A DNA stretch of 64,000 nt from a virus: positions 1-64,000 of the IMG/VR virus record IMGVR_UViG_3300012682_000001; one strand, 5' to 3'. The notes beneath the pieces were generated by a model. The model saw only the letters and a list, made by a program, of their open reading frames with translations, did no database searches and was not told the origin of the DNA. Made by a program: the position numbers and the translations under genes. Below, piece by piece: positions 1-64,000 of the stretch (positions are counted from its first letter, which is position 1; every line of letters begins with the position of its first letter).

Positions 1-1
1 A

Positions 2-190
2 CTCAATGAGGCATGCGACAAGCCACCATGCACCGCGCAGAGCTGCCTCTACTGCGGCTGCGCGAAGCTACTGGATCGACTCGACCGAGAATATCACGAG
101 CGCATGCGTCCGAAGTGGCGGGAGAGCAAGCGTCGCCAGCGAGAGAGAAAGCGGCATATCGCTAAAACTGAGGCACTGCCTCCAAAATAA
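2..190 (+). CDS. 3' end of Cys-rich basic-tailed protein (5' end outside window)
   Basis: Frame starting at nt 2 reads LNEACDKPPCTAQSCLYCGCAKLLDRL...RRQRERKRHIAKTEALPPK and stops at TAA 188-190, 4 nt before the next ATG. It is more protein-like than the Ala/Arg/Ser-rich N-terminus of track ORF 6..470. Confidence 0.4.
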   Translation, partial: LNEACDKPPCTAQSCLYCGCAKLLDRLDREYHERMRPKWRESKRRQRERKRHIAKTEALPPK

Positions 191-194
191 AAAT

Positions 195-470
195 ATGGAT
201 ACCAAAAAAGACGAACCTGGAGGCAGTTGTCCTCCAGTGACTTGTTCTGCGGCGGTCGAACCTCTCAAGGCAGTCGAATGGCAGTTCCCGCTCGGGTCGT
301 GCCACGCCCGGCTCTCCATCGTGGCTGATGCCGCTGGTGAAATCACGCCGGATGACATGGACGCCCTCACGGAAATAGCGGCGCTGATGAAAAGGCAGCT
401 CGTCCGCAGGCAAGGCGAGCAGCGGAACGACGCCTTCAGCGACGGCGCGGACAGGAATCAAATTTTATGA
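195..470 (+). CDS. hypothetical protein
   Basis: Internal ATG (MDTKKDEPGG...) of track ORF 6..470; stop overlaps next start as ATGA at 467-470. Confidence 0.45.
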   Translation: MDTKKDEPGGSCPPVTCSAAVEPLKAVEWQFPLGSCHARLSIVADAAGEITPDDMDALTEIAALMKRQLVRRQGEQRNDAFSDGADRNQIL

Positions 471-796
471 GCACGAAAACCTCTCGAAAAACCAAGTGCC
501 GCCGTTCGCTGCAAGGCGCTGGTATGCGAACCGAACAAGAGCCGCGCTCGGCAGCTAAGTGGCGGCGGGCTCTGTGCCCCGGAGCATGGGAGCGATGGAG
601 GACATGGCACCCCGACATGATCGCGCGCCTCTACAAGGGCGGCTGGTGGAGGTTGACGATGCCGGGCGAAGGGAAAGGTGGATGCCTACATATCAGCGAA
701 CATCGGACGCTGCGGGAAGCAAAAGCTCGTGCTCGGAGCGGCGCTAGTTCGCATACCGTCCGCATCAGCGACCGCGAACCGGAGGCATCCAAATGA
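467..796 (+). CDS. hypothetical protein (Trp/Arg-rich)
   Basis: Track ORF; ATGA start-stop coupling with both neighbours. Confidence 0.5.
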   Translation: MSTKTSRKTKCRRSLQGAGMRTEQEPRSAAKWRRALCPGAWERWRTWHPDMIARLYKGGWWRLTMPGEGKGGCLHISEHRTLREAKARARSGASSHTVRISDREPEASK

Positions 797-1038
797 CGAG
801 CGACGATCAAGAGCGGTTCGCTGCATGCGGTGGCTCGGCGACTTCGGCACCCGTCGCTCGCAAGGAGTGGTGGTTTGCTCAACGCTGGAATGCCAGCTTT
901 CGGACATGGGAATCGTGGACGCGACATAAGACGCGCGAAGCTGCGGAGCGGACGAAGCCAGGCCGAGCACGTAGTCGGCGCGTTTCGATTGGATTCCCCA
1001 TGGGCGTCACCGGAGAGCTGACGAAGGGCCGCAAATGA
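793..1038 (+). CDS. hypothetical protein
   Basis: Track ORF; ATGA coupling on both sides. Confidence 0.45.
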   Translation: MTSDDQERFAACGGSATSAPVARKEWWFAQRWNASFRTWESWTRHKTREAAERTKPGRARSRRVSIGFPMGVTGELTKGRK

Positions 1039-1220
1039 AGACTCTGCGCTTAAAGCTGTGGCTTCTGCGCCTGATGGTTGCGTTGATCGGATGGAGAGTG
1101 GACTGCCCGCGTTGCCGACACCACTGGCGTTCGTATTACGTTGACGAGGAAACCGGAGAAGGCCCGCCGTGCCCGCGTTGCGCGAAGGAAAGAGATTCTC
1201 GGAAAGCTCTCTCTACATGA
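1035..1220 (+). CDS. small zinc-ribbon protein
   Basis: Two CPRC pairs (VDCPRCRHHW ... PPCPRCAKE); ATGA coupling. Confidence 0.5.
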   Translation: MKTLRLKLWLLRLMVALIGWRVDCPRCRHHWRSYYVDEETGEGPPCPRCAKERDSRKALST

Positions 1221-1516
1221 AAGCAAAAACCCCGAAACCCGAAACTCCGTCCCGCAATATCCTCATCGCCCGCTCCAGTGGCGCCCTCAGCGGAATGAGC
1301 ATGGTCATGGAGCGAGCCCAGCAAGCCATTCAGGACCTGCTTGGCCGTATTGACCGGGTTCAGCAGGCAGACGGCCTTCTAGGGGCCTTTACGGCTCAAG
1401 AAAAGGCGCTCCTTGAGGAGCTGAAGGAGCTGACTGAGGAGAAGTTCGACCGATTCGCTGAATATCGCTCCAAAGTGGAGGCAATGTTCGTGCGCAGCAT
1501 GAAGGAATGGAAGTGA
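1217..1516 (+). CDS. hypothetical coiled-coil protein
   Basis: Internal ATG (MKAKTPKPE...) of track ORF 1169..1516, ATGA-coupled to the upstream stop at 1218-1220. Confidence 0.5.
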   Translation: MKAKTPKPETPSRNILIARSSGALSGMSMVMERAQQAIQDLLGRIDRVQQADGLLGAFTAQEKALLEELKELTEEKFDRFAEYRSKVEAMFVRSMKEWK

Positions 1517-1870
1517 ATGGGAGTGCCTTACTCCAAGAGCCTTGCGATCCCCCCATGGGTGTTAAAGCGCATCCGCAGGGAGGATGCGCGGAGAGGCGGT
1601 AAATCCAGGATGAGCCCCGTGGCCCCCGCCGCGCCAAAGGTCGTCGAGATTAAGCCCAAGCCCGGTCGAGCCAAGGCAGACCCCGACAGAAAAAGGGCGT
1701 TGCAGAGAATCAGGAGCGCTAAATACCGAGACCGGACTCAGATTCTCCGAAACCTTGCGAAATACGAGAAGGGCGAGGGCTACTTCTACCAGCTCAGAGA
1801 CAGCGACCCCGACCCAGGGATGAACCCACTGGAAATCCTGATGTCCAAGGAAGACGAGGAATCCGCTTGA
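1517..1870 (+). CDS. hypothetical basic protein
   Basis: Track ORF starting directly after the upstream stop. Confidence 0.5.
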   Translation: MGVPYSKSLAIPPWVLKRIRREDARRGGKSRMSPVAPAAPKVVEIKPKPGRAKADPDRKRALQRIRSAKYRDRTQILRNLAKYEKGEGYFYQLRDSDPDPGMNPLEILMSKEDEESA

Positions 1871-2036
1871 CCCGCAGCAGCTCCCCTGAAAGAGTCCCCG
1901 TGCCGAGTCGAAACGGCATTGCAGACAACGTAAATGAACAATAACAACTTTGCCCGCCCTGGGCTCGTCAGCCCTTGCGTTGGGGGGATTTCGACAATCA
2001 GACGATCCGGGGCGGGCTTCTTCTTGCCCTGAACCC

Positions 2037-2318
2037 ATGAATAAAGTCATTCGGAAATACCCACTCAAACTAACCGACACTCAGGAACTACTAATGCCGC
2101 ACGGAGGGCAAATCCTTACGGCTCAAGTCCAGGATCAATACCAAGGAGAGGTGCTATGCCTCTGGGCGCTAGTGGACCCTGAGTCTCCATACGTGTCAGC
2201 CAGGCAGATTATGGTCATTGGGACCGGAAGCCCCGTGGAATCCACATCGCTGGTTTACATCTCCACCGTCCAGATGAGCGGTGGCGCGCTGGTGTGGCAC
2301 ATCTTCGAGCAGCCATGA
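2037..2318 (+). CDS. hypothetical protein
   Basis: Internal ATG (MNKVIRKYPLKLTDTQ...) of track ORF 1950..2318; stop coupled to next start. Confidence 0.55.
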   Translation: MNKVIRKYPLKLTDTQELLMPHGGQILTAQVQDQYQGEVLCLWALVDPESPYVSARQIMVIGTGSPVESTSLVYISTVQMSGGALVWHIFEQP

Positions 2319-3145
2319 GCATTAAGGTAATGTCCAAAGTGTTTGAGTGGTCCCAAGCCGAAGGGACTGATCGTCTCGTGATGTTGGCTCTGGCCGACTT
2401 CTGTGATGATGACGCCGTGTGCTACCCTGGAATCTCCCGGATTGCCAAGAAGTGCAGGATTTCCGAGCGCACAGTCCAGCGATCACTTATGTCTCTTCGA
2501 TCGCTTGGGGAGCTGTGGCAGGAGATGGGGGCCGGTGTCGAGGTGAAAGGAAAGGGCTTCACCAGCAAGTATGAACTGCGCTTAAAACCGGGGTGTCAGG
2601 ATGTCACCCCGAAACAGGACCGGGGTGACACTGGTGGTAAAACCGGGGTGACAGTCTTGTCACCCAAACCATCAGTAGAACCATCAGAAGGTATAGGTCT
2701 TGAGGACAAAGGAGGTCCCAGGAAACGTCCCAGTCACGACCTCTTCTCAGACCTACTCCCTCAAGAGTGGATTCCAGACTTCGAGTTCGCTGATAGCTGG
2801 AAAGGTTTCGTGGACATGCGGAGAGCTAAACACCCTCTGACCGACAAAGCGGTTAAGCTCCTCGCGGGCAAGATGCGCAAATGGGGCAAGCTGAAGTCCC
2901 GAATCGCCCTCGACAACGCGACCATCGGGCACTGGAGAGACCTCTACGAGCCGAAGCTGGAGGAGCTACCAGCCCCAAAGCCCCAACCCAGCGACTCCAG
3001 CAGCCGCTACCCAGACTTCATCCAGTCCTACCCCAGCGAGAAGACTCGAAATGATTTCCCCGAGTGGTCTCAGTCTCTGCCTCCGTGGCTGAAGACTGAG
3101 TTCAATCGGTGGATGCAGAGCGGTAAATACACCACACAAAACTAA
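2315..3145 (+). CDS. HTH DNA-binding, replication-initiator-like protein
   Basis: N-terminal winged-HTH-like segment VMLALADFCDDDAVCYPGISRIAKKCRISERTVQRSLMSLRSLGEL, as in phage initiator/DnaD-like proteins. Lies upstream of DnaB. Start set at the ATGA-coupled MSIKVMSKV. Confidence 0.6.
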   Translation: MSIKVMSKVFEWSQAEGTDRLVMLALADFCDDDAVCYPGISRIAKKCRISERTVQRSLMSLRSLGELWQEMGAGVEVKGKGFTSKYELRLKPGCQDVTPKQDRGDTGGKTGVTVLSPKPSVEPSEGIGLEDKGGPRKRPSHDLFSDLLPQEWIPDFEFADSWKGFVDMRRAKHPLTDKAVKLLAGKMRKWGKLKSRIALDNATIGHWRDLYEPKLEELPAPKPQPSDSSSRYPDFIQSYPSEKTRNDFPEWSQSLPPWLKTEFNRWMQSGKYTTQN

Positions 3146-3149
3146 ACCT

Positions 3150-3590
3150 ATGAAATCTGAATCAAACACCGAAGCCGAAATGAGAACCGAGGAAGCCCCG
3201 TCGCCCGAAACCATGGAGGCTCTCGGCGAATACATCACGTCGCTCGTCGAGCGAGAGCACGACTATGGGACATGCGTTTACGCGATGAGTCTCGCCGCCA
3301 CGGCGGCATTCCAGCATGTGGCGTCCAGGCTCGGCGCCACGGGCTTCCAAGCGTCTTGCGCCGATCTGGACATCTTGCGCCGCACGCGGCTGATGGACGG
3401 CCCGTTCACGATCCTTAAGGCCAAGGACATGCTCTATCCGCAATACGACCTGCCGGAGAAACTGCGAGAGGCAATGGAATCATGGAGGGATTGGGCCGCC
3501 ACCGAATGCGCGAAGAAGCTGAAGGAATCAGGAGAGCACACCCACCCGGACGTGAAAGCGCACTGGGAGAGGATGGCCACACAAAACTAA
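3150..3590 (+). CDS. hypothetical protein
   Basis: Track ORF, compact spacing, globular-looking composition. Confidence 0.6.
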   Translation: MKSESNTEAEMRTEEAPSPETMEALGEYITSLVEREHDYGTCVYAMSLAATAAFQHVASRLGATGFQASCADLDILRRTRLMDGPFTILKAKDMLYPQYDLPEKLREAMESWRDWAATECAKKLKESGEHTHPDVKAHWERMATQN

Positions 3591-3593
3591 ACC

Positions 3594-4205
3594 ATGAGCA
3601 CAACACCATCAGCCCAGTTCACCGGATTCCCGAAGATCGCGCGCCTCTCTCGCGAAGTAATAATTAGTGAGAAAATCGACGGAACAAATGGGCAAATCTA
3701 CATCGGCGAAGACGGCGAGTTCCTAGTCGGATCACGCACCCGCTGGATCACTCCAGAGCAGGACAATCACGGGTTCGCCAAGTGGGCCTACGAGCACCGG
3801 GAAGAGTTGATGACGCTCGGGGCCGGTCGCCACTTCGGAGAGTGGTGGGGTAGCGGCATTCAGCGCGGTTACGGACTACCCAGGGGCGAGAAGCGCTGGA
3901 GCCTATTCAACGTCTCCCGCTGGGCGCTTTACGGGACGACACCGAGACTGATCCCGCAGGCTGATCCGAGAATCGAGAAATACCAGGACGTGGCGCCGCC
4001 ATGCTGCCATCTGGTTCCGGTGCTGTTCCAGGGGATGTTCGAGACCGTTCAGGTGGAGGCTGCTATTTCGATACTTCGCCATCACGGGAGCCAAGCGTCA
4101 CCCGGATTCAAAGACCCCGAGGGCGTGGTTTGCTTCCACGGAGCCGCCAACACCGGATTCAAAAAGACGCTGGTGAAAGACGAAGCCCCTAAGTCGATTC
4201 GATGA
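3594..4205 (+). CDS. minimal ATP-dependent RNA/DNA ligase-like nucleotidyltransferase
   Basis: Motif I EKIDGTNG (KxDG lysine), EG-type motif IV PEGVVCFH, motif V-like GFKKTLVK. Only 203 aa, so a nucleotidyltransferase domain with no obvious OB domain. Confidence 0.65.
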   Translation: MSTTPSAQFTGFPKIARLSREVIISEKIDGTNGQIYIGEDGEFLVGSRTRWITPEQDNHGFAKWAYEHREELMTLGAGRHFGEWWGSGIQRGYGLPRGEKRWSLFNVSRWALYGTTPRLIPQADPRIEKYQDVAPPCCHLVPVLFQGMFETVQVEAAISILRHHGSQASPGFKDPEGVVCFHGAANTGFKKTLVKDEAPKSIR

Positions 4206-5608
4206 AGTCTGCAAACTTGCAGGACCGAACCAAGTATATCCCCGACACCCACCGCATCCTACCCCAGTCCCTCGACGCCGAGCGGGGAATCCTAAGCAGC
4301 TTCGTCCTCAGCCCCGTCCACGTCGGAGAGCTACTCCACGAGAAGCACATCACCCCCGAGCACTTCCACCTTCCGGCACACGGCGTCATCTTCGAGGTGC
4401 TAATGGGCCTGTGGCGCGATCAGAAGCCGATCGACTTCATCATCCTCACCGACCAGCTAAGGGAAACTGGGAAACTGGACAACTGCGGAGGCCCGGCATT
4501 CATCACCGAGCTGTTCACCTTCCTTCCCACCGCAGCGAACGCCAGCTACTACACGGAGATCGCCACCGACAAGCACACCCTACGAGAGCTGATCCGGGTC
4601 TGCACGGAGTTCGCGGCAAGGGCCTACGAAGAGACAGAAATGGCCCCAGCGCTGGTCAGCGAGGCCGAGGAGGCAATTCTGGGCATCTCCCGGTTCTCTA
4701 AGGCCTCAGAGGACGACTACAAGACCACCCACGATACAGTGATGGAGGTGATGCACGACCTCGACGCAGCCCAGCAGCGCAAGGGGGCTATCGGGGGAAT
4801 CTCCACAGGCTTCCATAAACTGGACGAGATGACGGACGGCCTGCACCCCGGAGAGATGATCGTCATCGCCGCGCGCCCGAGCATGGGGAAGACTGCCCTG
4901 GCGATGAACATGGGTGAGAGCATGGCCATCCATCACAGGATTCCAACCGCGGTCTTCAGCCTTGAGATGACCCGCAAGCAGCTCGTCCAGCGAATGATCA
5001 TGGGACGAGCCCGCGTGAACTGGGTGAAGTTCCGATCAGGCTACATGGAGGACAGGGACAGCGAGGCGATCGGAGCCGCTTCTGGGCACATCGCCGCCGC
5101 ACCCCTCTACATCAACGACAAGCACGGAATCTCCATCGCCTACGCATCTGCAATCCTGAGGAGACTGAAGCGCAAGCACAACATCCAGGTCGCGATCTTC
5201 GACTACCTCCAGCTCCTCCACGGAGCCAAGAAATACAAAGGAGGAGAGCGCCATCAGGAGGTCGCAGAGATCAGCGGAGGACTGAAGAACTTGGCGAAGG
5301 AGCTGAACATCCCGATCGTGGTCCTGGCGCAGCTCAGCAGGGCGCCAGAGGGCCGCGGAGGAGAAAGCAAGGGCAGGCCCAAGCTCTCGGACATCCGGGA
5401 GTCAGGGAGCGTAGAGCAAGACGCAGACGTGGTTGGGCTACTCCACCGGGATCAATACTACGCGGAAACCCCCAAGGAGATCGAGGAGACCGAAGGCAAG
5501 GCCACGCTGATTATCGCCAAGTCCCGCAACGGCCCGACCGGAGACATCCCGCTGACCTTCCTGAAGGACTTCACCCGCTTTGAGAACTGCGCCAGGGAAG
5601 GAAAATGA
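4202..5608 (+). CDS. dnaB: replicative DNA helicase DnaB
   Basis: LPQSLDAERGILSSFVL N-terminal signature, GISTGFHKLDEMTDGLHPGEMIVIAARPSMGKTALAMN Walker A, IFDYLQLL Walker B region, 468 aa. Confidence 0.95.
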   Translation: MKSANLQDRTKYIPDTHRILPQSLDAERGILSSFVLSPVHVGELLHEKHITPEHFHLPAHGVIFEVLMGLWRDQKPIDFIILTDQLRETGKLDNCGGPAFITELFTFLPTAANASYYTEIATDKHTLRELIRVCTEFAARAYEETEMAPALVSEAEEAILGISRFSKASEDDYKTTHDTVMEVMHDLDAAQQRKGAIGGISTGFHKLDEMTDGLHPGEMIVIAARPSMGKTALAMNMGESMAIHHRIPTAVFSLEMTRKQLVQRMIMGRARVNWVKFRSGYMEDRDSEAIGAASGHIAAAPLYINDKHGISIAYASAILRRLKRKHNIQVAIFDYLQLLHGAKKYKGGERHQEVAEISGGLKNLAKELNIPIVVLAQLSRAPEGRGGESKGRPKLSDIRESGSVEQDADVVGLLHRDQYYAETPKEIEETEGKATLIIAKSRNGPTGDIPLTFLKDFTRFENCAREGK

Positions 5609-5805
5609 AAGAACTACTCAAGGAGCTTAGCGCCCTCGCCAGGCAATACAGGAAGCGGCAAAAAGACGGCATCTATCTCGCTGATGCTTACAAGCGGTTC
5701 GGAAGTGATCGGGAGTCCAGTCGATGCGATAGAGCCTCAGAGATATGGAGCGAGGCCGCCTACCACCTTGAGCAAATCGTAAAAAGCTGGAGGCCCAAAT
5801 CATGA
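5605..5805 (+). CDS. hypothetical protein
   Basis: Track ORF, ATGA-coupled to the dnaB stop. Confidence 0.5.
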   Translation: MKELLKELSALARQYRKRQKDGIYLADAYKRFGSDRESSRCDRASEIWSEAAYHLEQIVKSWRPKS

Positions 5806-5853
5806 TTGACACTCCGGTGAGCGGGTGTAACCAAGGACCCACTAAACGAACCA

Positions 5854-6393
5854 ATGCTACCAGAACAATTACTGGAGAGGGTGCTCCACCGAGTGATCAA
5901 GAGCTTCTGTCTTCGGACCCCAGAACCCGAGGTGAAATACTTCGATGGAAAGATTTGCCTACGGGTGGACGGCAAGGACCAAGGCCGATGCATCGGCAAG
6001 AACGGGATCGTCTTCTGGGCACTGGACACCCTGATGTGGTATGCAGGCACAGGCATTCTACGAAAGAAGGTCAGGCTGGACCTGCTCGACCCCCTGGTTC
6101 CGATCCCCAAAGACCACCGCATGGTCACACCCTTCGAGGCGAATCCCAACTGGGACCGGCAGGCCATCGGTCAACTTATCGAGGCACTCCTTGCTTCGTG
6201 CTTCCAGACAACCTCAACTGCCTGGTCCATCGAGGAAACAAAAGAGTCCGCGGCAATGGTTCACCTGCGGCTACCATTTGAACTCCAGGGCGCCTACGAG
6301 GACCCCAACCTAATCAAAGCATTCTCAATCATCATCCGCTCAGCGGGCATGGCCTCCGGGGTGTCCCTGGAGATCGAAGTCCACTGGCAATAA
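5854..6393 (+). CDS. KH-domain-like RNA-binding protein
   Basis: GxxG-type KH signature in RVDGKDQGRCIGKNGIVFWALDTL; the alternative overlapping frame 5802..6281 is Arg/Gly/Pro junk. Confidence 0.55.
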   Translation: MLPEQLLERVLHRVIKSFCLRTPEPEVKYFDGKICLRVDGKDQGRCIGKNGIVFWALDTLMWYAGTGILRKKVRLDLLDPLVPIPKDHRMVTPFEANPNWDRQAIGQLIEALLASCFQTTSTAWSIEETKESAAMVHLRLPFELQGAYEDPNLIKAFSIIIRSAGMASGVSLEIEVHWQ

Positions 6394-6415
6394 ACCACAA
6401 ACCCTAAACTACGAT

Positions 6416-6682
6416 ATGACAGACACCCTCCCGAGGATTTGCAAAGTCCTCACAGACCTGAAGCTCAACTGGACCCCGTATGGCCCGATGCAGATCGATC
6501 CCAGAACCACCCTCTCTGACGAGCTGGGAATGGACTCCATGGATACGATCGAGGTGGCCGGTGCGCTAGAATTGGAGTTCGGCATCGAACTCGATGACGC
6601 CGACATGTGGGCCTGCGTGGAGGTCGGAGACTTGGTGAACGTCGTGGATCACAAGCGTGAAAAAACCAAAGGAGACCGATGA
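6416..6682 (+). CDS. acyl carrier protein
   Basis: Canonical ACP core LSDELGMDSMDTIEVAGALELEFGIELDDADM with the DS(M/L)D phosphopantetheine serine; 88 aa. Confidence 0.8.
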   Translation: MTDTLPRICKVLTDLKLNWTPYGPMQIDPRTTLSDELGMDSMDTIEVAGALELEFGIELDDADMWACVEVGDLVNVVDHKREKTKGDR

Positions 6683-7031
6683 GGCCCTGGTGGAGGAGAG
6701 GACGATCGAGGGGATGCGGGTCACGCGGACTGGCCGCGGCTGCTACACCTGCCACTCGTCCAGCCAAGCGGAGACGGCTTATGCTGTGGATATTGCGGAG
6801 AATGAAGGGCTTGGGTCCTGCCAGTGCATGGACTTCACCACCCGGAGACTTCCTCGCTGGAGGGGAACCAGGAAGTCCCTCGACGTTTTCCGATGCAAGC
6901 ACATCAAGCGCATCCGCGGATACGTTCTGGATGCGATCATCGCCTTTTACGAGAAGCCCGGGAAGGCCGTGAAACCAAGCCACGATAACGACGAGATGGC
7001 GAATGACGCCATGGAAGAGGAGGGACATTGA
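6657..7031 (+). CDS. SWIM zinc-finger protein
   Basis: CxCxnCxH pattern: GSCQCMDFTTRRLPRWRGTRKSLDVFRCKHI. GTG start overlaps the ACP end, so the start is uncertain. Confidence 0.7.
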   Translation: MKKPKETDEALVEERTIEGMRVTRTGRGCYTCHSSSQAETAYAVDIAENEGLGSCQCMDFTTRRLPRWRGTRKSLDVFRCKHIKRIRGYVLDAIIAFYEKPGKAVKPSHDNDEMANDAMEEEGH

Positions 7032-7264
7032 ACCTGCCTGAAGGATATGTAATCAATAAGTCATTCGCCTATGGCATGGACTTCTCGGGCGCCGCAGTTA
7101 CAAACATACCCGAAGGGGTAAAGGTAAGGCTCAGGTTCCGAAAGGGAGCCTTCGCAGAGGCGTTCATCAAATGGCCCCTTGCATGCACGCGCCATTATCT
7201 CAGGGTGGTCGAAGGAGGTCTTGAATTAACCACCGCCCGAGAGGTAAACAGGAAACTTCCATGA
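7028..7264 (+). CDS. hypothetical protein
   Basis: Track ORF, start-stop coupled on both sides. Confidence 0.5.
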   Translation: MNLPEGYVINKSFAYGMDFSGAAVTNIPEGVKVRLRFRKGAFAEAFIKWPLACTRHYLRVVEGGLELTTAREVNRKLP

Positions 7265-7830
7265 ACCCGATCAAGGGCAAGGAATTCGAGGCACTAATCA
7301 TCTTTCGGGCAACCAAGCTCGAAGAACAGGGATTCCTCACGCTTGGCAGATACGGGACCCAGGTCGTCATGATGAACGACGAAGGAGGAGTCCCGCGCTG
7401 GCAGCCGATACCATCTCTCCCGGACATGGAGGGTGTGATCGCCGGAACCGGAAGGCAGATCATCATCGAAGCCAAGGTGTGCTCGCAGGCCAGCTACCCG
7501 ATCTACCAAACCGGCAAGAAGCACCCCAAGCAGATCGAGCACATGCTCCGGCGCTCCAAGTTCGGAGCCCTGTGCTTCCTGATGGTCCACTTCAACGGAC
7601 GGGACCTGAAAACCAAGTCTGAACCAGCGGAGACCTTCGCTATCCCAGTGACCAGCGACTCGAACTTCTGGAGAGAATACGAGAACGCCGAAAGAAGAAC
7701 CTTGACGCGCGGCGAGGCGGACATGTATGGCATCCGCATCCCGTGGAATTTGTATAGCAGTAGGGCTTCCAGGGAGACGCCTGATTTGACCTACCTGCTG
7801 CCAGATAAACCCGAGCTGAAGCTCACGTAA
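7261..7830 (+). CDS. RecU-like PD-(D/E)xK Holliday junction resolvase
   Basis: GKEFEALI ... PDMEGVIAGTGRQIIIEAKV ... KQIEHMLRRSKFGALCFLMVHF matches the RecU layout (D...E-x-K core, HQ-like helix, G..aFl strand). Confidence 0.65.
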   Translation: MNPIKGKEFEALIIFRATKLEEQGFLTLGRYGTQVVMMNDEGGVPRWQPIPSLPDMEGVIAGTGRQIIIEAKVCSQASYPIYQTGKKHPKQIEHMLRRSKFGALCFLMVHFNGRDLKTKSEPAETFAIPVTSDSNFWREYENAERRTLTRGEADMYGIRIPWNLYSSRASRETPDLTYLLPDKPELKLT

Positions 7831-8075
7831 CTTTACGAGGATTCGCACAGAGCGATGCCTCTCCAAAACCCGCAAATAATACGCACTATGACAAACGGAC
7901 AAGAAACCGGCGCCCCGGTCAAAACAACGACCACGGAGCCCGCTCCCACCACCACCACGACTACGTCGCCATCACCAGCGCCGTCGCCATCGCCCTCTCC
8001 GGCATCGGAGTAGGCAATCAGGGGCGCGCTCTAAAGGGGCGCGTCCCAACCCCTTTACTGAACCACGACAACACC

Positions 8076-9023
8076 ATGAAAAACACAATCGACTACGCTA
8101 AACTACAACCCCACCCTCTCGGCGCGATCTTCCCGCCGATGGACAACGAGTCCTACGACGGACTGGTCAAGAGCATCAAAAAGGACGGCTTCGACGATCG
8201 CGAGAAGATCGTCCTACTCGATGGCCAAATCCTCGACGGCAACAACCGCTACACCGGCCTCAAGAAGGCGCGGGTCAAGCCAGAGCCCAAGTTCTTCCAG
8301 AACTTCAACGGAAGCGACCCCTACTCCTTCGTCGTCCAGAAGAACCTGCATCGCCGCCACCTCACGCCATCCCAGGCAGCCGCTCTCGGCGCTGAGCTGG
8401 TCGAGATGATGAGGGTCGAAGAGAAGCGCCAGAAGGACGAAGCCAAGGCCGCCGCAAAAGGGGGTAAGCCTACAAAGCCACAGAAACAGGCAGCCAAGGG
8501 CAGCAAGGCCGGACGTGCCGCCAAAGCCGTAGGCGTCAGCGAGCGCAGCGTGGACGAAGCCTCGGCGCTGAAGAAGAGCGACCCAGCAGCCTTTGAGGAG
8601 GTCAAGAAAGGAGCCAAGCGGCTCGCCAGCGCCTCCAAGGACGCAGGACAAAAGAAGTCCGCCGCGGACCAGAAGGGCGAGGAGTTCCAGAAGGCCGCAG
8701 AGATCATCGACCGCACCTGCGGGGAGAGCTTTACCGAAACCCTGAAGGGCAAGCTCCAGAGCAAAGACATCATCAAGCTCAGCGGAATCGACGCGGCAGA
8801 GATGCTTCGGATTAAGCCAATGCTGGAAAGTGGATGGAAGCTCAACGCTGCCCTCGGATACAAGTCCGTGGCACTTGTCGCCGCTCACCCCATTCGACAG
8901 CTCCTGGATCGGTGTGATGCTCAGGGAGGGAACTTCGAGGTCGAAATGGAGGGCAAGAGGATCACGGTTGCTGATATTAAAGCAGCGCAGCCCGAGGGAG
9001 CCGCTGATCCTGACCAGCCATGA
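8076..9023 (+). CDS. ParB N-terminal domain protein
   Basis: LQPHPLGAIFPPMDNESYDGLVKSIKKDGFDDREKIVLLDGQILDGNNRY is a typical ParB/Srx-fold N-domain; Lys/Ala-rich linker and C-terminal domain follow. Confidence 0.8.
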   Translation: MKNTIDYAKLQPHPLGAIFPPMDNESYDGLVKSIKKDGFDDREKIVLLDGQILDGNNRYTGLKKARVKPEPKFFQNFNGSDPYSFVVQKNLHRRHLTPSQAAALGAELVEMMRVEEKRQKDEAKAAAKGGKPTKPQKQAAKGSKAGRAAKAVGVSERSVDEASALKKSDPAAFEEVKKGAKRLASASKDAGQKKSAADQKGEEFQKAAEIIDRTCGESFTETLKGKLQSKDIIKLSGIDAAEMLRIKPMLESGWKLNAALGYKSVALVAAHPIRQLLDRCDAQGGNFEVEMEGKRITVADIKAAQPEGAADPDQP

Positions 9024-9568
9024 ACCCCCACGAATTCGCACCACTGGAGGGCTCCATCGGCCCCGTATGCTCAGTCTGCTACGAGGCGGAGTCCACCAGC
9101 GCCCATCACCCAGAGGAGCAGCTTGACGAAGACGCGGCGTTCCCCGCCCCGACGTATGATCGAGACCCAAGGGAGCCTGATTTCAGGGAGAGCCTATGGG
9201 GAGGCTCCATGGACTCAGACGACCGACTAAACATCGTGGATCAGGCAGCAGAGTTCGCGAGCATCATGCCGGACTGCCAGGAGCGGACGGAGCTGATCGC
9301 AGCCGCAGCCAAATACCTCACCGCCACGATCCGAGACCACACCTACCCTGCTTATGTCGTTAAACCGGAAAACCCCACTCAAGGCCAACCCGGCGAAGAC
9401 ATTGGACTGGCAGCGCAGGAGCCAGCAGCGGGCGAGGGACAAGCTGCGGTCGAACCCCCGCTCCAGCCCTACGTCGATCCTGCGAAAGACCTCATCCTAC
9501 CAACCAAGATCACCAGAGGGCTTAACATCGGGCCTAAAGCGGCGCCAGCCGATGAAGAAGGCGGGTAA
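9020..9568 (+). CDS. hypothetical acidic protein
   Basis: Track ORF, ATGA-coupled to ParB. Confidence 0.55.
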   Translation: MNPHEFAPLEGSIGPVCSVCYEAESTSAHHPEEQLDEDAAFPAPTYDRDPREPDFRESLWGGSMDSDDRLNIVDQAAEFASIMPDCQERTELIAAAAKYLTATIRDHTYPAYVVKPENPTQGQPGEDIGLAAQEPAAGEGQAAVEPPLQPYVDPAKDLILPTKITRGLNIGPKAAPADEEGG

Positions 9569-9845
9569 GCGGACCAAAGACTGGGAACGCGTTCGCAGGA
9601 ACTTAAAGCCAAAGTTCGAGAGAGTTGGGATCACCACATGCGAGTTACGTTACGAGGGATGCTGGTCAGACAACGGACTTGGGTTTGCTCATACGAAGAA
9701 GAGAGCCAACCTCGGACCCGGCGAGCTGTCCGTGGTCGCGCTTCTTTGTAATTCCTGCCACGACAAGATCGAGATACTCCCAGAGGAGGAGATGACCAAA
9801 GTCGTCCTGGCCACAATCGCCGCCCGTAAACAGCAGCCAGAGTAG
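9552..9845 (+). CDS. small HNH endonuclease
   Basis: Internal ATG (MKKAGKRTKDWERV...) of track ORF 9354..9845. CELRYEGC ... FAH ... LLCNSCHDKIE gives an HNH/zinc pattern. Confidence 0.6.
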   Translation: MKKAGKRTKDWERVRRNLKPKFERVGITTCELRYEGCWSDNGLGFAHTKKRANLGPGELSVVALLCNSCHDKIEILPEEEMTKVVLATIAARKQQPE

Positions 9846-9865
9846 CGACATCAGGGCACAAAAAT

Positions 9866-9905
9866 AGGGCGCACCGGGAATGGAACCCAGTGCGCCCTTT
9901 GTGTT
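9866..9905. terminator. bidirectional rho-independent terminator between convergent blocks
   Basis: AGGGCGCAC (9866-9874) pairs with GTGCGCCCT (9890-9898), followed by TTGTGTT. Sits between the last + gene and the first - gene. Confidence 0.7.
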
Positions 9906-10158
9906 ATAGCTTAGTTTTGTAGGTTGTGGTCGATGAAGACCGGGTATGTAAATCCTCCATGTAGCTACGCAGCCACCGGAGGGGTTTTCGGACATTCCTT
10001 CGAGGCGACAGGCCCAGCAGGCGTTTTAGTTTAATTGGCGCTGGTTTGGGTAATCTCGGGACTTCCTCCCTGCCCACTCCGAATGTCATAACGTGGAACG
10101 CCTCAATCAGAAGCCAGGTGAACCAGCTTGCCAGCAGTCGGGTTAATTTATTGATCAT
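9904..10158 (-). CDS. hypothetical protein (hydrophobic N-terminus, basic C-terminus)
   Basis: Track ORF in a lower-GC stretch, ends 5 nt from the terminator; no SD. Confidence 0.3.
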   Translation of the reverse strand: MINKLTRLLASWFTWLLIEAFHVMTFGVGREEVPRLPKPAPIKLKRLLGLSPRRNVRKPLRWLRSYMEDLHTRSSSTTTYKTKL

Positions 10159-10171
10159 AGTTGAGGTGAAA

Positions 10172-10196
10172 GCAAGCGGGGATCGGACCCGCCTGC
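10172..10196 (-). promoter_or_regulatory. conserved GGG-GATCGGA-CCC stem-loop, copy 1 of 3
   Basis: GCAAGCGGG / GATCGGA loop / CCCGCCTGC (9 bp, one A.C mismatch), 12 nt downstream of the stop at 10208 on the - strand. Confidence 0.5.
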
Positions 10197-10207
10197 AATC
10201 GGTTTGG

Positions 10208-10381
10208 TTACTTGCTACCCTTGCGAGCAGGCTTGCGTTTCTTCATCCTGGCCACCAATGGCCGTGTAAGCCTCCAGGCGGCCAGGAGGGCCACTACCGC
10301 ACCCTGGACAGCCCTGATGGCATCTTCTGGCCTCACAGGCCCCTTTCTGCGCGATTGTCGGGCATTCTTGGGCTTGGTCAT
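10208..10381 (-). CDS. small basic protein (57 aa)
   Basis: Read by hand: MTKPKNARQSRRKGPVRPEDAIRAVQGAVVALLAAWRL...RKGSK. ATGA-coupled to the upstream gene; below the track length cutoff. Confidence 0.4.
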   Translation of the reverse strand: MTKPKNARQSRRKGPVRPEDAIRAVQGAVVALLAAWRLTRPLVARMKKRKPARKGSK

Positions 10382-10518
10382 GGCTTATTATCCTCCTCGG
10401 CTTGTAGCTCCTCGTGCTCTGCTCCGCAGTCCTGGCAGCGAGCGGAGCCGTCAGGACGCACGAGCCAGTTCATGAAGTTGAAGCATCTCTTGCAGCGGCG
10501 CAGATAGAGCGACTTCAT
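10378..10518 (-). CDS. small zinc-ribbon protein (46 aa)
   Basis: Read by hand: MKSLYLRRCKRCFNFMNWLVRPDGSARCQDCGAEHEELQAEEDNKP, with CxxC...CxxC; starts 3 nt after the upstream stop. Confidence 0.5.
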   Translation of the reverse strand: MKSLYLRRCKRCFNFMNWLVRPDGSARCQDCGAEHEELQAEEDNKP

Positions 10519-10520
10519 AC

Positions 10521-11603
10521 CTAGTCCTCCAACTGCATCATCCGGCTACTGGCGCTCACCACCAAGGACGACAGGGATGACTTCACTCCTTCCATCCTGG
10601 TCTTCACGCTCTGCCTCAGCGCCTGATCAGACGACATGGCCTTCAGGTCCAGGCCCTTCACGATGGCCTCCATCTCGGAGACCTTAGCATCCAGCTCTGC
10701 ATCATTGCAGATATTGCGGCCCTTGAAGGAAGCGATGAAGTCCTGAATCTTCGTGACGGTCGTCGCGTAGAACTTCCTCTTCTCTCCGCCATCCTTCGGC
10801 GTCAGGCTCTCGACGAGCCCGCCCACGAGGTCATCGACCGTCTGCCGCAAGAGGAGCACTCCATTGGCTTCGATCTCCGCCCAGACCTTCTCCGCCTTAG
10901 CCTTCGCCTTGGCGTAGATGCGTGAGTCGAACTGCTTCAACTCGTCAGGCACTCCGAAGGCCATCCAGTCGTAGTCGAACTTAAAGAGCCCACGCAGGGA
11001 CTCCACGGACTTGTAATCCCGAGGATTATAGAGCGGCCCCAGCTTCGTAGCCTCCGGGGTGATCTGGAGCGGATACACCGCCACCAGGTTCTCGACCAGG
11101 AGGCGCAGTTCGCCCTCGGTCTTCACCGCCAGCTCATCGATCTCAGGAATCCGAGTGATGTCCACGACATGAGCTGCCTGGAACTTCACATGCGGAATAC
11201 CCATCCGAGCGAACTCATCCCGGCGATCCTGGATGAACTTCGTCAGCGCGTCATATTCCTTACTCTCGAAGAGCGGCTTATCCCCACCGATCGGAACCTT
11301 CACGGTATCCGGCAGGTTCATGACCAGCCTCTTCTCCTCGGTGGTCAGCTTCTTGGTCTTGGGCAGGCTTCCCTCGAAGCTCACCTTAACCACGATGCGA
11401 CCGGCCAGCTCAGCGTTGATGTCCGCCACGCTGGAGACGACCTCCTTGATGCGGGCTCTCTCAGCCGCTTTCCTGAGGTCCTCCTTCGCTTGGAACTCCC
11501 CGAACATCACATTTATTTCAGCGATAATCTCAGGGTGCCATAGGTCGTCGATTACGGCGCCTATCTTGTAGTTATCTCGCGCCCACTGTTGGAACTTGTT
11601 CAT
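10521..11603 (-). CDS. hypothetical protein, possibly DUF3150-like
   Basis: 360-aa track ORF with a GGAGGA SD. Overall composition recalls the DUF3150 proteins found beside ParB/anti-restriction genes on ICEs and plasmids (from memory, unverified). Confidence 0.6.
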   Translation of the reverse strand: MNKFQQWARDNYKIGAVIDDLWHPEIIAEINVMFGEFQAKEDLRKAAERARIKEVVSSVADINAELAGRIVVKVSFEGSLPKTKKLTTEEKRLVMNLPDTVKVPIGGDKPLFESKEYDALTKFIQDRRDEFARMGIPHVKFQAAHVVDITRIPEIDELAVKTEGELRLLVENLVAVYPLQITPEATKLGPLYNPRDYKSVESLRGLFKFDYDWMAFGVPDELKQFDSRIYAKAKAKAEKVWAEIEANGVLLLRQTVDDLVGGLVESLTPKDGGEKRKFYATTVTKIQDFIASFKGRNICNDAELDAKVSEMEAIVKGLDLKAMSSDQALRQSVKTRMEGVKSSLSSLVVSASSRMMQLED

Positions 11604-11950
11604 CGTGCGCTGTCCTCCAGGAGTATTGGGAACGCCTTCTCCGAAACCGGAGACCCGTCCATATCCAGCTCCTCAGCTCCGTTAATTGTGATCACAATCC
11701 CATCAACCTCCTTGACCCAGTTAAAGGCCGGGCTGTCGGAGTATCGGTCAACCTTCCGGGACCACCCGGACTTACCGAACACCTCCCCGAGCAGGGCGGC
11801 ATCCTGCTTTCTTAAGGAGACCGATGGTGGGCCATAGCTTCCCCCGGACAACCGGGTAGCTTCAGGCTTCTCCAGCGCGGGTCCGTAGCGTTCCATAAAC
11901 GCCTCCGCATGCTCGATGTTTGATTTCAGTTCTGCGATGTTGTTTGTCAT
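11600..11950 (-). CDS. hypothetical protein
   Basis: Track ORF, coupled to the downstream gene. Confidence 0.6.
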   Translation of the reverse strand: MTNNIAELKSNIEHAEAFMERYGPALEKPEATRLSGGSYGPPSVSLRKQDAALLGEVFGKSGWSRKVDRYSDSPAFNWVKEVDGIVITINGAEELDMDGSPVSEKAFPILLEDSAR

Positions 11951-11973
11951 ATCTTAGTGTTTGGTTACTGCGT

Positions 11974-12129
11974 TTACTGAAGCGCCTTCTGAAGCGCGGT
12001 TACGGTGTCGATGATCTCCTGGAGGTGCTCACGAGCAGCCTGCTTGTCGGGAGAGAAGGAGGCGGTATCTGCCTCACTGGCGATGCGGTCAAACAACCGC
12101 GCGATCTCTTGCATTTGTTTATCGTTCAT
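11974..12129 (-). CDS. hypothetical small protein
   Basis: Internal ATG (MNDKQMQEIARLF...) ATGA-coupled to the upstream stop, AAGGAGAA SD. Confidence 0.5.
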   Translation of the reverse strand: MNDKQMQEIARLFDRIASEADTASFSPDKQAAREHLQEIIDTVTALQKALQ

Positions 12130-12347
12130 ACTGTAGGTTCTCCTTTGGTTGCCACAGGCGAGAAAGCCCACCCGAATATTTTGGTTACCTTGACCGGACC
12201 CACTTCATCCCCAAGGTAATTGGAGTGGAGGAATAGGCCTTCGTCTTCTTGCGAGTTCAGAAGAACCATATCCCGGAAGCATTCAAACTCCTCCGGGTCG
12301 TTAAAGTCTCCATCATATTCGACTTCGATCTCTAGTGGTAGCTTCAT
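12126..12347 (-). CDS. hypothetical acidic protein
   Basis: Track ORF, GGAGG SD. Confidence 0.55.
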   Translation of the reverse strand: MKLPLEIEVEYDGDFNDPEEFECFRDMVLLNSQEDEGLFLHSNYLGDEVGPVKVTKIFGWAFSPVATKGEPTV

Positions 12348-12613
12348 TTGCTCGCCTCCTGCTTCATGGGCATGCGGACCTTACCGACCCGGTTACTGGT
12401 CACGGTCTGCGGGAAGTGGATCGCCGCCCCGCCATCCACGGTGATCTTATCCAGCTCCTCCTGCGGGCCGGTGTAGATGTAGATGACGACACTGCGGGTT
12501 CCAGAGCCTCCCTGCTTGCGCACCTGGGCGATAGCGGACTCAAGGTCCGGCCCGGCACCCCAGTAAAACTGATCGGTGACGGCATACACTTTCTGCGGGT
12601 GTGGTTCTTTCAT
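12344..12613 (-). CDS. hypothetical protein
   Basis: Internal ATG (MKEPHPQKVYAVTDQFYWGAGPDLE...), chosen because it lies just after the upstream stop at 12618. Confidence 0.55.
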   Translation of the reverse strand: MKEPHPQKVYAVTDQFYWGAGPDLESAIAQVRKQGGSGTRSVVIYIYTGPQEELDKITVDGGAAIHFPQTVTSNRVGKVRMPMKQEASK

Positions 12614-12617
12614 GGTG

Positions 12618-12824
12618 TTAGTGCGCGTGCTGGCTTCCGTCGGCATGCGTATGCACATGGCCGCGCCCGAGTTTCTTGTGCGTGGTTTTACCGCCTGCCG
12701 ACTTCTTGATCTCACGGATCATGGACTCGGCGTTGGCGTGGTTAGGCGCGGAGATGGCATCCGCGCTGGTGATCTTAATGATGCCGCTGTCGAGAATCTC
12801 GATCGCGATGGTGTCTTTTGGCAT
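12618..12824 (-). CDS. DUF2997-like small protein with His-rich tail
   Basis: IAIEILDSGIIKITSADAISAPNHANAESMIREI resembles the DUF2997 pattern; C-terminal GHVHTHADGSQHAH; AAAGGAA SD. Confidence 0.5.
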   Translation of the reverse strand: MPKDTIAIEILDSGIIKITSADAISAPNHANAESMIREIKKSAGGKTTHKKLGRGHVHTHADGSQHAH

Positions 12825-12837
12825 GGTGTTCCTTTCG

Positions 12838-13137
12838 TTACTTGGTTACGGCGTATTTGAACTCGCCGAGCTTCTTGATCGACCACTTGTGAGTGGCCGC
12901 GTTTTTCTTCAGGTTCGCGACTGCGGTGTGCTTCTTCAGAAGCGGGATGTCCATCGGGGAGGTGCTACTCAGCTTCCCGTTCTCGAACGACCCCGTGAGG
13001 CCTTTGCCGTAGTAGCTCACTGTTGAGCCATAGACGGTGGCCTGAAACCCCATCTCCCTAAGCCCTTCGGCCAGGAGGTTCGGGTCGGTGATTCCTTCGA
13101 GCGTCTGCTCGACGGTCTGTTGCGTGTTGCAAGGCAT
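12838..13137 (-). CDS. DUF1257 (Ycf35)-like protein
   Basis: TVEQTLEGITDPNLLAEGLREMGF and LLKKHTAVANLKKNAATHKWSI parallel the Ycf35/DUF1257 N- and C-terminal blocks; adjacent to the AAA+ gene. Confidence 0.55.
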   Translation of the reverse strand: MPCNTQQTVEQTLEGITDPNLLAEGLREMGFQATVYGSTVSYYGKGLTGSFENGKLSSTSPMDIPLLKKHTAVANLKKNAATHKWSIKKLGEFKYAVTK

Positions 13138-13153
13138 AGTGGTGATTCCTTTC

Positions 13154-14662
13154 TTAGTTCTGATTTGGTTTCGGCTCTTTGATCATCTTGCGAACAGCAG
13201 CCGTATTCACTGATCGCTTGGTTTGGAAATACCCAGGCTCGCTGGCTGAAAGATACTTCCCTGCCGCGGACTCCCGCAGCTTCTCTACATTGTCTCCCAT
13301 GGCCTTCACGACCGGGGAGATGAACTGCGCGGCCTCGATGAGCGAGACCCCGAACTCGTCCGCAAGTTTGCAGACATTCTTGATCTCTGCGCCGGTCCAC
13401 CCGACGCACTCCGGCTTCTCGCCAGAGACATTGAACTTCTTCTGATACAGGCCCCAGATCGGAGCCTGTTGCTGCTCGGTCAGTAGGTCGAAGAAGAACG
13501 TCCCTCCATCGAACCTGCGCCGCAACTGAGGAGGCAGCCCCTCAATCGAATTGGCCGTCCCGATGAAGAACACATCGGAACCCCCCATGGCGTAGAGGGT
13601 CTGCATGGCATTTCGGATCAGCTTCTCTGAGTCGCCGACGATGCCGCCCTTCATTGAGCCCATGTCCAGAGTCAGGAACATACCCCCTGACTCGTTGCCC
13701 ATAGCCTTCCCGAGTTCGGTCTTACCCGTCCCCGCGAACCCATTGAACAGCACCCCGGACCAACTGTGGTCCTGCATGTGCGACAGGAACTGGTAGAGCG
13801 CATCCCGGTTCAACCCATTGGAGTCCCCGAGACCGGCGAACTGGTCGGCGATCTCATCGACCAGCACAAACATCTGAGGCTTGCGCTTGCCGCTGATCTT
13901 CATGCGGGCGTATTTCTTCACCTGATCCAGCCCTCCGATGTTGTCGAACGAGGCATCGCTTTCGATGATCGTCAGACCACTCACGGAGTTGATCGCACTG
14001 ATCTTGCGCTGCCGCAGGATCGGGATGTCCAAGCCGGACTTCCTCATCGCCATCGCCACAGAGTTCTCCGCGACGAACGCAGACAGCCCTCTGGTGGCCG
14101 ATACAGCCTGCTTCAGCACCTCCTCGCTTGGCTCCGGCAACTCCGAAGCGGTGAAGATGTTCTTGGTGATGGCTGCCAGCTCCCCCTCATCAGGAAGAGC
14201 CACGTCCAGCACGATCACATCATTGATCAGCTCCACCGGCACCCGACACGACGGGCACAGCAAGACCAGCGTCCTGCGGCTCGCCTTGAACGGGTCACGG
14301 CAGTTAGCGATCGAGGTGATGGCAGTCAGTAGGTTTCCCTGCTCCTTCGTCTCCAGCAGGAGGTGCGCGTTATCCATGAAGAGGATCGAGCCCTCGCCCA
14401 TCTTCTCCAGCGCCAGCATCAGGGCCTCCTGCGGGTTGGCTGAGGTGATCGCCGGGGGCGCTCCGTCATTGATGACCGAAGCCTGAGCCTCGCCCTCCTT
14501 GTTCACGCCGAGGATTCCGCTGTTGATGTTCCAGCGAAGCGAGGGGGCGGTGCTCATCGACGCGATCTTCGAGACCACAGACGACGGGTCCGGGCACTGG
14601 ATGATGATGATTGGAACCGCAGCGTTGCGAGCGCGGCGGAATGTTTCGAGATAGTTTGTCAT
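13154..14662 (-). CDS. Ycf46-type AAA+ ATPase with swapped Walker A/B blocks
   Basis: Degenerate N-domain (ILFMDNAHLL, VLDVALPDEGEL), then FDNIGGLDQVKKY, FVLVDEIADQFAGLGDSNG (13853-13870), GFAGTGKT (13718-13741), DVFFIGTANSIEGLPPQLRRRFD. Confidence 0.85.
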   Translation of the reverse strand: MTNYLETFRRARNAAVPIIIIQCPDPSSVVSKIASMSTAPSLRWNINSGILGVNKEGEAQASVINDGAPPAITSANPQEALMLALEKMGEGSILFMDNAHLLLETKEQGNLLTAITSIANCRDPFKASRRTLVLLCPSCRVPVELINDVIVLDVALPDEGELAAITKNIFTASELPEPSEEVLKQAVSATRGLSAFVAENSVAMAMRKSGLDIPILRQRKISAINSVSGLTIIESDASFDNIGGLDQVKKYARMKISGKRKPQMFVLVDEIADQFAGLGDSNGLNRDALYQFLSHMQDHSWSGVLFNGFAGTGKTELGKAMGNESGGMFLTLDMGSMKGGIVGDSEKLIRNAMQTLYAMGGSDVFFIGTANSIEGLPPQLRRRFDGGTFFFDLLTEQQQAPIWGLYQKKFNVSGEKPECVGWTGAEIKNVCKLADEFGVSLIEAAQFISPVVKAMGDNVEKLRESAAGKYLSASEPGYFQTKRSVNTAAVRKMIKEPKPNQN

Positions 14663-14667
14663 GGTAT

Positions 14668-14796
14668 TTATTGTCCTTTCTTGATTGCGGTCACGGCGAT
14701 CATCGCCAGGACCAGGGTGAGCAGGACCATCCCAGCAGCATCGCTGGAGTGGAGGTGGGTGAAGGGCGCGAGGTGCGCCAGTAGGGTTGTGTTCAT
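14668..14796 (-). CDS. small membrane peptide (42 aa)
   Basis: Read by hand: MNTTLLAHLAPFTHLHSSDAAGMVLLTLVLAMIAVTAIKKGQ; fills the gap upstream of the AAA+ gene. Confidence 0.3.
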   Translation of the reverse strand: MNTTLLAHLAPFTHLHSSDAAGMVLLTLVLAMIAVTAIKKGQ

Positions 14797-14873
14797 ATCT
14801 TGGTTTTGTGTCTTTCAGTTTACCCGCACTACGTAGCGAGACTCACGTTTGGACCATGGCGGTCCGGTTTGGC

Positions 14874-14898
14874 TCAACGGGGGATCGGACCCCGCTGA
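14874..14898 (-). promoter_or_regulatory. conserved GGG-GATCGGA-CCC stem-loop, copy 2 of 3
   Basis: TCAACGGGG / GATCGGA / CCCCGCTGA. Same 9-bp architecture with the A.C mismatch at the same position; 9 nt downstream of the stop at 14907. Confidence 0.5.
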
Positions 14899-14906
14899 AA
14901 CCAGGT

Positions 14907-15014
14907 TTACTTACGCCGCTTGATGAAGAACGGCAGGATGACCAGGATCACCCCGAGGGCCTCTGCGAGCATCTCCAGGGTCTTGGTTACCCGGTCTTTG
15001 TTTTGCTGGCTCAT
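14907..15014 (-). CDS. small membrane peptide (35 aa)
   Basis: Internal ATG (MSQQNKDRVTKTLEMLAEALGVILVILPFFIKRRK) ATGA-coupled to the upstream stop. Confidence 0.4.
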   Translation of the reverse strand: MSQQNKDRVTKTLEMLAEALGVILVILPFFIKRRK

Positions 15015-15406
15015 GCGGAGTAGTAGAACTCCTGAGCGTAGCGCACCAGAGCAGCCTCCTCCTCTGCGGAGATCGACAGCTCCGTCCAGGGGGTAAACCA
15101 ATCCTGATGCTCTAAAGCCGCGCTATACGGCTCTCCGCTCTCATCGAGATCGCCGATGATGCGAATTGCTGGCCCGCCCGTGCAGAGCAGGATTCGATAC
15201 TCCCCAGGAACCCCTGAGTCGCCGTCCCCGCCCGGAGGATACCAGTCTCCACGAACCTCCACGGAGAGAGGGTCTTCCTGGATAGCCTCTCGTGCCCTCT
15301 CCAGCTCGGCGTCGTCTTCTGTGTCCAGCGCCTTAACCATCTCTTGAATGCTCCCGAGCTGAGCCCGAGCTTCTTCTTCACTTCGTTTTCCTTCTTCAGT
15401 TTTCAT
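15011..15406 (-). CDS. hypothetical acidic protein
   Basis: Track ORF, Glu/Asp-rich. Confidence 0.6.
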   Translation of the reverse strand: MKTEEGKRSEEEARAQLGSIQEMVKALDTEDDAELERAREAIQEDPLSVEVRGDWYPPGGDGDSGVPGEYRILLCTGGPAIRIIGDLDESGEPYSAALEHQDWFTPWTELSISAEEEAALVRYAQEFYYSA

Positions 15407-15425
15407 TGTGTGTATCTTTTCTTTG

Positions 15426-16172
15426 TTACTTGGTTACTGCTTCTGCGGCCTCATAGGCCTCTTGCTTCTCGGCTCTCAGTGCTGCCACCTTGGCCTCGAA
15501 CTTCGGCCAGTCCACTTCGCGCTCGTCTTCCCCATTGCCGGAGAAGACGCTCCCGTAGAGGTGCATCGAGAACTCTGACGTGTCTTCCCAGTGCTCGCTC
15601 GCTTTAATCACCGCAGCGACGAGCGTCCCCATCTCATTGTAGTCCCACTCGTTCAGCGGCCTGGTTAGCCATTCCGCCAGCGAGTTGCTGTAATGGGATA
15701 TGAACCCGTCGTAAGACGTGAACGTATCCTTGATGACCTGCTTAAGGGTCTTGTGGTCCCCGGAAGCGCTCTTTGAAAAGAGCGTATCGATCACCTCATA
15801 CGGGACCTCGGCGAACACCCTGTCCGTCGTGAAGTTGTATTCACGAGGAGAGAGCATCTTCTCGAAGGTGAAGGACTTCTCGGGGGTCCCGATATGCTCC
15901 TTCATCCAGCAGTCGAACGCCTCGACCCACATCTTGGCGATACCGTGATAGGTGGCCTGGTAGTCGGTGCAGTCGAAGAAGATCGACGCATACTCGGATT
16001 CCGAGAGGCGCAGATGCTCCGGCTGGTAGGTTTCGGGGTGGTATTTCTCGCTGGACTCTTTCTCGGCATAATACTCAGCATCCCGTTCTTCAGCGTCGTC
16101 GATCGCGTGGGACAACATGGACTCATAGAATCCTGGAAAAAACGGGAGTGTTACTGGATACTTGTCTTTCAT
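15426..16172 (-). CDS. hypothetical acidic protein (plasmid leading-region style)
   Basis: Track ORF; FFPGFYES and SPREYNFTTDR blocks recall unknown-function proteins seen in plasmid/ICE anti-restriction regions (memory only). Confidence 0.65.
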   Translation of the reverse strand: MKDKYPVTLPFFPGFYESMLSHAIDDAEERDAEYYAEKESSEKYHPETYQPEHLRLSESEYASIFFDCTDYQATYHGIAKMWVEAFDCWMKEHIGTPEKSFTFEKMLSPREYNFTTDRVFAEVPYEVIDTLFSKSASGDHKTLKQVIKDTFTSYDGFISHYSNSLAEWLTRPLNEWDYNEMGTLVAAVIKASEHWEDTSEFSMHLYGSVFSGNGEDEREVDWPKFEAKVAALRAEKQEAYEAAEAVTK

Positions 16173-16423
16173 AGTTTGGTTTCTTTCTTTGTTACTGTCG
16201 TTTGGGTTTTATTGAACTCTGCCTCGGCGGCCCCCTTCATCGCCGTATCGGTCGTGGAGTAATACAGTCCATCAGCCGGGGTATGCGCATCATTATGTTT
16301 TAGAATCCACTTTTTTACGGAGCGGTCCCAGACCACGGTTAGGTCGTGCTCGGCATTTCTCCAGAAGTGCGGCTTCCCGCCATATGTCACGGACGGGCAC
16401 TTACTCCATCGCAGCTTAATCAC
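16169..16423 (-). CDS. hypothetical protein
   Basis: Track ORF, coupled on both sides. Confidence 0.55.
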   Translation of the reverse strand: MIKLRWSKCPSVTYGGKPHFWRNAEHDLTVVWDRSVKKWILKHNDAHTPADGLYYSTTDTAMKGAAEAEFNKTQTTVTKKETKL

Positions 16424-16923
16424 AGAACCCCCTCCTCAGCCAGCTTGGCCATATCTCCAGCCTGCCACTCCCCGCACTTCAGGCACCGCAGCCCGATGCA
16501 CCCGTGCCGCTGGCGGGTGAACATGCGCTTCCAGAAGGCCGTATCCGGCTCTGGTAGCTCATCAGGGCGCTCGATCACCGCCTCCAGCATGGCCCAGCTT
16601 GTCGCCAGAAGCCCCGTGGTGACGTTTTTATCCCAATCTGGGGAGGAGATAGCCAACTGGGCATCTGAGACCAGCTTCTGGGCAGCCTTAAGCGTGGGCC
16701 GGATCATCTCCTTGCGGATGTTGGTCTGCGAGTTTGCAGAATCGGGGGCTACCGCAGTCCACACACCCACCGGGAAGTGTTTCCCCTCTCCGCCGAACCC
16801 GTGCGCTAGGAGTCTCTCACAGACAGCGTGGGCTGCCTCCATGGTGTCGTGGGTGTCTGATGTGATGCCGCCGTCATGCGTGTAGCATGCTGGCCCCCAT
16901 TGGGCGTTTGATGTGTATTTCAT
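16420..16923 (-). CDS. hypothetical protein
   Basis: Internal ATG (MKYTSNAQWGPACY...) preceded by GAAAGGAAA SD. Confidence 0.6.
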   Translation of the reverse strand: MKYTSNAQWGPACYTHDGGITSDTHDTMEAAHAVCERLLAHGFGGEGKHFPVGVWTAVAPDSANSQTNIRKEMIRPTLKAAQKLVSDAQLAISSPDWDKNVTTGLLATSWAMLEAVIERPDELPEPDTAFWKRMFTRQRHGCIGLRCLKCGEWQAGDMAKLAEEGVL

Positions 16924-16949
16924 AGTGTTAGTTTCCTTTCGTTGTGTGG

Positions 16950-17162
16950 TTACTGGCATGTGTCGCAGTGGCGACGGTTTCTTGGTATCTGCTCATTACA
17001 CCCACGGCATTCGTGAGTGGCGTTGGGGCAGCCCGTCTCGTGACAGGCCACCCCGTTTATCGCCAGCGCTTCACATTGAGAGCACCGAGCGCGGAACTGG
17101 CGAGTGAAGGGAACGTGGGTCGATCTATCGAACCCGCGCGCCCGGAGTGTAGAGAGACTCAC
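16950..17162 (-). CDS. Cys-rich zinc-binding small protein
   Basis: CSQCEALAINGVACHETGCPNATHECRGCNEQIPRNRRHCDTCQ. Confidence 0.55.
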   Translation of the reverse strand: MSLSTLRARGFDRSTHVPFTRQFRARCSQCEALAINGVACHETGCPNATHECRGCNEQIPRNRRHCDTCQ

Positions 17163-17566
17163 TTACTCACCCCTTTCATCTGCGCGTCATAGCGCTCCTG
17201 AAGGACTTGCTTCAGGAAGGTGATTGCAGCCAACAGCTCCGTGCAGATCGCCGGGGACGCCCCGGCGATCTCAAAGAGGTCTTCTGCGGCCCCCAGCAGC
17301 ATCTGCGGCAGATAGCCGCCGATCTCCGGGTCGATCTCTTCACGCTTCTCCCAGGTCCCGCCCATGCGGGCAACCCCCTCGATCTCCACTCCGGCCACAA
17401 TGGCCTTCGCGTAAACGTCGGTGTCGTAGGCAACGTAGTCTTCGATTGGGAAGTCCTCGTCCCCATCCCACACGCAATCAGGATCGAGCGTCCACTCGAC
17501 ACCGAAGGCGACACTAGGCGCGATCTCAGCCAACCTGAGCTGGTAGTCCGGTTCAACTACAGACAT
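17159..17566 (-). CDS. hypothetical acidic protein
   Basis: Track ORF, Asp/Glu-rich. Confidence 0.6.
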   Translation of the reverse strand: MSVVEPDYQLRLAEIAPSVAFGVEWTLDPDCVWDGDEDFPIEDYVAYDTDVYAKAIVAGVEIEGVARMGGTWEKREEIDPEIGGYLPQMLLGAAEDLFEIAGASPAICTELLAAITFLKQVLQERYDAQMKGVSK

Positions 17567-18183
17567 ACCGTCCTCCGTCCCTCTTCTGTGAAGAAGGAGG
17601 TGACCCCCCTTTTGACTTTCGATTGTAGAGTCCCATACGGAACTCCGAGAATCCGGGCGGCGTTAGGCTGAGAGCACGGCTCGCCATCGAGTAGAACCCA
17701 AACCGTATTCTTCTTCGGTCTTTGATTGTGGATTTGCTCTAGTGAGGTTGACCATTTGCAGTTGGATTTGGAGTAACCCTCGTCATTATTTACCCGATCT
17801 ATTGAAGCTCCGTCGAACGGGGCGATGCCCATGTCCTCCAGGAAATTCAAAAAGGTCATCCACCTATCACAAACAGCTATCCCCCTTCCTCCATAGTCCA
17901 ACCATTGTGGATGACTTTGGTTGGTGCATCGTCCGAGCATATTCCTCCAGACATTATGGATTGCTGTCCCGGTGTATCCGTGTGTTTGCTTTCGGTGTCC
18001 GCAATGCTGGCACTCAAGAGCGGTCGCCCTTTTGGTGTTTCGTATTGTCCCTGATGAGTAGACGGTCTCCCCATCACACTTCGAGCATTTGCAACTCCAA
18101 TGGATTTGCCCGTTCATTCTGCTGTGGATGGAGACGACCTCCAGTGATCCATTTTTCAGTCCAATAAGGTTGATAGTTTTCAT
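17557..18183 (-). CDS. HNH-type homing-endonuclease-like DNA-binding protein
   Basis: CKCSKCDG...CQHCGH zinc finger, YGGRGIAVCDRWMTFLNFLEDMG and SIDRVNNDEGYSKSNCKW blocks typical of phage HNH_3-type proteins. Visibly lower GC than neighbours. Start at the ATGA-coupled MKTINLIGL. Confidence 0.6.
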   Translation of the reverse strand: MKTINLIGLKNGSLEVVSIHSRMNGQIHWSCKCSKCDGETVYSSGTIRNTKRATALECQHCGHRKQTHGYTGTAIHNVWRNMLGRCTNQSHPQWLDYGGRGIAVCDRWMTFLNFLEDMGIAPFDGASIDRVNNDEGYSKSNCKWSTSLEQIHNQRPKKNTVWVLLDGEPCSQPNAARILGVPYGTLQSKVKRGVTSFFTEEGRRTVCL

Positions 18184-18863
18184 TCGCAATACTTGCATCT
18201 GCTGCCATCAATATCAAACCAAAACTCATTCGCGAGAATGGTCTCATCCACCTGCTCATCGGAGTTTGCATCGTTATACGCAGCTTCGAGCACACGATAA
18301 ATCCAGCGCATGAAGTCCCTGGCGGCCTCGATGAGGTCGGCCTCCGCCTTCTCTCCCTCTGGGTCAGGGGATACTGGATCGTATGACTCATCATCCGTGA
18401 TCGTCACATCGAACTCCGTGCAGTGCTCGTGGCTGTAGTGGCCCCGGTGCTCCACTTTGAATGACGAGGCTGTATCCAGCCTGGCGATTCGATCGAACTC
18501 TGCGGCAATCCGCTTGATCTCGGTCGTAGCCGGGTCTTCACCCCAGCCATCCGCCACCTTGTCGGCCTTCACGTCGCTCGCGCGCCATGTTCCCTCGAAG
18601 CAGGCGCCATCGCCTTGTGACCAGAAGCCGGACCAGAAGATACACGGCTTTGGAGTCAGCTCCTTTCCTGACATACTCTTGCGGGCGCGGGTCTTGAACG
18701 CGATCCCCATCAGCTCGCCCTCCCGGACTGCTTCTTCGATCGCGCATTCGCTCCAGTAGTTGTCATCGCAAGACCCCTCGCGATACCACTCACGGGCTTT
18801 CTCTTTCGCTTTGTCCGATAGCTCATCGAACGTGAACGCTGTTACGGTTACTTGTTGGCTCAT
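18180..18863 (-). CDS. hypothetical acidic protein
   Basis: Internal ATG (MSQQVTVTAFTFDEL...) with GAAAGGAAA SD; IFWSGFWSQGDGACFEG block. Confidence 0.65.
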   Translation of the reverse strand: MSQQVTVTAFTFDELSDKAKEKAREWYREGSCDDNYWSECAIEEAVREGELMGIAFKTRARKSMSGKELTPKPCIFWSGFWSQGDGACFEGTWRASDVKADKVADGWGEDPATTEIKRIAAEFDRIARLDTASSFKVEHRGHYSHEHCTEFDVTITDDESYDPVSPDPEGEKAEADLIEAARDFMRWIYRVLEAAYNDANSDEQVDETILANEFWFDIDGSRCKYCE

Positions 18864-19141
18864 TTGGTTTGGTTTCCTTTCGTTATGTTGTTTGCTTTGT
18901 TGATGACGCACAGGAGGTTCTCCCAAGTCCCGCCACGCATCCGCCCTATAGACTTCAGGTGGTCTCGCGCATCTTCCAGCGCCTCTATCATCTCCGGCAG
19001 CAGATCAGCCGCTGCCTTGTTGGGGCATTTGGATGGGTCGCGCTCTGCGAAGCGAATCCACCGCTGCCTTTCAATGTCGGTGAGGGCATCCCATTCATAG
19101 GAGTTCCCACACCATTTTCCGAACAGCTCTTGCGCGTTCAT
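18860..19141 (-). CDS. hypothetical protein
   Basis: Internal ATG (MNAQELFGKWCGNSYEWDAL...) of track ORF 18860..19519, ATGA-coupled on both sides. Confidence 0.5.
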   Translation of the reverse strand: MNAQELFGKWCGNSYEWDALTDIERQRWIRFAERDPSKCPNKAAADLLPEMIEALEDARDHLKSIGRMRGGTWENLLCVINKANNITKGNQTK

Positions 19142-19866
19142 TTCTCCTCCTTCATCATCAGCTTCCCGGTCTCCACGCTGAACACCGGATACGGAGCCTC
19201 TCCGTCCTCGAACCAGTCCGCGCCGAGGCAGAAGACTTTCGGGAATGCAGCCAACTCGGTATCGGTGATCGTTGGTCCGACCCACTGCTCGTAGCTCAAG
19301 GCTGCATCGAGATTTCCCGCTCCGGGAACGCAGGGAGAACAATACGCTGCATACGTGCAGTAGGGCGACTTGCTCACGAACACGTCGTAGTCCAGGCACT
19401 TCGAGAGAACGTAGCCGTCCTTCTCGTAGAGCCAGTCGGGTTCGTCGCACTGGTAGGTGTCTCCGAAGCGATCCGAGACGATAGACCACACGAGGTCGTC
19501 CCTCATATCTGTGGTCCATCCCCGCGATTCACGGAAGGCGGAGGCCAGCTCTTTCGCCATAACGGCGCGATCGGTGGCTCTCGACTCTCCGTAATACAGC
19601 TCAACGAGATCACCCTCAAGGGCGCTCTCCTGAGCTTCGTCTGACTCATCCCACTCGGCGTCGTATGTGGACACCAGCGAGTTGATTAGCTCTTCTTTCG
19701 CCGCCTCATAGCTGAGGTCTCGGGAGTTATAGAAGATGTCGTCCAGCGCCCAAGAGGACAGCGAGTTCTGCGCGATAACGCCATACCGGATACCCGTCTC
19801 CGGGTCCCTGTTGGCGGTTGATCCTGGGCCGGAGTAGTCCAGCCCTGCGTAGTTTGTGTTGCTCAT
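19138..19866 (-). CDS. hypothetical acidic protein
   Basis: Internal ATG (MSNTNYAGLDYSGPG...) one nt after the upstream stop; YCSPCVPGAGN block. Confidence 0.65.
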   Translation of the reverse strand: MSNTNYAGLDYSGPGSTANRDPETGIRYGVIAQNSLSSWALDDIFYNSRDLSYEAAKEELINSLVSTYDAEWDESDEAQESALEGDLVELYYGESRATDRAVMAKELASAFRESRGWTTDMRDDLVWSIVSDRFGDTYQCDEPDWLYEKDGYVLSKCLDYDVFVSKSPYCTYAAYCSPCVPGAGNLDAALSYEQWVGPTITDTELAAFPKVFCLGADWFEDGEAPYPVFSVETGKLMMKEEK

Positions 19867-19867
19867 G

Positions 19868-20179
19868 TTACGCTTCCTCCCCTTGGTATCCGAGGTCTTC
19901 CAGCAACTCATTGGTCCACCAGCACGACCCCTCCTTAAGCAGGAAGTCGATCACCTCCTGCTTGGAATCGAAGACCCCCATGTGCTCACTGGAATGGTCC
20001 GTCCGGTTATTGTATTCACATCCGCTGCTGTGCGAGTGCGTGAGGTGGAATCGATTGCCCTGCATTACCCGATAGGCGTTGTGGCCGATTCCGCTGTAGC
20101 TTCCGCCATCCCTTGAGGCGGAGGAGATTTTCTCTGCGCCGCTGAAATCAACGGGCGGGTGATTGTCGAATTTAGTCAT
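19868..20179 (-). CDS. hypothetical protein
   Basis: Internal ATG (MTKFDNHPPVDF...) with GAAAGGAAAG SD. Confidence 0.55.
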   Translation of the reverse strand: MTKFDNHPPVDFSGAEKISSASRDGGSYSGIGHNAYRVMQGNRFHLTHSHSSGCEYNNRTDHSSEHMGVFDSKQEVIDFLLKEGSCWWTNELLEDLGYQGEEA

Positions 20180-20180
20180 G

Positions 20181-20642
20181 TTACTTCTTTCCTTTCTTTG
20201 GTTGCTGCGCTTTGGCAGCGGGTTTGGTTGTGCCCCCGATCTCGATTTCCAGCGTGATCTCCAGCTCCCCCAGTAGCTCTGGCGTAAGCCGATCAAGGCT
20301 GTCTCCATTCAGGTCCTTGGCGTAGATCGACGACAGTGTGCCGTCCGACTCCTTGCGGGAGTTGCCCCGGAAGCCATACGCCTCCTGCCAGCAGCCGTCG
20401 TCGGTGTAGTCTTCGCCGTATTCCCTTACCCACTCATCGTGACCTTCGTCAGCGGCAGGGAAGAACTCGTCTTCGCAGATCGAGTAGGCATCCTCCCATG
20501 TCTGGGCTCGGACGATCCCGCTAATCCCCATCGAATCTCGATGGATAAACAACGGACCATAGCCGTCGTCGTAGGTGTTGATCTTGTGCCCGAACCGGCT
20601 CTTGGCTCCGATCAGGCGTTGGCTGTCGTTAATCAGTTTCAT
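20181..20642 (-). CDS. hypothetical acidic protein with Lys-rich tail
   Basis: Track ORF, GAAAGGAAAG SD. Confidence 0.6.
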   Translation of the reverse strand: MKLINDSQRLIGAKSRFGHKINTYDDGYGPLFIHRDSMGISGIVRAQTWEDAYSICEDEFFPAADEGHDEWVREYGEDYTDDGCWQEAYGFRGNSRKESDGTLSSIYAKDLNGDSLDRLTPELLGELEITLEIEIGGTTKPAAKAQQPKKGKK

Positions 20643-20896
20643 TTGTCTGCTTTCCTTTCGATGTTGCGCCGGAGCACTCCGAGGAGAGTCGCGACTCGTT
20701 GTTGTTGTTTTTCTAGCTTGGTGGTCTTGGGGTCGTTCAGCGGGAGCGATTCGCAGTGCTCCTGGTATCTCTGCTCCTTGTATTGCGACAAGAGGCAGGT
20801 CAGCGCGTCCCCATACTCCTCGTGGAGATTTTGGTAATCCTGCTCAACGGAGTCCCCAAACTCCGAGAGCCAAGAGTCGTAAGATAGCACCTTCAT
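20639..20896 (-). CDS. hypothetical protein
   Basis: Track ORF, coupled. Confidence 0.55.
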   Translation of the reverse strand: MKVLSYDSWLSEFGDSVEQDYQNLHEEYGDALTCLLSQYKEQRYQEHCESLPLNDPKTTKLEKQQQRVATLLGVLRRNIERKADK

Positions 20897-21345
20897 GCCA
20901 ATTCCCCCAACTGATGCTGCAACGAGTTCATGGCCGTCTTCGCATCATTCGCCATACGGGCGAAGCTGCGATCTCCGGTATCCCGGAACTTGGCCGTGAA
21001 CTCCCTGACCCTGGCCGAGCAGCGCGCGATCATCTCGGTGACCATCTGCTGGTCGATCGTCAGGACTTTCTGCGGAGTTGCAGAAATCGGAGCGCACGGC
21101 TTCCATTTGCGTAGCCACTCCACCTCCAGCCTGCGCTGTTCATTCTCGTAGGCGATCTTCGCACGCTTCGCGCGAGCATTACGGCTCTCTCGGTCGATGG
21201 CTCGCCGCAGCTCTTCAGTCTTGGCCTGCATCAGAGGACGAGAGCCCTCGTAGGTGGCGTCCAGTAGCTCATTGGACATACGGGTTAGCTCGGTGGCGGA
21301 GAAGCCGACTACGGCCAACCGCATGATTTTGTCTGATCGTTTCAT
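20893..21345 (-). CDS. hypothetical coiled-coil protein
   Basis: Track ORF, GAAAGGAAAA SD. Confidence 0.55.
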   Translation of the reverse strand: MKRSDKIMRLAVVGFSATELTRMSNELLDATYEGSRPLMQAKTEELRRAIDRESRNARAKRAKIAYENEQRRLEVEWLRKWKPCAPISATPQKVLTIDQQMVTEMIARCSARVREFTAKFRDTGDRSFARMANDAKTAMNSLQHQLGELA

Positions 21346-21372
21346 GGTGTGTTTTTCCTTTCTGTTTGTGGT

Positions 21373-21636
21373 TTACTTGCGGACCTCGATCATCTCGACC
21401 GAAGCCTCCTGATACTTGCCTTCACTCCACCGGATGACCTGCTTGATCGTGGTGTTGGTGGAGCGCTTGCGCCCCGTCCTCCACTGCTGTTGAACCAAGG
21501 TATGGGTATCGATGTCGTCGATGGTCAGCGGCTCTGAAAGCCCCGCCCTCACGAAGAAGGACAGGCAGGCGGCGTTGACCTCGGCCATATCCAGGCGCGA
21601 AGGGAGATAAGCGGACTTACTGGTGTTACGATTCAT
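21373..21636 (-). CDS. hypothetical protein
   Basis: Track ORF. Confidence 0.55.
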   Translation of the reverse strand: MNRNTSKSAYLPSRLDMAEVNAACLSFFVRAGLSEPLTIDDIDTHTLVQQQWRTGRKRSTNTTIKQVIRWSEGKYQEASVEMIEVRK

Positions 21637-21723
21637 GGTGTTTTTGCTTTCTGTGTTTTGGCAGGGTGGCTTCCTGCCGGATTAGTTGTTGCCACTGGAA
21701 CCAGACTGGCTCCCTTGCTGCGG

Positions 21724-21744
21724 CCTCGGGGATCGGACCCGAAG
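21724..21744 (-). promoter_or_regulatory. conserved GGG-GATCGGA-CCC stem-loop, copy 3 of 3
   Basis: CCTCGGG / GATCGGA / CCCGAAG, extendable to 11 bp with 2 mismatches; 18 nt downstream of the stop at 21762. Confidence 0.5.
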
Positions 21745-21761
21745 CGGCAGACAGGAACTAG

Positions 21762-21959
21762 CTAGGCGAAGGCCTCTTCACTGGCCCACGCGGGCACGAT
21801 GTCTTCATACTGATCTGGCTCATGGAGCCCCAGGGCATCCACCCGGCCCTCACGGCGCTCTGCACGCCTGCGCTGCACGCCATCGAAGCGACGGGCCTTG
21901 CGGGCGCTAGCCGGAATGACTGACGAGCGGAGGTTGGTGGTCTTGATTTGTGTTTTCAT
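21762..21959 (-). CDS. hypothetical small basic protein (first gene of - block)
   Basis: Track ORF. Confidence 0.45.
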   Translation of the reverse strand: MKTQIKTTNLRSSVIPASARKARRFDGVQRRRAERREGRVDALGLHEPDQYEDIVPAWASEEAFA

Positions 21960-23113
21960 TGCTTTGTTTTTCTTTGTGTTATGCCGAGGGAGTTCTCGGC
22001 GCGTGTTATCTCCCGTTCTTCGTAATGAAGGACGACTGCTGAGCCCCGGAGCTTCCTCCGAGACCCAGCCGTCGTTCTACTTCGCGACCACCCACGGATA
22101 AATCCGCAGGCTCGCTACTGTGGCCACCTCACGGTGACCCGACGTGGTGCCGAGCTTTCACGCCCTCAGGCGTTATGGCAGGCTCGTGACCAGAGCTTCC
22201 TCAAAGCTCTGGTGATCTCATGGCTTCCCGTTTAATGAACCGCGCACCTGGTTAAGATGCGCCAGCTCAACAGCCCGCACTTGAGGTTCGGCTCACGGTT
22301 ATTTACCCCGTGGCCGCCATGCAGGCGTCCATGAATCCACCCAGGAGAGAGCAGCCTTGTAAGGCCGCCCGTCTCTTGACTGATACTGTTTAATGTTCCT
22401 GTTGCGCCCTGAGTGAGACCTCCACACGGCCACGGCATTTATCCACAAAGGGACCGCGGCGGTGCGTGCTCATAGAGTCCGGTTTTCAATACCGTGACAG
22501 CGCGTTTTACTGACCTCCTTTCCAGCAGGAGGCAACCCATCCATTCGATAATCCCACCATCGAACTTGGGCAACGCGCTACGTCCGAGCAATCGCGACGC
22601 AACATTCATTCCATGCTCTCCCGGTGGCATTGAGAGCCGGGGAGCTTTAATCGCAGACGACTTCTCATCATCGTCTGCTCGTGGCCAAGGCCGCTACTGT
22701 TTGTGCGGGTGAACGTGGCCATTTCCAATCGAGTGCTCGGGGAAGCTGAGCATCCCCTTGACGGCACGGTCAGCCCGTGCGACAACCGGAGCAACTACGC
22801 ATCCGACATCACACAGCCTGAGCGCCATCGCTCGATCTGAAGTTGTCAAAGAACTACCACCCGCTCGGTCTCTGCCAGGAGACCTTAGGGAGAGGGGCGC
22901 TGGGGGATAAACCCCCAGCATTCTTTCTCGTTACCACCACCAACTTTGCAGTTTGAGCGGTGGGTCTGAAATCGAACCCTGCACCTGAGGAAAGTGCTCT
23001 ACGTCTCTGTGCCGTTAAGCATAACTCAGGATATAAAAATGGTGGCGACGACACCTACCCCTCTTCTGTGTTGACCCCGAGACCCCGTTGACAGAACCTC
23101 TGGACATAAAGCC
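21960..23113. other. 1154-nt ORF-free, hairpin-dense region between divergent blocks; candidate large structured ncRNA and/or regulatory/origin region
   Basis: Only short, overlapping, junk-like ORFs in all six frames. Many perfect stems: 21983-22000, 22047-22060, 22190-22212 (9 bp), 22514-22532, 22653-22678 (8 bp), 22764-22780, 22867-22884, 22899-22919 (8 bp). Confidence 0.45.
22899..22928 (+). terminator. terminator-like hairpin inside the ORF-free region
   Basis: GCTGGGGG ATAAA CCCCCAGC followed by ATTCTTTCT on the + strand. Confidence 0.4.
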
Positions 23114-23377
23114 ATGGCGACGAGCGACCACACCCTGCGTTTCCGCCAGGACAGCACCGAGAGCCTGATCACCCTAAAGGCATCCCTCATCGCCAAGGAG
23201 TCCGTCTTCTCCCAGCAGGCCATGGGCAGCAAGAGCTTCACCCGCGACCTGCGCTTCATGGCAGACCAGATCAACGCCATCTGCTTCGTGCTGGCGGAGC
23301 GCGGTTACACCGTCCACCCCACGGCGCCGACTGCGAATTACGGAGCTGGTATTTGTGATTTCAGCAACGTCCAATGA
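23114..23377 (+). CDS. gpW-like head-tail joining protein
   Basis: 87 aa, immediately upstream of and ATGA-coupled to the portal, as lambda W is to B; helical Leu/Ile pattern. Confidence 0.5.
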   Translation: MATSDHTLRFRQDSTESLITLKASLIAKESVFSQQAMGSKSFTRDLRFMADQINAICFVLAERGYTVHPTAPTANYGAGICDFSNVQ

Positions 23378-25209
23378 CGCTCAACGGAAATACTCCCAAC
23401 GGGGAAATCCAGCTCGCCCGCCTGTATGACGGAGGGGGAAACATCGTCACAGAATGGAACCCACGCTTCGAGGCTGTCCGTCGCGAGCGCGAGATTCTCT
23501 TCGGAGCAGGCGGATACAACCCCGTAGCCGAGCGTAGAGGCAGGGCCAAGGCCGCAGGGGGCTCCGAGAACTGGATCGCCAACAGAGACCGCGTGAAGGC
23601 TATGGCGGACGCCCGTGACGCCTTCACCTTCGACTGGATCGGAGGCGTCATCGCCAAGGTGGTTCTCTACGTCTGCGGTCGCCTCCACGCCAAGAGCGCC
23701 ACAGGAGAGGGCCAGATCGACCAGATGTATGACGACTACTTCCATGGTTGGTGCGGGGACGAGCGCGACGCGCAAGGACTCCCTCGCTGCGACTTCAGTG
23801 GCCGCCATCGATTCCTAAAGCAAGTCCAGCTCGCCTTCATGTCCTTCCTCGTGGACGGGGATCACGGGCTACTGGAGATCAACCCGGAGTTTTCACCCAA
23901 CGGAGAGTTCTGCCTCCAGAACATCGAGGCAGACCGCATTGGCTCCCCCATGGAGGGCTCGATCGCCGAGGACTACATCGGCGGAGTGAAGATCGACCCG
24001 ATGACCGGGCGCGTGCAGTTCTACCGCATCTTCCAGAGGACGCGGACGAACCAATACATCAACCCACAAGAGGTCCCGCCAGAGTCATTTATTCACGTCT
24101 TCGACCCGGATCACGGAGATGAATACCGGGGCCGCACCAAGCTCCTGCGCATCCTCAACGACCTCCGGGACATCCGGGAGTGGATCGAAGCGGAGAAGAT
24201 CGCAGGCAAGACCCAGAGCCAATACGCGGCACTGATCGGAACCAAGGACCCGATGAGCGGACAAGGAGCCTCTGCGTGGAGCGACAAGACGGCAGAAGGA
24301 ACCCCAACCCAAACTGCCCAATGGGGCAAGCTCCTCAAGCTGGCAGAAGGCGAGAACTTCTCGATGCTCTCCCCAGCCGCCCGACCCAGCGGAGCCTTCA
24401 TGCAGTTTGTGGACACGCTGATCCGCAAGATGGGCGTGAGCCTTAACCTTCCCTACGGATTCCTATGGGACCTCGCCACCCTCGGAGGCGTCACGGCCCG
24501 CATCGAAGTGCAGAGCGCCCTCCGCCAGATTCAATACTGGCAGGACAACATCCTCGTCGGACTGATCCTCGATCGTGTGCGCCAGAAGGTGATCGCACAG
24601 GGGATAGCCATGCAGATGCTTCCGGCGCACCCGCTGTGGAAGAAGTGCTCTTGGAATTTCGGTCAGTGGATCACCACCGATCAGGGCTACGAGATGTCTT
24701 CCGACCTCGAAGGCCTTGGTGCTGGCATCCTGCGCATCGACTCAGTGACCGGGAAATACGGAACCACTCCTCGCGAGGTGCTGACCTCCAATGCCAGCGC
24801 GGCCAACGACGCCCTGGGTGTTGGAGCCGAACACGCCCTGCCGGTCGAGACGTTCGCCCGCGGCCTCTGGCCCGACATCACGAATCAGAAGGCTGCGTTC
24901 CTCGCGCAGACGCCGATTCCTTCGCCTCCTCCTGGTAGCTTCGAGGCCATTGGAGACAAGGGGGTCGCCAAGATGGTTGAGATCGCGCAGTCCGTTAAGG
25001 AAGGGACGATGGATCGGGAAAGCGCCATCGCGATGATGCGAACCGCCTTCGGGTTCACGCCGAAGCAAGCCGACGCACTGGTCCCTGACGAGCCGACCCC
25101 AGCAGAGGCGAACCGGGCCGCTGGCCTTGATGTGAAGGGCAATCATCCGAAGCCAGCAGCCGCGAAGACCTCCAGCAGCAACGGCAGCAGGAAGCCAGCA
25201 CGCAAATGA
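23374..25209 (+). CDS. portal protein (lambda gpB-like)
   Basis: 611 aa. Position after the gpW-like gene and before the internal/protease/capsid genes. Acidic central domain; C-terminal Ala/Lys/Pro tail. Confidence 0.8.
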   Translation: MTLNGNTPNGEIQLARLYDGGGNIVTEWNPRFEAVRREREILFGAGGYNPVAERRGRAKAAGGSENWIANRDRVKAMADARDAFTFDWIGGVIAKVVLYVCGRLHAKSATGEGQIDQMYDDYFHGWCGDERDAQGLPRCDFSGRHRFLKQVQLAFMSFLVDGDHGLLEINPEFSPNGEFCLQNIEADRIGSPMEGSIAEDYIGGVKIDPMTGRVQFYRIFQRTRTNQYINPQEVPPESFIHVFDPDHGDEYRGRTKLLRILNDLRDIREWIEAEKIAGKTQSQYAALIGTKDPMSGQGASAWSDKTAEGTPTQTAQWGKLLKLAEGENFSMLSPAARPSGAFMQFVDTLIRKMGVSLNLPYGFLWDLATLGGVTARIEVQSALRQIQYWQDNILVGLILDRVRQKVIAQGIAMQMLPAHPLWKKCSWNFGQWITTDQGYEMSSDLEGLGAGILRIDSVTGKYGTTPREVLTSNASAANDALGVGAEHALPVETFARGLWPDITNQKAAFLAQTPIPSPPPGSFEAIGDKGVAKMVEIAQSVKEGTMDRESAIAMMRTAFGFTPKQADALVPDEPTPAEANRAAGLDVKGNHPKPAAAKTSSSNGSRKPARK

Positions 25210-28200
25210 GCCCACTCCAGAAGGCAGGGATCACCATTGGAGTCATCGGGGCCGGAGGCGCCGCATGGAAGCTGCGAAACCAAGAAGGCAGAGAAAGAGC
25301 GCGATCAGCGGCTGCCCCCGCTGCGGTTGGCGCCCTGTTTGGCGCAGGCTTTGGACTACAGAGGGGGTTCGCCGGTGGATTAGTGGACGCAATCAAGAAC
25401 CGACCAGACCTCCTGAAAGGTAATATGGGACCACTTCCATATGCGCTAAAGCACGCTGGTTTAGGAGCCCTTAAAGGCGTTATTCCAGGGCTCGCAGCCG
25501 GAGCAGGATCAGGATTCCTAATCCGCAAGATCATGCAGCACGACAAGCCCCCGAGGCAGCAGCTCTCCTCCCGGCATAAGCTCATCCAGTTTGACGACTT
25601 CCAGCCCCACCAGCGCCGCCATAGTGAACCTAAAATGAGCAACATCAGCCGATTGATCGAACTGGCCCGTGGCGACTACTTCAAGCGCTACGCTAAGGAC
25701 AGCGACTACAGCCAGGACCCGAACGCCAGGACGGTGCGCGATGCGGTCTTCAAACCAACGCCGATCGACAAAGAATACCAGACCCCAGGGCGAGGCGGAG
25801 TGCATGGCCCACCTGAAAGACCAGAGGTCCGCAAGGCCAGAACGCTCGCCTCAAGGCAGACCCGCAGCGCGATCGAGGCGATGGTCCAGGCAGACATTAA
25901 GACTGACCTCACTGGAAAGCACACCGCCCACCGGAAGTCCATCGACGACGCGATCAAGGACCACCAAGCCCAAACGGGATACATCCGCTCACAGGGCCTC
26001 AACGAGGAAGCCGCCAAGCGCGATGCTGAGCACAAGCTGAAGATCAAGGCGACAGAGAGCAAGTATTCGGACTCGATCCTCGGACGCAACAAGACCGACC
26101 CAGTGATGGGAACCCAGGCTCAGACGGCCAAGACAGCCAAGCGCCAGAGGCGGCTCATTAAGGGTGCCCCAGGTCCCCGCAAGATGTCCGAAGCCGACAA
26201 GCTCAGCGTGCTTGCAGACCGGGATAAGTTCGGCAGCTCCATGGCGGCAGAGCTGAGGGAAAGAAACAACATCCTTCGCGGAGCCCGCAAGGCTGCCGGG
26301 GCGACGAACATCAAGGCAGCCAATGCCAAGTTCGCGCCCATCATGGCAGGCATCCCGGCCTCCGGTGAAAGGAAGGCCATCCCCGGCCTTAGGGACCTGG
26401 TGTCTTCAGAGGTGGCCAAGCGGACTGCCGGGGACTCCGATCGTGCAGCGAACGTCAAGCGAGCCGTGAAGGCCAAGGCGGAAGCGCGCATGGGTCGCAA
26501 CGTCACTGAGCCAGAGATTCTCAAGACGCGGGTCAACGAAGTCACCAAGCCGATCTTCAGTCCTGCTGCATTGGGCGGAGAAGCCGCTCAATACGACCGA
26601 GACTCCATCGCCAGTAAACTGGGCCTCAAGGGCCGCAATGTGGATGCGATCAAGGCCCGCTACTCACTCCTCGCCAACCAGCAGGCGACAAGGAAGGCCC
26701 AGGTGACCAGCCAGGTCATCAAGGAAGGCAAAGTCTTCGAGCCCATCCGCTCAGCGACTCACGCCAGCCGCAGCTACCCAGCCCTCAATAAAAACCTCGG
26801 CAAGATCAAGGTCGGAGCAGCCGGACTCGCTGCCGCAGCGATCGGGACCGGCGTAGCTATCGAGCGGAGGATCAAGGCCAAGCGTGAGAAGAAGAAAGAG
26901 CTGGTCCAGTTCGCACTCAAACTCTCGCCCACCGGAGCAGAGAGGGCTGCAAAGCGCGCGGTCAAGAAGGCGCTGCCGGTTCTTCAGGGCAAGGGCTTAA
27001 TCGGGCCGACGCTCACCCCAACCACATCCATCGGCTCTCCAATCGGGCAGGTAATAACGGAGAAGAAAGCCATGGTGAACGGAGGGCTGGTCAACCCAGA
27101 GGAGCACGTAGCCATACTCAAGAGCCGCATTGCGGAGATGGTTAATGACTCCAGAACGGCCAAGGGATTCCTGAAGAGCAGGGTCCAAAACCAGCAAACC
27201 GCCCACGAGAAGCTCGTCGAGAATCTCCGTGACCGCTACACCACGGAGGCAAGCACCCTAAAGAGCGACTTTAGGAAGGTCCGATCCCACGACACAGAGG
27301 TGGCCAAGAAGCGCCTCTTCATCGGAACTGGAGCAGCGGGATCAGTAGGAGCCGTGGCTGGATACGAGACCGGAAGGCCCAGTAAACGAAAGGAGGTTCA
27401 GTTCTCGGAGAAAGAGAAAACCAGCACCACCCGTAAGCTGCTGATCGGAGGAGGCCTTCTGGCGGGCGCTGCGATCGGAGCCCGAACCAGCCCGCGTCTT
27501 CTCCGCAGGGGCCGCGCCATGCAGGAGGGCGAAAGCCTTCTGGGAAAAGTGGTCTATTCCAATCAAGGCGTTACCAGCGCAGCGGATGTGATCCACCTTC
27601 CAGGAGGCCGCAGCCTTAAGTCGATCCTAAAAAAGGCTAGCAGGTCCGAAGGCATGAAGGGAACCGCAGCGAGAGCCGCCCTGAAGGTGGATAGCTTCAT
27701 GGGAATTCCCCAGCGCCACTACGGAGTAGGAGTTGGCAGCGGAAGGATCGCCGAAGTCAGCCGGACGAACGGAAGGCGGGTCGTTCCCGAAGAGAGCTTT
27801 GGCAAGGTTATGGTGGAGAGCGAGGGTAAGATTCTCAAGGAGCCAATCCGCCGACAGCACGAGGGCCGCTCTGGCACCATGGACGACCAGGCGGCAGGCG
27901 CCTTCAACCGCCGCTACGAAGAGGCTCAGGGTTCCAATAAGTGGAAGAAAACCAACATCAACATTTGCAGCGGCACTAACTGCGAGTCCTATGCCAACAA
28001 CCTCGCGGGATTCGGACCGAAGACCCGCCAGATAAACTCGATCATCACGGGCGGAGTCGGAGGGGCGCTGGTAGGCGGAGCAGCCACATCCCAAGCCACC
28101 CGAAAGAAGAAATCAAAGGGGCCGATAATGTTCAGCTCACGATCCAAGAAAGACGAAACCCTGCGCGGAGCAGCCCGCATGGGCATCAGCTCTGGAGTCA

Positions 28201-30281
28201 CTGGAGCTGCTGGTGGGTTAATCCTCGGCCTGGCCGGGACCGGGGAAGGCCGGGCATTCGGTAAGACCAACGTCCTAAAGGCACTGAAGTCAGCAGGGAA
28301 ATGGGGAGGCGGCCTCGCAGCCGCAGGTGCAGGCGGAGCGCTGATCGGCTCGGCGATCCTAGGGGCGCCCAAGCGCAACGAAGGCGCTGCCTACACCAAG
28401 CGAGGAGCCATCGGAGGAGGGGTTGCCGGGGCTATCGCAGGAGGAACCATCGGAGCCCTTGCGTTACGCAATAAGTGGAGCGCGGGAATCATCGCTAAAT
28501 ACGCCAGGGACTGGAGGCCCCTGCAAGTCATCCAGAAGAGCGGAGCATTCTCCAGAGCCGCGATCGGAGCCACCGCAGGAGGCGCCGCAGGAGCAGCCCA
28601 GCTTGCGGATGAAGGCCAGCAGGTTGATACACTCAACTCTGCCACAAGGAAGAAGCAATACCGCATGTCCTCGAACCTACAGCCCATCCAGTTCGCAGGC
28701 CTTCCCGTAGCTCAGGACCGCTACCGCAAGGCCATCCGAGAGAAAGAGGGCGAGCGCGCCGACAGCAACTACCTCCGTAGCGCAGCCGCAGGCACCACCA
28801 TAGCGGCTCTCCTGAGGCGCAAGACGGGTTTAGCCATACCCCAGGCCCTCCTGACCGGCGCGGGGATCGGCGTGGCCTCCCAGGCGGCAATGCGGGCCAC
28901 CTCGGCCAAGGACGCCTTCGGAGACCGCTCCTACAACGACAAGCGCAAAGAGCGGCTCCCATGGCAGGCAGGCGGCCTCGTCGCCACTGGCCTCCTCGCC
29001 AGGCGTGCGGGTAACAAGCTGCGTGACCTCAAGGTGGGCGTTAGTCGGACTGGTCGGAATATCCGCACCGGAGCGCTGGTCGCAGGTGGGGCGTATCTCG
29101 CCAACCGCATGCTGTTCAATTCCATCGGAAAACCCATCGAGTTCGCCTACGACCCAGTGGCCGACGCCCTTCGCGAGCGCAGCCAGAAAGACCGCCAGAA
29201 ACGCAGCTCGATGCGCGCCGCAGAAGACCTCTACCGAAAGGCCGGACGGGGCAAGCGACTGGCGCGGGACGCCTCCCTCGCACTCAAGGGTGAGAAGAGC
29301 GTCGATAGTCGTGGCCGTGAGCGTGTCCCGGAGTGGCAGAAGCCGTGGGTCAAGCAAGCCGTGGGGCTCGGTATCGCCGCGCTGGCGATCAGGAAGGCCC
29401 GTGGCAGCTATCGGGGGATCAAGGAGGCCGCAGCCGCGCAGAAGCAAGCAACAGGCGAAGCGCATGGCATCCCCGGAGCGGTGGACCGGATCGGCCAGCT
29501 CTTTAAGCGCTCGGACACCTACACCCACGGAGGCGCAATCGTTACGCCATATTCGGCGCTCCAGAGCACGCTAAAGAACAAGATTCCTCGATCGATCGCC
29601 AAGCCCGCATTGGCCATTCGCCGGGAGATTAGGAATACCGTCCGAGACACCAAGGCAGTCATCAATGACAAGGTGGACGACGTGGTTAATCGATGGACTG
29701 GGACCACACCGGGTGTCGAGGCGGCTCGGGTCGTGGCCGCTGACCAAAACAAGGTCAAGAAGGTCAAGGACCGGCTGAAACAAATCCGAGCGGTCAACGC
29801 CGGAGTGAAGCCAGGCAAGCTCTCAGAGTTCTCCGTTCATCAGTTCGCCACGACCCTCGACGACTGGGACATCAGCCACCGCAGCCGCAACACGGCGATC
29901 GTCCGCATCCCCGGAGGCCAGAAGCGAGACCGTCGCCAGAAGGACTACCTGGAGACCGCAGCAGGGCAGAGGATGGTCCGAAACATTGCTATCGGTGGGT
30001 CACTGGCAGCCGGAGCAGGAGGCGCAGCGATCTTTGACCGGCACATGAACTCAGTGAAGAATGCAGCGATGGCCGAGGGCTTCAAGGACCACCCTTCAGG
30101 CTTCAAAGTCAGCGGAGTGAATGAGGCTGCCGAGAAGGCGACCTCCAAGGCAGCCAGAGCGGCCAAATTCGCAGCCATCCAGAGGGAGTTCCGGCAGGCA
30201 GCAAAGAGGTTTGTAATCAAGGCATCCTCCAGAGACCCGCTGATCACCCTCAGCGTCAAGCTCGACTACCTGATCTCCTGA
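25206..30281 (+). CDS. 1691-aa internal virion protein: repeated glycine-zipper modules with embedded LRAT/NlpC-P60-like domain
   Basis: About 17 Gly/Ala-rich hydrophobic segments (e.g. GGGLAAAGAGGALIGSAILGA) alternate with Lys/Arg-rich linkers and x-I/V-Q/E-F motifs. H-box RHYGVGVGSGRIAEV and NC-box TNCESYANNL. Confidence 0.85.
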   Translation: MSPLQKAGITIGVIGAGGAAWKLRNQEGRERARSAAAPAAVGALFGAGFGLQRGFAGGLVDAIKNRPDLLKGNMGPLPYALKHAGLGALKGVIPGLAAGAGSGFLIRKIMQHDKPPRQQLSSRHKLIQFDDFQPHQRRHSEPKMSNISRLIELARGDYFKRYAKDSDYSQDPNARTVRDAVFKPTPIDKEYQTPGRGGVHGPPERPEVRKARTLASRQTRSAIEAMVQADIKTDLTGKHTAHRKSIDDAIKDHQAQTGYIRSQGLNEEAAKRDAEHKLKIKATESKYSDSILGRNKTDPVMGTQAQTAKTAKRQRRLIKGAPGPRKMSEADKLSVLADRDKFGSSMAAELRERNNILRGARKAAGATNIKAANAKFAPIMAGIPASGERKAIPGLRDLVSSEVAKRTAGDSDRAANVKRAVKAKAEARMGRNVTEPEILKTRVNEVTKPIFSPAALGGEAAQYDRDSIASKLGLKGRNVDAIKARYSLLANQQATRKAQVTSQVIKEGKVFEPIRSATHASRSYPALNKNLGKIKVGAAGLAAAAIGTGVAIERRIKAKREKKKELVQFALKLSPTGAERAAKRAVKKALPVLQGKGLIGPTLTPTTSIGSPIGQVITEKKAMVNGGLVNPEEHVAILKSRIAEMVNDSRTAKGFLKSRVQNQQTAHEKLVENLRDRYTTEASTLKSDFRKVRSHDTEVAKKRLFIGTGAAGSVGAVAGYETGRPSKRKEVQFSEKEKTSTTRKLLIGGGLLAGAAIGARTSPRLLRRGRAMQEGESLLGKVVYSNQGVTSAADVIHLPGGRSLKSILKKASRSEGMKGTAARAALKVDSFMGIPQRHYGVGVGSGRIAEVSRTNGRRVVPEESFGKVMVESEGKILKEPIRRQHEGRSGTMDDQAAGAFNRRYEEAQGSNKWKKTNINICSGTNCESYANNLAGFGPKTRQINSIITGGVGGALVGGAATSQATRKKKSKGPIMFSSRSKKDETLRGAARMGISSGVTGAAGGLILGLAGTGEGRAFGKTNVLKALKSAGKWGGGLAAAGAGGALIGSAILGAPKRNEGAAYTKRGAIGGGVAGAIAGGTIGALALRNKWSAGIIAKYARDWRPLQVIQKSGAFSRAAIGATAGGAAGAAQLADEGQQVDTLNSATRKKQYRMSSNLQPIQFAGLPVAQDRYRKAIREKEGERADSNYLRSAAAGTTIAALLRRKTGLAIPQALLTGAGIGVASQAAMRATSAKDAFGDRSYNDKRKERLPWQAGGLVATGLLARRAGNKLRDLKVGVSRTGRNIRTGALVAGGAYLANRMLFNSIGKPIEFAYDPVADALRERSQKDRQKRSSMRAAEDLYRKAGRGKRLARDASLALKGEKSVDSRGRERVPEWQKPWVKQAVGLGIAALAIRKARGSYRGIKEAAAAQKQATGEAHGIPGAVDRIGQLFKRSDTYTHGGAIVTPYSALQSTLKNKIPRSIAKPALAIRREIRNTVRDTKAVINDKVDDVVNRWTGTTPGVEAARVVAADQNKVKKVKDRLKQIRAVNAGVKPGKLSEFSVHQFATTLDDWDISHRSRNTAIVRIPGGQKRDRRQKDYLETAAGQRMVRNIAIGGSLAAGAGGAAIFDRHMNSVKNAAMAEGFKDHPSGFKVSGVNEAAEKATSKAARAAKFAAIQREFRQAAKRFVIKASSRDPLITLSVKLDYLIS

Positions 30282-30303
30282 TTGACAGAAACCCACTACA
30301 AAC

Positions 30304-30846
30304 ATGAGCCGCCTGACCAAACTAATTGAACTCGATGCGAAGCTGGATGGCGTTCTGCAATTCCGCAGACGGGTCGATGAATACGGCAACGAATACGAGG
30401 AGGACGGCATGGGGGCAGGAGGCGTGGCGGCAGCGGGCGTAGGCGGGGCTGGCTTGCTGGCTGGCGGCCTATACGCACGGGGTCGCTACGTGCCAGGGCC
30501 TGTGGCTCCGGGCTTTCGAGGAATTGAGCAAACCATGGCAAAAGGTGGAGGCAGCATGGTTGGGGCTGCCGGTGGATACGCACGCAGCGCCTATGGGGAG
30601 GCAAAGGGGTATGCGACAAACGCCTACGCAGGGGCGAGGGGCTACGCTTCCCAGCAGGCCGGAATTTACAATAAGGGCTTCACCAAGGGCGGCGGTGGAA
30701 TGAAGGGCCTCTATCGGGGCGTCAAAGGGGTGGCCAGGTCGATCACCAAGGGCCGGTCCAGATTCGTAGGTCTGTCCGATAACTCTCAGCGCCTAATGCA
30801 GCTCAGCTCGAAGCTGGACGAGGTGATGGAGTTCGGCGCACGGTAG
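30304..30846 (+). CDS. Gly-rich internal protein flanked by the shared motif
   Basis: Starts MSRLTKLIELDAKLDGVLQF and ends RLMQLSSKLDEVMEFGAR; the core is Gly/Ala/Tyr-rich. Confidence 0.7.
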   Translation: MSRLTKLIELDAKLDGVLQFRRRVDEYGNEYEEDGMGAGGVAAAGVGGAGLLAGGLYARGRYVPGPVAPGFRGIEQTMAKGGGSMVGAAGGYARSAYGEAKGYATNAYAGARGYASQQAGIYNKGFTKGGGGMKGLYRGVKGVARSITKGRSRFVGLSDNSQRLMQLSSKLDEVMEFGAR

Positions 30847-30859
30847 GCCACTGAGCCCG

Positions 30860-32206
30860 ATGCAGCGCCCTGAGTCCAGGCAGGAGGGGAACACCGCCAG
30901 GATTGCAGCCGGTGGGCTGTTAGCCGCCACCAGCCTGCCCTTACTCAGGGGGGCTGCTAGGTTCGCCGGGGCCAGATTCCGACCCACGCTAGCCAGGGCG
31001 GTCAGGCCGTTAAACAAGGAGTGGGCCAAATCCATCGGAAGCCACGGGAAGCGAGTCGTGGATTACATCGAGGGCTCGCAGCAGATGCTCAACCGAGGCG
31101 TGACCGGAAAGCTGGCAGGCTTGGCGATCCAGCGCAACACACTCAACCAGCCAGCCAAAGGCTTGCTCCATACCGCCAAGTTCAGGGCTGGCCCCTCCAG
31201 CGCGTTCAGTCACTGGACCAAGGAGGTCTCCGAGAAGATCAGACCAGGAGCTTCAGCCGATCTGCACGCGACTCAATCCCGGTCAGCCTTGGCACAAATG
31301 AACTCGCTCATGAAGAAGGGAGGGAACGAGTCAGAAGCCTTAAAGGAGGTTGCGACCAGTGGAGCCCACGCAGACCTGATGCGAAGGATGATCACATCCA
31401 AGTCCAAGAACGCCAAAGATTACTCGGATGTCACAGCCGTTATCGCGGGAGCCCCCGTGGCAGCAGGGGCTGGTATCTACGCCACGAGGAACAAGAAGAA
31501 GGAGCTGTCGGACCCTGATCCGCTGATCAGACTAGAGGCGCAGCTAGACGGCCTAATCGACTTCAGCATGCTCGGAATGCTGGCCATCGGCAGCGGCGTC
31601 CATGTGGCTCAAAACGCCATGTTCAAGGCAGCGGCATCTACAAAATACGGTAAGCGAGTCCTGGCATCATTGTTCCAATCAGGGGTTAGGCACGCCAAAT
31701 CCGGCAAGCAAGTTAGACCCGGAATCCTGCGCGCCACTGATGCGATTGCTGGCCCCGAATACAGTCACATCTACAAACAGGGCCTGAAGAGCACCCGCAT
31801 CCAGAGACTAGCCGCAAGCGCCTCCAGTAAACTTGGGCTCGGCAAGGACGTAACAGACGCCACAGACGTGATGACCGGGAGGCGATCCAAGGGATTCGAG
31901 AAGGTCTTGAACTGGGCACCCAAGGCCCCAGTGACCAACAGCAAGTGGGCGGGGGCGACAGGGGGCGCAGTGGCTGCCGCAGGAGCGGCCTTTGTGGAGC
32001 CCTTGGTCCCAGCCGTAAACCTAGCCCGAACCATCATCGCCGAGACCAGCATGGGAGAGCGAATCCTAAAGAGCCGATTCCTCAAGGGTATTGGAGGGGA
32101 CAAGCCCTCAAGGGTAAGGCAGGTTATCGAGGATTACGTTGCCAGCCCCACACTGGGGAAGGTTCAGGCCATGGGATACGGCATCAGCCGCCGAGCAATC
32201 GGCTAA
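30860..32206 (+). CDS. internal virion protein with shared motif
   Basis: 448 aa; glycine-zipper segments and a central KKKELSDPDPLIRLEAQLDGLIDF. Confidence 0.7.
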   Translation: MQRPESRQEGNTARIAAGGLLAATSLPLLRGAARFAGARFRPTLARAVRPLNKEWAKSIGSHGKRVVDYIEGSQQMLNRGVTGKLAGLAIQRNTLNQPAKGLLHTAKFRAGPSSAFSHWTKEVSEKIRPGASADLHATQSRSALAQMNSLMKKGGNESEALKEVATSGAHADLMRRMITSKSKNAKDYSDVTAVIAGAPVAAGAGIYATRNKKKELSDPDPLIRLEAQLDGLIDFSMLGMLAIGSGVHVAQNAMFKAAASTKYGKRVLASLFQSGVRHAKSGKQVRPGILRATDAIAGPEYSHIYKQGLKSTRIQRLAASASSKLGLGKDVTDATDVMTGRRSKGFEKVLNWAPKAPVTNSKWAGATGGAVAAAGAAFVEPLVPAVNLARTIIAETSMGERILKSRFLKGIGGDKPSRVRQVIEDYVASPTLGKVQAMGYGISRRAIG

Positions 32207-32300
32207 TTGACAAGAGCCCTGATGGCAATGGCTACCAAGAACGGAAAGCTGACGAGCAGCAAGAAGACCAGCACAGCTAAAATCTGACGAAGGTTCATAT

Positions 32301-33746
32301 ATGAATTCAAGAGATGCAATCAGGCTTGGCAAGCGCTATCCCCTCACGGAGTTCGGGGCGCTAAGCGATTTCATGTCCGCCGCCAGGAGGGCGGGACAGA
32401 GAGTGTCGAGAAATCCAGCAGGAGAGATGGAGAAGGTCAGCGCCAGGGTGGAGGCAGCAATGCTGGGAAGCGAGGGCAAGGTCACCAAGCGCCAAGCCAG
32501 GGAAATCATCCGAGGAATCGCTGGCAACGATGCGGCATCCTCGGCAGTGATCAGCCCCAGGGTGTCCAATCGCTACAACCCCCTCGCCGAAGCATTCCCG
32601 AACCTCAGGGAGGCCCTGAAGAAGGCCCCGCCGCAGGTAAGAGGAGCGGTGAACAGCGTGGTGGGGGCTCCGATCCACGCGCAACCAATTGCCGGAGTCG
32701 TAGCTCACGAGGCCACGCACATGCGTCAGAATCAGATGGCTGGAGCGGCTGGAGGAAAGATCGCCAGCAGCCTGGCCCGAAAGCTCGGCGCCGGAGATGC
32801 CGGAGCCGCTACAGCCGAGAGCTTTGGGACGCTGGCGGGCAAGGTTGGTATCACACAGGCTTACGGCGCCCCAGTTCACCCGGTCGTCGAAAAGGCAGTG
32901 GCTGGCCTTCACGCAAGGGGAATGCCAAAGGCAGCAGCGGCGGTCTCAGCGGCGTCTCACGGGCCACAGTTGGCCATGGAAGGCCACGCCAACCTCGCAG
33001 CCCTGAAGCACCCAGGAGGAGGCCGCGTTGCCGCCGTATCCCAGGGCAGCTACACTGCTGCCGCCTTGCAGAGGATCAAGCGCGCCTACCGTGGCGAGAA
33101 AGAGCTATCGTCCCGAGATCAGCTTAACGAGATCATCCAGCTCTCCTCCTGCAACTACCCCCGCCTCGCCCGAGCAGGCATATCCCCTGGCATGGCAGCC
33201 GACGCGAAGAAGATGAAGAAGCGGACCGGCGAAGACCCGCTGAAGGGGCTGCTCAAGGGGGCGATCGGGTTGTCGGCGAGGGAAGAGCTAGACCAAATTC
33301 AGTTCGGCTTCGGGGATGCGGCTCAGCGCTTTTACGAGAGGCATCCAAAGAAAGTATCAGGGGCCGCGTCAGCCCTAGGGGCGACAGCGGGGATCGCCTC
33401 CTACTACGGCCTCTACCGGCTATACAAACATCTTAAAAAACCCAAGGAAAACCAGCAGGCCTTATCGGCCCGCGACCAGCTCGACACCATCCTCTTCGGC
33501 ACCGACCCCCGCCCCCGCAACAACCTCGGCATGTTCAGCCAGGACGGAGAGCAAGGCCCTAATCCCAACGCCGTCCACGAAGTTTACAAGAGGCCCGCAC
33601 CCCAAGCCCCGATGCCCCCAGCAGCCCCGGAGGAAGAAGCAGTCCCACCACAGCAAGGCGGAGTCAGGGGGCTGATCGGCAGGGTCAGGTCGGGTGAGGT
33701 GAAGATGAGCGCCCGCGACCAGCTCGACTCGATCATCCAGCTCTGA
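32301..33746 (+). CDS. internal protein with DUF4157-like zincin motif and four C-terminal motif copies
   Basis: VVAHEATHMRQNQ (HExxHxxQ, 32706-32720). Motif copies LSSRDQLNEIIQL, SAREELDQIQF, LSARDQLDTILF, MSARDQLDSIIQL-stop. Confidence 0.7.
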   Translation: MNSRDAIRLGKRYPLTEFGALSDFMSAARRAGQRVSRNPAGEMEKVSARVEAAMLGSEGKVTKRQAREIIRGIAGNDAASSAVISPRVSNRYNPLAEAFPNLREALKKAPPQVRGAVNSVVGAPIHAQPIAGVVAHEATHMRQNQMAGAAGGKIASSLARKLGAGDAGAATAESFGTLAGKVGITQAYGAPVHPVVEKAVAGLHARGMPKAAAAVSAASHGPQLAMEGHANLAALKHPGGGRVAAVSQGSYTAAALQRIKRAYRGEKELSSRDQLNEIIQLSSCNYPRLARAGISPGMAADAKKMKKRTGEDPLKGLLKGAIGLSAREELDQIQFGFGDAAQRFYERHPKKVSGAASALGATAGIASYYGLYRLYKHLKKPKENQQALSARDQLDTILFGTDPRPRNNLGMFSQDGEQGPNPNAVHEVYKRPAPQAPMPPAAPEEEAVPPQQGGVRGLIGRVRSGEVKMSARDQLDSIIQL

Positions 33747-33840
33747 CAGCTTGACCCAACGGGAAAGACCCGGTAAAAAGAACACGCCCGCAATCGCCCT
33801 GAAGAGGCGACGCGGGCGCTGACCCCAATCATGAACGACC

Positions 33841-34755
33841 ATGACCGAAGCTGAGACCGATCTCTCACAAGCCCTGCCGGAAGGCGAGGGGAAAGTAACG
33901 ACGATCTACGCGCTCGTTAATCCGACCACGGGGATTCCGTTTTATGTCGGCAAGGCGAACAACGCGCACAAAAGATTCACCAAGCACCTGCATGAGGCCG
34001 CGCTGTGGAGTAAGTGGGCTTCAGGGGGAGGGCGAAACGAAGAGCGGCCACCCAAGGTAAGTAACGTAGGGAAGTGCTCCGCGATCGACGGGATAACCAA
34101 GGATGGTCTGATACCCGAGGTGAGGATTCTGGAGAGATGCACCTTACCTCAATGGGCCGCCCGAGAAAAGTTCTGGCATTCGGAACTGGAAAAATCGGGA
34201 GCCATATTGACCAATAGCGCGGAGTGCGGAGCGGGATGCACATATCAAACACAGAGAGCGATAGAGGCGATGCGGTCTTCGAGAACGGGGCTAAAGGCCA
34301 GCCCCGAAACCTGCGCCAGAATAAGCAAGGCTATAAGGTCCAGCCTCCGAGTTAAGGCTGGGAATAAAGCCAGAAAGGGAAAGAGAAAACCGGAGGGGTT
34401 CGGGGCCATGGTGTCCCGTAACTGGACAGGAAGAAAGCACTCGGATGAAACCAAGGCGAAGATCAGCGCAGCAAGGAAAGGGGTTCGGCAGCCGGACTGG
34501 GTAAAGCAGAAGATCAGCGCTGGATTACAGAGCAGCGAAAAAGCGAGAGCAGCGCGGCTGGCCAGTATAGGGAGGAAACTAACCCCAGAGCACAGGGCCA
34601 ATGTCAGCGCGGCCCTGAAGGGAATACCCAAACCGACCGTAAGCGCCGCCCATAAAGGAAAGAAGAAATCCCCCGAGCACATGGAGAAGCTAAGGGCCGG
34701 ATACATGGCCTTTCTTGAGAGATCGCGAGCAGAGAGAGACCCTGCCTCGGATTGA
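33841..34755 (+). CDS. GIY-YIG homing endonuclease with NUMOD3 repeats
   Basis: TTIYALVNPTTGIPFYVGKANNAHKRFTKH (GIY...YVG...R). Repeated G-x-K-x-S-x-E-x-K-x-K-I-S modules (GRKHSDETKAKISAARKG, GKKKSPEHMEKLRAG). Confidence 0.85.
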   Translation: MTEAETDLSQALPEGEGKVTTIYALVNPTTGIPFYVGKANNAHKRFTKHLHEAALWSKWASGGGRNEERPPKVSNVGKCSAIDGITKDGLIPEVRILERCTLPQWAAREKFWHSELEKSGAILTNSAECGAGCTYQTQRAIEAMRSSRTGLKASPETCARISKAIRSSLRVKAGNKARKGKRKPEGFGAMVSRNWTGRKHSDETKAKISAARKGVRQPDWVKQKISAGLQSSEKARAARLASIGRKLTPEHRANVSAALKGIPKPTVSAAHKGKKKSPEHMEKLRAGYMAFLERSRAERDPASD

Positions 34756-34770
34756 CAAGACGGCTGAGGC

Positions 34771-36162
34771 ATGTCCGAGCCTCAGACCATACTACTTCAC
34801 ACGACCCCGGTTTACGCGGGGATGACGGGCGTAATCGACAAAGAGAATTGTATCATCCGAGGGGTCTCGCTGATCACCGGAGATTGCATTGCCGAAGGAC
34901 ACGATCTTCATGTGGACGGGCAGACACTCACGCAGCTCCACGCCCTAGCCGCGTCACGCGGAAAGGTGCCTGTTGGATTGGATCACGGCCACGGAATCGC
35001 GGCCACCTGCGGATACATGACCGACTTCCGGCTGGACGGGAACAAGCTGCGCGGAGACTGGCACCTCCTAAAGTCCCACGACGAGACCCCTCGGATGCTC
35101 GAAAGAGCGGAGACCCATCCAGAAGGGTGGGGGATGAGCTGCGCGTTCAAGGGTCAGGGTGTTGCGACATCCGGGGGCAAGAAAGCAGCCCGCGCGGAGA
35201 AGCTATTAAGCGTCGATGCGGTGACGCGACCCGCAGCCAATGATGGCCTCTTCAGCGCGAAAGATTCGCAGTCGGTTGACAAGTTCACTTTCTCCAACTC
35301 CACCAACATGGCTGACAAAAAAGATTCCAACGCTGAGCCCACCATTGCCGACCTCATGGCAGCGATCAATCAGCAGAACGAGCGCTTCGAGCAGCTCTCC
35401 CAGTCCCACGAGCAGCTCATCGGGCAGCTTCAGGGCCAGGGCGAGGAAGGCCAGGAGCAAGGCCAGCCCTCCGTTCGCGACATTCTCGAAGACCTCCACA
35501 ACTCCACCGATGAAGACCTCGCAGCGCGCGGCCTGACTCGTGACGAGGTGAACGCGGAGATCGGCCAATACAACCAGATGCTCGCACAGGGAATCGACCC
35601 CGAAGCGGCAATGGGCGGCGAGGGAGAAGCCCAGGGCTACGAGGGCGATCAAGGCTACCAGGGCAGCTACAGCCCAGAGCAGGGCCAGCAGGCCGGAGCG
35701 CCAGCAGTCGGAGCCGGTGTCGAAGGCGGCACGGCCACAACCTTCAACGCCCTTCAGCGTCAGGTCATGCAGCTCTCCGCAGCTATCCGGGCTCGGGACA
35801 ACGCGGAGAAGGCCCAGTCCGAGGAGATTCAATTTAGCGAGGTATCTGGAAAGATCGACATGATGGCCAACATGAGAGACCGGGCAGTCGAACTGGCGGA
35901 GCGCCTGGTATCCGAAAACGAAGCGCTTCGCTTGGCGGTGAACACCGGCACCCGCCCAGTCCGCCCAGGCATCGACAACGGAGTCCGCCTCTTCAGCGCC
36001 AACGGCGACGGCCAGCTCCACGCCTTTCAGGCCTCGATCAAAGAAATCCAGCTCAGCGAGAAATGCTCCACCGGGCAGGCGACCCTCAAGGCCATCCAGC
36101 GGAACCCAGGCCTGCACGCCGACTGGCTCCAGAAGAGCGGCAGCATGCAGCTCGCGAACTAA
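34771..36162 (+). CDS. prohead serine protease - scaffold fusion
   Basis: N-domain VPVGLDHGHGIAATCGYMTDFRLDGNKLRGDWHLL ... WGMSCAFKG resembles HK97 gp4-type proteases. C-half is Gln/Glu/Gly-rich coiled coil. Lies directly upstream of the decoration and capsid genes. Confidence 0.75.
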   Translation: MSEPQTILLHTTPVYAGMTGVIDKENCIIRGVSLITGDCIAEGHDLHVDGQTLTQLHALAASRGKVPVGLDHGHGIAATCGYMTDFRLDGNKLRGDWHLLKSHDETPRMLERAETHPEGWGMSCAFKGQGVATSGGKKAARAEKLLSVDAVTRPAANDGLFSAKDSQSVDKFTFSNSTNMADKKDSNAEPTIADLMAAINQQNERFEQLSQSHEQLIGQLQGQGEEGQEQGQPSVRDILEDLHNSTDEDLAARGLTRDEVNAEIGQYNQMLAQGIDPEAAMGGEGEAQGYEGDQGYQGSYSPEQGQQAGAPAVGAGVEGGTATTFNALQRQVMQLSAAIRARDNAEKAQSEEIQFSEVSGKIDMMANMRDRAVELAERLVSENEALRLAVNTGTRPVRPGIDNGVRLFSANGDGQLHAFQASIKEIQLSEKCSTGQATLKAIQRNPGLHADWLQKSGSMQLAN

Positions 36163-36189
36163 CCGGAACCCCACTCTCCAAATCCATCC

Positions 36190-36576
36190 ATGAATGTTCA
36201 TAACGTAGTCAGTCATGTCGTCGCCGCCGACCTAAGCGGGAAGGAGTATCAGCTCGTCAAGCTCACCGCAACCGGGATCGACATCGCTGCTTCCACGGAT
36301 CGCGCGATCGGCACCCTGATGCGCGGAAATGTCAAAGTGGAAAGCGGCTCAGCAGTCGGCAAAGCCTGTGACGTTTACCTGCGCGGCGGAGCCAACATCG
36401 CCTACGTCAAACTGGGAGCAGTCGCTGGCACCCTCAGCCTCGGAGCAGGCCTGATCGCAGACGCGGCCAACCCAGGATCGATGGTCGCCAGCGAGACCAA
36501 CGCAATCGCCATCGTGTGGCAGAAAGTTACCGGCGCCCAAACCGCAGGAGCCGTCGTTCAGGTCCTCTTCCTCTAA
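36190..36576 (+). CDS. head decoration / DUF2190-like protein
   Basis: 128 aa, Gly/Ala/Val beta-rich, between scaffold and major capsid gene. Confidence 0.5.
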   Translation: MNVHNVVSHVVAADLSGKEYQLVKLTATGIDIAASTDRAIGTLMRGNVKVESGSAVGKACDVYLRGGANIAYVKLGAVAGTLSLGAGLIADAANPGSMVASETNAIAIVWQKVTGAQTAGAVVQVLFL

Positions 36577-36618
36577 GCCTGAACCCAACTCAGCCAAACC
36601 CACTCAGGACCCACTCTC

Positions 36619-37590
36619 ATGTATAACACAGCAGACGCCATTCCCCGCGCCGAAATCAGCACCGTGCTGATGGAAGCGGTTGGTCAAGAAAAAGAGTTCA
36701 TCGCACCGATGGTGTTGCCGATCTACGACTCGGCCAACGAGATCGGGCGCTACCCTCGCTTCACCGTCCAGGACACGGAGCTGATGAAGAGTGGCTCGCT
36801 CCTCGTGGGCACCACCAAGCGCGGCTCGGCCGGCACCTACAACGAGATCGATCGCAAGTTCGCGTGGGACACCTTCCAGACCGAGGAATACGGCTTGGAG
36901 GAGCGCGTGGACGATGTGGTCGCTCGGAGGATGCAGAACTACTTCGACGCGGAGATGGTCACCGCCAAGTTCCTCAGCAACAACCTGATGATCGACTACG
37001 AGCGGGAAGCCGCTGCCGCGATCATGAACCCAGCGGTGTTCACCACGACCAACTCCTCGGTCCCTTACACCCAGGCGAACGTCGGCTCGATGGACGTGCC
37101 TTTCGATCTCAACTCGCTGGTCGAGCGCATGACCATTCTCGGCGAAGGCCGGACGGTCATCATCATGACTCTCCCGGTATGGAACCGCATCCGCAGCTCT
37201 GCGAAAATGCAGACCTACATGTATGGCCAGCTCAACACCACGCAGGGTGGAAGCCAGGTCACGCCTGACATGTTCGGCAACGCCTTCGGGGTGCAGGTGA
37301 TCATCGCCAAGAAGAGCTTCGACTCGGCGCTCAAGGGTAAGACCTCGACGCTGGTGCCGATCTGGGGGAACGACTACATCGCGGTGATGAACATCGGGGA
37401 AGGTGACTTCCTGACAGGCGGTGTGGGGCGGACGATCGTCTGGAGTCCCGACAGCCCCGGAGGCCTGTTTACTTCTGAATCCTACAGAGATGAGCCAAGA
37501 CGCAGCAACGTCCTCCGCGTGCGCTCCAATCGCACAATCAAGATTCTTGCCCCGCAGCAGGGCCAGCTCCTCGCCACCCAATGGGCCTAA
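36619..37590 (+). CDS. major capsid protein (lambda gpE-like)
   Basis: 323 aa; position; followed after one gene by a strong terminator. The fully antisense 325-aa ORF is Arg/Gly/His junk. Confidence 0.8.
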   Translation: MYNTADAIPRAEISTVLMEAVGQEKEFIAPMVLPIYDSANEIGRYPRFTVQDTELMKSGSLLVGTTKRGSAGTYNEIDRKFAWDTFQTEEYGLEERVDDVVARRMQNYFDAEMVTAKFLSNNLMIDYEREAAAAIMNPAVFTTTNSSVPYTQANVGSMDVPFDLNSLVERMTILGEGRTVIIMTLPVWNRIRSSAKMQTYMYGQLNTTQGGSQVTPDMFGNAFGVQVIIAKKSFDSALKGKTSTLVPIWGNDYIAVMNIGEGDFLTGGVGRTIVWSPDSPGGLFTSESYRDEPRRSNVLRVRSNRTIKILAPQQGQLLATQWA

Positions 37591-37634
37591 GCCTGGCTTG
37601 ACTGACTAACCTCAAAGAACTTCACTGCACTTCC

Positions 37635-37967
37635 ATGAGCACAGCCGCTAAAACCACGATTCCTCCGCCTCCAGCAGCCCCGCCCGTCGCTCCGGCGCCA
37701 ACGCCTCCTCCGCCGAACATCCCCAAGGCGCCACCTGAGGGCCATGAGAACCCCGATGCGGTGCCTCCGCTCGATGAGTTCGAGGGCAAGTTCGTCCGCG
37801 ACTCTGACGGCGAGCAGTATGCGCTGGCGATCCGCGAGAACCACATCCTCGGTCGGACCCACGTGGCGAAGAACACCGTCCACACCTGGGAAGGCACCGA
37901 GGAGGAGTTCAACAAGGTCTTCAAGAAGTCCAGCAAGGCCAATCCCGGCCTGACCGCTTCTCGATAA
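37635..37967 (+). CDS. hypothetical protein with Pro/Ala-rich N-terminus
   Basis: Track ORF. Confidence 0.55.
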   Translation: MSTAAKTTIPPPPAAPPVAPAPTPPPPNIPKAPPEGHENPDAVPPLDEFEGKFVRDSDGEQYALAIRENHILGRTHVAKNTVHTWEGTEEEFNKVFKKSSKANPGLTASR

Positions 37968-37989
37968 CGCAATACCCATCGAGTGCCGC

Positions 37990-38029
37990 AAGGGCGCGGG
38001 TGCTTCGGCGCTCGCGCCCTTCTTGATTT
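37990..38029 (+). terminator. rho-independent terminator after capsid genes
   Basis: AAGGGCGCG (37990-37998) pairs with CGCGCCCTT (38013-38021) around a GC TTCG GC inner hairpin, then CTTGATTT. Confidence 0.75.
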
Positions 38030-38416
38030 ATGAGAACCACACCAGATAACGTAACGCGACTAGAGGACAACGAGGTATTTGTTTTCGGCTCCAACAGAGC
38101 AGGCAGGCACGGCAAGGGGGCGGCACTGCTGGCGAAAAGGCTGTTCGGAGCGCAGTATGGAACTGGCGATGGGCCTACCGGGAAATGCTACGCGATAGCC
38201 ACCAAGTCAGCAGAGATGAAAGTCCTGCCGCTCAACCTTATCGCCTCGCAGGTGGACACCTTCCTGGGCTACGCTGCGGAGAACCCGGAGAAAACCTTCC
38301 TGGTGACTCAGATCGGATGCGGACTCGCCGGATACGCGCCGTCTGAGATCGCGCCGATGTTCAAGGAGCGAACTCCCAACGTGATTTTACCATCGGTCTT
38401 TCATCTCTGCCTATGA
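38030..38416 (+). CDS. A1S_2505-family (SLOG-like) phage non-structural protein
   Basis: VFVFGSNRAGRHGKGAALLAKRLFGAQYGTGDGPTGKCYAIATK ... VTQIGCGLAGYAPSEIAPMF matches the family signature as I remember it. Confidence 0.75.
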   Translation: MRTTPDNVTRLEDNEVFVFGSNRAGRHGKGAALLAKRLFGAQYGTGDGPTGKCYAIATKSAEMKVLPLNLIASQVDTFLGYAAENPEKTFLVTQIGCGLAGYAPSEIAPMFKERTPNVILPSVFHLCL

Positions 38417-38745
38417 GCGCTTTCACAAACAGCTTCAACCAGGCCAACGATGCCTTCGAGGGGATGTGCGCAGAGACCTTCGAGCTGATCCGCCTCGGAA
38501 TCCCAGGAACCTACACTGCGGTATCCATCGACGACCTGAATATCGCCAACGCCATCATCCCCGGAGGAAGCGGCAGCGAGAACCAGGTGAACGTCTTCAT
38601 CAAGGACGCCGTAGTGGACGCCGCTGGGATCGTCGAAGGGACGGTGCTCGCCGTGCGCGGTAAACGGGTCAGGGTGGCCTCGATCAACGAAGATGGGGAC
38701 AACACCCAGCTTTTGGTCTGCGGCCCCGCCGGCGTCAGCCTGTAG
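38413..38745 (+). CDS. putative head-tail connector protein
   Basis: 110 aa, position; GTVLAVRGKRVRVASINEDGDNTQLLV beta pattern. Confidence 0.45.
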   Translation: MSAFTNSFNQANDAFEGMCAETFELIRLGIPGTYTAVSIDDLNIANAIIPGGSGSENQVNVFIKDAVVDAAGIVEGTVLAVRGKRVRVASINEDGDNTQLLVCGPAGVSL

Positions 38746-38768
38746 CGATTGACAGGACCTCTGAGGAA

Positions 38769-38870
38769 ATGAAGAAAGCACTTTGCATTGTCCTGCTCCT
38801 TGCCGTGGTGGCGCTAGGGGCGCCTACGGTGCGCACGAATCAGATCGACGCGGCGACAGCGGCAAACTAA
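38769..38870 (+). CDS. small signal-peptide-like peptide (33 aa)
   Basis: Read by hand: MKKALCIVLLLAVVALGAPTVRTNQIDAATAAN; 20 nt after a GATTGACA motif. Confidence 0.3.
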   Translation: MKKALCIVLLLAVVALGAPTVRTNQIDAATAAN

Positions 38871-38874
38871 AGCC

Positions 38875-39285
38875 ATGGCGCTGGACATCAAGCGCACCAC
38901 TGAGACCTACCTCTGCGCCAGGCTCACCGAACTGGTCCCCGGCCACACGTTCTACCCCTTTAGCGGGCTCGCCAGCGGGCAGAACATCGAGCCGCCATTT
39001 ACGGTCATCTCCATCTCCGAGGCAGAGAGGGCTATGTCCACCGAGGGGACGTGGATCGCACAAGGAACCGCCCAGGTGGTCAGTCACTCAGCAGAGGCGA
39101 CCTCAGACGCCCACTCAGCCAACTCCAGGGAGGTTTACGCCGCGCTAGGGAATCTTCCCCCCGAGCCCATGGCGGGAGCCTTCACCTTCCATGGGCTCGA
39201 CATCACCGGGACCACGACCAAACAGGATAGCGAGTCAGAGGCGTTCGCGGACGTGATCAACTTCGCGATCGGAGTCGGCGGGTAG
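38875..39285 (+). CDS. putative head-tail / tail completion protein
   Basis: Track ORF, position. Confidence 0.5.
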   Translation: MALDIKRTTETYLCARLTELVPGHTFYPFSGLASGQNIEPPFTVISISEAERAMSTEGTWIAQGTAQVVSHSAEATSDAHSANSREVYAALGNLPPEPMAGAFTFHGLDITGTTTKQDSESEAFADVINFAIGVGG

Positions 39286-39309
39286 TTGACATCATAGAAA
39301 ACCAACAAG

Positions 39310-39702
39310 ATGCCCTCGACCGAACAACATGGAATAGCCTACGTCTTCGGATTCGCGACATCCGACGCCCCGGTAATCACCAACTTTGCCGCCCGGCGCG
39401 CTGACCTTCGCTACGAGCCAGAGGTCTTCCAGGAAGCGACCAACGGAGAAGGGCAGCGAGAGTCGGTCGCGCTCTCCAACGTCAGCAACCGCATGGTCAG
39501 TGGCACCTTCACTGGCTACATCGTCGCCGGGTTCTCTGGCAACTCGATCGCCAACAACTTCAACTTCACGGTCAACGGAGTCAGTCGTCGCTTCATCGTG
39601 AAAAGCATCTCCGACCCTCGCAACAAAGGGGAATACGCCGAGGTCTCCCTCGATGTCGTGAGCTACCCGCTCATCGGACCAACCGCAGCAATCACCACCT
39701 AA
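39310..39702 (+). CDS. candidate tail tube protein
   Basis: 130 aa, beta-rich, upstream of the tape measure module. Confidence 0.45.
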   Translation: MPSTEQHGIAYVFGFATSDAPVITNFAARRADLRYEPEVFQEATNGEGQRESVALSNVSNRMVSGTFTGYIVAGFSGNSIANNFNFTVNGVSRRFIVKSISDPRNKGEYAEVSLDVVSYPLIGPTAAITT

Positions 39703-39711
39703 TCCCAGGCC

Positions 39712-40125
39712 ATGCCCGACATCGCAATCATCCCATCAGGCGTCCTGGCCTCCGCGTCCGGCTCGAAGATCACGGGGACAGCAGGCGTAGCCATCACCGC
39801 AGGTCAGGTCGTTTACGTTGATACATCGGACAGCGGTAAGATCAAATTGGCGGACTCAGACGCCGCCACCCCGGCATTCAATGTTGCCGGTATTGCTCTC
39901 CATGCTGCATCCCCCGGACAGCCGCTCACCTACGTGACGACCGACCCGAGTTTCACCATCGGGGCAACAGTCGCCATCGGAGATGCGATTTACCTCTCTG
40001 ACACCCCCGGAGGGATGACCAAGACCTTCTCGGAACTCGAAAGCGGGGACAAGATAACCATCCTCGGTGTGGCCGTCACGACCGGGACGATGAACCTCTA
40101 CCCGGTTCAGGGCGGGACGATCTAA
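39712..40125 (+). CDS. DUF2190-like beta protein
   Basis: 137 aa; composition and pattern similar to 36190..36576. Confidence 0.45.
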   Translation: MPDIAIIPSGVLASASGSKITGTAGVAITAGQVVYVDTSDSGKIKLADSDAATPAFNVAGIALHAASPGQPLTYVTTDPSFTIGATVAIGDAIYLSDTPGGMTKTFSELESGDKITILGVAVTTGTMNLYPVQGGTI

Positions 40126-40138
40126 TCCTGACGGCGGT

Positions 40139-40804
40139 ATGGCCGTCGATCAAAACTTCGCGGCTGCCTGGATAGACGGGGCAGGAGACCTCGAATACGC
40201 GCCAACCCGACTCCTCGGTGTTCGCGTCCGCAAGTTCTGCCTCTGGCACCGACTCCTCCTGCGTGTCCTCCAGAGCCCACTCATGGGAAGCGGAGAGCGC
40301 GTGGACTTCTTCGCCCTGCGGACCGCCGTAGGTATCTGCCGCCTGCGCTATGGCGACTGCACGATCAGGCGCCCGTGGCTGGTCCCCGCGCTTTTGACCA
40401 CCAAGGCCGTCCTGGCCTCCCTGCTCTCTTTCCGCCGTCGTGTATCACCCGACGAGCCAAACGCCCTACAGCGGGCCATTGCGGCCCAGGCTGAGGTCAT
40501 CCTGGAGCACTTCGGGGACTACCTCCAGGAACCAGACGCATCAATCATCCCACACGACCTGCCGAAAGGTGCTACCCCGCAGGCACCTATGGGCTCAGCA
40601 CCGGCAGAGCTGGAGATAGCCTGCGACATCATCGGCTGGGCACACTGGCCTGAATGGAAGGTCTGGGAACTACCCATGGGAAAAGCGAACCACTACCGGA
40701 CAATCGCTTTACGGACCCGAGGTCTTCTGGTTGACTTCCACAACGAGGAGCAGAAGGCCTTTGAGGCCCAGCTACCTCCCGAATTCAAACACACCAAAGA
40801 CTAA
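40139..40804 (+). CDS. hypothetical protein upstream of tape measure
   Basis: Track ORF. Confidence 0.6.
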   Translation: MAVDQNFAAAWIDGAGDLEYAPTRLLGVRVRKFCLWHRLLLRVLQSPLMGSGERVDFFALRTAVGICRLRYGDCTIRRPWLVPALLTTKAVLASLLSFRRRVSPDEPNALQRAIAAQAEVILEHFGDYLQEPDASIIPHDLPKGATPQAPMGSAPAELEIACDIIGWAHWPEWKVWELPMGKANHYRTIALRTRGLLVDFHNEEQKAFEAQLPPEFKHTKD

Positions 40805-40805
40805 C

Positions 40806-43649
40806 GTGGCTGGATTTAAGGACTTTCTAAAAAAGGAGGCGGGCAATACCCTTAAGGGCGGGCTTGGGAAGGCGTTCGTAGGATTCGACGTGGCCAACCT
40901 GGTCGTAGCCGAGAACAAGCTCAAGGCCGTAGGGCAGCTCCTAAAGAACCTAATCCTACTCAGGCTCACCATGGCTACAGCCTTCGCGGGTTTGTTCTCC
41001 ATGATGAAGAGCGGCATCCGGTCGCTAGTCACCGATACCGGGGCGCTCAACGCGGCGATGGATAAGCTGCGCAAAATCAGCGCAGGAACCAGAGAGCTGC
41101 AAAACCTGATCGGCACCCTCAAGGAGACGAAGCGCTACATGGGCGAGCTGGTCAAGATCAGCGAGAAGAAGCTGGTCCCGATCGAAGAGCTGGTAGCTGC
41201 CGCCAAGGGGATGAAAATACTCTCCCAGGGGACCATGGGGACGGTGAAAGATTTAGAGAAGATGGTCGATCTCTCCAGGGCTACCGGAAGGGGCCTGGTC
41301 GAGACCACGGATGCTGTTACGCAGCTCAAGAGGGACCTGCAAGACGGCAAGCCCATCGACAGCTCGGCTGATGCACTGGAGCGCATGGGGGCGATGTCCG
41401 CCTCAAGCGCCCAGAAGCTCAAGACACTCCAGGAGACCGGAGCAACCCTGAATAGTCAGCTTGAGTTCATGAACTCCGGGCTGGACGCCGCAGCCAAGGC
41501 AGGATCGGGTTTCGAGCAGAGCCTCGAAGGGCTCAACCAGAAGCTCGCCGAGAGCGAGGAGCTGATGAAGTCCAAGTTCGGGGAGTCCTTCCTCGAAGGA
41601 GAGCGGAAATCCACCGAAGCGGCAATCAAGCTCAACGAGAGACTCGCGGAGATACTTGGGGTCGTTGGCGAGGCCCTTTCCAAAGTAGGCTCGGCGGGCT
41701 CCGGCATCAGGGACACGATGCTGACCAAGCTGCTCTCTCTGCCGGGAGTGCTGCCAGCCACCAAGGTCCTAACCAACACGCTCACGGCGGCAGTAACGGC
41801 AGCCTCGGCGCTCGGTGCGATCTCAGCCGGGAAGTTCCTCTACAAAGGAGGCAAGGCGGCAATGTCTTCGATTCGTGGCTTCGACGCCACGGCCTCGGCT
41901 AGCAACATGCTCACCCGATCAGTGGCGATGAGAGAAGCGGGAGCTACCGGGATAAGGGGACTGGCGGCCAGCGGGCTGGAAGCTGGAGCCGTGGGGCTAT
42001 CCAAGGGAGCAGCTTACGCAAGTCGAGCCACGAGCGGTATCGGAGGCAAGATAGGCAGCGGCCTTGGTAGAGTGATCAAGGGCGGGGGCTACCTCTATCT
42101 AGCAGCAGAGGCCGCGATGGCTGTAAACGCATCACGAGAGCGAGAAGCCGCGCTTAAAAAGCTGAAGGACTCCAACTCCTCGATGGAAACGTCCATGGCT
42201 GGACAGATCGCAGCGGTCCGCAGCCTTTCTGACGCCCAGAAGGCCCTCATTGATTCAACCAACCAGCTCACCGCAGCCAGAGAAGCGGCGGCGGACCCCT
42301 CCGGGGACAGCAGGGTGACCGGGCAGGACAATCTCCACGTCAGACGTTCTGCATTCTTGCGGAATGAGGCGATGAATAAACTGATGGGACTATCTGCCGC
42401 GCCGGACTCCGATCGTCTCGCCAGGGATCGACGGGTTGGAGAGATCAGCGCGCAGCAGCAACTCTCGCGGGCGACCGGGGAGGATCGGGCGAGACTCACG
42501 GAAGCAGCCGCAGAAAAAGCCCGAATGAGGCTCTTCGAGCGAGACACCTTCACGAAGGATAAGAAATCAATGGCCGCGCTGGAGATCGCCGCGGCATCCG
42601 GGGACCAGGGGGCTATCGGGGAGCTGGGCAGGAGGCGGAACACCTCGGGGTCGTCCTTAATGCGAGAATCACAGGCGCTGGAGTCCGACCGGGCTACCAA
42701 AGGCGGGACACCAGCCTTCGCGGCCCGAGAGGCGAGATACAAAGAGCGCGAGGCCTACATCATGGGCGCCTCCGGGGAGGACGTAGCGGCAGCCGAAGAG
42801 GAAGCAAGAAGCGCCAAGCTCCAATCCGAGGCCGACGAACGCAGCCTCGCCACCCAAGAGAAAATCAACGCCCTGAAGTCGGAGGGAGTCCAGCGCGCCA
42901 AAGACATCAGGTTAATCGAAGAGGAGGCCCTGGATGCGGAGATCGAGGCCGCCATTAAAAGCGGCAACAAAACTGGCGCCCAGGCGATGACTGGCCAGAG
43001 GGAAGCAGCCAAGACCGCGGCCAACGCCGCCGATAAAGAGGAAGAGCAGGCAAGCAACCGAGCTGACACCGAGCTGAAGATCGCCCTACTCAAGGAGCGA
43101 GGATTCGCCCTCGCCGAGAAGGAATCAGCCCTGAGGCGCCAGCAACTACTCGATGAGCTGAAGGCCATTCCAGCCGGAGACGTGGAGGCAGTGAAGAGAA
43201 AGCAGGCGGAGATCGCCGGGCTCGATACAGACACCAAGCTCAGGAGGGAGGAGCGCGCCTCCTCGGACATCGACCAGCAGATCGAGCTGACCCGCCAGAA
43301 AGGGCAGCTCACCGGCAACAGCAAGATGGCCCAGGGGGCCGATGACTTCGCGGCCTACAAGGAGAAATACGACCAGCTAATCGGAGAGGGCCGCGACCCC
43401 GATCAAGCCAAGGCCATCGCCTCCAGATTCACCCAGAACTCGATCTCCCTGGAGTCCTTGAGCGGGCAGAGTTCCCTTAATGCAGCAGCAGCGGTAAGCA
43501 GCATGGCCAGGATAGGAGGAGGTGGAGGAGTCGAGGCTGTCGGAGGCGACCGCCTGCTGACCGCTACGGAGCGCGGCAACTCCCTCCTGGAGAAGATTGA
43601 GAGCTACACTAAATTCCTGGAGAAATCCCGCGACATGTCAATCCAATGA
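40806..43649 (+). CDS. tape measure-like protein
   Basis: About 947 aa, long Ala/Glu/Lys/Arg coiled coils with Gly/Ala hydrophobic patches. GTG start chosen 1 nt after the upstream stop (the track ORF opens at 40731). Confidence 0.7.
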   Translation: MAGFKDFLKKEAGNTLKGGLGKAFVGFDVANLVVAENKLKAVGQLLKNLILLRLTMATAFAGLFSMMKSGIRSLVTDTGALNAAMDKLRKISAGTRELQNLIGTLKETKRYMGELVKISEKKLVPIEELVAAAKGMKILSQGTMGTVKDLEKMVDLSRATGRGLVETTDAVTQLKRDLQDGKPIDSSADALERMGAMSASSAQKLKTLQETGATLNSQLEFMNSGLDAAAKAGSGFEQSLEGLNQKLAESEELMKSKFGESFLEGERKSTEAAIKLNERLAEILGVVGEALSKVGSAGSGIRDTMLTKLLSLPGVLPATKVLTNTLTAAVTAASALGAISAGKFLYKGGKAAMSSIRGFDATASASNMLTRSVAMREAGATGIRGLAASGLEAGAVGLSKGAAYASRATSGIGGKIGSGLGRVIKGGGYLYLAAEAAMAVNASREREAALKKLKDSNSSMETSMAGQIAAVRSLSDAQKALIDSTNQLTAAREAAADPSGDSRVTGQDNLHVRRSAFLRNEAMNKLMGLSAAPDSDRLARDRRVGEISAQQQLSRATGEDRARLTEAAAEKARMRLFERDTFTKDKKSMAALEIAAASGDQGAIGELGRRRNTSGSSLMRESQALESDRATKGGTPAFAAREARYKEREAYIMGASGEDVAAAEEEARSAKLQSEADERSLATQEKINALKSEGVQRAKDIRLIEEEALDAEIEAAIKSGNKTGAQAMTGQREAAKTAANAADKEEEQASNRADTELKIALLKERGFALAEKESALRRQQLLDELKAIPAGDVEAVKRKQAEIAGLDTDTKLRREERASSDIDQQIELTRQKGQLTGNSKMAQGADDFAAYKEKYDQLIGEGRDPDQAKAIASRFTQNSISLESLSGQSSLNAAAAVSSMARIGGGGGVEAVGGDRLLTATERGNSLLEKIESYTKFLEKSRDMSIQ

Positions 43650-44407
43650 GCCTCGCTAATCCCAATCTTAAATACTACGGCACCACCGGGGTTATTATCC
43701 GCAGCTATGGGACCTTGCTGGTGTCCCGCAGCGGCCTGGCGACCTGCGCCGCGGAGTTTATGGTCATCAGGAAAAACTGGACCCAGCTACCACAGGCAGG
43801 AGCCCAGCATCCCATCTTCACCTTTATCCAGATCGAGGAGCTTGAAATAAATTTCGAGGGAGCCTATGCGGTATCCAAGTGTAAATACGTCGGCGCCGAC
43901 CCCCGAACTTTCGAGTCCGAGGGGTGGACCCCGCCGACCTACGAGCTTTCGATTAGCCTGAGCGAGGAGAGAATCGCCACGCACCCAAAATTCAAGGAAA
44001 TCGGAGGGAGCGCCAAGGAGCCAAAAAACGGCGCAAACTTCCGTAATGCTGCCAATCCCAAGATGCCAAACGCCACGACAGAGGAGCCCGCCAATAGCAA
44101 CGACGGATACGTCTTCGACAGCTTCGATCTAACCATTGGCGATGAAGTCAACGACTTTGCAGGGATGGAATCCTACCTTGACCCAGGAGCCACCTGGCGG
44201 GCGACCAGCACTGGACGCTACAGCGCCGCCACGATCAACGCTGCTGGCTCCATCGGTATTCCGATCGGACCGGCCCCAAACCTCAGCAGTGGCCGCAACT
44301 GGCTTTCAATGGGGATGAGTTCAGTCCAGAGGGGCAGAGTCTTCCAGCTAACCCAGGAGTGGCGGGCGAGTGGGCGGCGTGGATGGAATCGTAAGGTTTA
44401 CGGATGA
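43646..44407 (+). CDS. tail protein
   Basis: Track ORF, ATGA-coupled to the tape measure. Confidence 0.6.
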   Translation: MSLANPNLKYYGTTGVIIRSYGTLLVSRSGLATCAAEFMVIRKNWTQLPQAGAQHPIFTFIQIEELEINFEGAYAVSKCKYVGADPRTFESEGWTPPTYELSISLSEERIATHPKFKEIGGSAKEPKNGANFRNAANPKMPNATTEEPANSNDGYVFDSFDLTIGDEVNDFAGMESYLDPGATWRATSTGRYSAATINAAGSIGIPIGPAPNLSSGRNWLSMGMSSVQRGRVFQLTQEWRASGRRGWNRKVYG

Positions 44408-45138
44408 GCCTGGATACCGCGCTTAGCAAGCTCACCCCGGTATCCAGGGGGATGGGTATCCTCAAGGTGGTTACCGCCGAGCGAATCCAGGGCATTCAGG
44501 ACGCACTGGTGGCCCTAACCAGGGGAGGAAACCTTCGTTCCGGCCCTGGCATTATGATCGACACCGCACCTTCCGGGGTGGTGATTAAAGCCTATTCCGA
44601 CCCATCTTCAACCAGGAGCTACCCCGCCCACCCATTTGAGGTAGTGCCTGTCGCAGTCAAAGGGGCGGCCAAGGGGTCAGTTAATCTGCAAGTGGAGATG
44701 GATAGCTGGCTGATGAAAAGTGAGAAATGGAACGACAAGATGACCATCACTGGGCTCGGGGAGCCATTCGAGCTGTCGGAAGATGACCTGGCCATATGGC
44801 TGGAGATAACACTGGACGGCGAGGGGGCTGTGACCAAGGCCACGATCGAGCACGGCAAGCCCGGAAATACGGGTGACTGGAGAGACTTCCCGGACCCATT
44901 CCATTACGACGATGAGGAAAACCAAGACAAATACTTTCAACTGCTGGCCTATATTGACCCAGTGACAGAAAATCCATATCGGCCTGGCGGCATACCGATT
45001 TCAGGAAAATCACCACGAAGGCTGGTGCAATGCACCTACGTCAATCTGATCGTTGCTGAGAAATGTCTTGTAGAGGATGGTCGAACCGTGAGAGTTCTAG
45101 CTCCATGGCACGCTCCGTATGTTGCCGGAGGCAAATAA
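44404..45138 (+). CDS. tail protein
   Basis: Track ORF, ATGA-coupled. Confidence 0.6.
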   Translation: MSLDTALSKLTPVSRGMGILKVVTAERIQGIQDALVALTRGGNLRSGPGIMIDTAPSGVVIKAYSDPSSTRSYPAHPFEVVPVAVKGAAKGSVNLQVEMDSWLMKSEKWNDKMTITGLGEPFELSEDDLAIWLEITLDGEGAVTKATIEHGKPGNTGDWRDFPDPFHYDDEENQDKYFQLLAYIDPVTENPYRPGGIPISGKSPRRLVQCTYVNLIVAEKCLVEDGRTVRVLAPWHAPYVAGGK

Positions 45139-45150
45139 GATAACCTACCA

Positions 45151-45807
45151 ATGGGTCAGAAAACCAGGCCTGTAGCGATCTGCACGGACTGCTACGAGTG
45201 CGAACAGTCCTGCTGCTGCAATCCGCTGGATTTTAGGGCGGAGGGCATCCGATACCCCTGCACTCTGCCAACGGATAAACCGCCGCTTTGCAAGAAGATG
45301 GAGTTCGGATTTCACTGGAACGAATTGCCAGCCTGCGTAATTGCACTCGCAAAGGGGGCGGAGATACTTTACGAAATACGCCTGGGCGACTGCGCATCCC
45401 CTGTGGTTCGCACCTTTGATCCACTCACGATACTAAATGCCATCAGCGCCGAACTATCACGCTCCGATTGGTGTGATACGCCATACCTCTGCAAATGCTG
45501 CGTCCCTGAAGTAGTGTGCCTTACGGTAACCGCTGGAGGTGAGGAGATAATGCGCTGCGTAGTATGCACTGACGGACCCTGTGACGAAAAGTGCTACCCT
45601 TCCGGCTGGTCAGAGAGCGGCAGCTCGACGAGCAGGCCATCGTCAAGCAGCAGCTACTCAAGCAGCAGCTATTCGTCTTCTTCCAGCTACTCGTCTTCGT
45701 CCTCGTCCAGCGATTCGAGTTATTCGAGCGCTTCGTCGGGCAGCAGTTCATCGAGTGATAGCCCTCCGCCGCCGCCGCTGCCCAGCAGTAGCTCCTCCAG
45801 CGCATGA
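45151..45807 (+). CDS. Cys-rich protein with ~60-aa poly-Ser tail
   Basis: About 20 Cys in the first 150 aa (CTDCYECEQSCCCNP, LCKCCVPEVVC, RCVVCTDGPCDEKC); Ser tract at 45610-45804 with mixed Ser codons. Confidence 0.7.
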   Translation: MGQKTRPVAICTDCYECEQSCCCNPLDFRAEGIRYPCTLPTDKPPLCKKMEFGFHWNELPACVIALAKGAEILYEIRLGDCASPVVRTFDPLTILNAISAELSRSDWCDTPYLCKCCVPEVVCLTVTAGGEEIMRCVVCTDGPCDEKCYPSGWSESGSSTSRPSSSSSYSSSSYSSSSSYSSSSSSSDSSYSSASSGSSSSSDSPPPPPLPSSSSSSA

Positions 45808-48800
45808 CCCCCGATTCAGCCGCGATCTGTGTCAGCTACCATGCCGGTCACAGGAAGAGCGGCGGGCTTATTTCTCCAGAGCGGCATGAGAGAATGCTCT
45901 GCGCTTCGATTGCCCGATTACGCCGGGCGCCTTACCCGGTAATCGTATCCTGCATCGGCGGAACGATCAGCCCGGCGGCGCTGGCCGAAATCCGAGCCGG
46001 TGGCCCCGTGACGGTCATCGAGGAAAGCGACTACGGGCATCAGCAAGGGGCGCTGGTCGCGCTGATCAATGGACTTCAGGCGGCGCACACTCTGGGAGTC
46101 GAATGGCTATTTTTTACAGCCGAGGATGTGATCTTTTCCGCGCGCGATCCGGTGGGCGAGGCGCTCCGCGAGGCGCGGGCGCGGGAGGTTGATTACTACT
46201 GCCACCCGTGGCTCGATGAAATCGGGATTGAAGGCGTGAGCGCGCAGGTCGCATTGATGCGTGTCTCAGCGCTATATCGCCCCGGCTTCGAGCCGCTTGG
46301 TGTGCATCTCTTTAGCGGATACCAAGGGATCGAGCATTACATTGCAGAGACCCTGCGGCAGCACCGCATCCCTTACGCGCGCGATCCAGGGCTGTGGTGG
46401 TGGCATACCCACGACGCCGATGAGTTCGAGCGGTTGCTCGGGGCCGCGCGCGCGGTGCTCATTCGCTTCACTCACGGGCTGGGCGACGCCGTCCAACTAA
46501 CCGCGGTGCTCGCTCATCTGCGCAAGCACCGTCCGCACTGGCGCCTCGACCTGGCCACCCGCACCGGCAAAGCCGCGGGGGCAAGCTTTTGCCACCGCCT
46601 CTTCAACCTCGATTGTGACGCGGTGGAAGACCGCGACTATGATGAAGTCTTCGATCTGGAGTGGCCGGAAAACGACACCGGCACGAAAACCACGAAATGC
46701 CTGCGCGAAGTCTTCGGAGTGGAGCCCGAGGGAGAATTGCTCCGCTATCGCATCGCGCTCGGAGAAGGGTCAATTCACAGAGCCGCGGCGTATCTTGAGA
46801 GAATCGGCTGTGAGCGCTTGCCGAATGGCCGCTTCAACGCGGTCTGCTTTCACTATGAAGGTAACACTTCGGCGGATCGTAAGAACCTCCACTCCATAAC
46901 CGTCGGCGCGGTGTGCGAGACCCTCATTGGAAGATTCGTGCCGATCGTTTTAGATTGGGATGCGCGCAGTCCGTTGCCAGATCAGCGAAGCATTTTTTGT
47001 CCGGTGCCGGAGGATCAGCTATGGGCGGGCACCGGCACCGGGGATGCTGAAATCCTCGCGGCGCTGATCGAGCAATGCTCCGCTTTCGTCGGCGTTGATT
47101 CTGGTCCACTCCACGTCGCCGGGGCTACTTCCACGCCGACCATCGGAGTTTGGACGGAGCACGAGCCAAGGCGCTTCTTTGACCCGCACCCGCACGCGGT
47201 TCATCTCATCCCCGCCGCCATGCGCGAGCAGCCGGGGCACGCAACCCTCCGCTACAAAACGCGGGAAATCAGCGACGCGATCGTTTCCGCTCTCGACGGG
47301 TTCGGGATCGCAAGCGGGGAGAAGGCGCGCGGCTTCGCCTTCAATAAATTAGAACAGGAGTGGGAGATCATCGAGGATGTCTATGCCCGAGATTCCTATT
47401 GCACCGCGCTCCTGCCGCGGAAGACCAGCGAGGAAATCATCGTCGATGTCGGCGCCAACATCGGCGCTTTTGCACGCCTCTGGCACGAGCGCAACCCGCA
47501 CGCCCGGATCATCTGCATCGAAGCCTGCCCCGAAAACATCCCCGTGTTGCAGCGCAACGTCGGCGCTTTTGCGACGGTCGTTCATGCCGCCTGCACTTAC
47601 GACGCCGGGCCTCTTTTCCTGCTCAATGCGTGCGGCCCGGATGGGGTCAGCACTGGCGGCAGCCGCGTCGTGGGGAGGGAGGAGTTCGATTCCGAGACCC
47701 GCCCCCATTACCAGCACGATTACCGGCCACTTCCGGTCGTCACCCTGCACGAGGTCATGTCCGAGCATGGGCTCGCGCGCATTGATCTCCTCAAGCTCGA
47801 CTGCGAAGGTTCAGAGTTCAGTATCCTGCCAGATGCGCCGCTAGGTAACATCGGGTTCATCCTGGGAGAGTATCACAGCCGAGCCCGCTGGGATGAGTTG
47901 CGAGCGCAGCGGTTTGCCGCCTGGGACTATGGCGAGATGAGGGGTGGCGACATTGGCATCTTCCACCTGCGCCCCCAAAGTGACGCTAAACCGCCACCCG
48001 CGCCGCGCAAGCTGATCCTCCGCAACGGCCAATCCCCCGGCGACATCGTGGTGCTCACCGCCGCGATCCGCGACCTGCACGCCGCCTATCCCGGCGAGTT
48101 TGAGACCGACGTTCGCACGCCCTGTCCCGCGCTATGGGAAAACAACCCGCACCTGACGCCGCTGCGCGACGACGGCGAAACCGAACATCACACGATCGGC
48201 TACCCGCTCATCCATCGCTCTAACACCCACCCACATCATTTCCTGGATGGCTTCCGTGAAGACCTAGCGCGCATCGTCGGCAAGCTGATCCCAGCCGGAC
48301 CGTTCAAAGGCGACATTCATATCTCCGATGCCGAGCGCGGCTGGATGAGCCAGGTCGAAGAAATTAAAGGACCGGGCACCCGCTACTGGCTGATCGTCAG
48401 CGGCGGCAAACGCGATTTCACCGCGAAATGGTGGGACGTGGAACGCTGGCAAGCCGTAGTGGATCACTTCGCCGGGAGAATTCTCTTCGTGCAGGTCGGC
48501 GAATCAAAGCACCACCACCCATCGCTGCGAGGCGTGCTAGACCTCCGCGGCAAGACCGACCTCCGCCAGCTCGTGCGCCTCGTCTATCACTCGGACGGCG
48601 TGGCGTGCCCAGTCACCGCGCTGATGCACCTTGCCGCCGCCGTGCCCACTAAACCGGGCCGGTCGCTGAACCGCCCGTGTGTCGTCGTCGCCGGTGGACG
48701 CGAACCGAGCCAATGGGAGAAATACCCGCACCATCGCTACCTCGAAACCAATGGCGCGCTGCGGTGTTGCGACAATGGAGGCTGCTGGAAAAGCCGCGTA

Positions 48801-49322
48801 GTGCCGCTCGGAGACGGCGACGAAAAAGACCGCAGCCTGTGCGAATGGCCCGTTGAGATTCGGACCGGCGCCTTCCTTCCGAAGTGCCTCGACCTCATTA
48901 TCGCCACGCACGTCATCGACGCGATCGAGCAATACGAGAATTGGCATCAACCGCCACCTACGCCTCCGCTGGAGCTACCCGCTCCCAGTCCTGAGCCTGG
49001 ACCGGAAATCTTCATCTACAGCGCCCGCACCAAGCGAGGGAAGCGCACTAAGACATGGGGACCGCCCGCCTGGGAACGCCTGCACGTCGCCGCCAGAACC
49101 CTGGCCACGCCCGAGGCGCGCGCCACATTCCTAGACGAGTTCACCCGCGGCATTCCGTGCGGCGACTGTCGGACAGGCTGGGCAAAAATACTTACCGAGA
49201 ACCCGCCCCGCTTCGATTCATCCGAGGATTTATTCGCGTGGAGTGTAGAGGCTCACAACGCCGTAAACGTAGCCCTCAAGGCCGAGCCGTGGACAATAGA
49301 GCAAGCGCAAGCTCGATGGTAG
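45804..49322 (+). CDS. multidomain enzyme: unknown N-domain + GT9 + FkbM methyltransferase + GT9 + Erv1/ALR sulfhydryl oxidase
   Basis: GT9-1 ~46447-47230 (LIRFTHGLGDAVQL ... VGVDSGPLHVAGATSTPTIGVW). FkbM ~47436-47975 (VDVGANIGAF ... LKLDCEGSEFSIL). GT9-2 ~48004-48945. Erv1/ALR ~49053-49319 (WGPPAWERLH ... PCGDC ... HNAVNVALK). Confidence 0.85.
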   Translation: MTPDSAAICVSYHAGHRKSGGLISPERHERMLCASIARLRRAPYPVIVSCIGGTISPAALAEIRAGGPVTVIEESDYGHQQGALVALINGLQAAHTLGVEWLFFTAEDVIFSARDPVGEALREARAREVDYYCHPWLDEIGIEGVSAQVALMRVSALYRPGFEPLGVHLFSGYQGIEHYIAETLRQHRIPYARDPGLWWWHTHDADEFERLLGAARAVLIRFTHGLGDAVQLTAVLAHLRKHRPHWRLDLATRTGKAAGASFCHRLFNLDCDAVEDRDYDEVFDLEWPENDTGTKTTKCLREVFGVEPEGELLRYRIALGEGSIHRAAAYLERIGCERLPNGRFNAVCFHYEGNTSADRKNLHSITVGAVCETLIGRFVPIVLDWDARSPLPDQRSIFCPVPEDQLWAGTGTGDAEILAALIEQCSAFVGVDSGPLHVAGATSTPTIGVWTEHEPRRFFDPHPHAVHLIPAAMREQPGHATLRYKTREISDAIVSALDGFGIASGEKARGFAFNKLEQEWEIIEDVYARDSYCTALLPRKTSEEIIVDVGANIGAFARLWHERNPHARIICIEACPENIPVLQRNVGAFATVVHAACTYDAGPLFLLNACGPDGVSTGGSRVVGREEFDSETRPHYQHDYRPLPVVTLHEVMSEHGLARIDLLKLDCEGSEFSILPDAPLGNIGFILGEYHSRARWDELRAQRFAAWDYGEMRGGDIGIFHLRPQSDAKPPPAPRKLILRNGQSPGDIVVLTAAIRDLHAAYPGEFETDVRTPCPALWENNPHLTPLRDDGETEHHTIGYPLIHRSNTHPHHFLDGFREDLARIVGKLIPAGPFKGDIHISDAERGWMSQVEEIKGPGTRYWLIVSGGKRDFTAKWWDVERWQAVVDHFAGRILFVQVGESKHHHPSLRGVLDLRGKTDLRQLVRLVYHSDGVACPVTALMHLAAAVPTKPGRSLNRPCVVVAGGREPSQWEKYPHHRYLETNGALRCCDNGGCWKSRVVPLGDGDEKDRSLCEWPVEIRTGAFLPKCLDLIIATHVIDAIEQYENWHQPPPTPPLELPAPSPEPGPEIFIYSARTKRGKRTKTWGPPAWERLHVAARTLATPEARATFLDEFTRGIPCGDCRTGWAKILTENPPRFDSSEDLFAWSVEAHNAVNVALKAEPWTIEQAQARW

Positions 49323-49355
49323 GACCATGCGATTGACATACCCCTTTCCGCCAAA

Positions 49356-52300
49356 GTGAAGATATACGCCAACACCGACCTCCACCTCATGGTGGAGCAA
49401 CCACTGGTCACGAGCCCAGTGTCGTCGATCTCCTTCCCAAGGGCCTCAAGTGTTCCCATCGAGGTTCAATTCACCAGGGATGGCGGTATATACGACCCGG
49501 AGGTCCTGACCGCCGCCATCACCAGCTCGGCAGTGGCAGCCAACGGGATCATCACCACGCCCGCTCCTCACGGATTCATCAACGGCGACTCGGTGGTCAT
49601 CGCGGGGCATACCGGGGTCACTAAGACCATCCTGACGGCCACGGCGACCACAGCCCCGGTAATCACCACCTCCACGAACCACGAACTGACTACAGGCGAT
49701 ACGGTGGTAATAGCAGGGTTTCCAACTTCCGAGGAAATCTCAGCGGACATCACGCTCTCCAGCCCAGGAGGCGAAGGGGTAACCTTGGTGACTACCTCTG
49801 GAGCGCACGGCTTCTCCTCCACTGACCGCGTAACGATCTCCGGGCACACAGGCAGCCCAAGGTCCATCACCTCATCTTCGGTGGCGGGCTCCAGCGTCAT
49901 TACCGCGCCCAACCACGGGCTATTCTCCGCCGACGTAGTGACCATCGCTGGCCACGGCTCCTCGCCAGCAATAACCAAGACGATCACCAGCTCCTCAGTG
50001 GCAGCAGCCACGCTGATCACCACATCCTCGGCCCACGGCCTATCCAGCGGGGATTCAGTGACGATCGCCGGGCATACAGGGACCCCCAAGGCGATCACCA
50101 GCTCATCGATCGCCAGCCCAACGGTGATCACCGCCACCAGTCACGGACTAACCAGCGGCGACGTGGTGACAATCTCCGGCCACGTCGGCTCCACCCCCGC
50201 AGTGGACGGAAGCTACACCGCCACCGTGACAGGGGCGAACACCTTCACCGTCCCAGTGAATGTAACCGTGGCCGGGACAGGCGGAACCGTGACCGCCCCA
50301 ACGAGCATTCCGACGATCAACGGGACCAGGGTGGTGACCTACGTGTCCACCACCACCTTCACCATCCCGGTGAATGTGACCCAGGCTGGAACCGGGGGAG
50401 CGGTCACCCGTGCCGCGGTGGACCTGAACGGCTCCAGAACCGTCACCTACATCAACGCAGATACGTTCTCCGTCCCAGTAAGCATGGCTTCCTCCATGAC
50501 CGGAGGGACAGTCACCAAGGCCACCAGCACGCCCGACATAAATGGCCTGTATGGCATTACCAAAATAAGCTCGGACACCTTCTCGGTCCCGCTGACTCTG
50601 ACCCATGGGGGCCTCGGCGGTTCCGCCCTAAGGCCCGCCAGTGATCTAAACGGCAGCAGGGTGATCACATCCACGGGCGCTACGACCTTCACCGTCCCTT
50701 ATACCAACAACCACGCGGATGTCGGAGGGACCGCCACCAAGTCCACGAGCACCCCGGACATCAACGGAACCAGGGCAGTAGGAAATGCCACCACCTATAC
50801 CTTCACCGTCCCGGTCAACGTAACTGTCGGAGGGGTAGGTGGCACCGCCACCAAAACCTCGCCACTGAATCTACGGTGGACAGTTAAGTCCGACCAGAAG
50901 TTCGACGAGGACCCTCCGCTGGTCACGCTCAACTCCTTCGTCAAGAGCGGCATCGGCGCTTCTACGGTCTTTCGTGGAAACGCGAACTACATCACCGACA
51001 CCCTCAACGCCCTGCTCGGGGTAAACCTGACAACCACAGACGACAAGGCTGAAATCCTGGCGATGTCCGAGCTGCGCTGGGACGGCATCGACCCCGGCAA
51101 GACCAGGTGGGCACCCCACACGATCTGCAACGACATCTGGAAAGACACAGATACGGTCGTAACCACTCCATCCGGGGGCGCCAGATTCACCACGCTTGAG
51201 AGCTTCTTTGATCTCCCAAACAAGCAGCTCCTAGCCGCTCATTCACACGCCGATCCCGCGCTCAGCGTCGATCGCCTGATTGCGGGGAAGAATCCGGCAG
51301 GGACCGATCGCCAACTGTTCACCTCGATGACGCACACGGGCACGCCGGCCTACGCGCGGAACCCGGCTTGGGCCGATCTCGATCTCACCTGCTTCAGCCC
51401 GTGGAATAGCTACTACGGCGCCCAAATGGGTGGAGTCGCGATCAGCCCGCGGCACGTCTTGCTCGCCGAGCATTTCAGCGGAGGCACCGGCACCGCGTCC
51501 GTGGCAAACGGGACGACATGGAGGTTTGTGACCCGAGATAACGTCATTGTTAACCGGACGATCACAAACAAACTGCGCGTCGGCGTGACCGATCTCTGCA
51601 TCGCCCTCCTCGACTCCGATTTGCCCGACACGATCACGCCTGCCCGCGTGTTGCCGCCGGACTACGCCAACTACTCTGCTCCCGCCGACTACCCGGCCAT
51701 TTATTCCGATTTTGAGAAAAAAGTCCATGTCCGCTGGCTTTACGACCTTGGGGGCTTCGCATCTCTTTCGGCAGACCCTCTCCGCAGCGCTTGGGGCGAG
51801 GACGTAATAACAGGCGATTCGGGGTCGCCGATGTTCATTATCTTCGGTCGGGTCCCGGTGCTTCTGGGGCTATTCCAAACTTCCACCGGCGGTCCTTCCG
51901 TCTCGGCGCAGGTCGCGAACGTGAATGCGGTGATGACCACGCTGGGGGGCGGCTACGCGCTCACGGAGGCTGATCCACAGACGATCGTGACAAACCGTTC
52001 CGTAATCGGAACTCAACTCTATGTCACCGGGAATAACCCCTCCTATATTGACGGAAACAGCGCTTCGACCCTCTTCTCGATTTACAATTCATTAGGGAGT
52101 GCGCTGTCTCTTAGTTCTGGAGGTGTAGTTACGAACCCGGTCCTGAGTATATCCCAAGGGGCCGGACCATACGCGCAATTTAACGGTCTCTACGGCGTAG
52201 TTAATCTTTCAATCGGCAGTAACGGCTCACTGACCTGGGCCGACGCAGCCGCGAAGCTCACCACCCGCGCGAGCCTCGACTCCACCGGCTCGACCGGCAT

Positions 52301-53294
52301 CAACGCGCAGACCGGCACGAGTTACACGTTCGTCCTCGGCGACGCCGCGAAACTGGTCACAGCGTCCAACGCGGGCGCGATCACCCTCACCGTCCCGCCG
52401 AACGCCAGCGTCGCCTTCGCCATCGGCACCCGGATTCACGTCCGCCAGCTCCTCACCGGGCTGACGAGCATCGCCGCTGGCGCGGGCGTGACGATCAATT
52501 CCCTCTCCGGCCTGCTCGCGCTCAATGGCCAGTATTCCGGCGCCCAACTCATCAAGACCGGCACTGACACCTGGTCGCTGGAGTTCAGTAGCCCCGGCGG
52601 GATCACCGCCGCCGGGCTTGCCTTACTCGATGATGCGTCCGCCGCAGCGCAGCGCACCACGCTCGGAGCCGCCGCCAGCGGCGCGAATGCGGACATCACC
52701 AGTATCTCTACAGGCGGCACCACGCGTGCGAGCTTTGATTCCAACGGACTAACCGCCACCGCCGCGCTTCGCGTTGGGACGTTTCTTTATCTACAAAACG
52801 GCGGTGCGACGACGGTGCTTTTTAACGCGGGAGGCGGCGTCCTGCAGGTTGTAGATGCAACGTTTGCGGGCGGAAACGCACTGCTGATTGGCGCAAATAA
52901 CACGACTACTGGGACGCGCATCAAACGGAGCGGCACGGGGGTCCAAATTCGCGTCGGCGACGACACGGCAGATGCCGCCCTTAGCGCAGGTGCTGTAACT
53001 ATTGGAACAGGCGGCACCGCAATTCAGAAAGTGCTCAGCGCAGTCAAGAGCGCGTTCGATTGCCCGAGCATCGCCGCAAGCGGTGGCGTGCAAACAACCA
53101 CCCTCACTGTTACCGGAGCCAGCACTACGAGTGCCACCAGTGTCTCTGTTCCGAGCGGCGGGCTAAATGACGGCGTGGTTATTGATGCCTATGTTTCAGC
53201 CGCAGACACCGTGACAATTAAGTTCACCAACACTACCGTTGCGACGATCGATCCAGTGAGTGCTAGTTACCGCGTAGTCATCCTCAACTTCTAA
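49356..53294 (+). CDS. tail fibre with tandem repeat arrays and an embedded trypsin-fold domain
   Basis: GTG start. Six HG(F/L)xxGDxVxIxGH repeats (49548-50190). Six ~37-aa (D)(L/I)NGxRxV...TF(T/S)VP repeats (50200-50870). LLAEH / DLCIALL / GDSGSP triad. C-terminal LGAAASGANADITSI fibre motif. Confidence 0.8.
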   Translation: MKIYANTDLHLMVEQPLVTSPVSSISFPRASSVPIEVQFTRDGGIYDPEVLTAAITSSAVAANGIITTPAPHGFINGDSVVIAGHTGVTKTILTATATTAPVITTSTNHELTTGDTVVIAGFPTSEEISADITLSSPGGEGVTLVTTSGAHGFSSTDRVTISGHTGSPRSITSSSVAGSSVITAPNHGLFSADVVTIAGHGSSPAITKTITSSSVAAATLITTSSAHGLSSGDSVTIAGHTGTPKAITSSSIASPTVITATSHGLTSGDVVTISGHVGSTPAVDGSYTATVTGANTFTVPVNVTVAGTGGTVTAPTSIPTINGTRVVTYVSTTTFTIPVNVTQAGTGGAVTRAAVDLNGSRTVTYINADTFSVPVSMASSMTGGTVTKATSTPDINGLYGITKISSDTFSVPLTLTHGGLGGSALRPASDLNGSRVITSTGATTFTVPYTNNHADVGGTATKSTSTPDINGTRAVGNATTYTFTVPVNVTVGGVGGTATKTSPLNLRWTVKSDQKFDEDPPLVTLNSFVKSGIGASTVFRGNANYITDTLNALLGVNLTTTDDKAEILAMSELRWDGIDPGKTRWAPHTICNDIWKDTDTVVTTPSGGARFTTLESFFDLPNKQLLAAHSHADPALSVDRLIAGKNPAGTDRQLFTSMTHTGTPAYARNPAWADLDLTCFSPWNSYYGAQMGGVAISPRHVLLAEHFSGGTGTASVANGTTWRFVTRDNVIVNRTITNKLRVGVTDLCIALLDSDLPDTITPARVLPPDYANYSAPADYPAIYSDFEKKVHVRWLYDLGGFASLSADPLRSAWGEDVITGDSGSPMFIIFGRVPVLLGLFQTSTGGPSVSAQVANVNAVMTTLGGGYALTEADPQTIVTNRSVIGTQLYVTGNNPSYIDGNSASTLFSIYNSLGSALSLSSGGVVTNPVLSISQGAGPYAQFNGLYGVVNLSIGSNGSLTWADAAAKLTTRASLDSTGSTGINAQTGTSYTFVLGDAAKLVTASNAGAITLTVPPNASVAFAIGTRIHVRQLLTGLTSIAAGAGVTINSLSGLLALNGQYSGAQLIKTGTDTWSLEFSSPGGITAAGLALLDDASAAAQRTTLGAAASGANADITSISTGGTTRASFDSNGLTATAALRVGTFLYLQNGGATTVLFNAGGGVLQVVDATFAGGNALLIGANNTTTGTRIKRSGTGVQIRVGDDTADAALSAGAVTIGTGGTAIQKVLSAVKSAFDCPSIAASGGVQTTTLTVTGASTTSATSVSVPSGGLNDGVVIDAYVSAADTVTIKFTNTTVATIDPVSASYRVVILNF

Positions 53295-53298
53295 AGCC

Positions 53299-53790
53299 AT
53301 GCCCACGAAACCCATCCCGTCATCTCCTAAAGTTGTCGTCGTTACCAGCCCCGAAGAGGTCCTCGTCGATGGAGAGAGCTTCGGCGCAGTGGCTGATACT
53401 ATCTCAAACAACCCCCACCTTGCTGCATCCATCCAGCGCGCGTTACAAGCCTGGCATGATGATAAAAAGTCCAAAGATAAAGAAGCCCGCGCAGCCGAAT
53501 TTCTCGCCGAGAAAGAAACCCACCGCTGCGAAAAAGAGTCCAGGGACGCCGAGCAAGGAGCCCGCATAGAGGCCCTTCAATCCACCGCAATAGAGGCCGC
53601 TCGTCTGCAAGCGATCTTCAAGCAGCTCTCCACAGTAGCCGACGACAAGGAGCTGTCTCCAGAGGACCAGCTAGCAAGACTCACTCAGGTCATCACCGAA
53701 GCCCTCAAGCCAGAGAGACAGCGCCGTAGGGAAACCCTCGAAGCCGAAGTAGCCTCCAAGCAAACCGAACTCGACGAACTAACCACATGA
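53299..53790 (+). CDS. hypothetical coiled-coil protein
   Basis: Track ORF directly after the fibre gene. Confidence 0.6.
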   Translation: MPTKPIPSSPKVVVVTSPEEVLVDGESFGAVADTISNNPHLAASIQRALQAWHDDKKSKDKEARAAEFLAEKETHRCEKESRDAEQGARIEALQSTAIEAARLQAIFKQLSTVADDKELSPEDQLARLTQVITEALKPERQRRRETLEAEVASKQTELDELTT

Positions 53791-54251
53791 ACATCCTAAT
53801 CGTAGAAGACCACGAACCATACTCCAACACCCTCTGCCGACTAATCACCGAAAAGATGGGAGCCGACTGCTTTGTAGCATCCACCATCGAGGATGCGCTG
53901 GGCATTACCAAGATCACCCGTATCGACATCACCCTGCTGGCCCTGAGCCTTCCGGTAACCAAGGGCAGCAAGGAGCTAATGCCACTCCAGGAGGTCATCG
54001 CGAGCATCCCCCTTTTCCCGCCTCCGGTCATCGTGGTGACCGACCGCGAGGACAATGATGGGTTAATCGAGATCGATTGCTACCGGAACTGGGCGCAGAA
54101 CTTCATCACCAAGGACGCCCTTCGTGACGGACTGGGTAAATTCAAGGGAGCGGAATTGATTAAGGAGATCACCAAGTCATACTGGCGGAACGTTCTCCCG
54201 GACCAGTCTCTCAAGCCCATACACGAACTAGCCGAAGCAACCAGCGCGTGA
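53787..54251 (+). CDS. orphan CheY-like receiver domain protein lacking the phospho-acceptor Asp
   Basis: MNILIVEDHE ... RIDITLLALSLP (Ala at 53940-53942 where LLD is expected) ... PVIVVTDRE ... FITKDAL. Confidence 0.75.
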   Translation: MNILIVEDHEPYSNTLCRLITEKMGADCFVASTIEDALGITKITRIDITLLALSLPVTKGSKELMPLQEVIASIPLFPPPVIVVTDREDNDGLIEIDCYRNWAQNFITKDALRDGLGKFKGAELIKEITKSYWRNVLPDQSLKPIHELAEATSA

Positions 54252-54257
54252 GCGAAG

Positions 54258-54695
54258 ATGGATGAAATCCTGGAGCAGGCGAGAGCCAAGAAGGAGGCAT
54301 TGCGTGAGGAGCGAGATGAGGTCGACCGCGTAATATCGCGCGGCAGACTCCTGCTTGGAACAGTGATCTCGATATGCCTGGCCTGCATCAGCGGCGCGGT
54401 CTGGATTACCAAGCTACAAGGAAGAGCCGCGGAACTTGAGCGACTGGTGGGTGAGCGCGGAACCCGCCTTGATAAAATCGAGACCAGGCAAGCCACCTTC
54501 GAGGCCTACATCGTCTCCAATAACACCAGCACACTGAACCTCACCAACCGGATCAACGCCAACGAGAAGCTGATCGACGTGCTTAGGGTCGAGCTCATGA
54601 AAGACCACGATCGGACCGAAAAGATGTGGTGGCAGCGAATGCAGGGTAAAACCAACAGGGACATCAAAGGTGAAGGGGGTGTTGACGAACCCTGA
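54258..54695 (+). CDS. membrane-anchored coiled-coil protein (i-spanin-like)
   Basis: One TM segment (LLLGTVISICLACISGAVWIT) followed by a coiled coil; first gene of the lysis cluster. Confidence 0.5.
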   Translation: MDEILEQARAKKEALREERDEVDRVISRGRLLLGTVISICLACISGAVWITKLQGRAAELERLVGERGTRLDKIETRQATFEAYIVSNNTSTLNLTNRINANEKLIDVLRVELMKDHDRTEKMWWQRMQGKTNRDIKGEGGVDEP

Positions 54696-54718
54696 GTATT
54701 GACACCCCGCCTCCAGCA

Positions 54719-55123
54719 ATGAAATCACTACCCGTCCTGCTTGTAACCGCACTCCTGCTCGCAAGCTGCGCGACCAATACCGGCGATCCTGATAAGGACG
54801 CGCGGGCTAAATCAACCAATGCGGTGCTCGCGCAGGCGGCTCAGGTCCTCGGGCAGCTCGCTGTAAACTCGCTGCTCAAGACCGCCCAGACCGAGATGGG
54901 GAGCAACACCGACATGGGCCACGCCGCGGCACAGGGAGTATGGGGGCAGGCGGCATCATGGGTCACGAGTCAGGGGATCGCGCTGGTGATCAATCAGTTT
55001 TCCAACCGCACCCTGAGCAAGACGGCTGCGGTAGCCAAGGATGTGTTTTCCTCCAGCTCGGCTCAGCCAGCCCAAAAGGCTACAGCCATCGCCTCTGTGA
55101 TCTCAGCCGCAGCTTCGCGATGA
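54719..55123 (+). CDS. lipoprotein
   Basis: MKSLPVLLVTALLLASC lipobox signal peptide. Confidence 0.65.
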   Translation: MKSLPVLLVTALLLASCATNTGDPDKDARAKSTNAVLAQAAQVLGQLAVNSLLKTAQTEMGSNTDMGHAAAQGVWGQAASWVTSQGIALVINQFSNRTLSKTAAVAKDVFSSSSAQPAQKATAIASVISAAASR

Positions 55124-55371
55124 AGTCCAGAGCCATGGTGGCTACTGAAGGGGCGCTCTATTTCATCCTCGGAGCCTTCCCTCCGATGATCACCGAGCTG
55201 GTCGGGGATGAGCCCCTCACCACCCGGCACCTCTTCGTCATCGGTCTACTAGCACTCGTCGGAGGGTGCACCGCACTGAAGGCATTCTTCAGCCAAGCCA
55301 TTGGCAACCCCCAGGATGTCATCGTAAAAAACAAGGACAACCAAGCTATCCCAACCGATCCGCAATCATGA
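55120..55371 (+). CDS. two-TM membrane protein (holin candidate)
   Basis: Internal ATG (MKSRAMVATEGALYFILGAFPPMI...) ATGA-coupled to the lipoprotein stop. Confidence 0.5.
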   Translation: MKSRAMVATEGALYFILGAFPPMITELVGDEPLTTRHLFVIGLLALVGGCTALKAFFSQAIGNPQDVIVKNKDNQAIPTDPQS

Positions 55372-55577
55372 TTCCAATCCTCGCCATCCTCAACATCTCT
55401 GCACTCTTGCAGATGCTCATCTACCTCGCGATCGTCGGTCTGATCATCTGGGGTATCTTCGCACTCCTACGCCACTTCGGACTGGCCATCCCTCAGCCGG
55501 TGATGATCGTGCTCTACGTGCTCGCTGGCGTGGCGCTGATCTTATTCCTTGCCAGGGCCTTTGGCGTGGCCGTATAA
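55368..55577 (+). CDS. small multi-TM membrane protein (holin/antiholin candidate)
   Basis: Internal ATG (MIPILAILNISALLQMLIYLAIVGLIIWGIF...), immediately upstream of the endolysin. Confidence 0.55.
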   Translation: MIPILAILNISALLQMLIYLAIVGLIIWGIFALLRHFGLAIPQPVMIVLYVLAGVALILFLARAFGVAV

Positions 55578-55583
55578 GCGGCC

Positions 55584-56063
55584 ATGATCGCGCCCCAGCT
55601 AGTCAAGATCGCCAAGGCGGAGGTAGGCGTAGAGGAGGTCAATGGGTCGAATTGCGGTCCTCGGGTGAATGAGTATAAAGCAGCCACGCGCCTCCCGGCA
55701 AAAGAGGCATGGCCATGGTGTGCAGCATTCGTTTGCTGGTGCGTGAAGCAGGCCATGGGCGACGGTAAGTTTACCTTCGAGCGTCCAACTACGGCTGGAG
55801 CATGGGACTTCGAGAACTGGTCCCGAGCGCAGGACGACAGCACCAGCACCAAGAAGCCCGCTGGTGAAGACGTGAAAGCCGGGGACATCGTGGTCTTCAG
55901 GTTCTCCCACATCGGCATCGCAGTAAGCAGCCCTGACGCGGACGGCTACATTAAAACCGTGGAGGGAAACACAGACTCAGCAGGATCACGAGAAGGTGGG
56001 GGCGTATTCCTCAAAAACCGCAAGATCAGCCAAGTCAGGAGCCGGATTCGGTTTACCGTCTAG
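55584..56063 (+). CDS. CHAP-domain endolysin
   Basis: NGSNCGPRVNEY ... WPWCAAFVCW (Cys), GDIVVFRFSHIGIAV (His), TVEGNT. Confidence 0.8.
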   Translation: MIAPQLVKIAKAEVGVEEVNGSNCGPRVNEYKAATRLPAKEAWPWCAAFVCWCVKQAMGDGKFTFERPTTAGAWDFENWSRAQDDSTSTKKPAGEDVKAGDIVVFRFSHIGIAVSSPDADGYIKTVEGNTDSAGSREGGGVFLKNRKISQVRSRIRFTV

Positions 56064-56066
56064 GCG

Positions 56067-56267
56067 ATGTCCTGGTCCGCAAGGTGCCCCAAGGAACCTG
56101 GGTGGTATCTATTGCGCTGTGACGAGAACGATAGGCGTGCGCAGCAGGTCTCTGTCTTCCTGAGAGAGGGCCAGCTATGGGCCTCCGACCCGGACCTCGG
56201 GAACCAGCCCGTGTCTATTCTGCACGCAGGGCTTATTGATCCATCCTGGTGTCCCGTAGGGAAATAG
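56067..56267 (+). CDS. hypothetical protein
   Basis: Track ORF. Confidence 0.5.
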   Translation: MSWSARCPKEPGWYLLRCDENDRRAQQVSVFLREGQLWASDPDLGNQPVSILHAGLIDPSWCPVGK

Positions 56268-56307
56268 TCCTCGACACAGCGTCTGCCATGGCTACAAGGC
56301 CACGCAG

Positions 56308-56982
56308 ATGCCCGACGCAGCCTACGAGGAACGCCGCTTCGCCCGTGACGCCGAATACCTTCTGGCATGGGAGAAGGCCCCGGAATCATTCCGTAAAGCC
56401 GCAGAGTCAGCCGGGGTGGAAGGTCCTGAACTGGACCGAACTAGCCAGGCAATGGAATACGAAGAAGGGTATCTATCCGCCAGCACCACGCCAGACATGG
56501 CCAGGGACATCGACACGCATGTTGACGAGCTGGTGGAGAAGCATGGGGTCGAGAATGAAGAGCTGGTTCGAGCAGTAGCTGCTGACCTCAAGAAGCCGAT
56601 GGACCTGGAGATCGAGCGAGGGCGATCCCTCATGCTCGGCAGGGTGGTGATGCACCTGGTAAGGTCTGAGACTTCCAACGTCCTGGCTGGCGTCCACGGG
56701 CTAATGCACGCTATTCCGCGACTGGCCGCAGCCAATGGCTTCACCAGCATGCGGAAATCCGCACTGGCCTGCAATGTCTCCCAGGAGTGGATCAGGAAGA
56801 GCCGCAATCGGTGGTGCCACACGATGGGTGTTGAAATACCAGTCGAGGGCCGCAAGAGCCCAGAGGCCTGCGCGAAGTATTCCAAGTGCGGGAAGGAGAA
56901 CCACTGGACACGCCAGAAGTTTACCGATACACCAACCAAACAATGCCAAACGAACCTACCTCAGAAGCTGCAAGCGGCCTGA
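56308..56982 (+). CDS. hypothetical protein with sigma region-4-like HTH
   Basis: FTSMRKSALACNVSQEWIRKSRNRWCHTMG resembles a sigma-70 region 4.2-type HTH. Confidence 0.5.
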   Translation: MPDAAYEERRFARDAEYLLAWEKAPESFRKAAESAGVEGPELDRTSQAMEYEEGYLSASTTPDMARDIDTHVDELVEKHGVENEELVRAVAADLKKPMDLEIERGRSLMLGRVVMHLVRSETSNVLAGVHGLMHAIPRLAAANGFTSMRKSALACNVSQEWIRKSRNRWCHTMGVEIPVEGRKSPEACAKYSKCGKENHWTRQKFTDTPTKQCQTNLPQKLQAA

Positions 56983-57635
56983 CCCAGCAACTGGAGCTGG
57001 TCATCCAGCAGCACGACATCCCCGAGGGATGGAAGCCGCCCTTCGCCCTCAGCCCCGACCGGCCCATCACCATCCGCGAAGACCTGACGCTGGAGGAATT
57101 CAAGGAGGGGCTGAGGTCCTTCAAGGTGATGCGCCAGCGCCTCGACTCGATGATGGAGATCGGCCAATCCGACTACATCGCATGGGGAAAGCTCAAGTTC
57201 GGCAAGGACGCCGTGAATGCCAGCCTGGCGCAACTGGAGTTCGACATGCCAACGGTCAATCGCGCGCTGGACATTCAGAATATCCCAACCGAGCTAAGGC
57301 AACCGAACCTGGAGGCCGATCATTACGTCGTATTGGCCCGTGCTGGGCTCAAGAAGGCAAAACAAGTATATTGGTCCAAACTGGCCTCCCAGCTCAACCT
57401 GAGCCCTTCTCAGCTCAAGCTGAGCATCGTCAAGGGGGAGGTGACCAGCGCCGGTGAGAGCAAGAAACTCACCCACGGCATTCTATCGATCCACGGAGTG
57501 AGGCACGAGCTGGACATCTGGCTCTCCCGAGTCGGAGGCGCTGAGGGCATCAAGAAGCTCGAACCGGCAGTGCAGAATGAGATCGTGGAGAACCTCAGGC
57601 CGTTCGCTGAGCTGTATCGGGAGCTGGTCGAATGA
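56943..57635 (+). CDS. hypothetical protein
   Basis: Internal ATG (MPNEPTSEAASG...) of track ORF 56886..57635; start uncertain. Confidence 0.5.
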   Translation: MPNEPTSEAASGLTQQLELVIQQHDIPEGWKPPFALSPDRPITIREDLTLEEFKEGLRSFKVMRQRLDSMMEIGQSDYIAWGKLKFGKDAVNASLAQLEFDMPTVNRALDIQNIPTELRQPNLEADHYVVLARAGLKKAKQVYWSKLASQLNLSPSQLKLSIVKGEVTSAGESKKLTHGILSIHGVRHELDIWLSRVGGAEGIKKLEPAVQNEIVENLRPFAELYRELVE

Positions 57636-57766
57636 TCGAGCTGGTCATCATACCCATTGGCTTACTGGCCGCTGCGGGCATGGTGCTCTGGCTGACAAGC
57701 GATGCCCCGCATGGCCACGAAGACGAGGATGGATTCCACGAGGACGACAACAAACCAAACCCATGA
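57632..57766 (+). CDS. small membrane peptide (44 aa)
   Basis: Read by hand: MIELVIIPIGLLAAAGMVLWLTSDAPHGHEDEDGFHEDDNKPNP; ATGA-coupled on both sides. Confidence 0.35.
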   Translation: MIELVIIPIGLLAAAGMVLWLTSDAPHGHEDEDGFHEDDNKPNP

Positions 57767-58116
57767 TCACTAAAGAAGAATACCAGCAGGCCATCTCAGT
57801 CAGGGATCAGGCCGAAGTCACAATCAATGCTTACGGTAAGCAGCGCATCGAGGAATTCGGAGCGCGCTGGGCTAAGTTCCTGATAGGCGGGGACCCATTC
57901 CCCGATACCGACCTGCGCTACTCAGCCAGCGCCCGCTGTCATTGCGGTGCTGGATTAGCATACCCCAGGAACTGCGGCGGCCTTCATCAATGGGACTGCT
58001 CGGCAGTGCTGAAGGGCGAGGCAACCGAGGGCGCTCATGAGAAATACCCATTCATGTTCTACGAGATCAAATCCGAAGAGCAGCCCAGCGCCCATGGTGC
58101 GACCACCCGGCCCTAA
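57763..58116 (+). CDS. hypothetical protein
   Basis: Internal ATG (MITKEEYQQAISVRDQ...) of track ORF 57577..58116. Confidence 0.5.
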   Translation: MITKEEYQQAISVRDQAEVTINAYGKQRIEEFGARWAKFLIGGDPFPDTDLRYSASARCHCGAGLAYPRNCGGLHQWDCSAVLKGEATEGAHEKYPFMFYEIKSEEQPSAHGATTRP

Positions 58117-58120
58117 GCCA

Positions 58121-58849
58121 ATGATCCTCAAAAACAACCAGACCACTGAAGACCCACGCCTCGATCGCGTGGTGCTCTTCGATGAGCGCTCCAAGGCCTT
58201 CCCTATCAGGGCCACCATCGAGCAGAAGAAGCCCCGCTCTTACACTTGGCGCTGCATGGAGTGGTTCGATCAAGGTCGAGAGGGAAAGTGCGTGGCATAC
58301 GGAATCGGGCACGAGCTGGCAGCAAGACCATCGGAGATCACCGGACTGACACCGGAAGTCCTACAGAACATATACTGGCAGGCGCAACGCAACGATCCCT
58401 GGCCAGGTGGCAGTTATCCAGGCGCCCAACCATTCTACGATGGGACAGCCGTGCTAGCAGGAGTGAAAGAGGCGCAGTCACTCGGCTACTTCGGCTCCTA
58501 CCGCTGGAGCTTCTCACTCGCTGAGCTGAACATGGGCCTGAGCTACGCAGGCCCCGCAGTGCTTGGACTCGCGTGGTATGAGGGGATGTTCAACACCGAC
58601 AGCCAGGGCTACATCCGCGTCACTGGTCAGGTGACTGGAGGTCACTGCGTCTGCGCCCGCGGCGTGGACATCAAGAACAAGCGCATTCTCATTCGCAATA
58701 GTTGGTCCGCTACATGGGGTATCAACGGAGACGCTTGGATCACCTTCGACGACATGGACCGCCTCCTGCATGAGCAGGGAGAGGCTTGCTTCTTCCTCGA
58801 TCGGAAGAAAGCCCCACGTCGGTCCAGGGTGGTAGCTCCGCTGTCCTGA
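58121..58849 (+). CDS. papain-like (C1-type) cysteine peptidase
   Basis: QGREGKCVAYG (Gln/Cys), GGHCVCARG (His), IRNSWSATWGINGDAWI (Asn-Ser-Trp). Confidence 0.75.
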   Translation: MILKNNQTTEDPRLDRVVLFDERSKAFPIRATIEQKKPRSYTWRCMEWFDQGREGKCVAYGIGHELAARPSEITGLTPEVLQNIYWQAQRNDPWPGGSYPGAQPFYDGTAVLAGVKEAQSLGYFGSYRWSFSLAELNMGLSYAGPAVLGLAWYEGMFNTDSQGYIRVTGQVTGGHCVCARGVDIKNKRILIRNSWSATWGINGDAWITFDDMDRLLHEQGEACFFLDRKKAPRRSRVVAPLS

Positions 58850-58975
58850 TACTACCAGGGCAGCAAAAGGTCACCACGGGCATCCTCGTGAGATCACGGG
58901 GCGTTACGGGGATGCCCATAACGGGGACAGAAAGAGCTTGCAGGCCCCGCCCACGAGCACTACACCAGAGCCACT

Positions 58976-59242
58976 ATGACAAACCAAACTATGCACACCC
59001 CAAACGACATCGAGGTAATGCTGCACTACTACTGCTCCAGTGCCCGGCACCCCCGATACAATGCGCCCGCAGTGATGGACGCTATAAATAATCTCGTAAG
59101 GCAGGGCCTGCTCATGGGTAGCCAAAGAGAAAGCGGGCACGAGGCAACCCCCAGAGGCGAAGCGTGGGTAAGGGTGATCTGCTCCACACCATTCCCTGAG
59201 CAGGCATGGGTAAACCCGGTAACGAAAGAGGTGATCAAATGA
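58976..59242 (+). CDS. hypothetical protein
   Basis: Track ORF. Confidence 0.5.
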   Translation: MTNQTMHTPNDIEVMLHYYCSSARHPRYNAPAVMDAINNLVRQGLLMGSQRESGHEATPRGEAWVRVICSTPFPEQAWVNPVTKEVIK

Positions 59243-59439
59243 ACAAACCCACCGAACAGATACTGAGCGAATGGCGAGAGATGGCAGAGAATGTAAATTC
59301 AAACCGCTTCACAGACACCAGCCGCGAAGCCACGCCAAGGCTCGCACGGGCGCTGCAACTCGCGATGCCCGTTGTCGCTCATAAAAGTCCGACGATAGCC
59401 CGCGAGATCAACCGCATCCTCAACGGAGAACAACCATGA
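59239..59439 (+). CDS. hypothetical protein
   Basis: Internal ATG (MNKPTEQILSEW...) ATGA-coupled. Confidence 0.45.
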   Translation: MNKPTEQILSEWREMAENVNSNRFTDTSREATPRLARALQLAMPVVAHKSPTIAREINRILNGEQP

Positions 59440-59460
59440 AGCGCCAGACAAGGAGGCAGC

Positions 59461-59712
59461 ATGAACCAACCAAGTAGCCCAGACGCCAACGTAGAGGCCA
59501 TCAGGACGATGCTCCTCATCCGCTCCCAAGTGGGCCTCAACAAGTATGGCGTAACCACAGAGCGCCCAGACCTCACCACCCTGCAATGGCTGCGTCACGC
59601 ACAAGAGGAGGCACTGGACACCGCGGTCTATCTCCAGCGCCTGATCACGGACATCGAGAAGGGCAACGCATTCTATGGCGTAGCGGAGCGCATCAAGAGC
59701 GTAGAGCCCTGA
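59461..59712 (+). CDS. hypothetical protein (KYG-motif, possibly MazG/NTP-pyrophosphohydrolase-related)
   Basis: VGLNKYGVTTERPDLTTLQWLRHAQEEALDTAVYL pattern; weak. Confidence 0.45.
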   Translation: MNQPSSPDANVEAIRTMLLIRSQVGLNKYGVTTERPDLTTLQWLRHAQEEALDTAVYLQRLITDIEKGNAFYGVAERIKSVEP

Positions 59713-59714
59713 AT

Positions 59715-59996
59715 ATGAAGACCGTAACGATCCAGATCGGCAACACTGACGACAAGCTCGCGCAGTCCAGATGGGCATCATACGTCGCCTGTATCGGTGA
59801 GTGCGTTCACTGCCACAGCGCAGAGACCCACTTCTACGCCTGCTCACATGGAGCGGAGAGATGGCAAAACGCCTGCTGGGTAGTCACCGGCACAGACCGG
59901 CAACTAGGCAGGCTCAAAGAGCGAATCACGGTGTATCGCCAAAACTTCGATCAAGACAGCGTAGCGTGGACCGAAGGGGAGACGCAGTTCGTATAA
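59715..59996 (+). CDS. hypothetical Cys/His-containing protein
   Basis: Internal ATG (MKTVTIQIGNTDDKL...) of track ORF 59586..59996. Confidence 0.5.
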   Translation: MKTVTIQIGNTDDKLAQSRWASYVACIGECVHCHSAETHFYACSHGAERWQNACWVVTGTDRQLGRLKERITVYRQNFDQDSVAWTEGETQFV

Positions 59997-60002
59997 GGCA
60001 CT

Positions 60003-60515
60003 TCAGGCCTTGGCATGACGAGCCTCATGCGCCCAGTAGCGGTGATAGAATGACCTAAGCAGGTCCGCTCGATCCCCCTCCCACTTGCGCTTATGTCGCT
60101 TGGGCGCCTCCTTCAGCACTGCTACACTGTAGCGCCCTGCGACCATCAGGCCAGCATACTCAGGCACCTCAACGCCCATCATCGCATCAGGGACGACATA
60201 CCAGAAGCGCTGAGGCCCACGATCAGAGCCCGCAAGCAGGTCATGCTTCAGCTCGGCTTCCCTTGGTGCCATGCGCCCAATGGATGGGTCATACACCCAC
60301 CCAGTGCTCCGCTCCTTGAGCACATCGATCCGATAGTCCTGCATAGTGAGCTTGATCTCGAACTCCTGCTCATACCCGGACTTCGTAAGCCTCCACACAT
60401 CACACTCCCACCACTTGGGAGGCGTATAGCGAGGGATGATCAACTCAGAGGCAGAGTGGAGCTTGTTGAAGATGGTAACCCCAATGGAGCGGGCGGTGAG
60501 CTTGGGTGTGGTCAT
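60003..60515 (-). CDS. PD-(D/E)xK nuclease-fold protein (MmcB-like)
   Basis: Internal ATG (MTTPKLTARSIG...); WWECDVWRLTKSGYEQEFEIKLTMQDYRID gives a D...E-x-K core. Confidence 0.55.
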   Translation of the reverse strand: MTTPKLTARSIGVTIFNKLHSASELIIPRYTPPKWWECDVWRLTKSGYEQEFEIKLTMQDYRIDVLKERSTGWVYDPSIGRMAPREAELKHDLLAGSDRGPQRFWYVVPDAMMGVEVPEYAGLMVAGRYSVAVLKEAPKRHKRKWEGDRADLLRSFYHRYWAHEARHAKA

Positions 60516-60870
60516 AGCGTAGGGTATCGTGGTGTTGGCGCTTGATAGACGCAGCATGGTGATGCAGTCAAGGGCGCACCATGAAGCCATACCGCAATCG
60601 CATCGACGCATCACGCCCCCGCAAGTCCAAGACAGCACAGAAGCAGAGGCGACATGAGCACAAGGTGGAGAGGCGCCGACTGCGTGTTGACATGCGCGCT
60701 GCTGATCGAGAGGCGATGACATGAGCAGAAGTCATCCACCACCGCGAGAGGACTCTCTTTGATCACCAAACCCCTTGAGGTGTGGGAGCATCCCCTTTCT
60801 GGGATTCTTGTGCCGCCTCTGTGAAAAGTAGGGGTTACGATTGACGAATAGCCCCAGGAGGGCTAGGACC

Positions 60871-61491
60871 GTGACCCTGATGTTGAGCCTTTCCGAAATT
60901 GCGCGCCACTGGGGGGTGTCAAAGCAGTGCGTGCATAAGAAAGTCGGACAAGGGTGCCCGACCAATTCCCTGCGAGCGGCGGACTTATGGAAGCAGCAAC
61001 AGCAACTCAAGCGGGCAGCCACCAACGGAAGTTCTGCAAACGTGCAGAATGGAGATGAGAAGATCAAAGGACGCCCGCAGAATCAGCGGAAGCCAGTCCG
61101 AACCAAAGACAGCCTGGCGGACGCGCTGAGCAATGCAATCCTGGCCAACGAGGGAGCGTTCGAGGATTACGAGTTCGCTCGGGTGAACAAGCTCGGGACC
61201 AGGAGCGTCAGGCTTTCGGAGTTCAATAAGTCGCTAGACGGGAGGCTGAAGGCGGAGCGGGCCTACCGCGAGGAGATGGAGATTCGCGGAGTGCTGGTGC
61301 CTAAACAGCAGATCGTGGAGATGGCCCGCAGGTGCATGGAGACCGTGCTGAGGCGATTAAACAAGCTACCTCAGGAGCAAGGCCCTCAGTGCAACCCCCA
61401 GGAACCGTTGATGGCGGTCAAGATTCTGGAGCGCGAGGTGGACGAAATTAAGGCCGCGGGGCAAATCGCACTCAATGATCTCCAATCGTAA
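60871..61491 (+). CDS. terS: terminase small subunit
   Basis: N-terminal HTH LSLSEIARHWGVSKQCVHKKVGQGCP, directly upstream of and overlapping TerL. Start uncertain (TTG 60841, GTG 60871 after AGGAGGG, ATG 60880). Confidence 0.65.
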   Translation: MTLMLSLSEIARHWGVSKQCVHKKVGQGCPTNSLRAADLWKQQQQLKRAATNGSSANVQNGDEKIKGRPQNQRKPVRTKDSLADALSNAILANEGAFEDYEFARVNKLGTRSVRLSEFNKSLDGRLKAERAYREEMEIRGVLVPKQQIVEMARRCMETVLRRLNKLPQEQGPQCNPQEPLMAVKILEREVDEIKAAGQIALNDLQS

Positions 61492-63337
61492 GGTTGTCTC
61501 CGAAATCCAGGACTCGCTTTCGGACCTGTGGGCTCCGGTGCGCAAGGAGTCGGTCTGTGACTGGGTGGAGCAGAACGTCGAGATTCCCACGGGCGCGATT
61601 ACCGGCAAGGTGCAGATGAAATACACTCCCTACGCTCGGGAGATTCTGGAGCGCTACGGAGATAAGCGCACACGGCACTTGGTATTGGTATTCCCGACAC
61701 AGGCCGGAAAGACCTCAATCCTGATTAACGGGATGCTCTACAAGATCGCGAGAGACGCTGAGGATGCGATGTGGGTCATGGGTAACGCGGATCAGGCCAG
61801 GGACTTCAACAAGGAGCGGTTCATGCCTGCCGTCCGGTTATGCAAGGCCGCCATGGACTTGGTTCCCCGGACAGCCAAGGGGGTTCCCGACAAGCACATG
61901 TGGGGCTTCCAGAACCAGCACTACCTGTCGATGGTGCTGAACTTCGTTGGAGCGGGATCGACCACCAACCTGTCCAGTCGCCCGCGCGGATTCATGCAGC
62001 TCGATGAGTGCGACAAATACTACGATCAGATCAGGTTCGACGCGGGAACCATCCAGCTCGCGGAGGAGCGACAGAAGACCTTTCACTTCCCGCTCTCGGT
62101 CAAGGCCAGCTCGCCAACATTAGTCGATCGGATGATCTGGGTCGAATACCTCAAGACCGACCAGCGGCAATACTGGCTGCCATGTCCACGGTGCGAGCGC
62201 GAGATACTGCTCAAGTTCAAGATCGAGGACACGCCCTTCGGGGACTGCGGTCTCCGCTGGTGGGTGGAGAACGAGGAAGAGGCCAAGACGGACGGCCAGT
62301 GGGACATGAGGAAGGTCAAGGCCAACGCCTTCTACAAGTGCCAGGAGTGCGGCGGGAAGATTCACGACTTCGAGCGGGCGGACATGCTGCCCCAGGGTGT
62401 GTGGAAGGAGCAGAACCCGCGAGCAGAGGCAGGCCGCCACGGTTACCATCTCAACAGCCTTTACTCGATCCTCGGACAGGAGACCTCGCTCGGGAACATC
62501 GCGGTCAAGTTCATGATCGCCAAGGGCCTGCGCTCCGAGCTTCAGAACTTCATCAACGGCTGGCTGGCGGAGCCCTGGGACGAGGCTCAGCAATACGAGG
62601 AGAGGAAGGTCAAGCTGGAAGTTTTCAGCAGTCAAGACATCCCCCAAGATTCATCGACTCCTATTTTCGGAATCGACTGCCAGCAAGATCATTTTTGGGC
62701 GCTCATTAGGAGGTTCGCGAAACCAACCCCCGAGAAGCCGCACGGAGAGAGTTGGCTCCTCTTCGCCGATCGCGTGGACACCGAGCAGGAACTGATCGAC
62801 AAGCAAAAGGAATACGAGGTCGATGGCGAGAACGTGCTTCTGGATATGGCTCACCGGCCAAACCAGGTGGCCGCGATGATCATCAAGAACAAATGGCGCG
62901 GCATCTGGGGCAGTAATACCGCCAAACAATTCCCACATAAGATGCCAAACGGGGTAAAAATCTGGAGACCCTACTCGCAGGTCGAAACCCGCGATCCACT
63001 GCTTGGCACCAAGTGGGAGGCCAGGACGCTGGAGCGAGCCCGCTACATCTACTTCGGCAAGAGCCCTACGCTCGATCTGGTGAGCAGCCTGCGATACGCA
63101 GACCCGCCGATCTGGCACGTCACGGTAAACGCCTCACCGCGCTACGGCAGGCAGCTCAACTCCCGCGTGAAGCGCCAGCAGAAAAACAAGCGCACGGGTC
63201 GCGCCGAGTGGGAGTGGATCGAGAAACACCAAGAGAACCATCTTTCCGACTGTGAGAACTTCGTGGCCATTAGGGCGCTCCAGGAAGGCCTGATCGTGCC
63301 ACCTCCCGAAAGCTCCAATCAGAACGTCGCAAATTAA
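61475..63337 (+). CDS. terL: terminase large subunit, lambda GpA family
   Basis: PTGAITGKVQMKYTPYAREILE, Walker A FPTQAGKTS, Walker B FMQLDECDKY, CPRC...CQECG zinc motif, 620 aa. Confidence 0.9.
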   Translation: MISNRKVVSEIQDSLSDLWAPVRKESVCDWVEQNVEIPTGAITGKVQMKYTPYAREILERYGDKRTRHLVLVFPTQAGKTSILINGMLYKIARDAEDAMWVMGNADQARDFNKERFMPAVRLCKAAMDLVPRTAKGVPDKHMWGFQNQHYLSMVLNFVGAGSTTNLSSRPRGFMQLDECDKYYDQIRFDAGTIQLAEERQKTFHFPLSVKASSPTLVDRMIWVEYLKTDQRQYWLPCPRCEREILLKFKIEDTPFGDCGLRWWVENEEEAKTDGQWDMRKVKANAFYKCQECGGKIHDFERADMLPQGVWKEQNPRAEAGRHGYHLNSLYSILGQETSLGNIAVKFMIAKGLRSELQNFINGWLAEPWDEAQQYEERKVKLEVFSSQDIPQDSSTPIFGIDCQQDHFWALIRRFAKPTPEKPHGESWLLFADRVDTEQELIDKQKEYEVDGENVLLDMAHRPNQVAAMIIKNKWRGIWGSNTAKQFPHKMPNGVKIWRPYSQVETRDPLLGTKWEARTLERARYIYFGKSPTLDLVSSLRYADPPIWHVTVNASPRYGRQLNSRVKRQQKNKRTGRAEWEWIEKHQENHLSDCENFVAIRALQEGLIVPPPESSNQNVAN

Positions 63338-63387
63338 GTTTGACACCCCTGCGGCGCTGCTGGTATCAGCCGTCCAGTTCTTTGAAA

Positions 63388-63530
63388 GAAATCTGAGTTG
63401 AGCGGAGACGGGGAGCAGACCCGTTAAGACGATCAAACAAACAGCAAGACCATGCTGGAACGTAAGGCGGTAGTCTAGGTGCTGGCTACCGCAAGCCGAA
63501 GTAACGCCCGGCACGCTCAACTCAGATTTC
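63388..63530. repeat. element bounded by a perfect 17-bp inverted repeat
   Basis: GAAATCTGAGTTGAGCG (63388-63404) and CGCTCAACTCAGATTTC (63514-63530) flank 109 nt that contain hairpins 63408-63424 and 63467-63492. Confidence 0.6.
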
Positions 63531-63641
63531 ATACAGGGTAAGCCGTGAGAGCCCAGCGATCACTCCTGCGACAGCGCAGCTCGTGAGCATCTTTCGGGAT
63601 CGTCCGCGTCCGGTCCTCGCCATCCACGGCGACGCGGTTTT

Positions 63642-63773
63642 TGACATCATCCGGCGGGAGCTATCCCGCAGGAGTTCAGCTAATCACAAGCGCACCTGGC
63701 TCGACCCACGCGAAAGCGATGTGGCTCCAAAAGCCGAAGGCCAAGGCAGCGGGCAACTCGCCGGATGATGTCA
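63642..63773. repeat. element bounded by a perfect 15-bp inverted repeat
   Basis: TGACATCATCCGGCG (63642-63656) and CGCCGGATGATGTCA (63759-63773) flank 102 nt. Extendable to 19 bp with one G.T. Shares AAGCCGAAG with the first element. Confidence 0.6.
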
Positions 63774-63846
63774 GAAAATAAACTGGACAGCCCTCAAGGC
63801 TCCGTCCATAAGCACAGTCCGATACTAAACCAAACTACACTACACT

Positions 63847-64000
63847 ATGAGCAAATATGAAGTCCTTCTGGCGCTCCCCTGCGGGGCTGCCGGGTTCCTT
63901 TTGGCAGCATGCATCCTGGTCGCGATACGCAAGGATACGTGGGAGCAAGCCCTGCGTGATTCGTGGATGTGTTTCGCGGGTTTCGTTGCGTTCGCGGTGT
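63847..64000 (+). CDS. 5' part of a membrane protein (continues beyond window)
   Basis: ATG at 63847 after an AAACTACACTACACT leader; MSKYEVLLALPCGAAGFLLAACILVAIRKD... stays open to the window end. Confidence 0.35.
   Translation, partial: MSKYEVLLALPCGAAGFLLAACILVAIRKDTWEQALRDSWMCFAGFVAFAV

Follow-up and report, generated by a model that had tools for sequence, protein, structure and literature searches.

Why would a bacteriophage encode, directly downstream of a small Cys-rich protein with a poly-Ser tail, a 1172-aa protein that combines glycosyltransferase, methyltransferase and sulfhydryl oxidase domains? The two genes lie in a 64-kb stretch of viral DNA (the whole stretch analyzed, hereafter the window), which also carries phage genes for a portal, a major head protein and a large terminase.

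A Cys-rich, Ser-tailed protein among tail genes

The gene order (a 972-aa tape-measure-like ORF, two small ORFs, the pair and then a 1312-aa fibre-like ORF) agrees with the initial annotation, which had placed the pair between the tail genes and the fibre.

40731-43649, + strand: 972-aa tape-measure-like ORF, named for its size, coiled-coil-like composition and position
43646-44407, + strand: 253-aa ORF between the tape-measure-like ORF and the 244-aa gene
44404-45138, + strand: gene for a 244-aa protein, directly upstream of the Cys-rich gene and its conserved syntenic partner
45151-45621, + strand: Cys-rich domain of the candidate substrate (aa 1-157, 19 Cys)
45622-45807, + strand: Ser-rich tail of the candidate substrate, a candidate O-glycosylation tract (~60 aa, with a PPPPPLP stretch, predicted disordered)
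49356-53294, + strand: gene for the 1312-aa fibre-like protein, downstream of the pair (10% Ser, 15% Thr, 4 Cys)

An ORF check confirmed the 218-aa ORF at 45151-45807 on the plus strand. It contains 19 Cys (8.7%), close to the "about 20" first estimated and all within the first 160 residues; among the other 19 large ORFs of the structural region, counts range from 0 to 5 except in the 1172-aa enzyme, which has 28. Two Cys clusters mark the domain, C-x2-C-x2-C-x3-CCC at its N-terminal end and RC-x2-C...C-x3-C at its C-terminal end. AF2 models the Cys core as beta-rich (pLDDT 70-88) and predicts the Ser tail to be disordered; searches of PDB and BFVD returned no fold match for the domain. The tail had been described as almost pure Ser, and it is indeed Ser-rich, although its purity was slightly overstated (68% Ser over the last 58 residues, 80% in the best 40-aa window). 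The reported mixture of Ser codons extends to all six (AGC 15, TCG 10, TCC 5, AGT 4, TCA 3 and TCT 3). The tract is not a microsatellite at the DNA level, since Tandem Repeats Finder detected just two-copy repeats, 29-37 bp long. Among ORFs of the window, this one alone reaches at least 50% Ser over 40 aa, and it is both the sole Cys-rich and the sole Ser-tract protein.

The Cys-rich protein and its neighbours matched no PHROG or Pfam structural family, and the 972-aa and 253-aa ORFs had no family matches. The 244-aa protein is homologous to the ORF just 5' of the Cys-rich gene in two other loci (L008, 7e-19; L091, 5e-8), and in L097 its domain is the N-terminal part of a tail-like protein of 846 aa; we infer that it is a tail-tip component. 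The order of tape-measure gene, small ORFs, Cys-rich gene and Erv gene recurs in L008, L069 and L094, the last of which, a Pirellula MAG locus, also contains a relative of the 1312-aa fibre. Synteny, the single line of evidence on this point, suggests that the Cys-rich protein is present in the virion, on the tail. The host is probably a PVC-group bacterium, a Planctomycete.

Modules of the 1172-aa enzyme and their cellular relatives

The stop codon of the 218-aa ORF overlaps the start of the 1172-aa ORF (ATGA), as first described. Four enzyme modules had been read in the latter; two GT9 modules, an FkbM methyltransferase and an Erv1/ALR domain are all recovered above Pfam gathering scores, but a fifth module, an N-terminal GT-A domain, had been missed.

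45804-46448, + strand: module 1, GT-A / nucleotide-diphospho-sugar transferase fold (aa 1-215, TAEDV DxD-like motif)
46449-47303, + strand: module 2 (GT9a), GT9 heptosyltransferase-like (aa ~216-500; motifs HGLGDAVQ and VDSGPLHVAGA)
47439-47885, + strand: module 3, FkbM-family SAM-dependent methyltransferase (aa ~546-694)
48006-48953, + strand: module 4 (GT9b), divergent GT9-like (aa ~735-1050; invariant CC-x2-GGCW...C...C cluster)
49050-49322, + strand: module 5, Erv1/ALR FAD-linked sulfhydryl oxidase domain plus stop codon (aa ~1083-1172)
49158-49169, + strand: Erv1 active-site CGDC (Cys1119-x-x-Cys1122)

Profile matches are significant for all three families named at the outset. Glyco_transf_9 matched two stretches (2.3e-18); when the modules were scanned one by one with PF01075, GT9a scored 40.2 and GT9b 31.4 bits against a cut-off of 22. 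Methyltransf_21/FkbM (PF05050) matched aa 548-694 (1e-12), and TIGR01444 fkbM_fam scored 63.5 bits against a cut-off of 37.7. Evr1_Alr (PF04777) matched aa 1090-1172 (2.5e-11; 44.3 bits, cut-off 27.6), and in PDB the Erv1 domain matched yeast Erv1 (2.9e-7) and ASFV pB119L (3gwl; 2.6e-5). The CxxC and DSG motifs singled out initially are both conserved: the CxxC maps exactly where it had been placed and is invariant, as are the Erv signature positions (G, W, H, W, HNxVN), when four phage Erv1 domains are compared with yeast Erv1 and ASFV pB119L, and the GD and DSGP-type GT9 motifs are kept in more than 100 homologues. The 1172-aa enzyme has no shuttle-disulfide Cys near the Erv core, and no thioredoxin-like or other thiol-relay partner was found among the ~35 window ORFs scanned.

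GT9a is kept in all 119 homologues and has weak PDB matches, to LPS-type GT9 enzymes only (3tov, WaaF 1psw); GT9b is 52-66% identical to cellular and phage homologues, and its profile has no PDB sequence match. Both score far under the NCBIfam equivalog cut-offs for LPS heptosyltransferases. Module 1 reaches the NTP_transf_3 cut-off at 27 bits (5.9e-6), and its AF2 model (pLDDT 77, pTM 0.81) gave 376 Foldseek matches in PDB at E<=1e-3, the best being COLGALT1 (GT25), 3cgx, SpsA, Skp1 GalT and GDP-Man pyrophosphorylase. It is 43% identical to the equivalent module of the phage-borne homologue P0004, which has a class-I methyltransferase in the slot of the FkbM module. Module 1 may be either a glycosyltransferase or a sugar nucleotidyltransferase.

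BAHT enzymes (TibC, Aah/AAH2) are GT-B proteins related to LPS heptosyltransferases that heptosylate protein Ser from ADP-heptose. The initial annotation had invoked them, but the GT9 modules have no detectable similarity to protein-heptosylating enzymes, and the comparison is an analogy of proposed Ser-heptosylation chemistry only. The BAHT acceptors are Ser residues in autotransporter beta-helix repeats, in contrast to the disordered poly-Ser tract considered here.

A further point missed at first is that the GT9-methyltransferase-GT9 core is a copy, with permuted domain order, of an enzyme abundant in Planctomycetota. The cellular order is GT9b-GT9a-MT, compared with GT-A-GT9a-MT-GT9b-Erv1 in the phage, and identity over the three of five modules that correspond is 40-57%. 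These cellular proteins, in which the methyltransferase slot is filled by either an FkbM or a class-I domain, are annotated as "FkbM family methyltransferase" or [quoted passage not shown]. They start directly with GT9b and thus lack the GT-A module, and none of the 118 among the matches listed has Erv1, the other Erv1-bearing match being P0004. The cellular enzymes are located with an HldE-like gene and GT2 genes; in one genome, cellular P0007 adjoins a PfkB+CTP_transf_like gene, the HldE architecture of ADP-heptose synthesis. A PfkB domain is fused into P0010. Given this HldE-like neighbour, the phage and cellular enzymes probably share a donor sugar. The P0007 operon also encodes a Ser/Ala-linker protein.

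Coupling of Cys-rich proteins to Erv1 and of Ser tracts to glycosyltransferases

The Cys-rich domain family is rare, with four relatives in 1.84 billion representative proteins and three more members at the DNA level (L001, L091 and L099), and its Cys framework is conserved. Its genomic coupling to Erv1 is strict: as the initial annotation had anticipated, the two co-occur, with an Erv1 domain within 5 kb of the Cys-family gene in all five members with enough downstream DNA and a gene overlap in four. Two further loci pair an Erv gene with an unrelated Cys-rich tail protein.

Window: Cys-rich gene overlaps the five-module enzyme ending in Erv1
L001/P0004: Erv1-bearing gene 4.4 kb from the Cys-rich gene, with a kinase gene in between
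L008: Cys-rich gene overlaps a stand-alone Erv1
L010: Cys-rich gene overlaps a GT25-Erv1 fusion
L091: Cys-rich gene overlaps a GT9b-Erv1 fusion
L092: unrelated Cys-rich tail protein (32 Cys), overlapped by a stand-alone Erv gene
L094: unrelated Cys-rich tail protein (22 Cys), overlapped by a stand-alone Erv gene

No true phage with an Erv1 homologue was found among 50,697 deposited records, and both Erv1 and the Cys family are absent from two related phages chosen by a neutral anchor gene. L097 encodes a small 11-Cys protein, with no Erv1 within the DNA present. In L098, an N-terminal CxxC...CCC cluster (PCCESCCC) occurs on a Cys-poor protein without Erv1, and part of the cysteine set may therefore bind metal rather than form disulfides.

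A Ser tract follows the Cys domain in five of six homologues, and it covaries with glycosyltransferase fusion. Erv1 is fused to glycosyltransferases in all four Ser-tract members (GT9 three times, GT25 once), whereas it stands alone in all three loci without a tract (L008 and the unrelated L092 and L094). L069 has poly-Ser tail proteins adjoining an Erv1-(weak Stealth-like stretch)-Methyltransf_24 fusion. The sample is small (~8 informative loci), and because the loci are related by phylogeny, the cases behind the covariation are not independent in the statistical sense.

A candidate maturation unit and its alternatives

Taken together, these results make it reasonably probable, in our judgment, that the two genes work as a unit dedicated to the post-translational maturation of a tail-tip-associated protein, in a phage of a PVC-group bacterium. 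The 218-aa protein has no signal peptide and would thus be synthesized in the reducing host cytoplasm, where the C-terminal Erv1/ALR domain, with FAD and O2, would install disulfides in the 19-Cys domain, presumably acting directly, without a relay protein. The GT-A module, the two GT9-type modules, probably drawing on host ADP-heptose, and the FkbM O-methyltransferase would assemble an O-glycan, which may be methylated, on the disordered poly-Ser tail, and the product would be a disulfide-stabilized, mucin-like tail glycoprotein. We infer the disulfides, the glycan and the identity of the sugar from the genes; the comparative evidence lends support to the initial reading of disulfide formation plus Ser O-glycosylation, although "self-contained" was too strong a term for a system that would take its nucleotide-sugar donor, SAM, FAD and O2 from the host or environment and for which no thiol-relay partner was found among the window ORFs scanned.

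An unlikely alternative accepts the link between Erv1 and the Cys-rich protein but directs the glycosyltransferase and methyltransferase modules at the 1312-aa fibre, other virion proteins or a host glycan, leaving the poly-Ser tract as a flexible spacer. The fibre, at 25% Ser+Thr, is a candidate for an alternative or additional glycosylation target, and nothing in the sequence or profile comparisons points to a GT9 acceptor. The Ser tract of P0121 and P0123 clearly links the Cys domain to a further domain. The poly-Ser proteins of L069 are Cys-poor, which shows that a Ser tract can occur apart from a Cys-rich domain. Irrelevance of the tract is nonetheless hard to reconcile with the confinement of glycosyltransferase fusion to Ser-tract loci, since the fused GT9 and GT25 families are non-homologous; in other systems, linkers rich in Ser are classic sites of O-glycosylation.

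We consider it quite improbable that the 1172-aa gene is instead a host-derived moron that remodels a host envelope glycan or LPS core, for example in superinfection exclusion, with its adjacency to the Cys-rich gene incidental and Erv1 serving the enzyme's own folding. Morons close to tail-fibre genes are common in phages, and both the kinship of the core to cellular enzymes and the HldE-like and GT2 genes near those enzymes are as expected for envelope glycan synthesis. However, the cellular homologues retain the GT9b Cys cluster without Erv1, which argues that folding of the enzyme does not need it. Moreover, the Cys-rich gene is followed by Erv1 also in loci that lack a glycosyltransferase (L008, L092 and L094), different glycosyltransferase families have been recruited at the equivalent position beside Ser-tract proteins, and the start/stop overlap in four loci suggests translational coupling.

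Finally, the odd number of Cys, the metal-site-like CxxC/CCC and invariant GT9b clusters and the similar L098 motif would fit a 218-aa protein whose Cys mainly coordinate metal (Zn or Fe-S, as in some tail-tip proteins), with Erv1 serving host redox manipulation or H2O2 production, but this is very doubtful given that an Erv gene accompanies the Cys-rich tail protein in seven of seven cases against a near-zero phage background and that, to our knowledge, Erv-family enzymes are only thiol oxidases; a mixed model of a metal cluster plus disulfides is possible.

The proposed maturation unit can also be compared with known viral systems. Mycobacteriophages reportedly glycosylate the C-terminal tails of capsid and tail-tube subunits, whereas the putative acceptor here is the poly-Ser tail of a small accessory protein. 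In the O-glycosylation system of mycobacteriophage virions (Freeman et al. 2023, Cell Host Microbe; cited in PMC12582341), glycosyltransferase genes likewise lie in or near the structural module, but they belong to other families and the host to another phylum. Glycosylation of virion proteins in the host cytoplasm is reportedly demonstrated there and proposed here from genes alone, and the modules here share a polypeptide with a methyltransferase and a sulfhydryl oxidase.

Eukaryotic DNA viruses that assemble in the cytoplasm (vaccinia E10R, ASFV pB119L, mimivirus R596, baculovirus P33/Ac92) likewise encode FAD-linked Erv/ALR oxidases with a CxxC beside the flavin site, and the presumed shared role, in NCLDVs and baculoviruses, is formation of virion-protein disulfides in a reducing cytoplasm; every NCLDV family has PF04777 among its core or shell genes. 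Here, the virus is a tailed phage of a bacterium, and its oxidase, in contrast to the small stand-alone eukaryotic viral enzymes, forms the C-terminal end of a 1172-aa multi-enzyme with a gene for a single, putatively dedicated Cys-rich substrate immediately upstream; no thioredoxin-like equivalent of the relay partners A2.5L/G4L and pA151R was found among the window ORFs scanned. The pairing of a Cys-rich protein with Erv1 recurs in related phages and is apparently the first indication of bacteriophages having, as giant viruses do, disulfide-making machinery of their own for use inside the host cell.

Phage genome and setting of the gene pair

The window is a tailed-phage genome, as judged from the following genes, listed with those that flank the gene pair.

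4202-5608, DnaB, among the replication genes (also HTH and AAA ATPase) between the large terminase and the portal
23374-25209, lambda-type portal
36619-37590, major head protein
44404-45138, 244-aa protein directly upstream of the small protein
45151-45807, small Cys-rich/poly-Ser protein
45804-49322, multimodular enzyme
49356-53294, large fibre
61475-63337, gpA-type large terminase

Counted round the ends of the window, the large terminase and the portal lie approximately 26 kb apart. A 69.6-kb ENA contig carries an enzyme sequence identical to that of the window; this contig of the same genome (L002) stops inside the fibre gene, and the window runs on past that point. The phage genome is probably circularly permuted in the assemblies.

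The two ORFs described in the initial annotation, one of 218 aa (45151-45807) and one of 1172 aa (45804-49322), are present as described and share an ATGA stop/start overlap. The small protein contains 19 Cys, all within its first 157 residues (8.7% Cys overall); among the remaining large ORFs of the structural region, the enzyme has 28 and the 18 others have 0-5 each. Its last ~58 residues are 68% Ser and draw on all six Ser codons, with nothing detectable in the way of DNA repeats beyond two-copy repeats of 29-37 bp, and no other ORF of the 64-kb window has a comparable Ser tract. The sequence reads without a hydrophobic N-terminal segment, so the protein is not a Sec export substrate. In the predicted structure, the Cys domain is beta-rich (pLDDT 70-88) and the Ser tail is disordered. 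Fold searches with the Cys-domain model gave no match at E<=1e-3 in PDB or BFVD, and family searches matched the protein to no structural family.

The surrounding gene order recurs in three related loci (L008, L069 and L094), where a tape-measure-like protein is followed by one or two small proteins, a Cys-rich protein, an Erv gene with or without glycosyltransferase (GT) modules, and large fibre-like proteins. In a further locus, L097, an 846-aa tail-like protein starts with the domain of the 244-aa neighbor. Purely by synteny, we infer that the small Cys-rich protein belongs to the tail-tip module.

Several other features of the genome were observed. The fibre (1312 aa) is 15% Thr and has repeats that match E1_FCCH (PF16190, 1.7e-8); over 92 aa it shares 38% identity with an ORF of the Pirellula MAG locus L094, a resemblance that speaks for a Planctomycete host. 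Two genes past the fibre lies a stand-alone response-regulator receiver domain protein (53787-54251; PF00072, 1.5e-8), unusual for a phage structural region. A NUMOD3/homing-endonuclease-like gene (33841-34755) stands between two large ORFs in the head-morphogenesis region, and the ORF that immediately follows the portal gene (25206-30281; 1691 aa) contains only 2 Cys and has no Pfam or PHROG match.

Modules of the enzyme and their origin

The initial annotation read four modules in the enzyme, and all four are borne out; a fifth, comprising residues 1-215, had been left unassigned. Pfam matches on the full enzyme (Glyco_transf_9, 2.3e-18; FkbM, 1e-12; Evr1_Alr, 2.5e-11) each exceed the gathering score. 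Scanned separately with PF01075, the GT9 modules score 40.2 bits (GT9a) and 31.4 bits (GT9b) versus a cut-off of 22, and the FkbM methyltransferase module scores 49 bits versus 22.7 with PF05050 and 63.5 bits versus 37.7 with TIGR01444 (NCBIfam).

The C-terminal match to Evr1_Alr (PF04777) spans aa 1090-1172 with 44.3 bits versus a cut-off of 27.6. Among solved structures, phmmer retrieved yeast Erv1 (2.9e-7), Erv2, ALR and ASFV pB119L (2.6e-5). In alignments, the active-site CxxC of the enzyme (PCGDC) falls on PCNWC in Erv1 and on PCTRC in pB119L and is invariant in four phage domains, and the flavin-site residues G, W, H, W, H, N, V, N and L (GxxxW..LH, W...HNxVN) are invariant in both Erv1-domain alignments, A2 and A3. 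The predicted function of this domain is FAD-linked thiol oxidation. There is no shuttle disulfide near the Erv core of the enzyme, with no Cys between residues 1028 and 1119 or past 1122. N-terminal CxxC motifs do occur in L008 and L092, whose phage Erv1 proteins are stand-alone, and a CC stands just upstream of the Erv core in the L008 Erv1 and the L091 fusion. A shuttle disulfide is not known to be required in viral members of the family such as pB119L. No thioredoxin-like relay protein was found among the ~35 window ORFs scanned. Erv-like proteins with an altered active site occur in Pirellula MAG loci (L094:9848-10258, L095:9818-10150 and L096:426-812) and at L081:9875-10276; in these, CxxC is replaced by CxC (FGCDC, FDCGC) or vicinal CC (TCCGEDW) with HNxVN kept. 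The loci are phage-like, and the proteins may be oxidases of a variant kind or ones that have lost activity.

Residues 1-215 match a MobA-like NTP-transferase family with a score at the cut-off and model confidently as a GT-A/nucleotide-diphospho-sugar transferase fold (pTM 0.81). The model has 376 PDB fold matches at E<=1e-3 (top E 5.9e-8), the best being COLGALT1 (GT25), SpsA, Skp1 galactosyltransferase and GDP-mannose pyrophosphorylase. A DxD-like TAEDV motif is shared with P0004, the enzyme homologue in the phage contig L001. On the model, the module could serve in sugar transfer or in nucleotide-sugar synthesis. A metagenome scan with this phage-specific module gave no match, and hhalign showed no relationship to the GT25 module of L010.

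For the GT9 modules, the NCBIfam LPS heptosyltransferase equivalogs score far under their cut-offs (TIGR02193, 37.8 versus 185.3; TIGR02195, 27.8 versus 134.6; TIGR02201, 26.6 versus 170.2), so these modules are not orthologues of WaaC, WaaF or WaaQ. Against the PDB, GT9a gave weak matches to 3tov and WaaF only; GT9b matched no GT9 or TibC chain either as a single sequence or as an 11-sequence profile, and the profile matched no solved structure. The PDB includes a TibC structure. The parallel with the Ser O-heptosyltransferases TibC and Aah drawn in the initial annotation therefore finds no support in sequence and stays an analogy: neither GT9a nor GT9b has detectable similarity to these enzymes, which form a dodecamer, carry an iron-finger motif and heptosylate Ser in an autotransporter passenger. 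GT9b contains a Cys cluster, CC-x2-GGCW-x(18)-C-x(14)-C (window 48765-48890, aa 988-1028), that is invariant in cellular and phage GT9b and looks like a structural metal site.

The origin of the sugar modules was addressed with the best 119 of 196 enzyme homologues. Every one of these 119 contains both GT9 modules, and those with a named source are from Planctomycetota (Pirellulaceae, Rhodopirellula, Schlesneria and others). Within the same set, the module order is GT9b-GT9a-methyltransferase in all 118 cellular proteins, and the order GT-A-GT9a-MT-GT9b-Erv1 is confined to the window protein and P0004. These orders indicate that the phage enzyme is a domain-permuted derivative of a host-type enzyme, one that has acquired GT-A at one end and the oxidase at the other. 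The methyltransferase slot holds an FkbM or a class-I enzyme, both among the cellular homologues and across the two phages; that it is always filled by some methyltransferase argues that methylation is an integral step. One cellular homologue (P0007) is directly followed by a PfkB+CTP_transf_like gene, the HldE domain pair of ADP-heptose synthesis, and in another (P0010) PfkB is fused to the enzyme homologue; from these associations, ADP-heptose is a reasonable candidate donor for the GT9 modules.

The cellular Planctomycete operon with this HldE-like gene (L003:10001-20265) encodes, in order, a GT9b-GT9a-FkbM-MT24 enzyme, the HldE-like protein, proteins of 469 aa and 1005 aa, and a giant RHS/LamG protein. 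The two middle-sized products, of 469 aa and 1005 aa, have an N-terminal motif in common, and the latter contains two repeats and long Ser/Ala linkers, a single anecdote. Both may be cellular substrates of the double-GT9/methyltransferase family.

Coupling of Cys-rich tail proteins to Erv1

The Cys-rich protein belongs to a rare family: among 1.84 billion representative proteins, searched exhaustively with HMMER, it has four relatives (P0121-P0124). Further family members were found at the DNA level at L001:4898-5644, missed by the gene caller, and at L091:5978-6766, with a truncated copy in L099; a metagenome scan with the family returned one 1.6-kb truncated contig, which is uninformative. 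In L001, an antisense 89-aa ORF (5326-5595) was called in place of the Cys/Ser-rich gene, and in L009 the gene caller cut P0123 (L009:1303-2343) at an internal Met, with loss of the CDDCEPC...CCC N-terminus. These failures imply that the family is under-represented in protein databases. A 44-aa fragment after P0123, considered as a GT32 N-terminus, was dropped as it has no Pfam support. The Cys framework is conserved across the family, the alignment of which is too divergent to yield locus-search patterns. A Ser-rich tract directly follows the Cys domain in six of the seven full-length members and, in two of those six, serves as a linker to another small domain.

Cys-rich tail proteins and their Erv genes, given as locus; Cys-rich protein; Ser tract; Erv gene. 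The first five rows cover the Cys-family loci with enough downstream DNA (n=5); the last two are unrelated tail proteins.
Window; 218 aa, 19 Cys; yes; overlapping five-module enzyme ending in Erv1
L001 (30-kb phage contig, capsid gene); 248 aa, 19 Cys; yes; P0004, 4.4 kb downstream
L091 (Verrucomicrobiaceae MAG, capsid gene present); 262 aa, 21 Cys; yes; overlapping 1053-aa GT9b-Erv1-plus protein
L010; 255 aa, 19 Cys; yes; overlapping GT25-Erv1-unknown fusion
L008 (26-kb phage contig); 503 aa, 29 Cys; no; overlapping stand-alone 160-aa Erv1
L092 (Chthoniobacteraceae MAG, phage-like); unrelated tail protein, 681 aa, 32 Cys; no; overlapped by small stand-alone Erv gene
L094 (Pirellula MAG, phage-like); unrelated tail protein, 440 aa, 22 Cys; no; overlapped by small stand-alone Erv gene

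An Erv gene accompanies the Cys-rich tail protein in all seven cases (five family members and two unrelated proteins). Loci with a Ser tract have Erv in fusion with glycosyltransferases (4/4), which are non-homologous (GT9 and GT25); where the tract is absent, Erv stands alone (3/3). We take this covariation as suggestive rather than statistical, given the few loci sampled and their relatedness. P0004 has the architecture of the window enzyme and is 43-51% identical to it. In L069, two poly-Ser tail proteins are followed by a fusion of Erv1, a weak Stealth-like stretch and Methyltransf_24. In L001, the gene that separates the Cys/Ser-rich gene from the maturase (6055-8910) encodes 951 aa, a Ser/Thr protein kinase joined to two domains of the FGE-sulfatase (formylglycine-generating-enzyme-like) type, and a C-type lectin gene (14013-14471) lies just downstream. 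Both could contribute additional modification or binding, or could simply be genes of host type.

Erv1 is otherwise rare in this setting. A search of 50,697 deposited phage records found no Erv1 homologue in the 50,696 that are phages, the sole match being a 620-kb Mollivirus-like giant virus, and tblastn of both ORFs against the same 50,697 records gave no match. Peptide-pattern searches of IMG/VR with the enzyme also gave no match, nor did word-indexed searches with the Cys domain or with the Erv1 domain alone, in both cases probably owing to a limitation of the index. Almost all of 80 IMG/VR Erv1 loci are stand-alone genes on giant-virus-like contigs, and no Cys-family member lies beside any of the 80. 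Apparent Cys-rich neighbors of Erv1 in L025 and L028 were rejected as off-frame artefacts of repeats in NCLDV-like contigs.

As a neutral anchor, we used the conserved 244-aa upstream protein, which is homologous to neighbors in L008 and L091. Two related phages retrieved in this way have neither the Cys family nor Erv1. L097 and L098 are partial exceptions: the former has a small 11-Cys protein and no Erv1 nearby, and in the latter a 604-aa tail-module protein (L098:8525-10611) opens with PCCESCCCG and is otherwise Cys-poor; the protein encoded next, of 92 aa, has 8 Cys arranged as CxxC pairs, and there is again no Erv1. The occurrence of this motif on a Cys-poor protein suggests that the N-terminal Cys cluster of the family may be a separable module, perhaps metal-binding.

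A proposed maturation pathway and its implications

These results suggest a model in which the small protein would be made in the cytoplasm, where the Erv1 domain, with FAD and O2, would introduce disulfides into it and the GT-A, GT9 and FkbM modules would equip the Ser tract with an O-glycan that contains heptose and is possibly methylated; once mature, the protein would be incorporated at the tail tip. Fusion of oxidase and glycosylation modules, together with the gene overlap, would hold enzyme and substrate together. All of this chemistry is read from genes, and we regard the model as a whole as reasonably probable. Its strongest element is the link between Erv1 and the Cys domain, which is likely; the link between the GT modules and the Ser tract is favored less strongly, and heptose as the sugar is a tentative assignment that may well be wrong. 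Among the weak points of the model is that neither a shuttle disulfide nor a relay protein was found in the window phage. A broader reading is that tailed phages of PVC bacteria (Planctomycetota and Verrucomicrobiota) own a cytoplasmic disulfide pathway in which Erv always directly follows a Cys-rich tail-tip protein and, where that protein has a mucin-like poly-Ser tract, is fused to interchangeable GT/methyltransferase modules as a single-chain maturase that cross-links and glycosylates its neighbor; we consider this generalization evenly poised between holding and failing.

Erv-family oxidases are known as the route by which large eukaryotic DNA viruses obtain disulfide-bonded virion proteins in the reducing cytoplasm. 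The Erv oxidases of NCLDVs and baculoviruses share their family and presumed role with the phage enzyme but differ in hosts and architecture. Of the NCLDV-type pathway, which combines an oxidase, a thioredoxin-fold relay and Cys-rich virion substrates, the window has the oxidase and a Cys-rich candidate substrate. The virion glycosylation of mycobacteriophages is alike in idea and differs in enzymes and targets; it is cited in PMC12582341 as experimentally demonstrated, and in the window the evidence is one of genomic association. We found no report of a phage-encoded Erv oxidase in the literature searched. PF04777 appears in one paper's listing under 'Pirellula (Planctomycetes), Verrumicrobiaceae', where it is left uninterpreted, and Pirellula and Verrucomicrobiaceae are the lineages in which PF04777 here falls inside phage-like loci.

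If the broader reading is true, bacteriophages would have here their first Erv oxidase system, and the oxidase-glycosyltransferase fusion would be without a described counterpart. Confirmation would mean that a hallmark strategy of giant viruses reaches tailed phages, making the direction of gene movement a question, and would explain the puzzling PF04777 records in Pirellula and Verrucomicrobiaceae, which would belong to phages or prophages. Phage virion glycosylation would have a second case, distinct in mechanism from the first. Confirmation would also provide a compact, genetically linked enzyme-substrate pair for disulfide-rich O-glycosylated proteins in the bacterial cytoplasm, which would be of biotechnological interest. 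Finally, it would give a functional handle on the very abundant, uncharacterized double-GT9/methyltransferase family of Planctomycetota.
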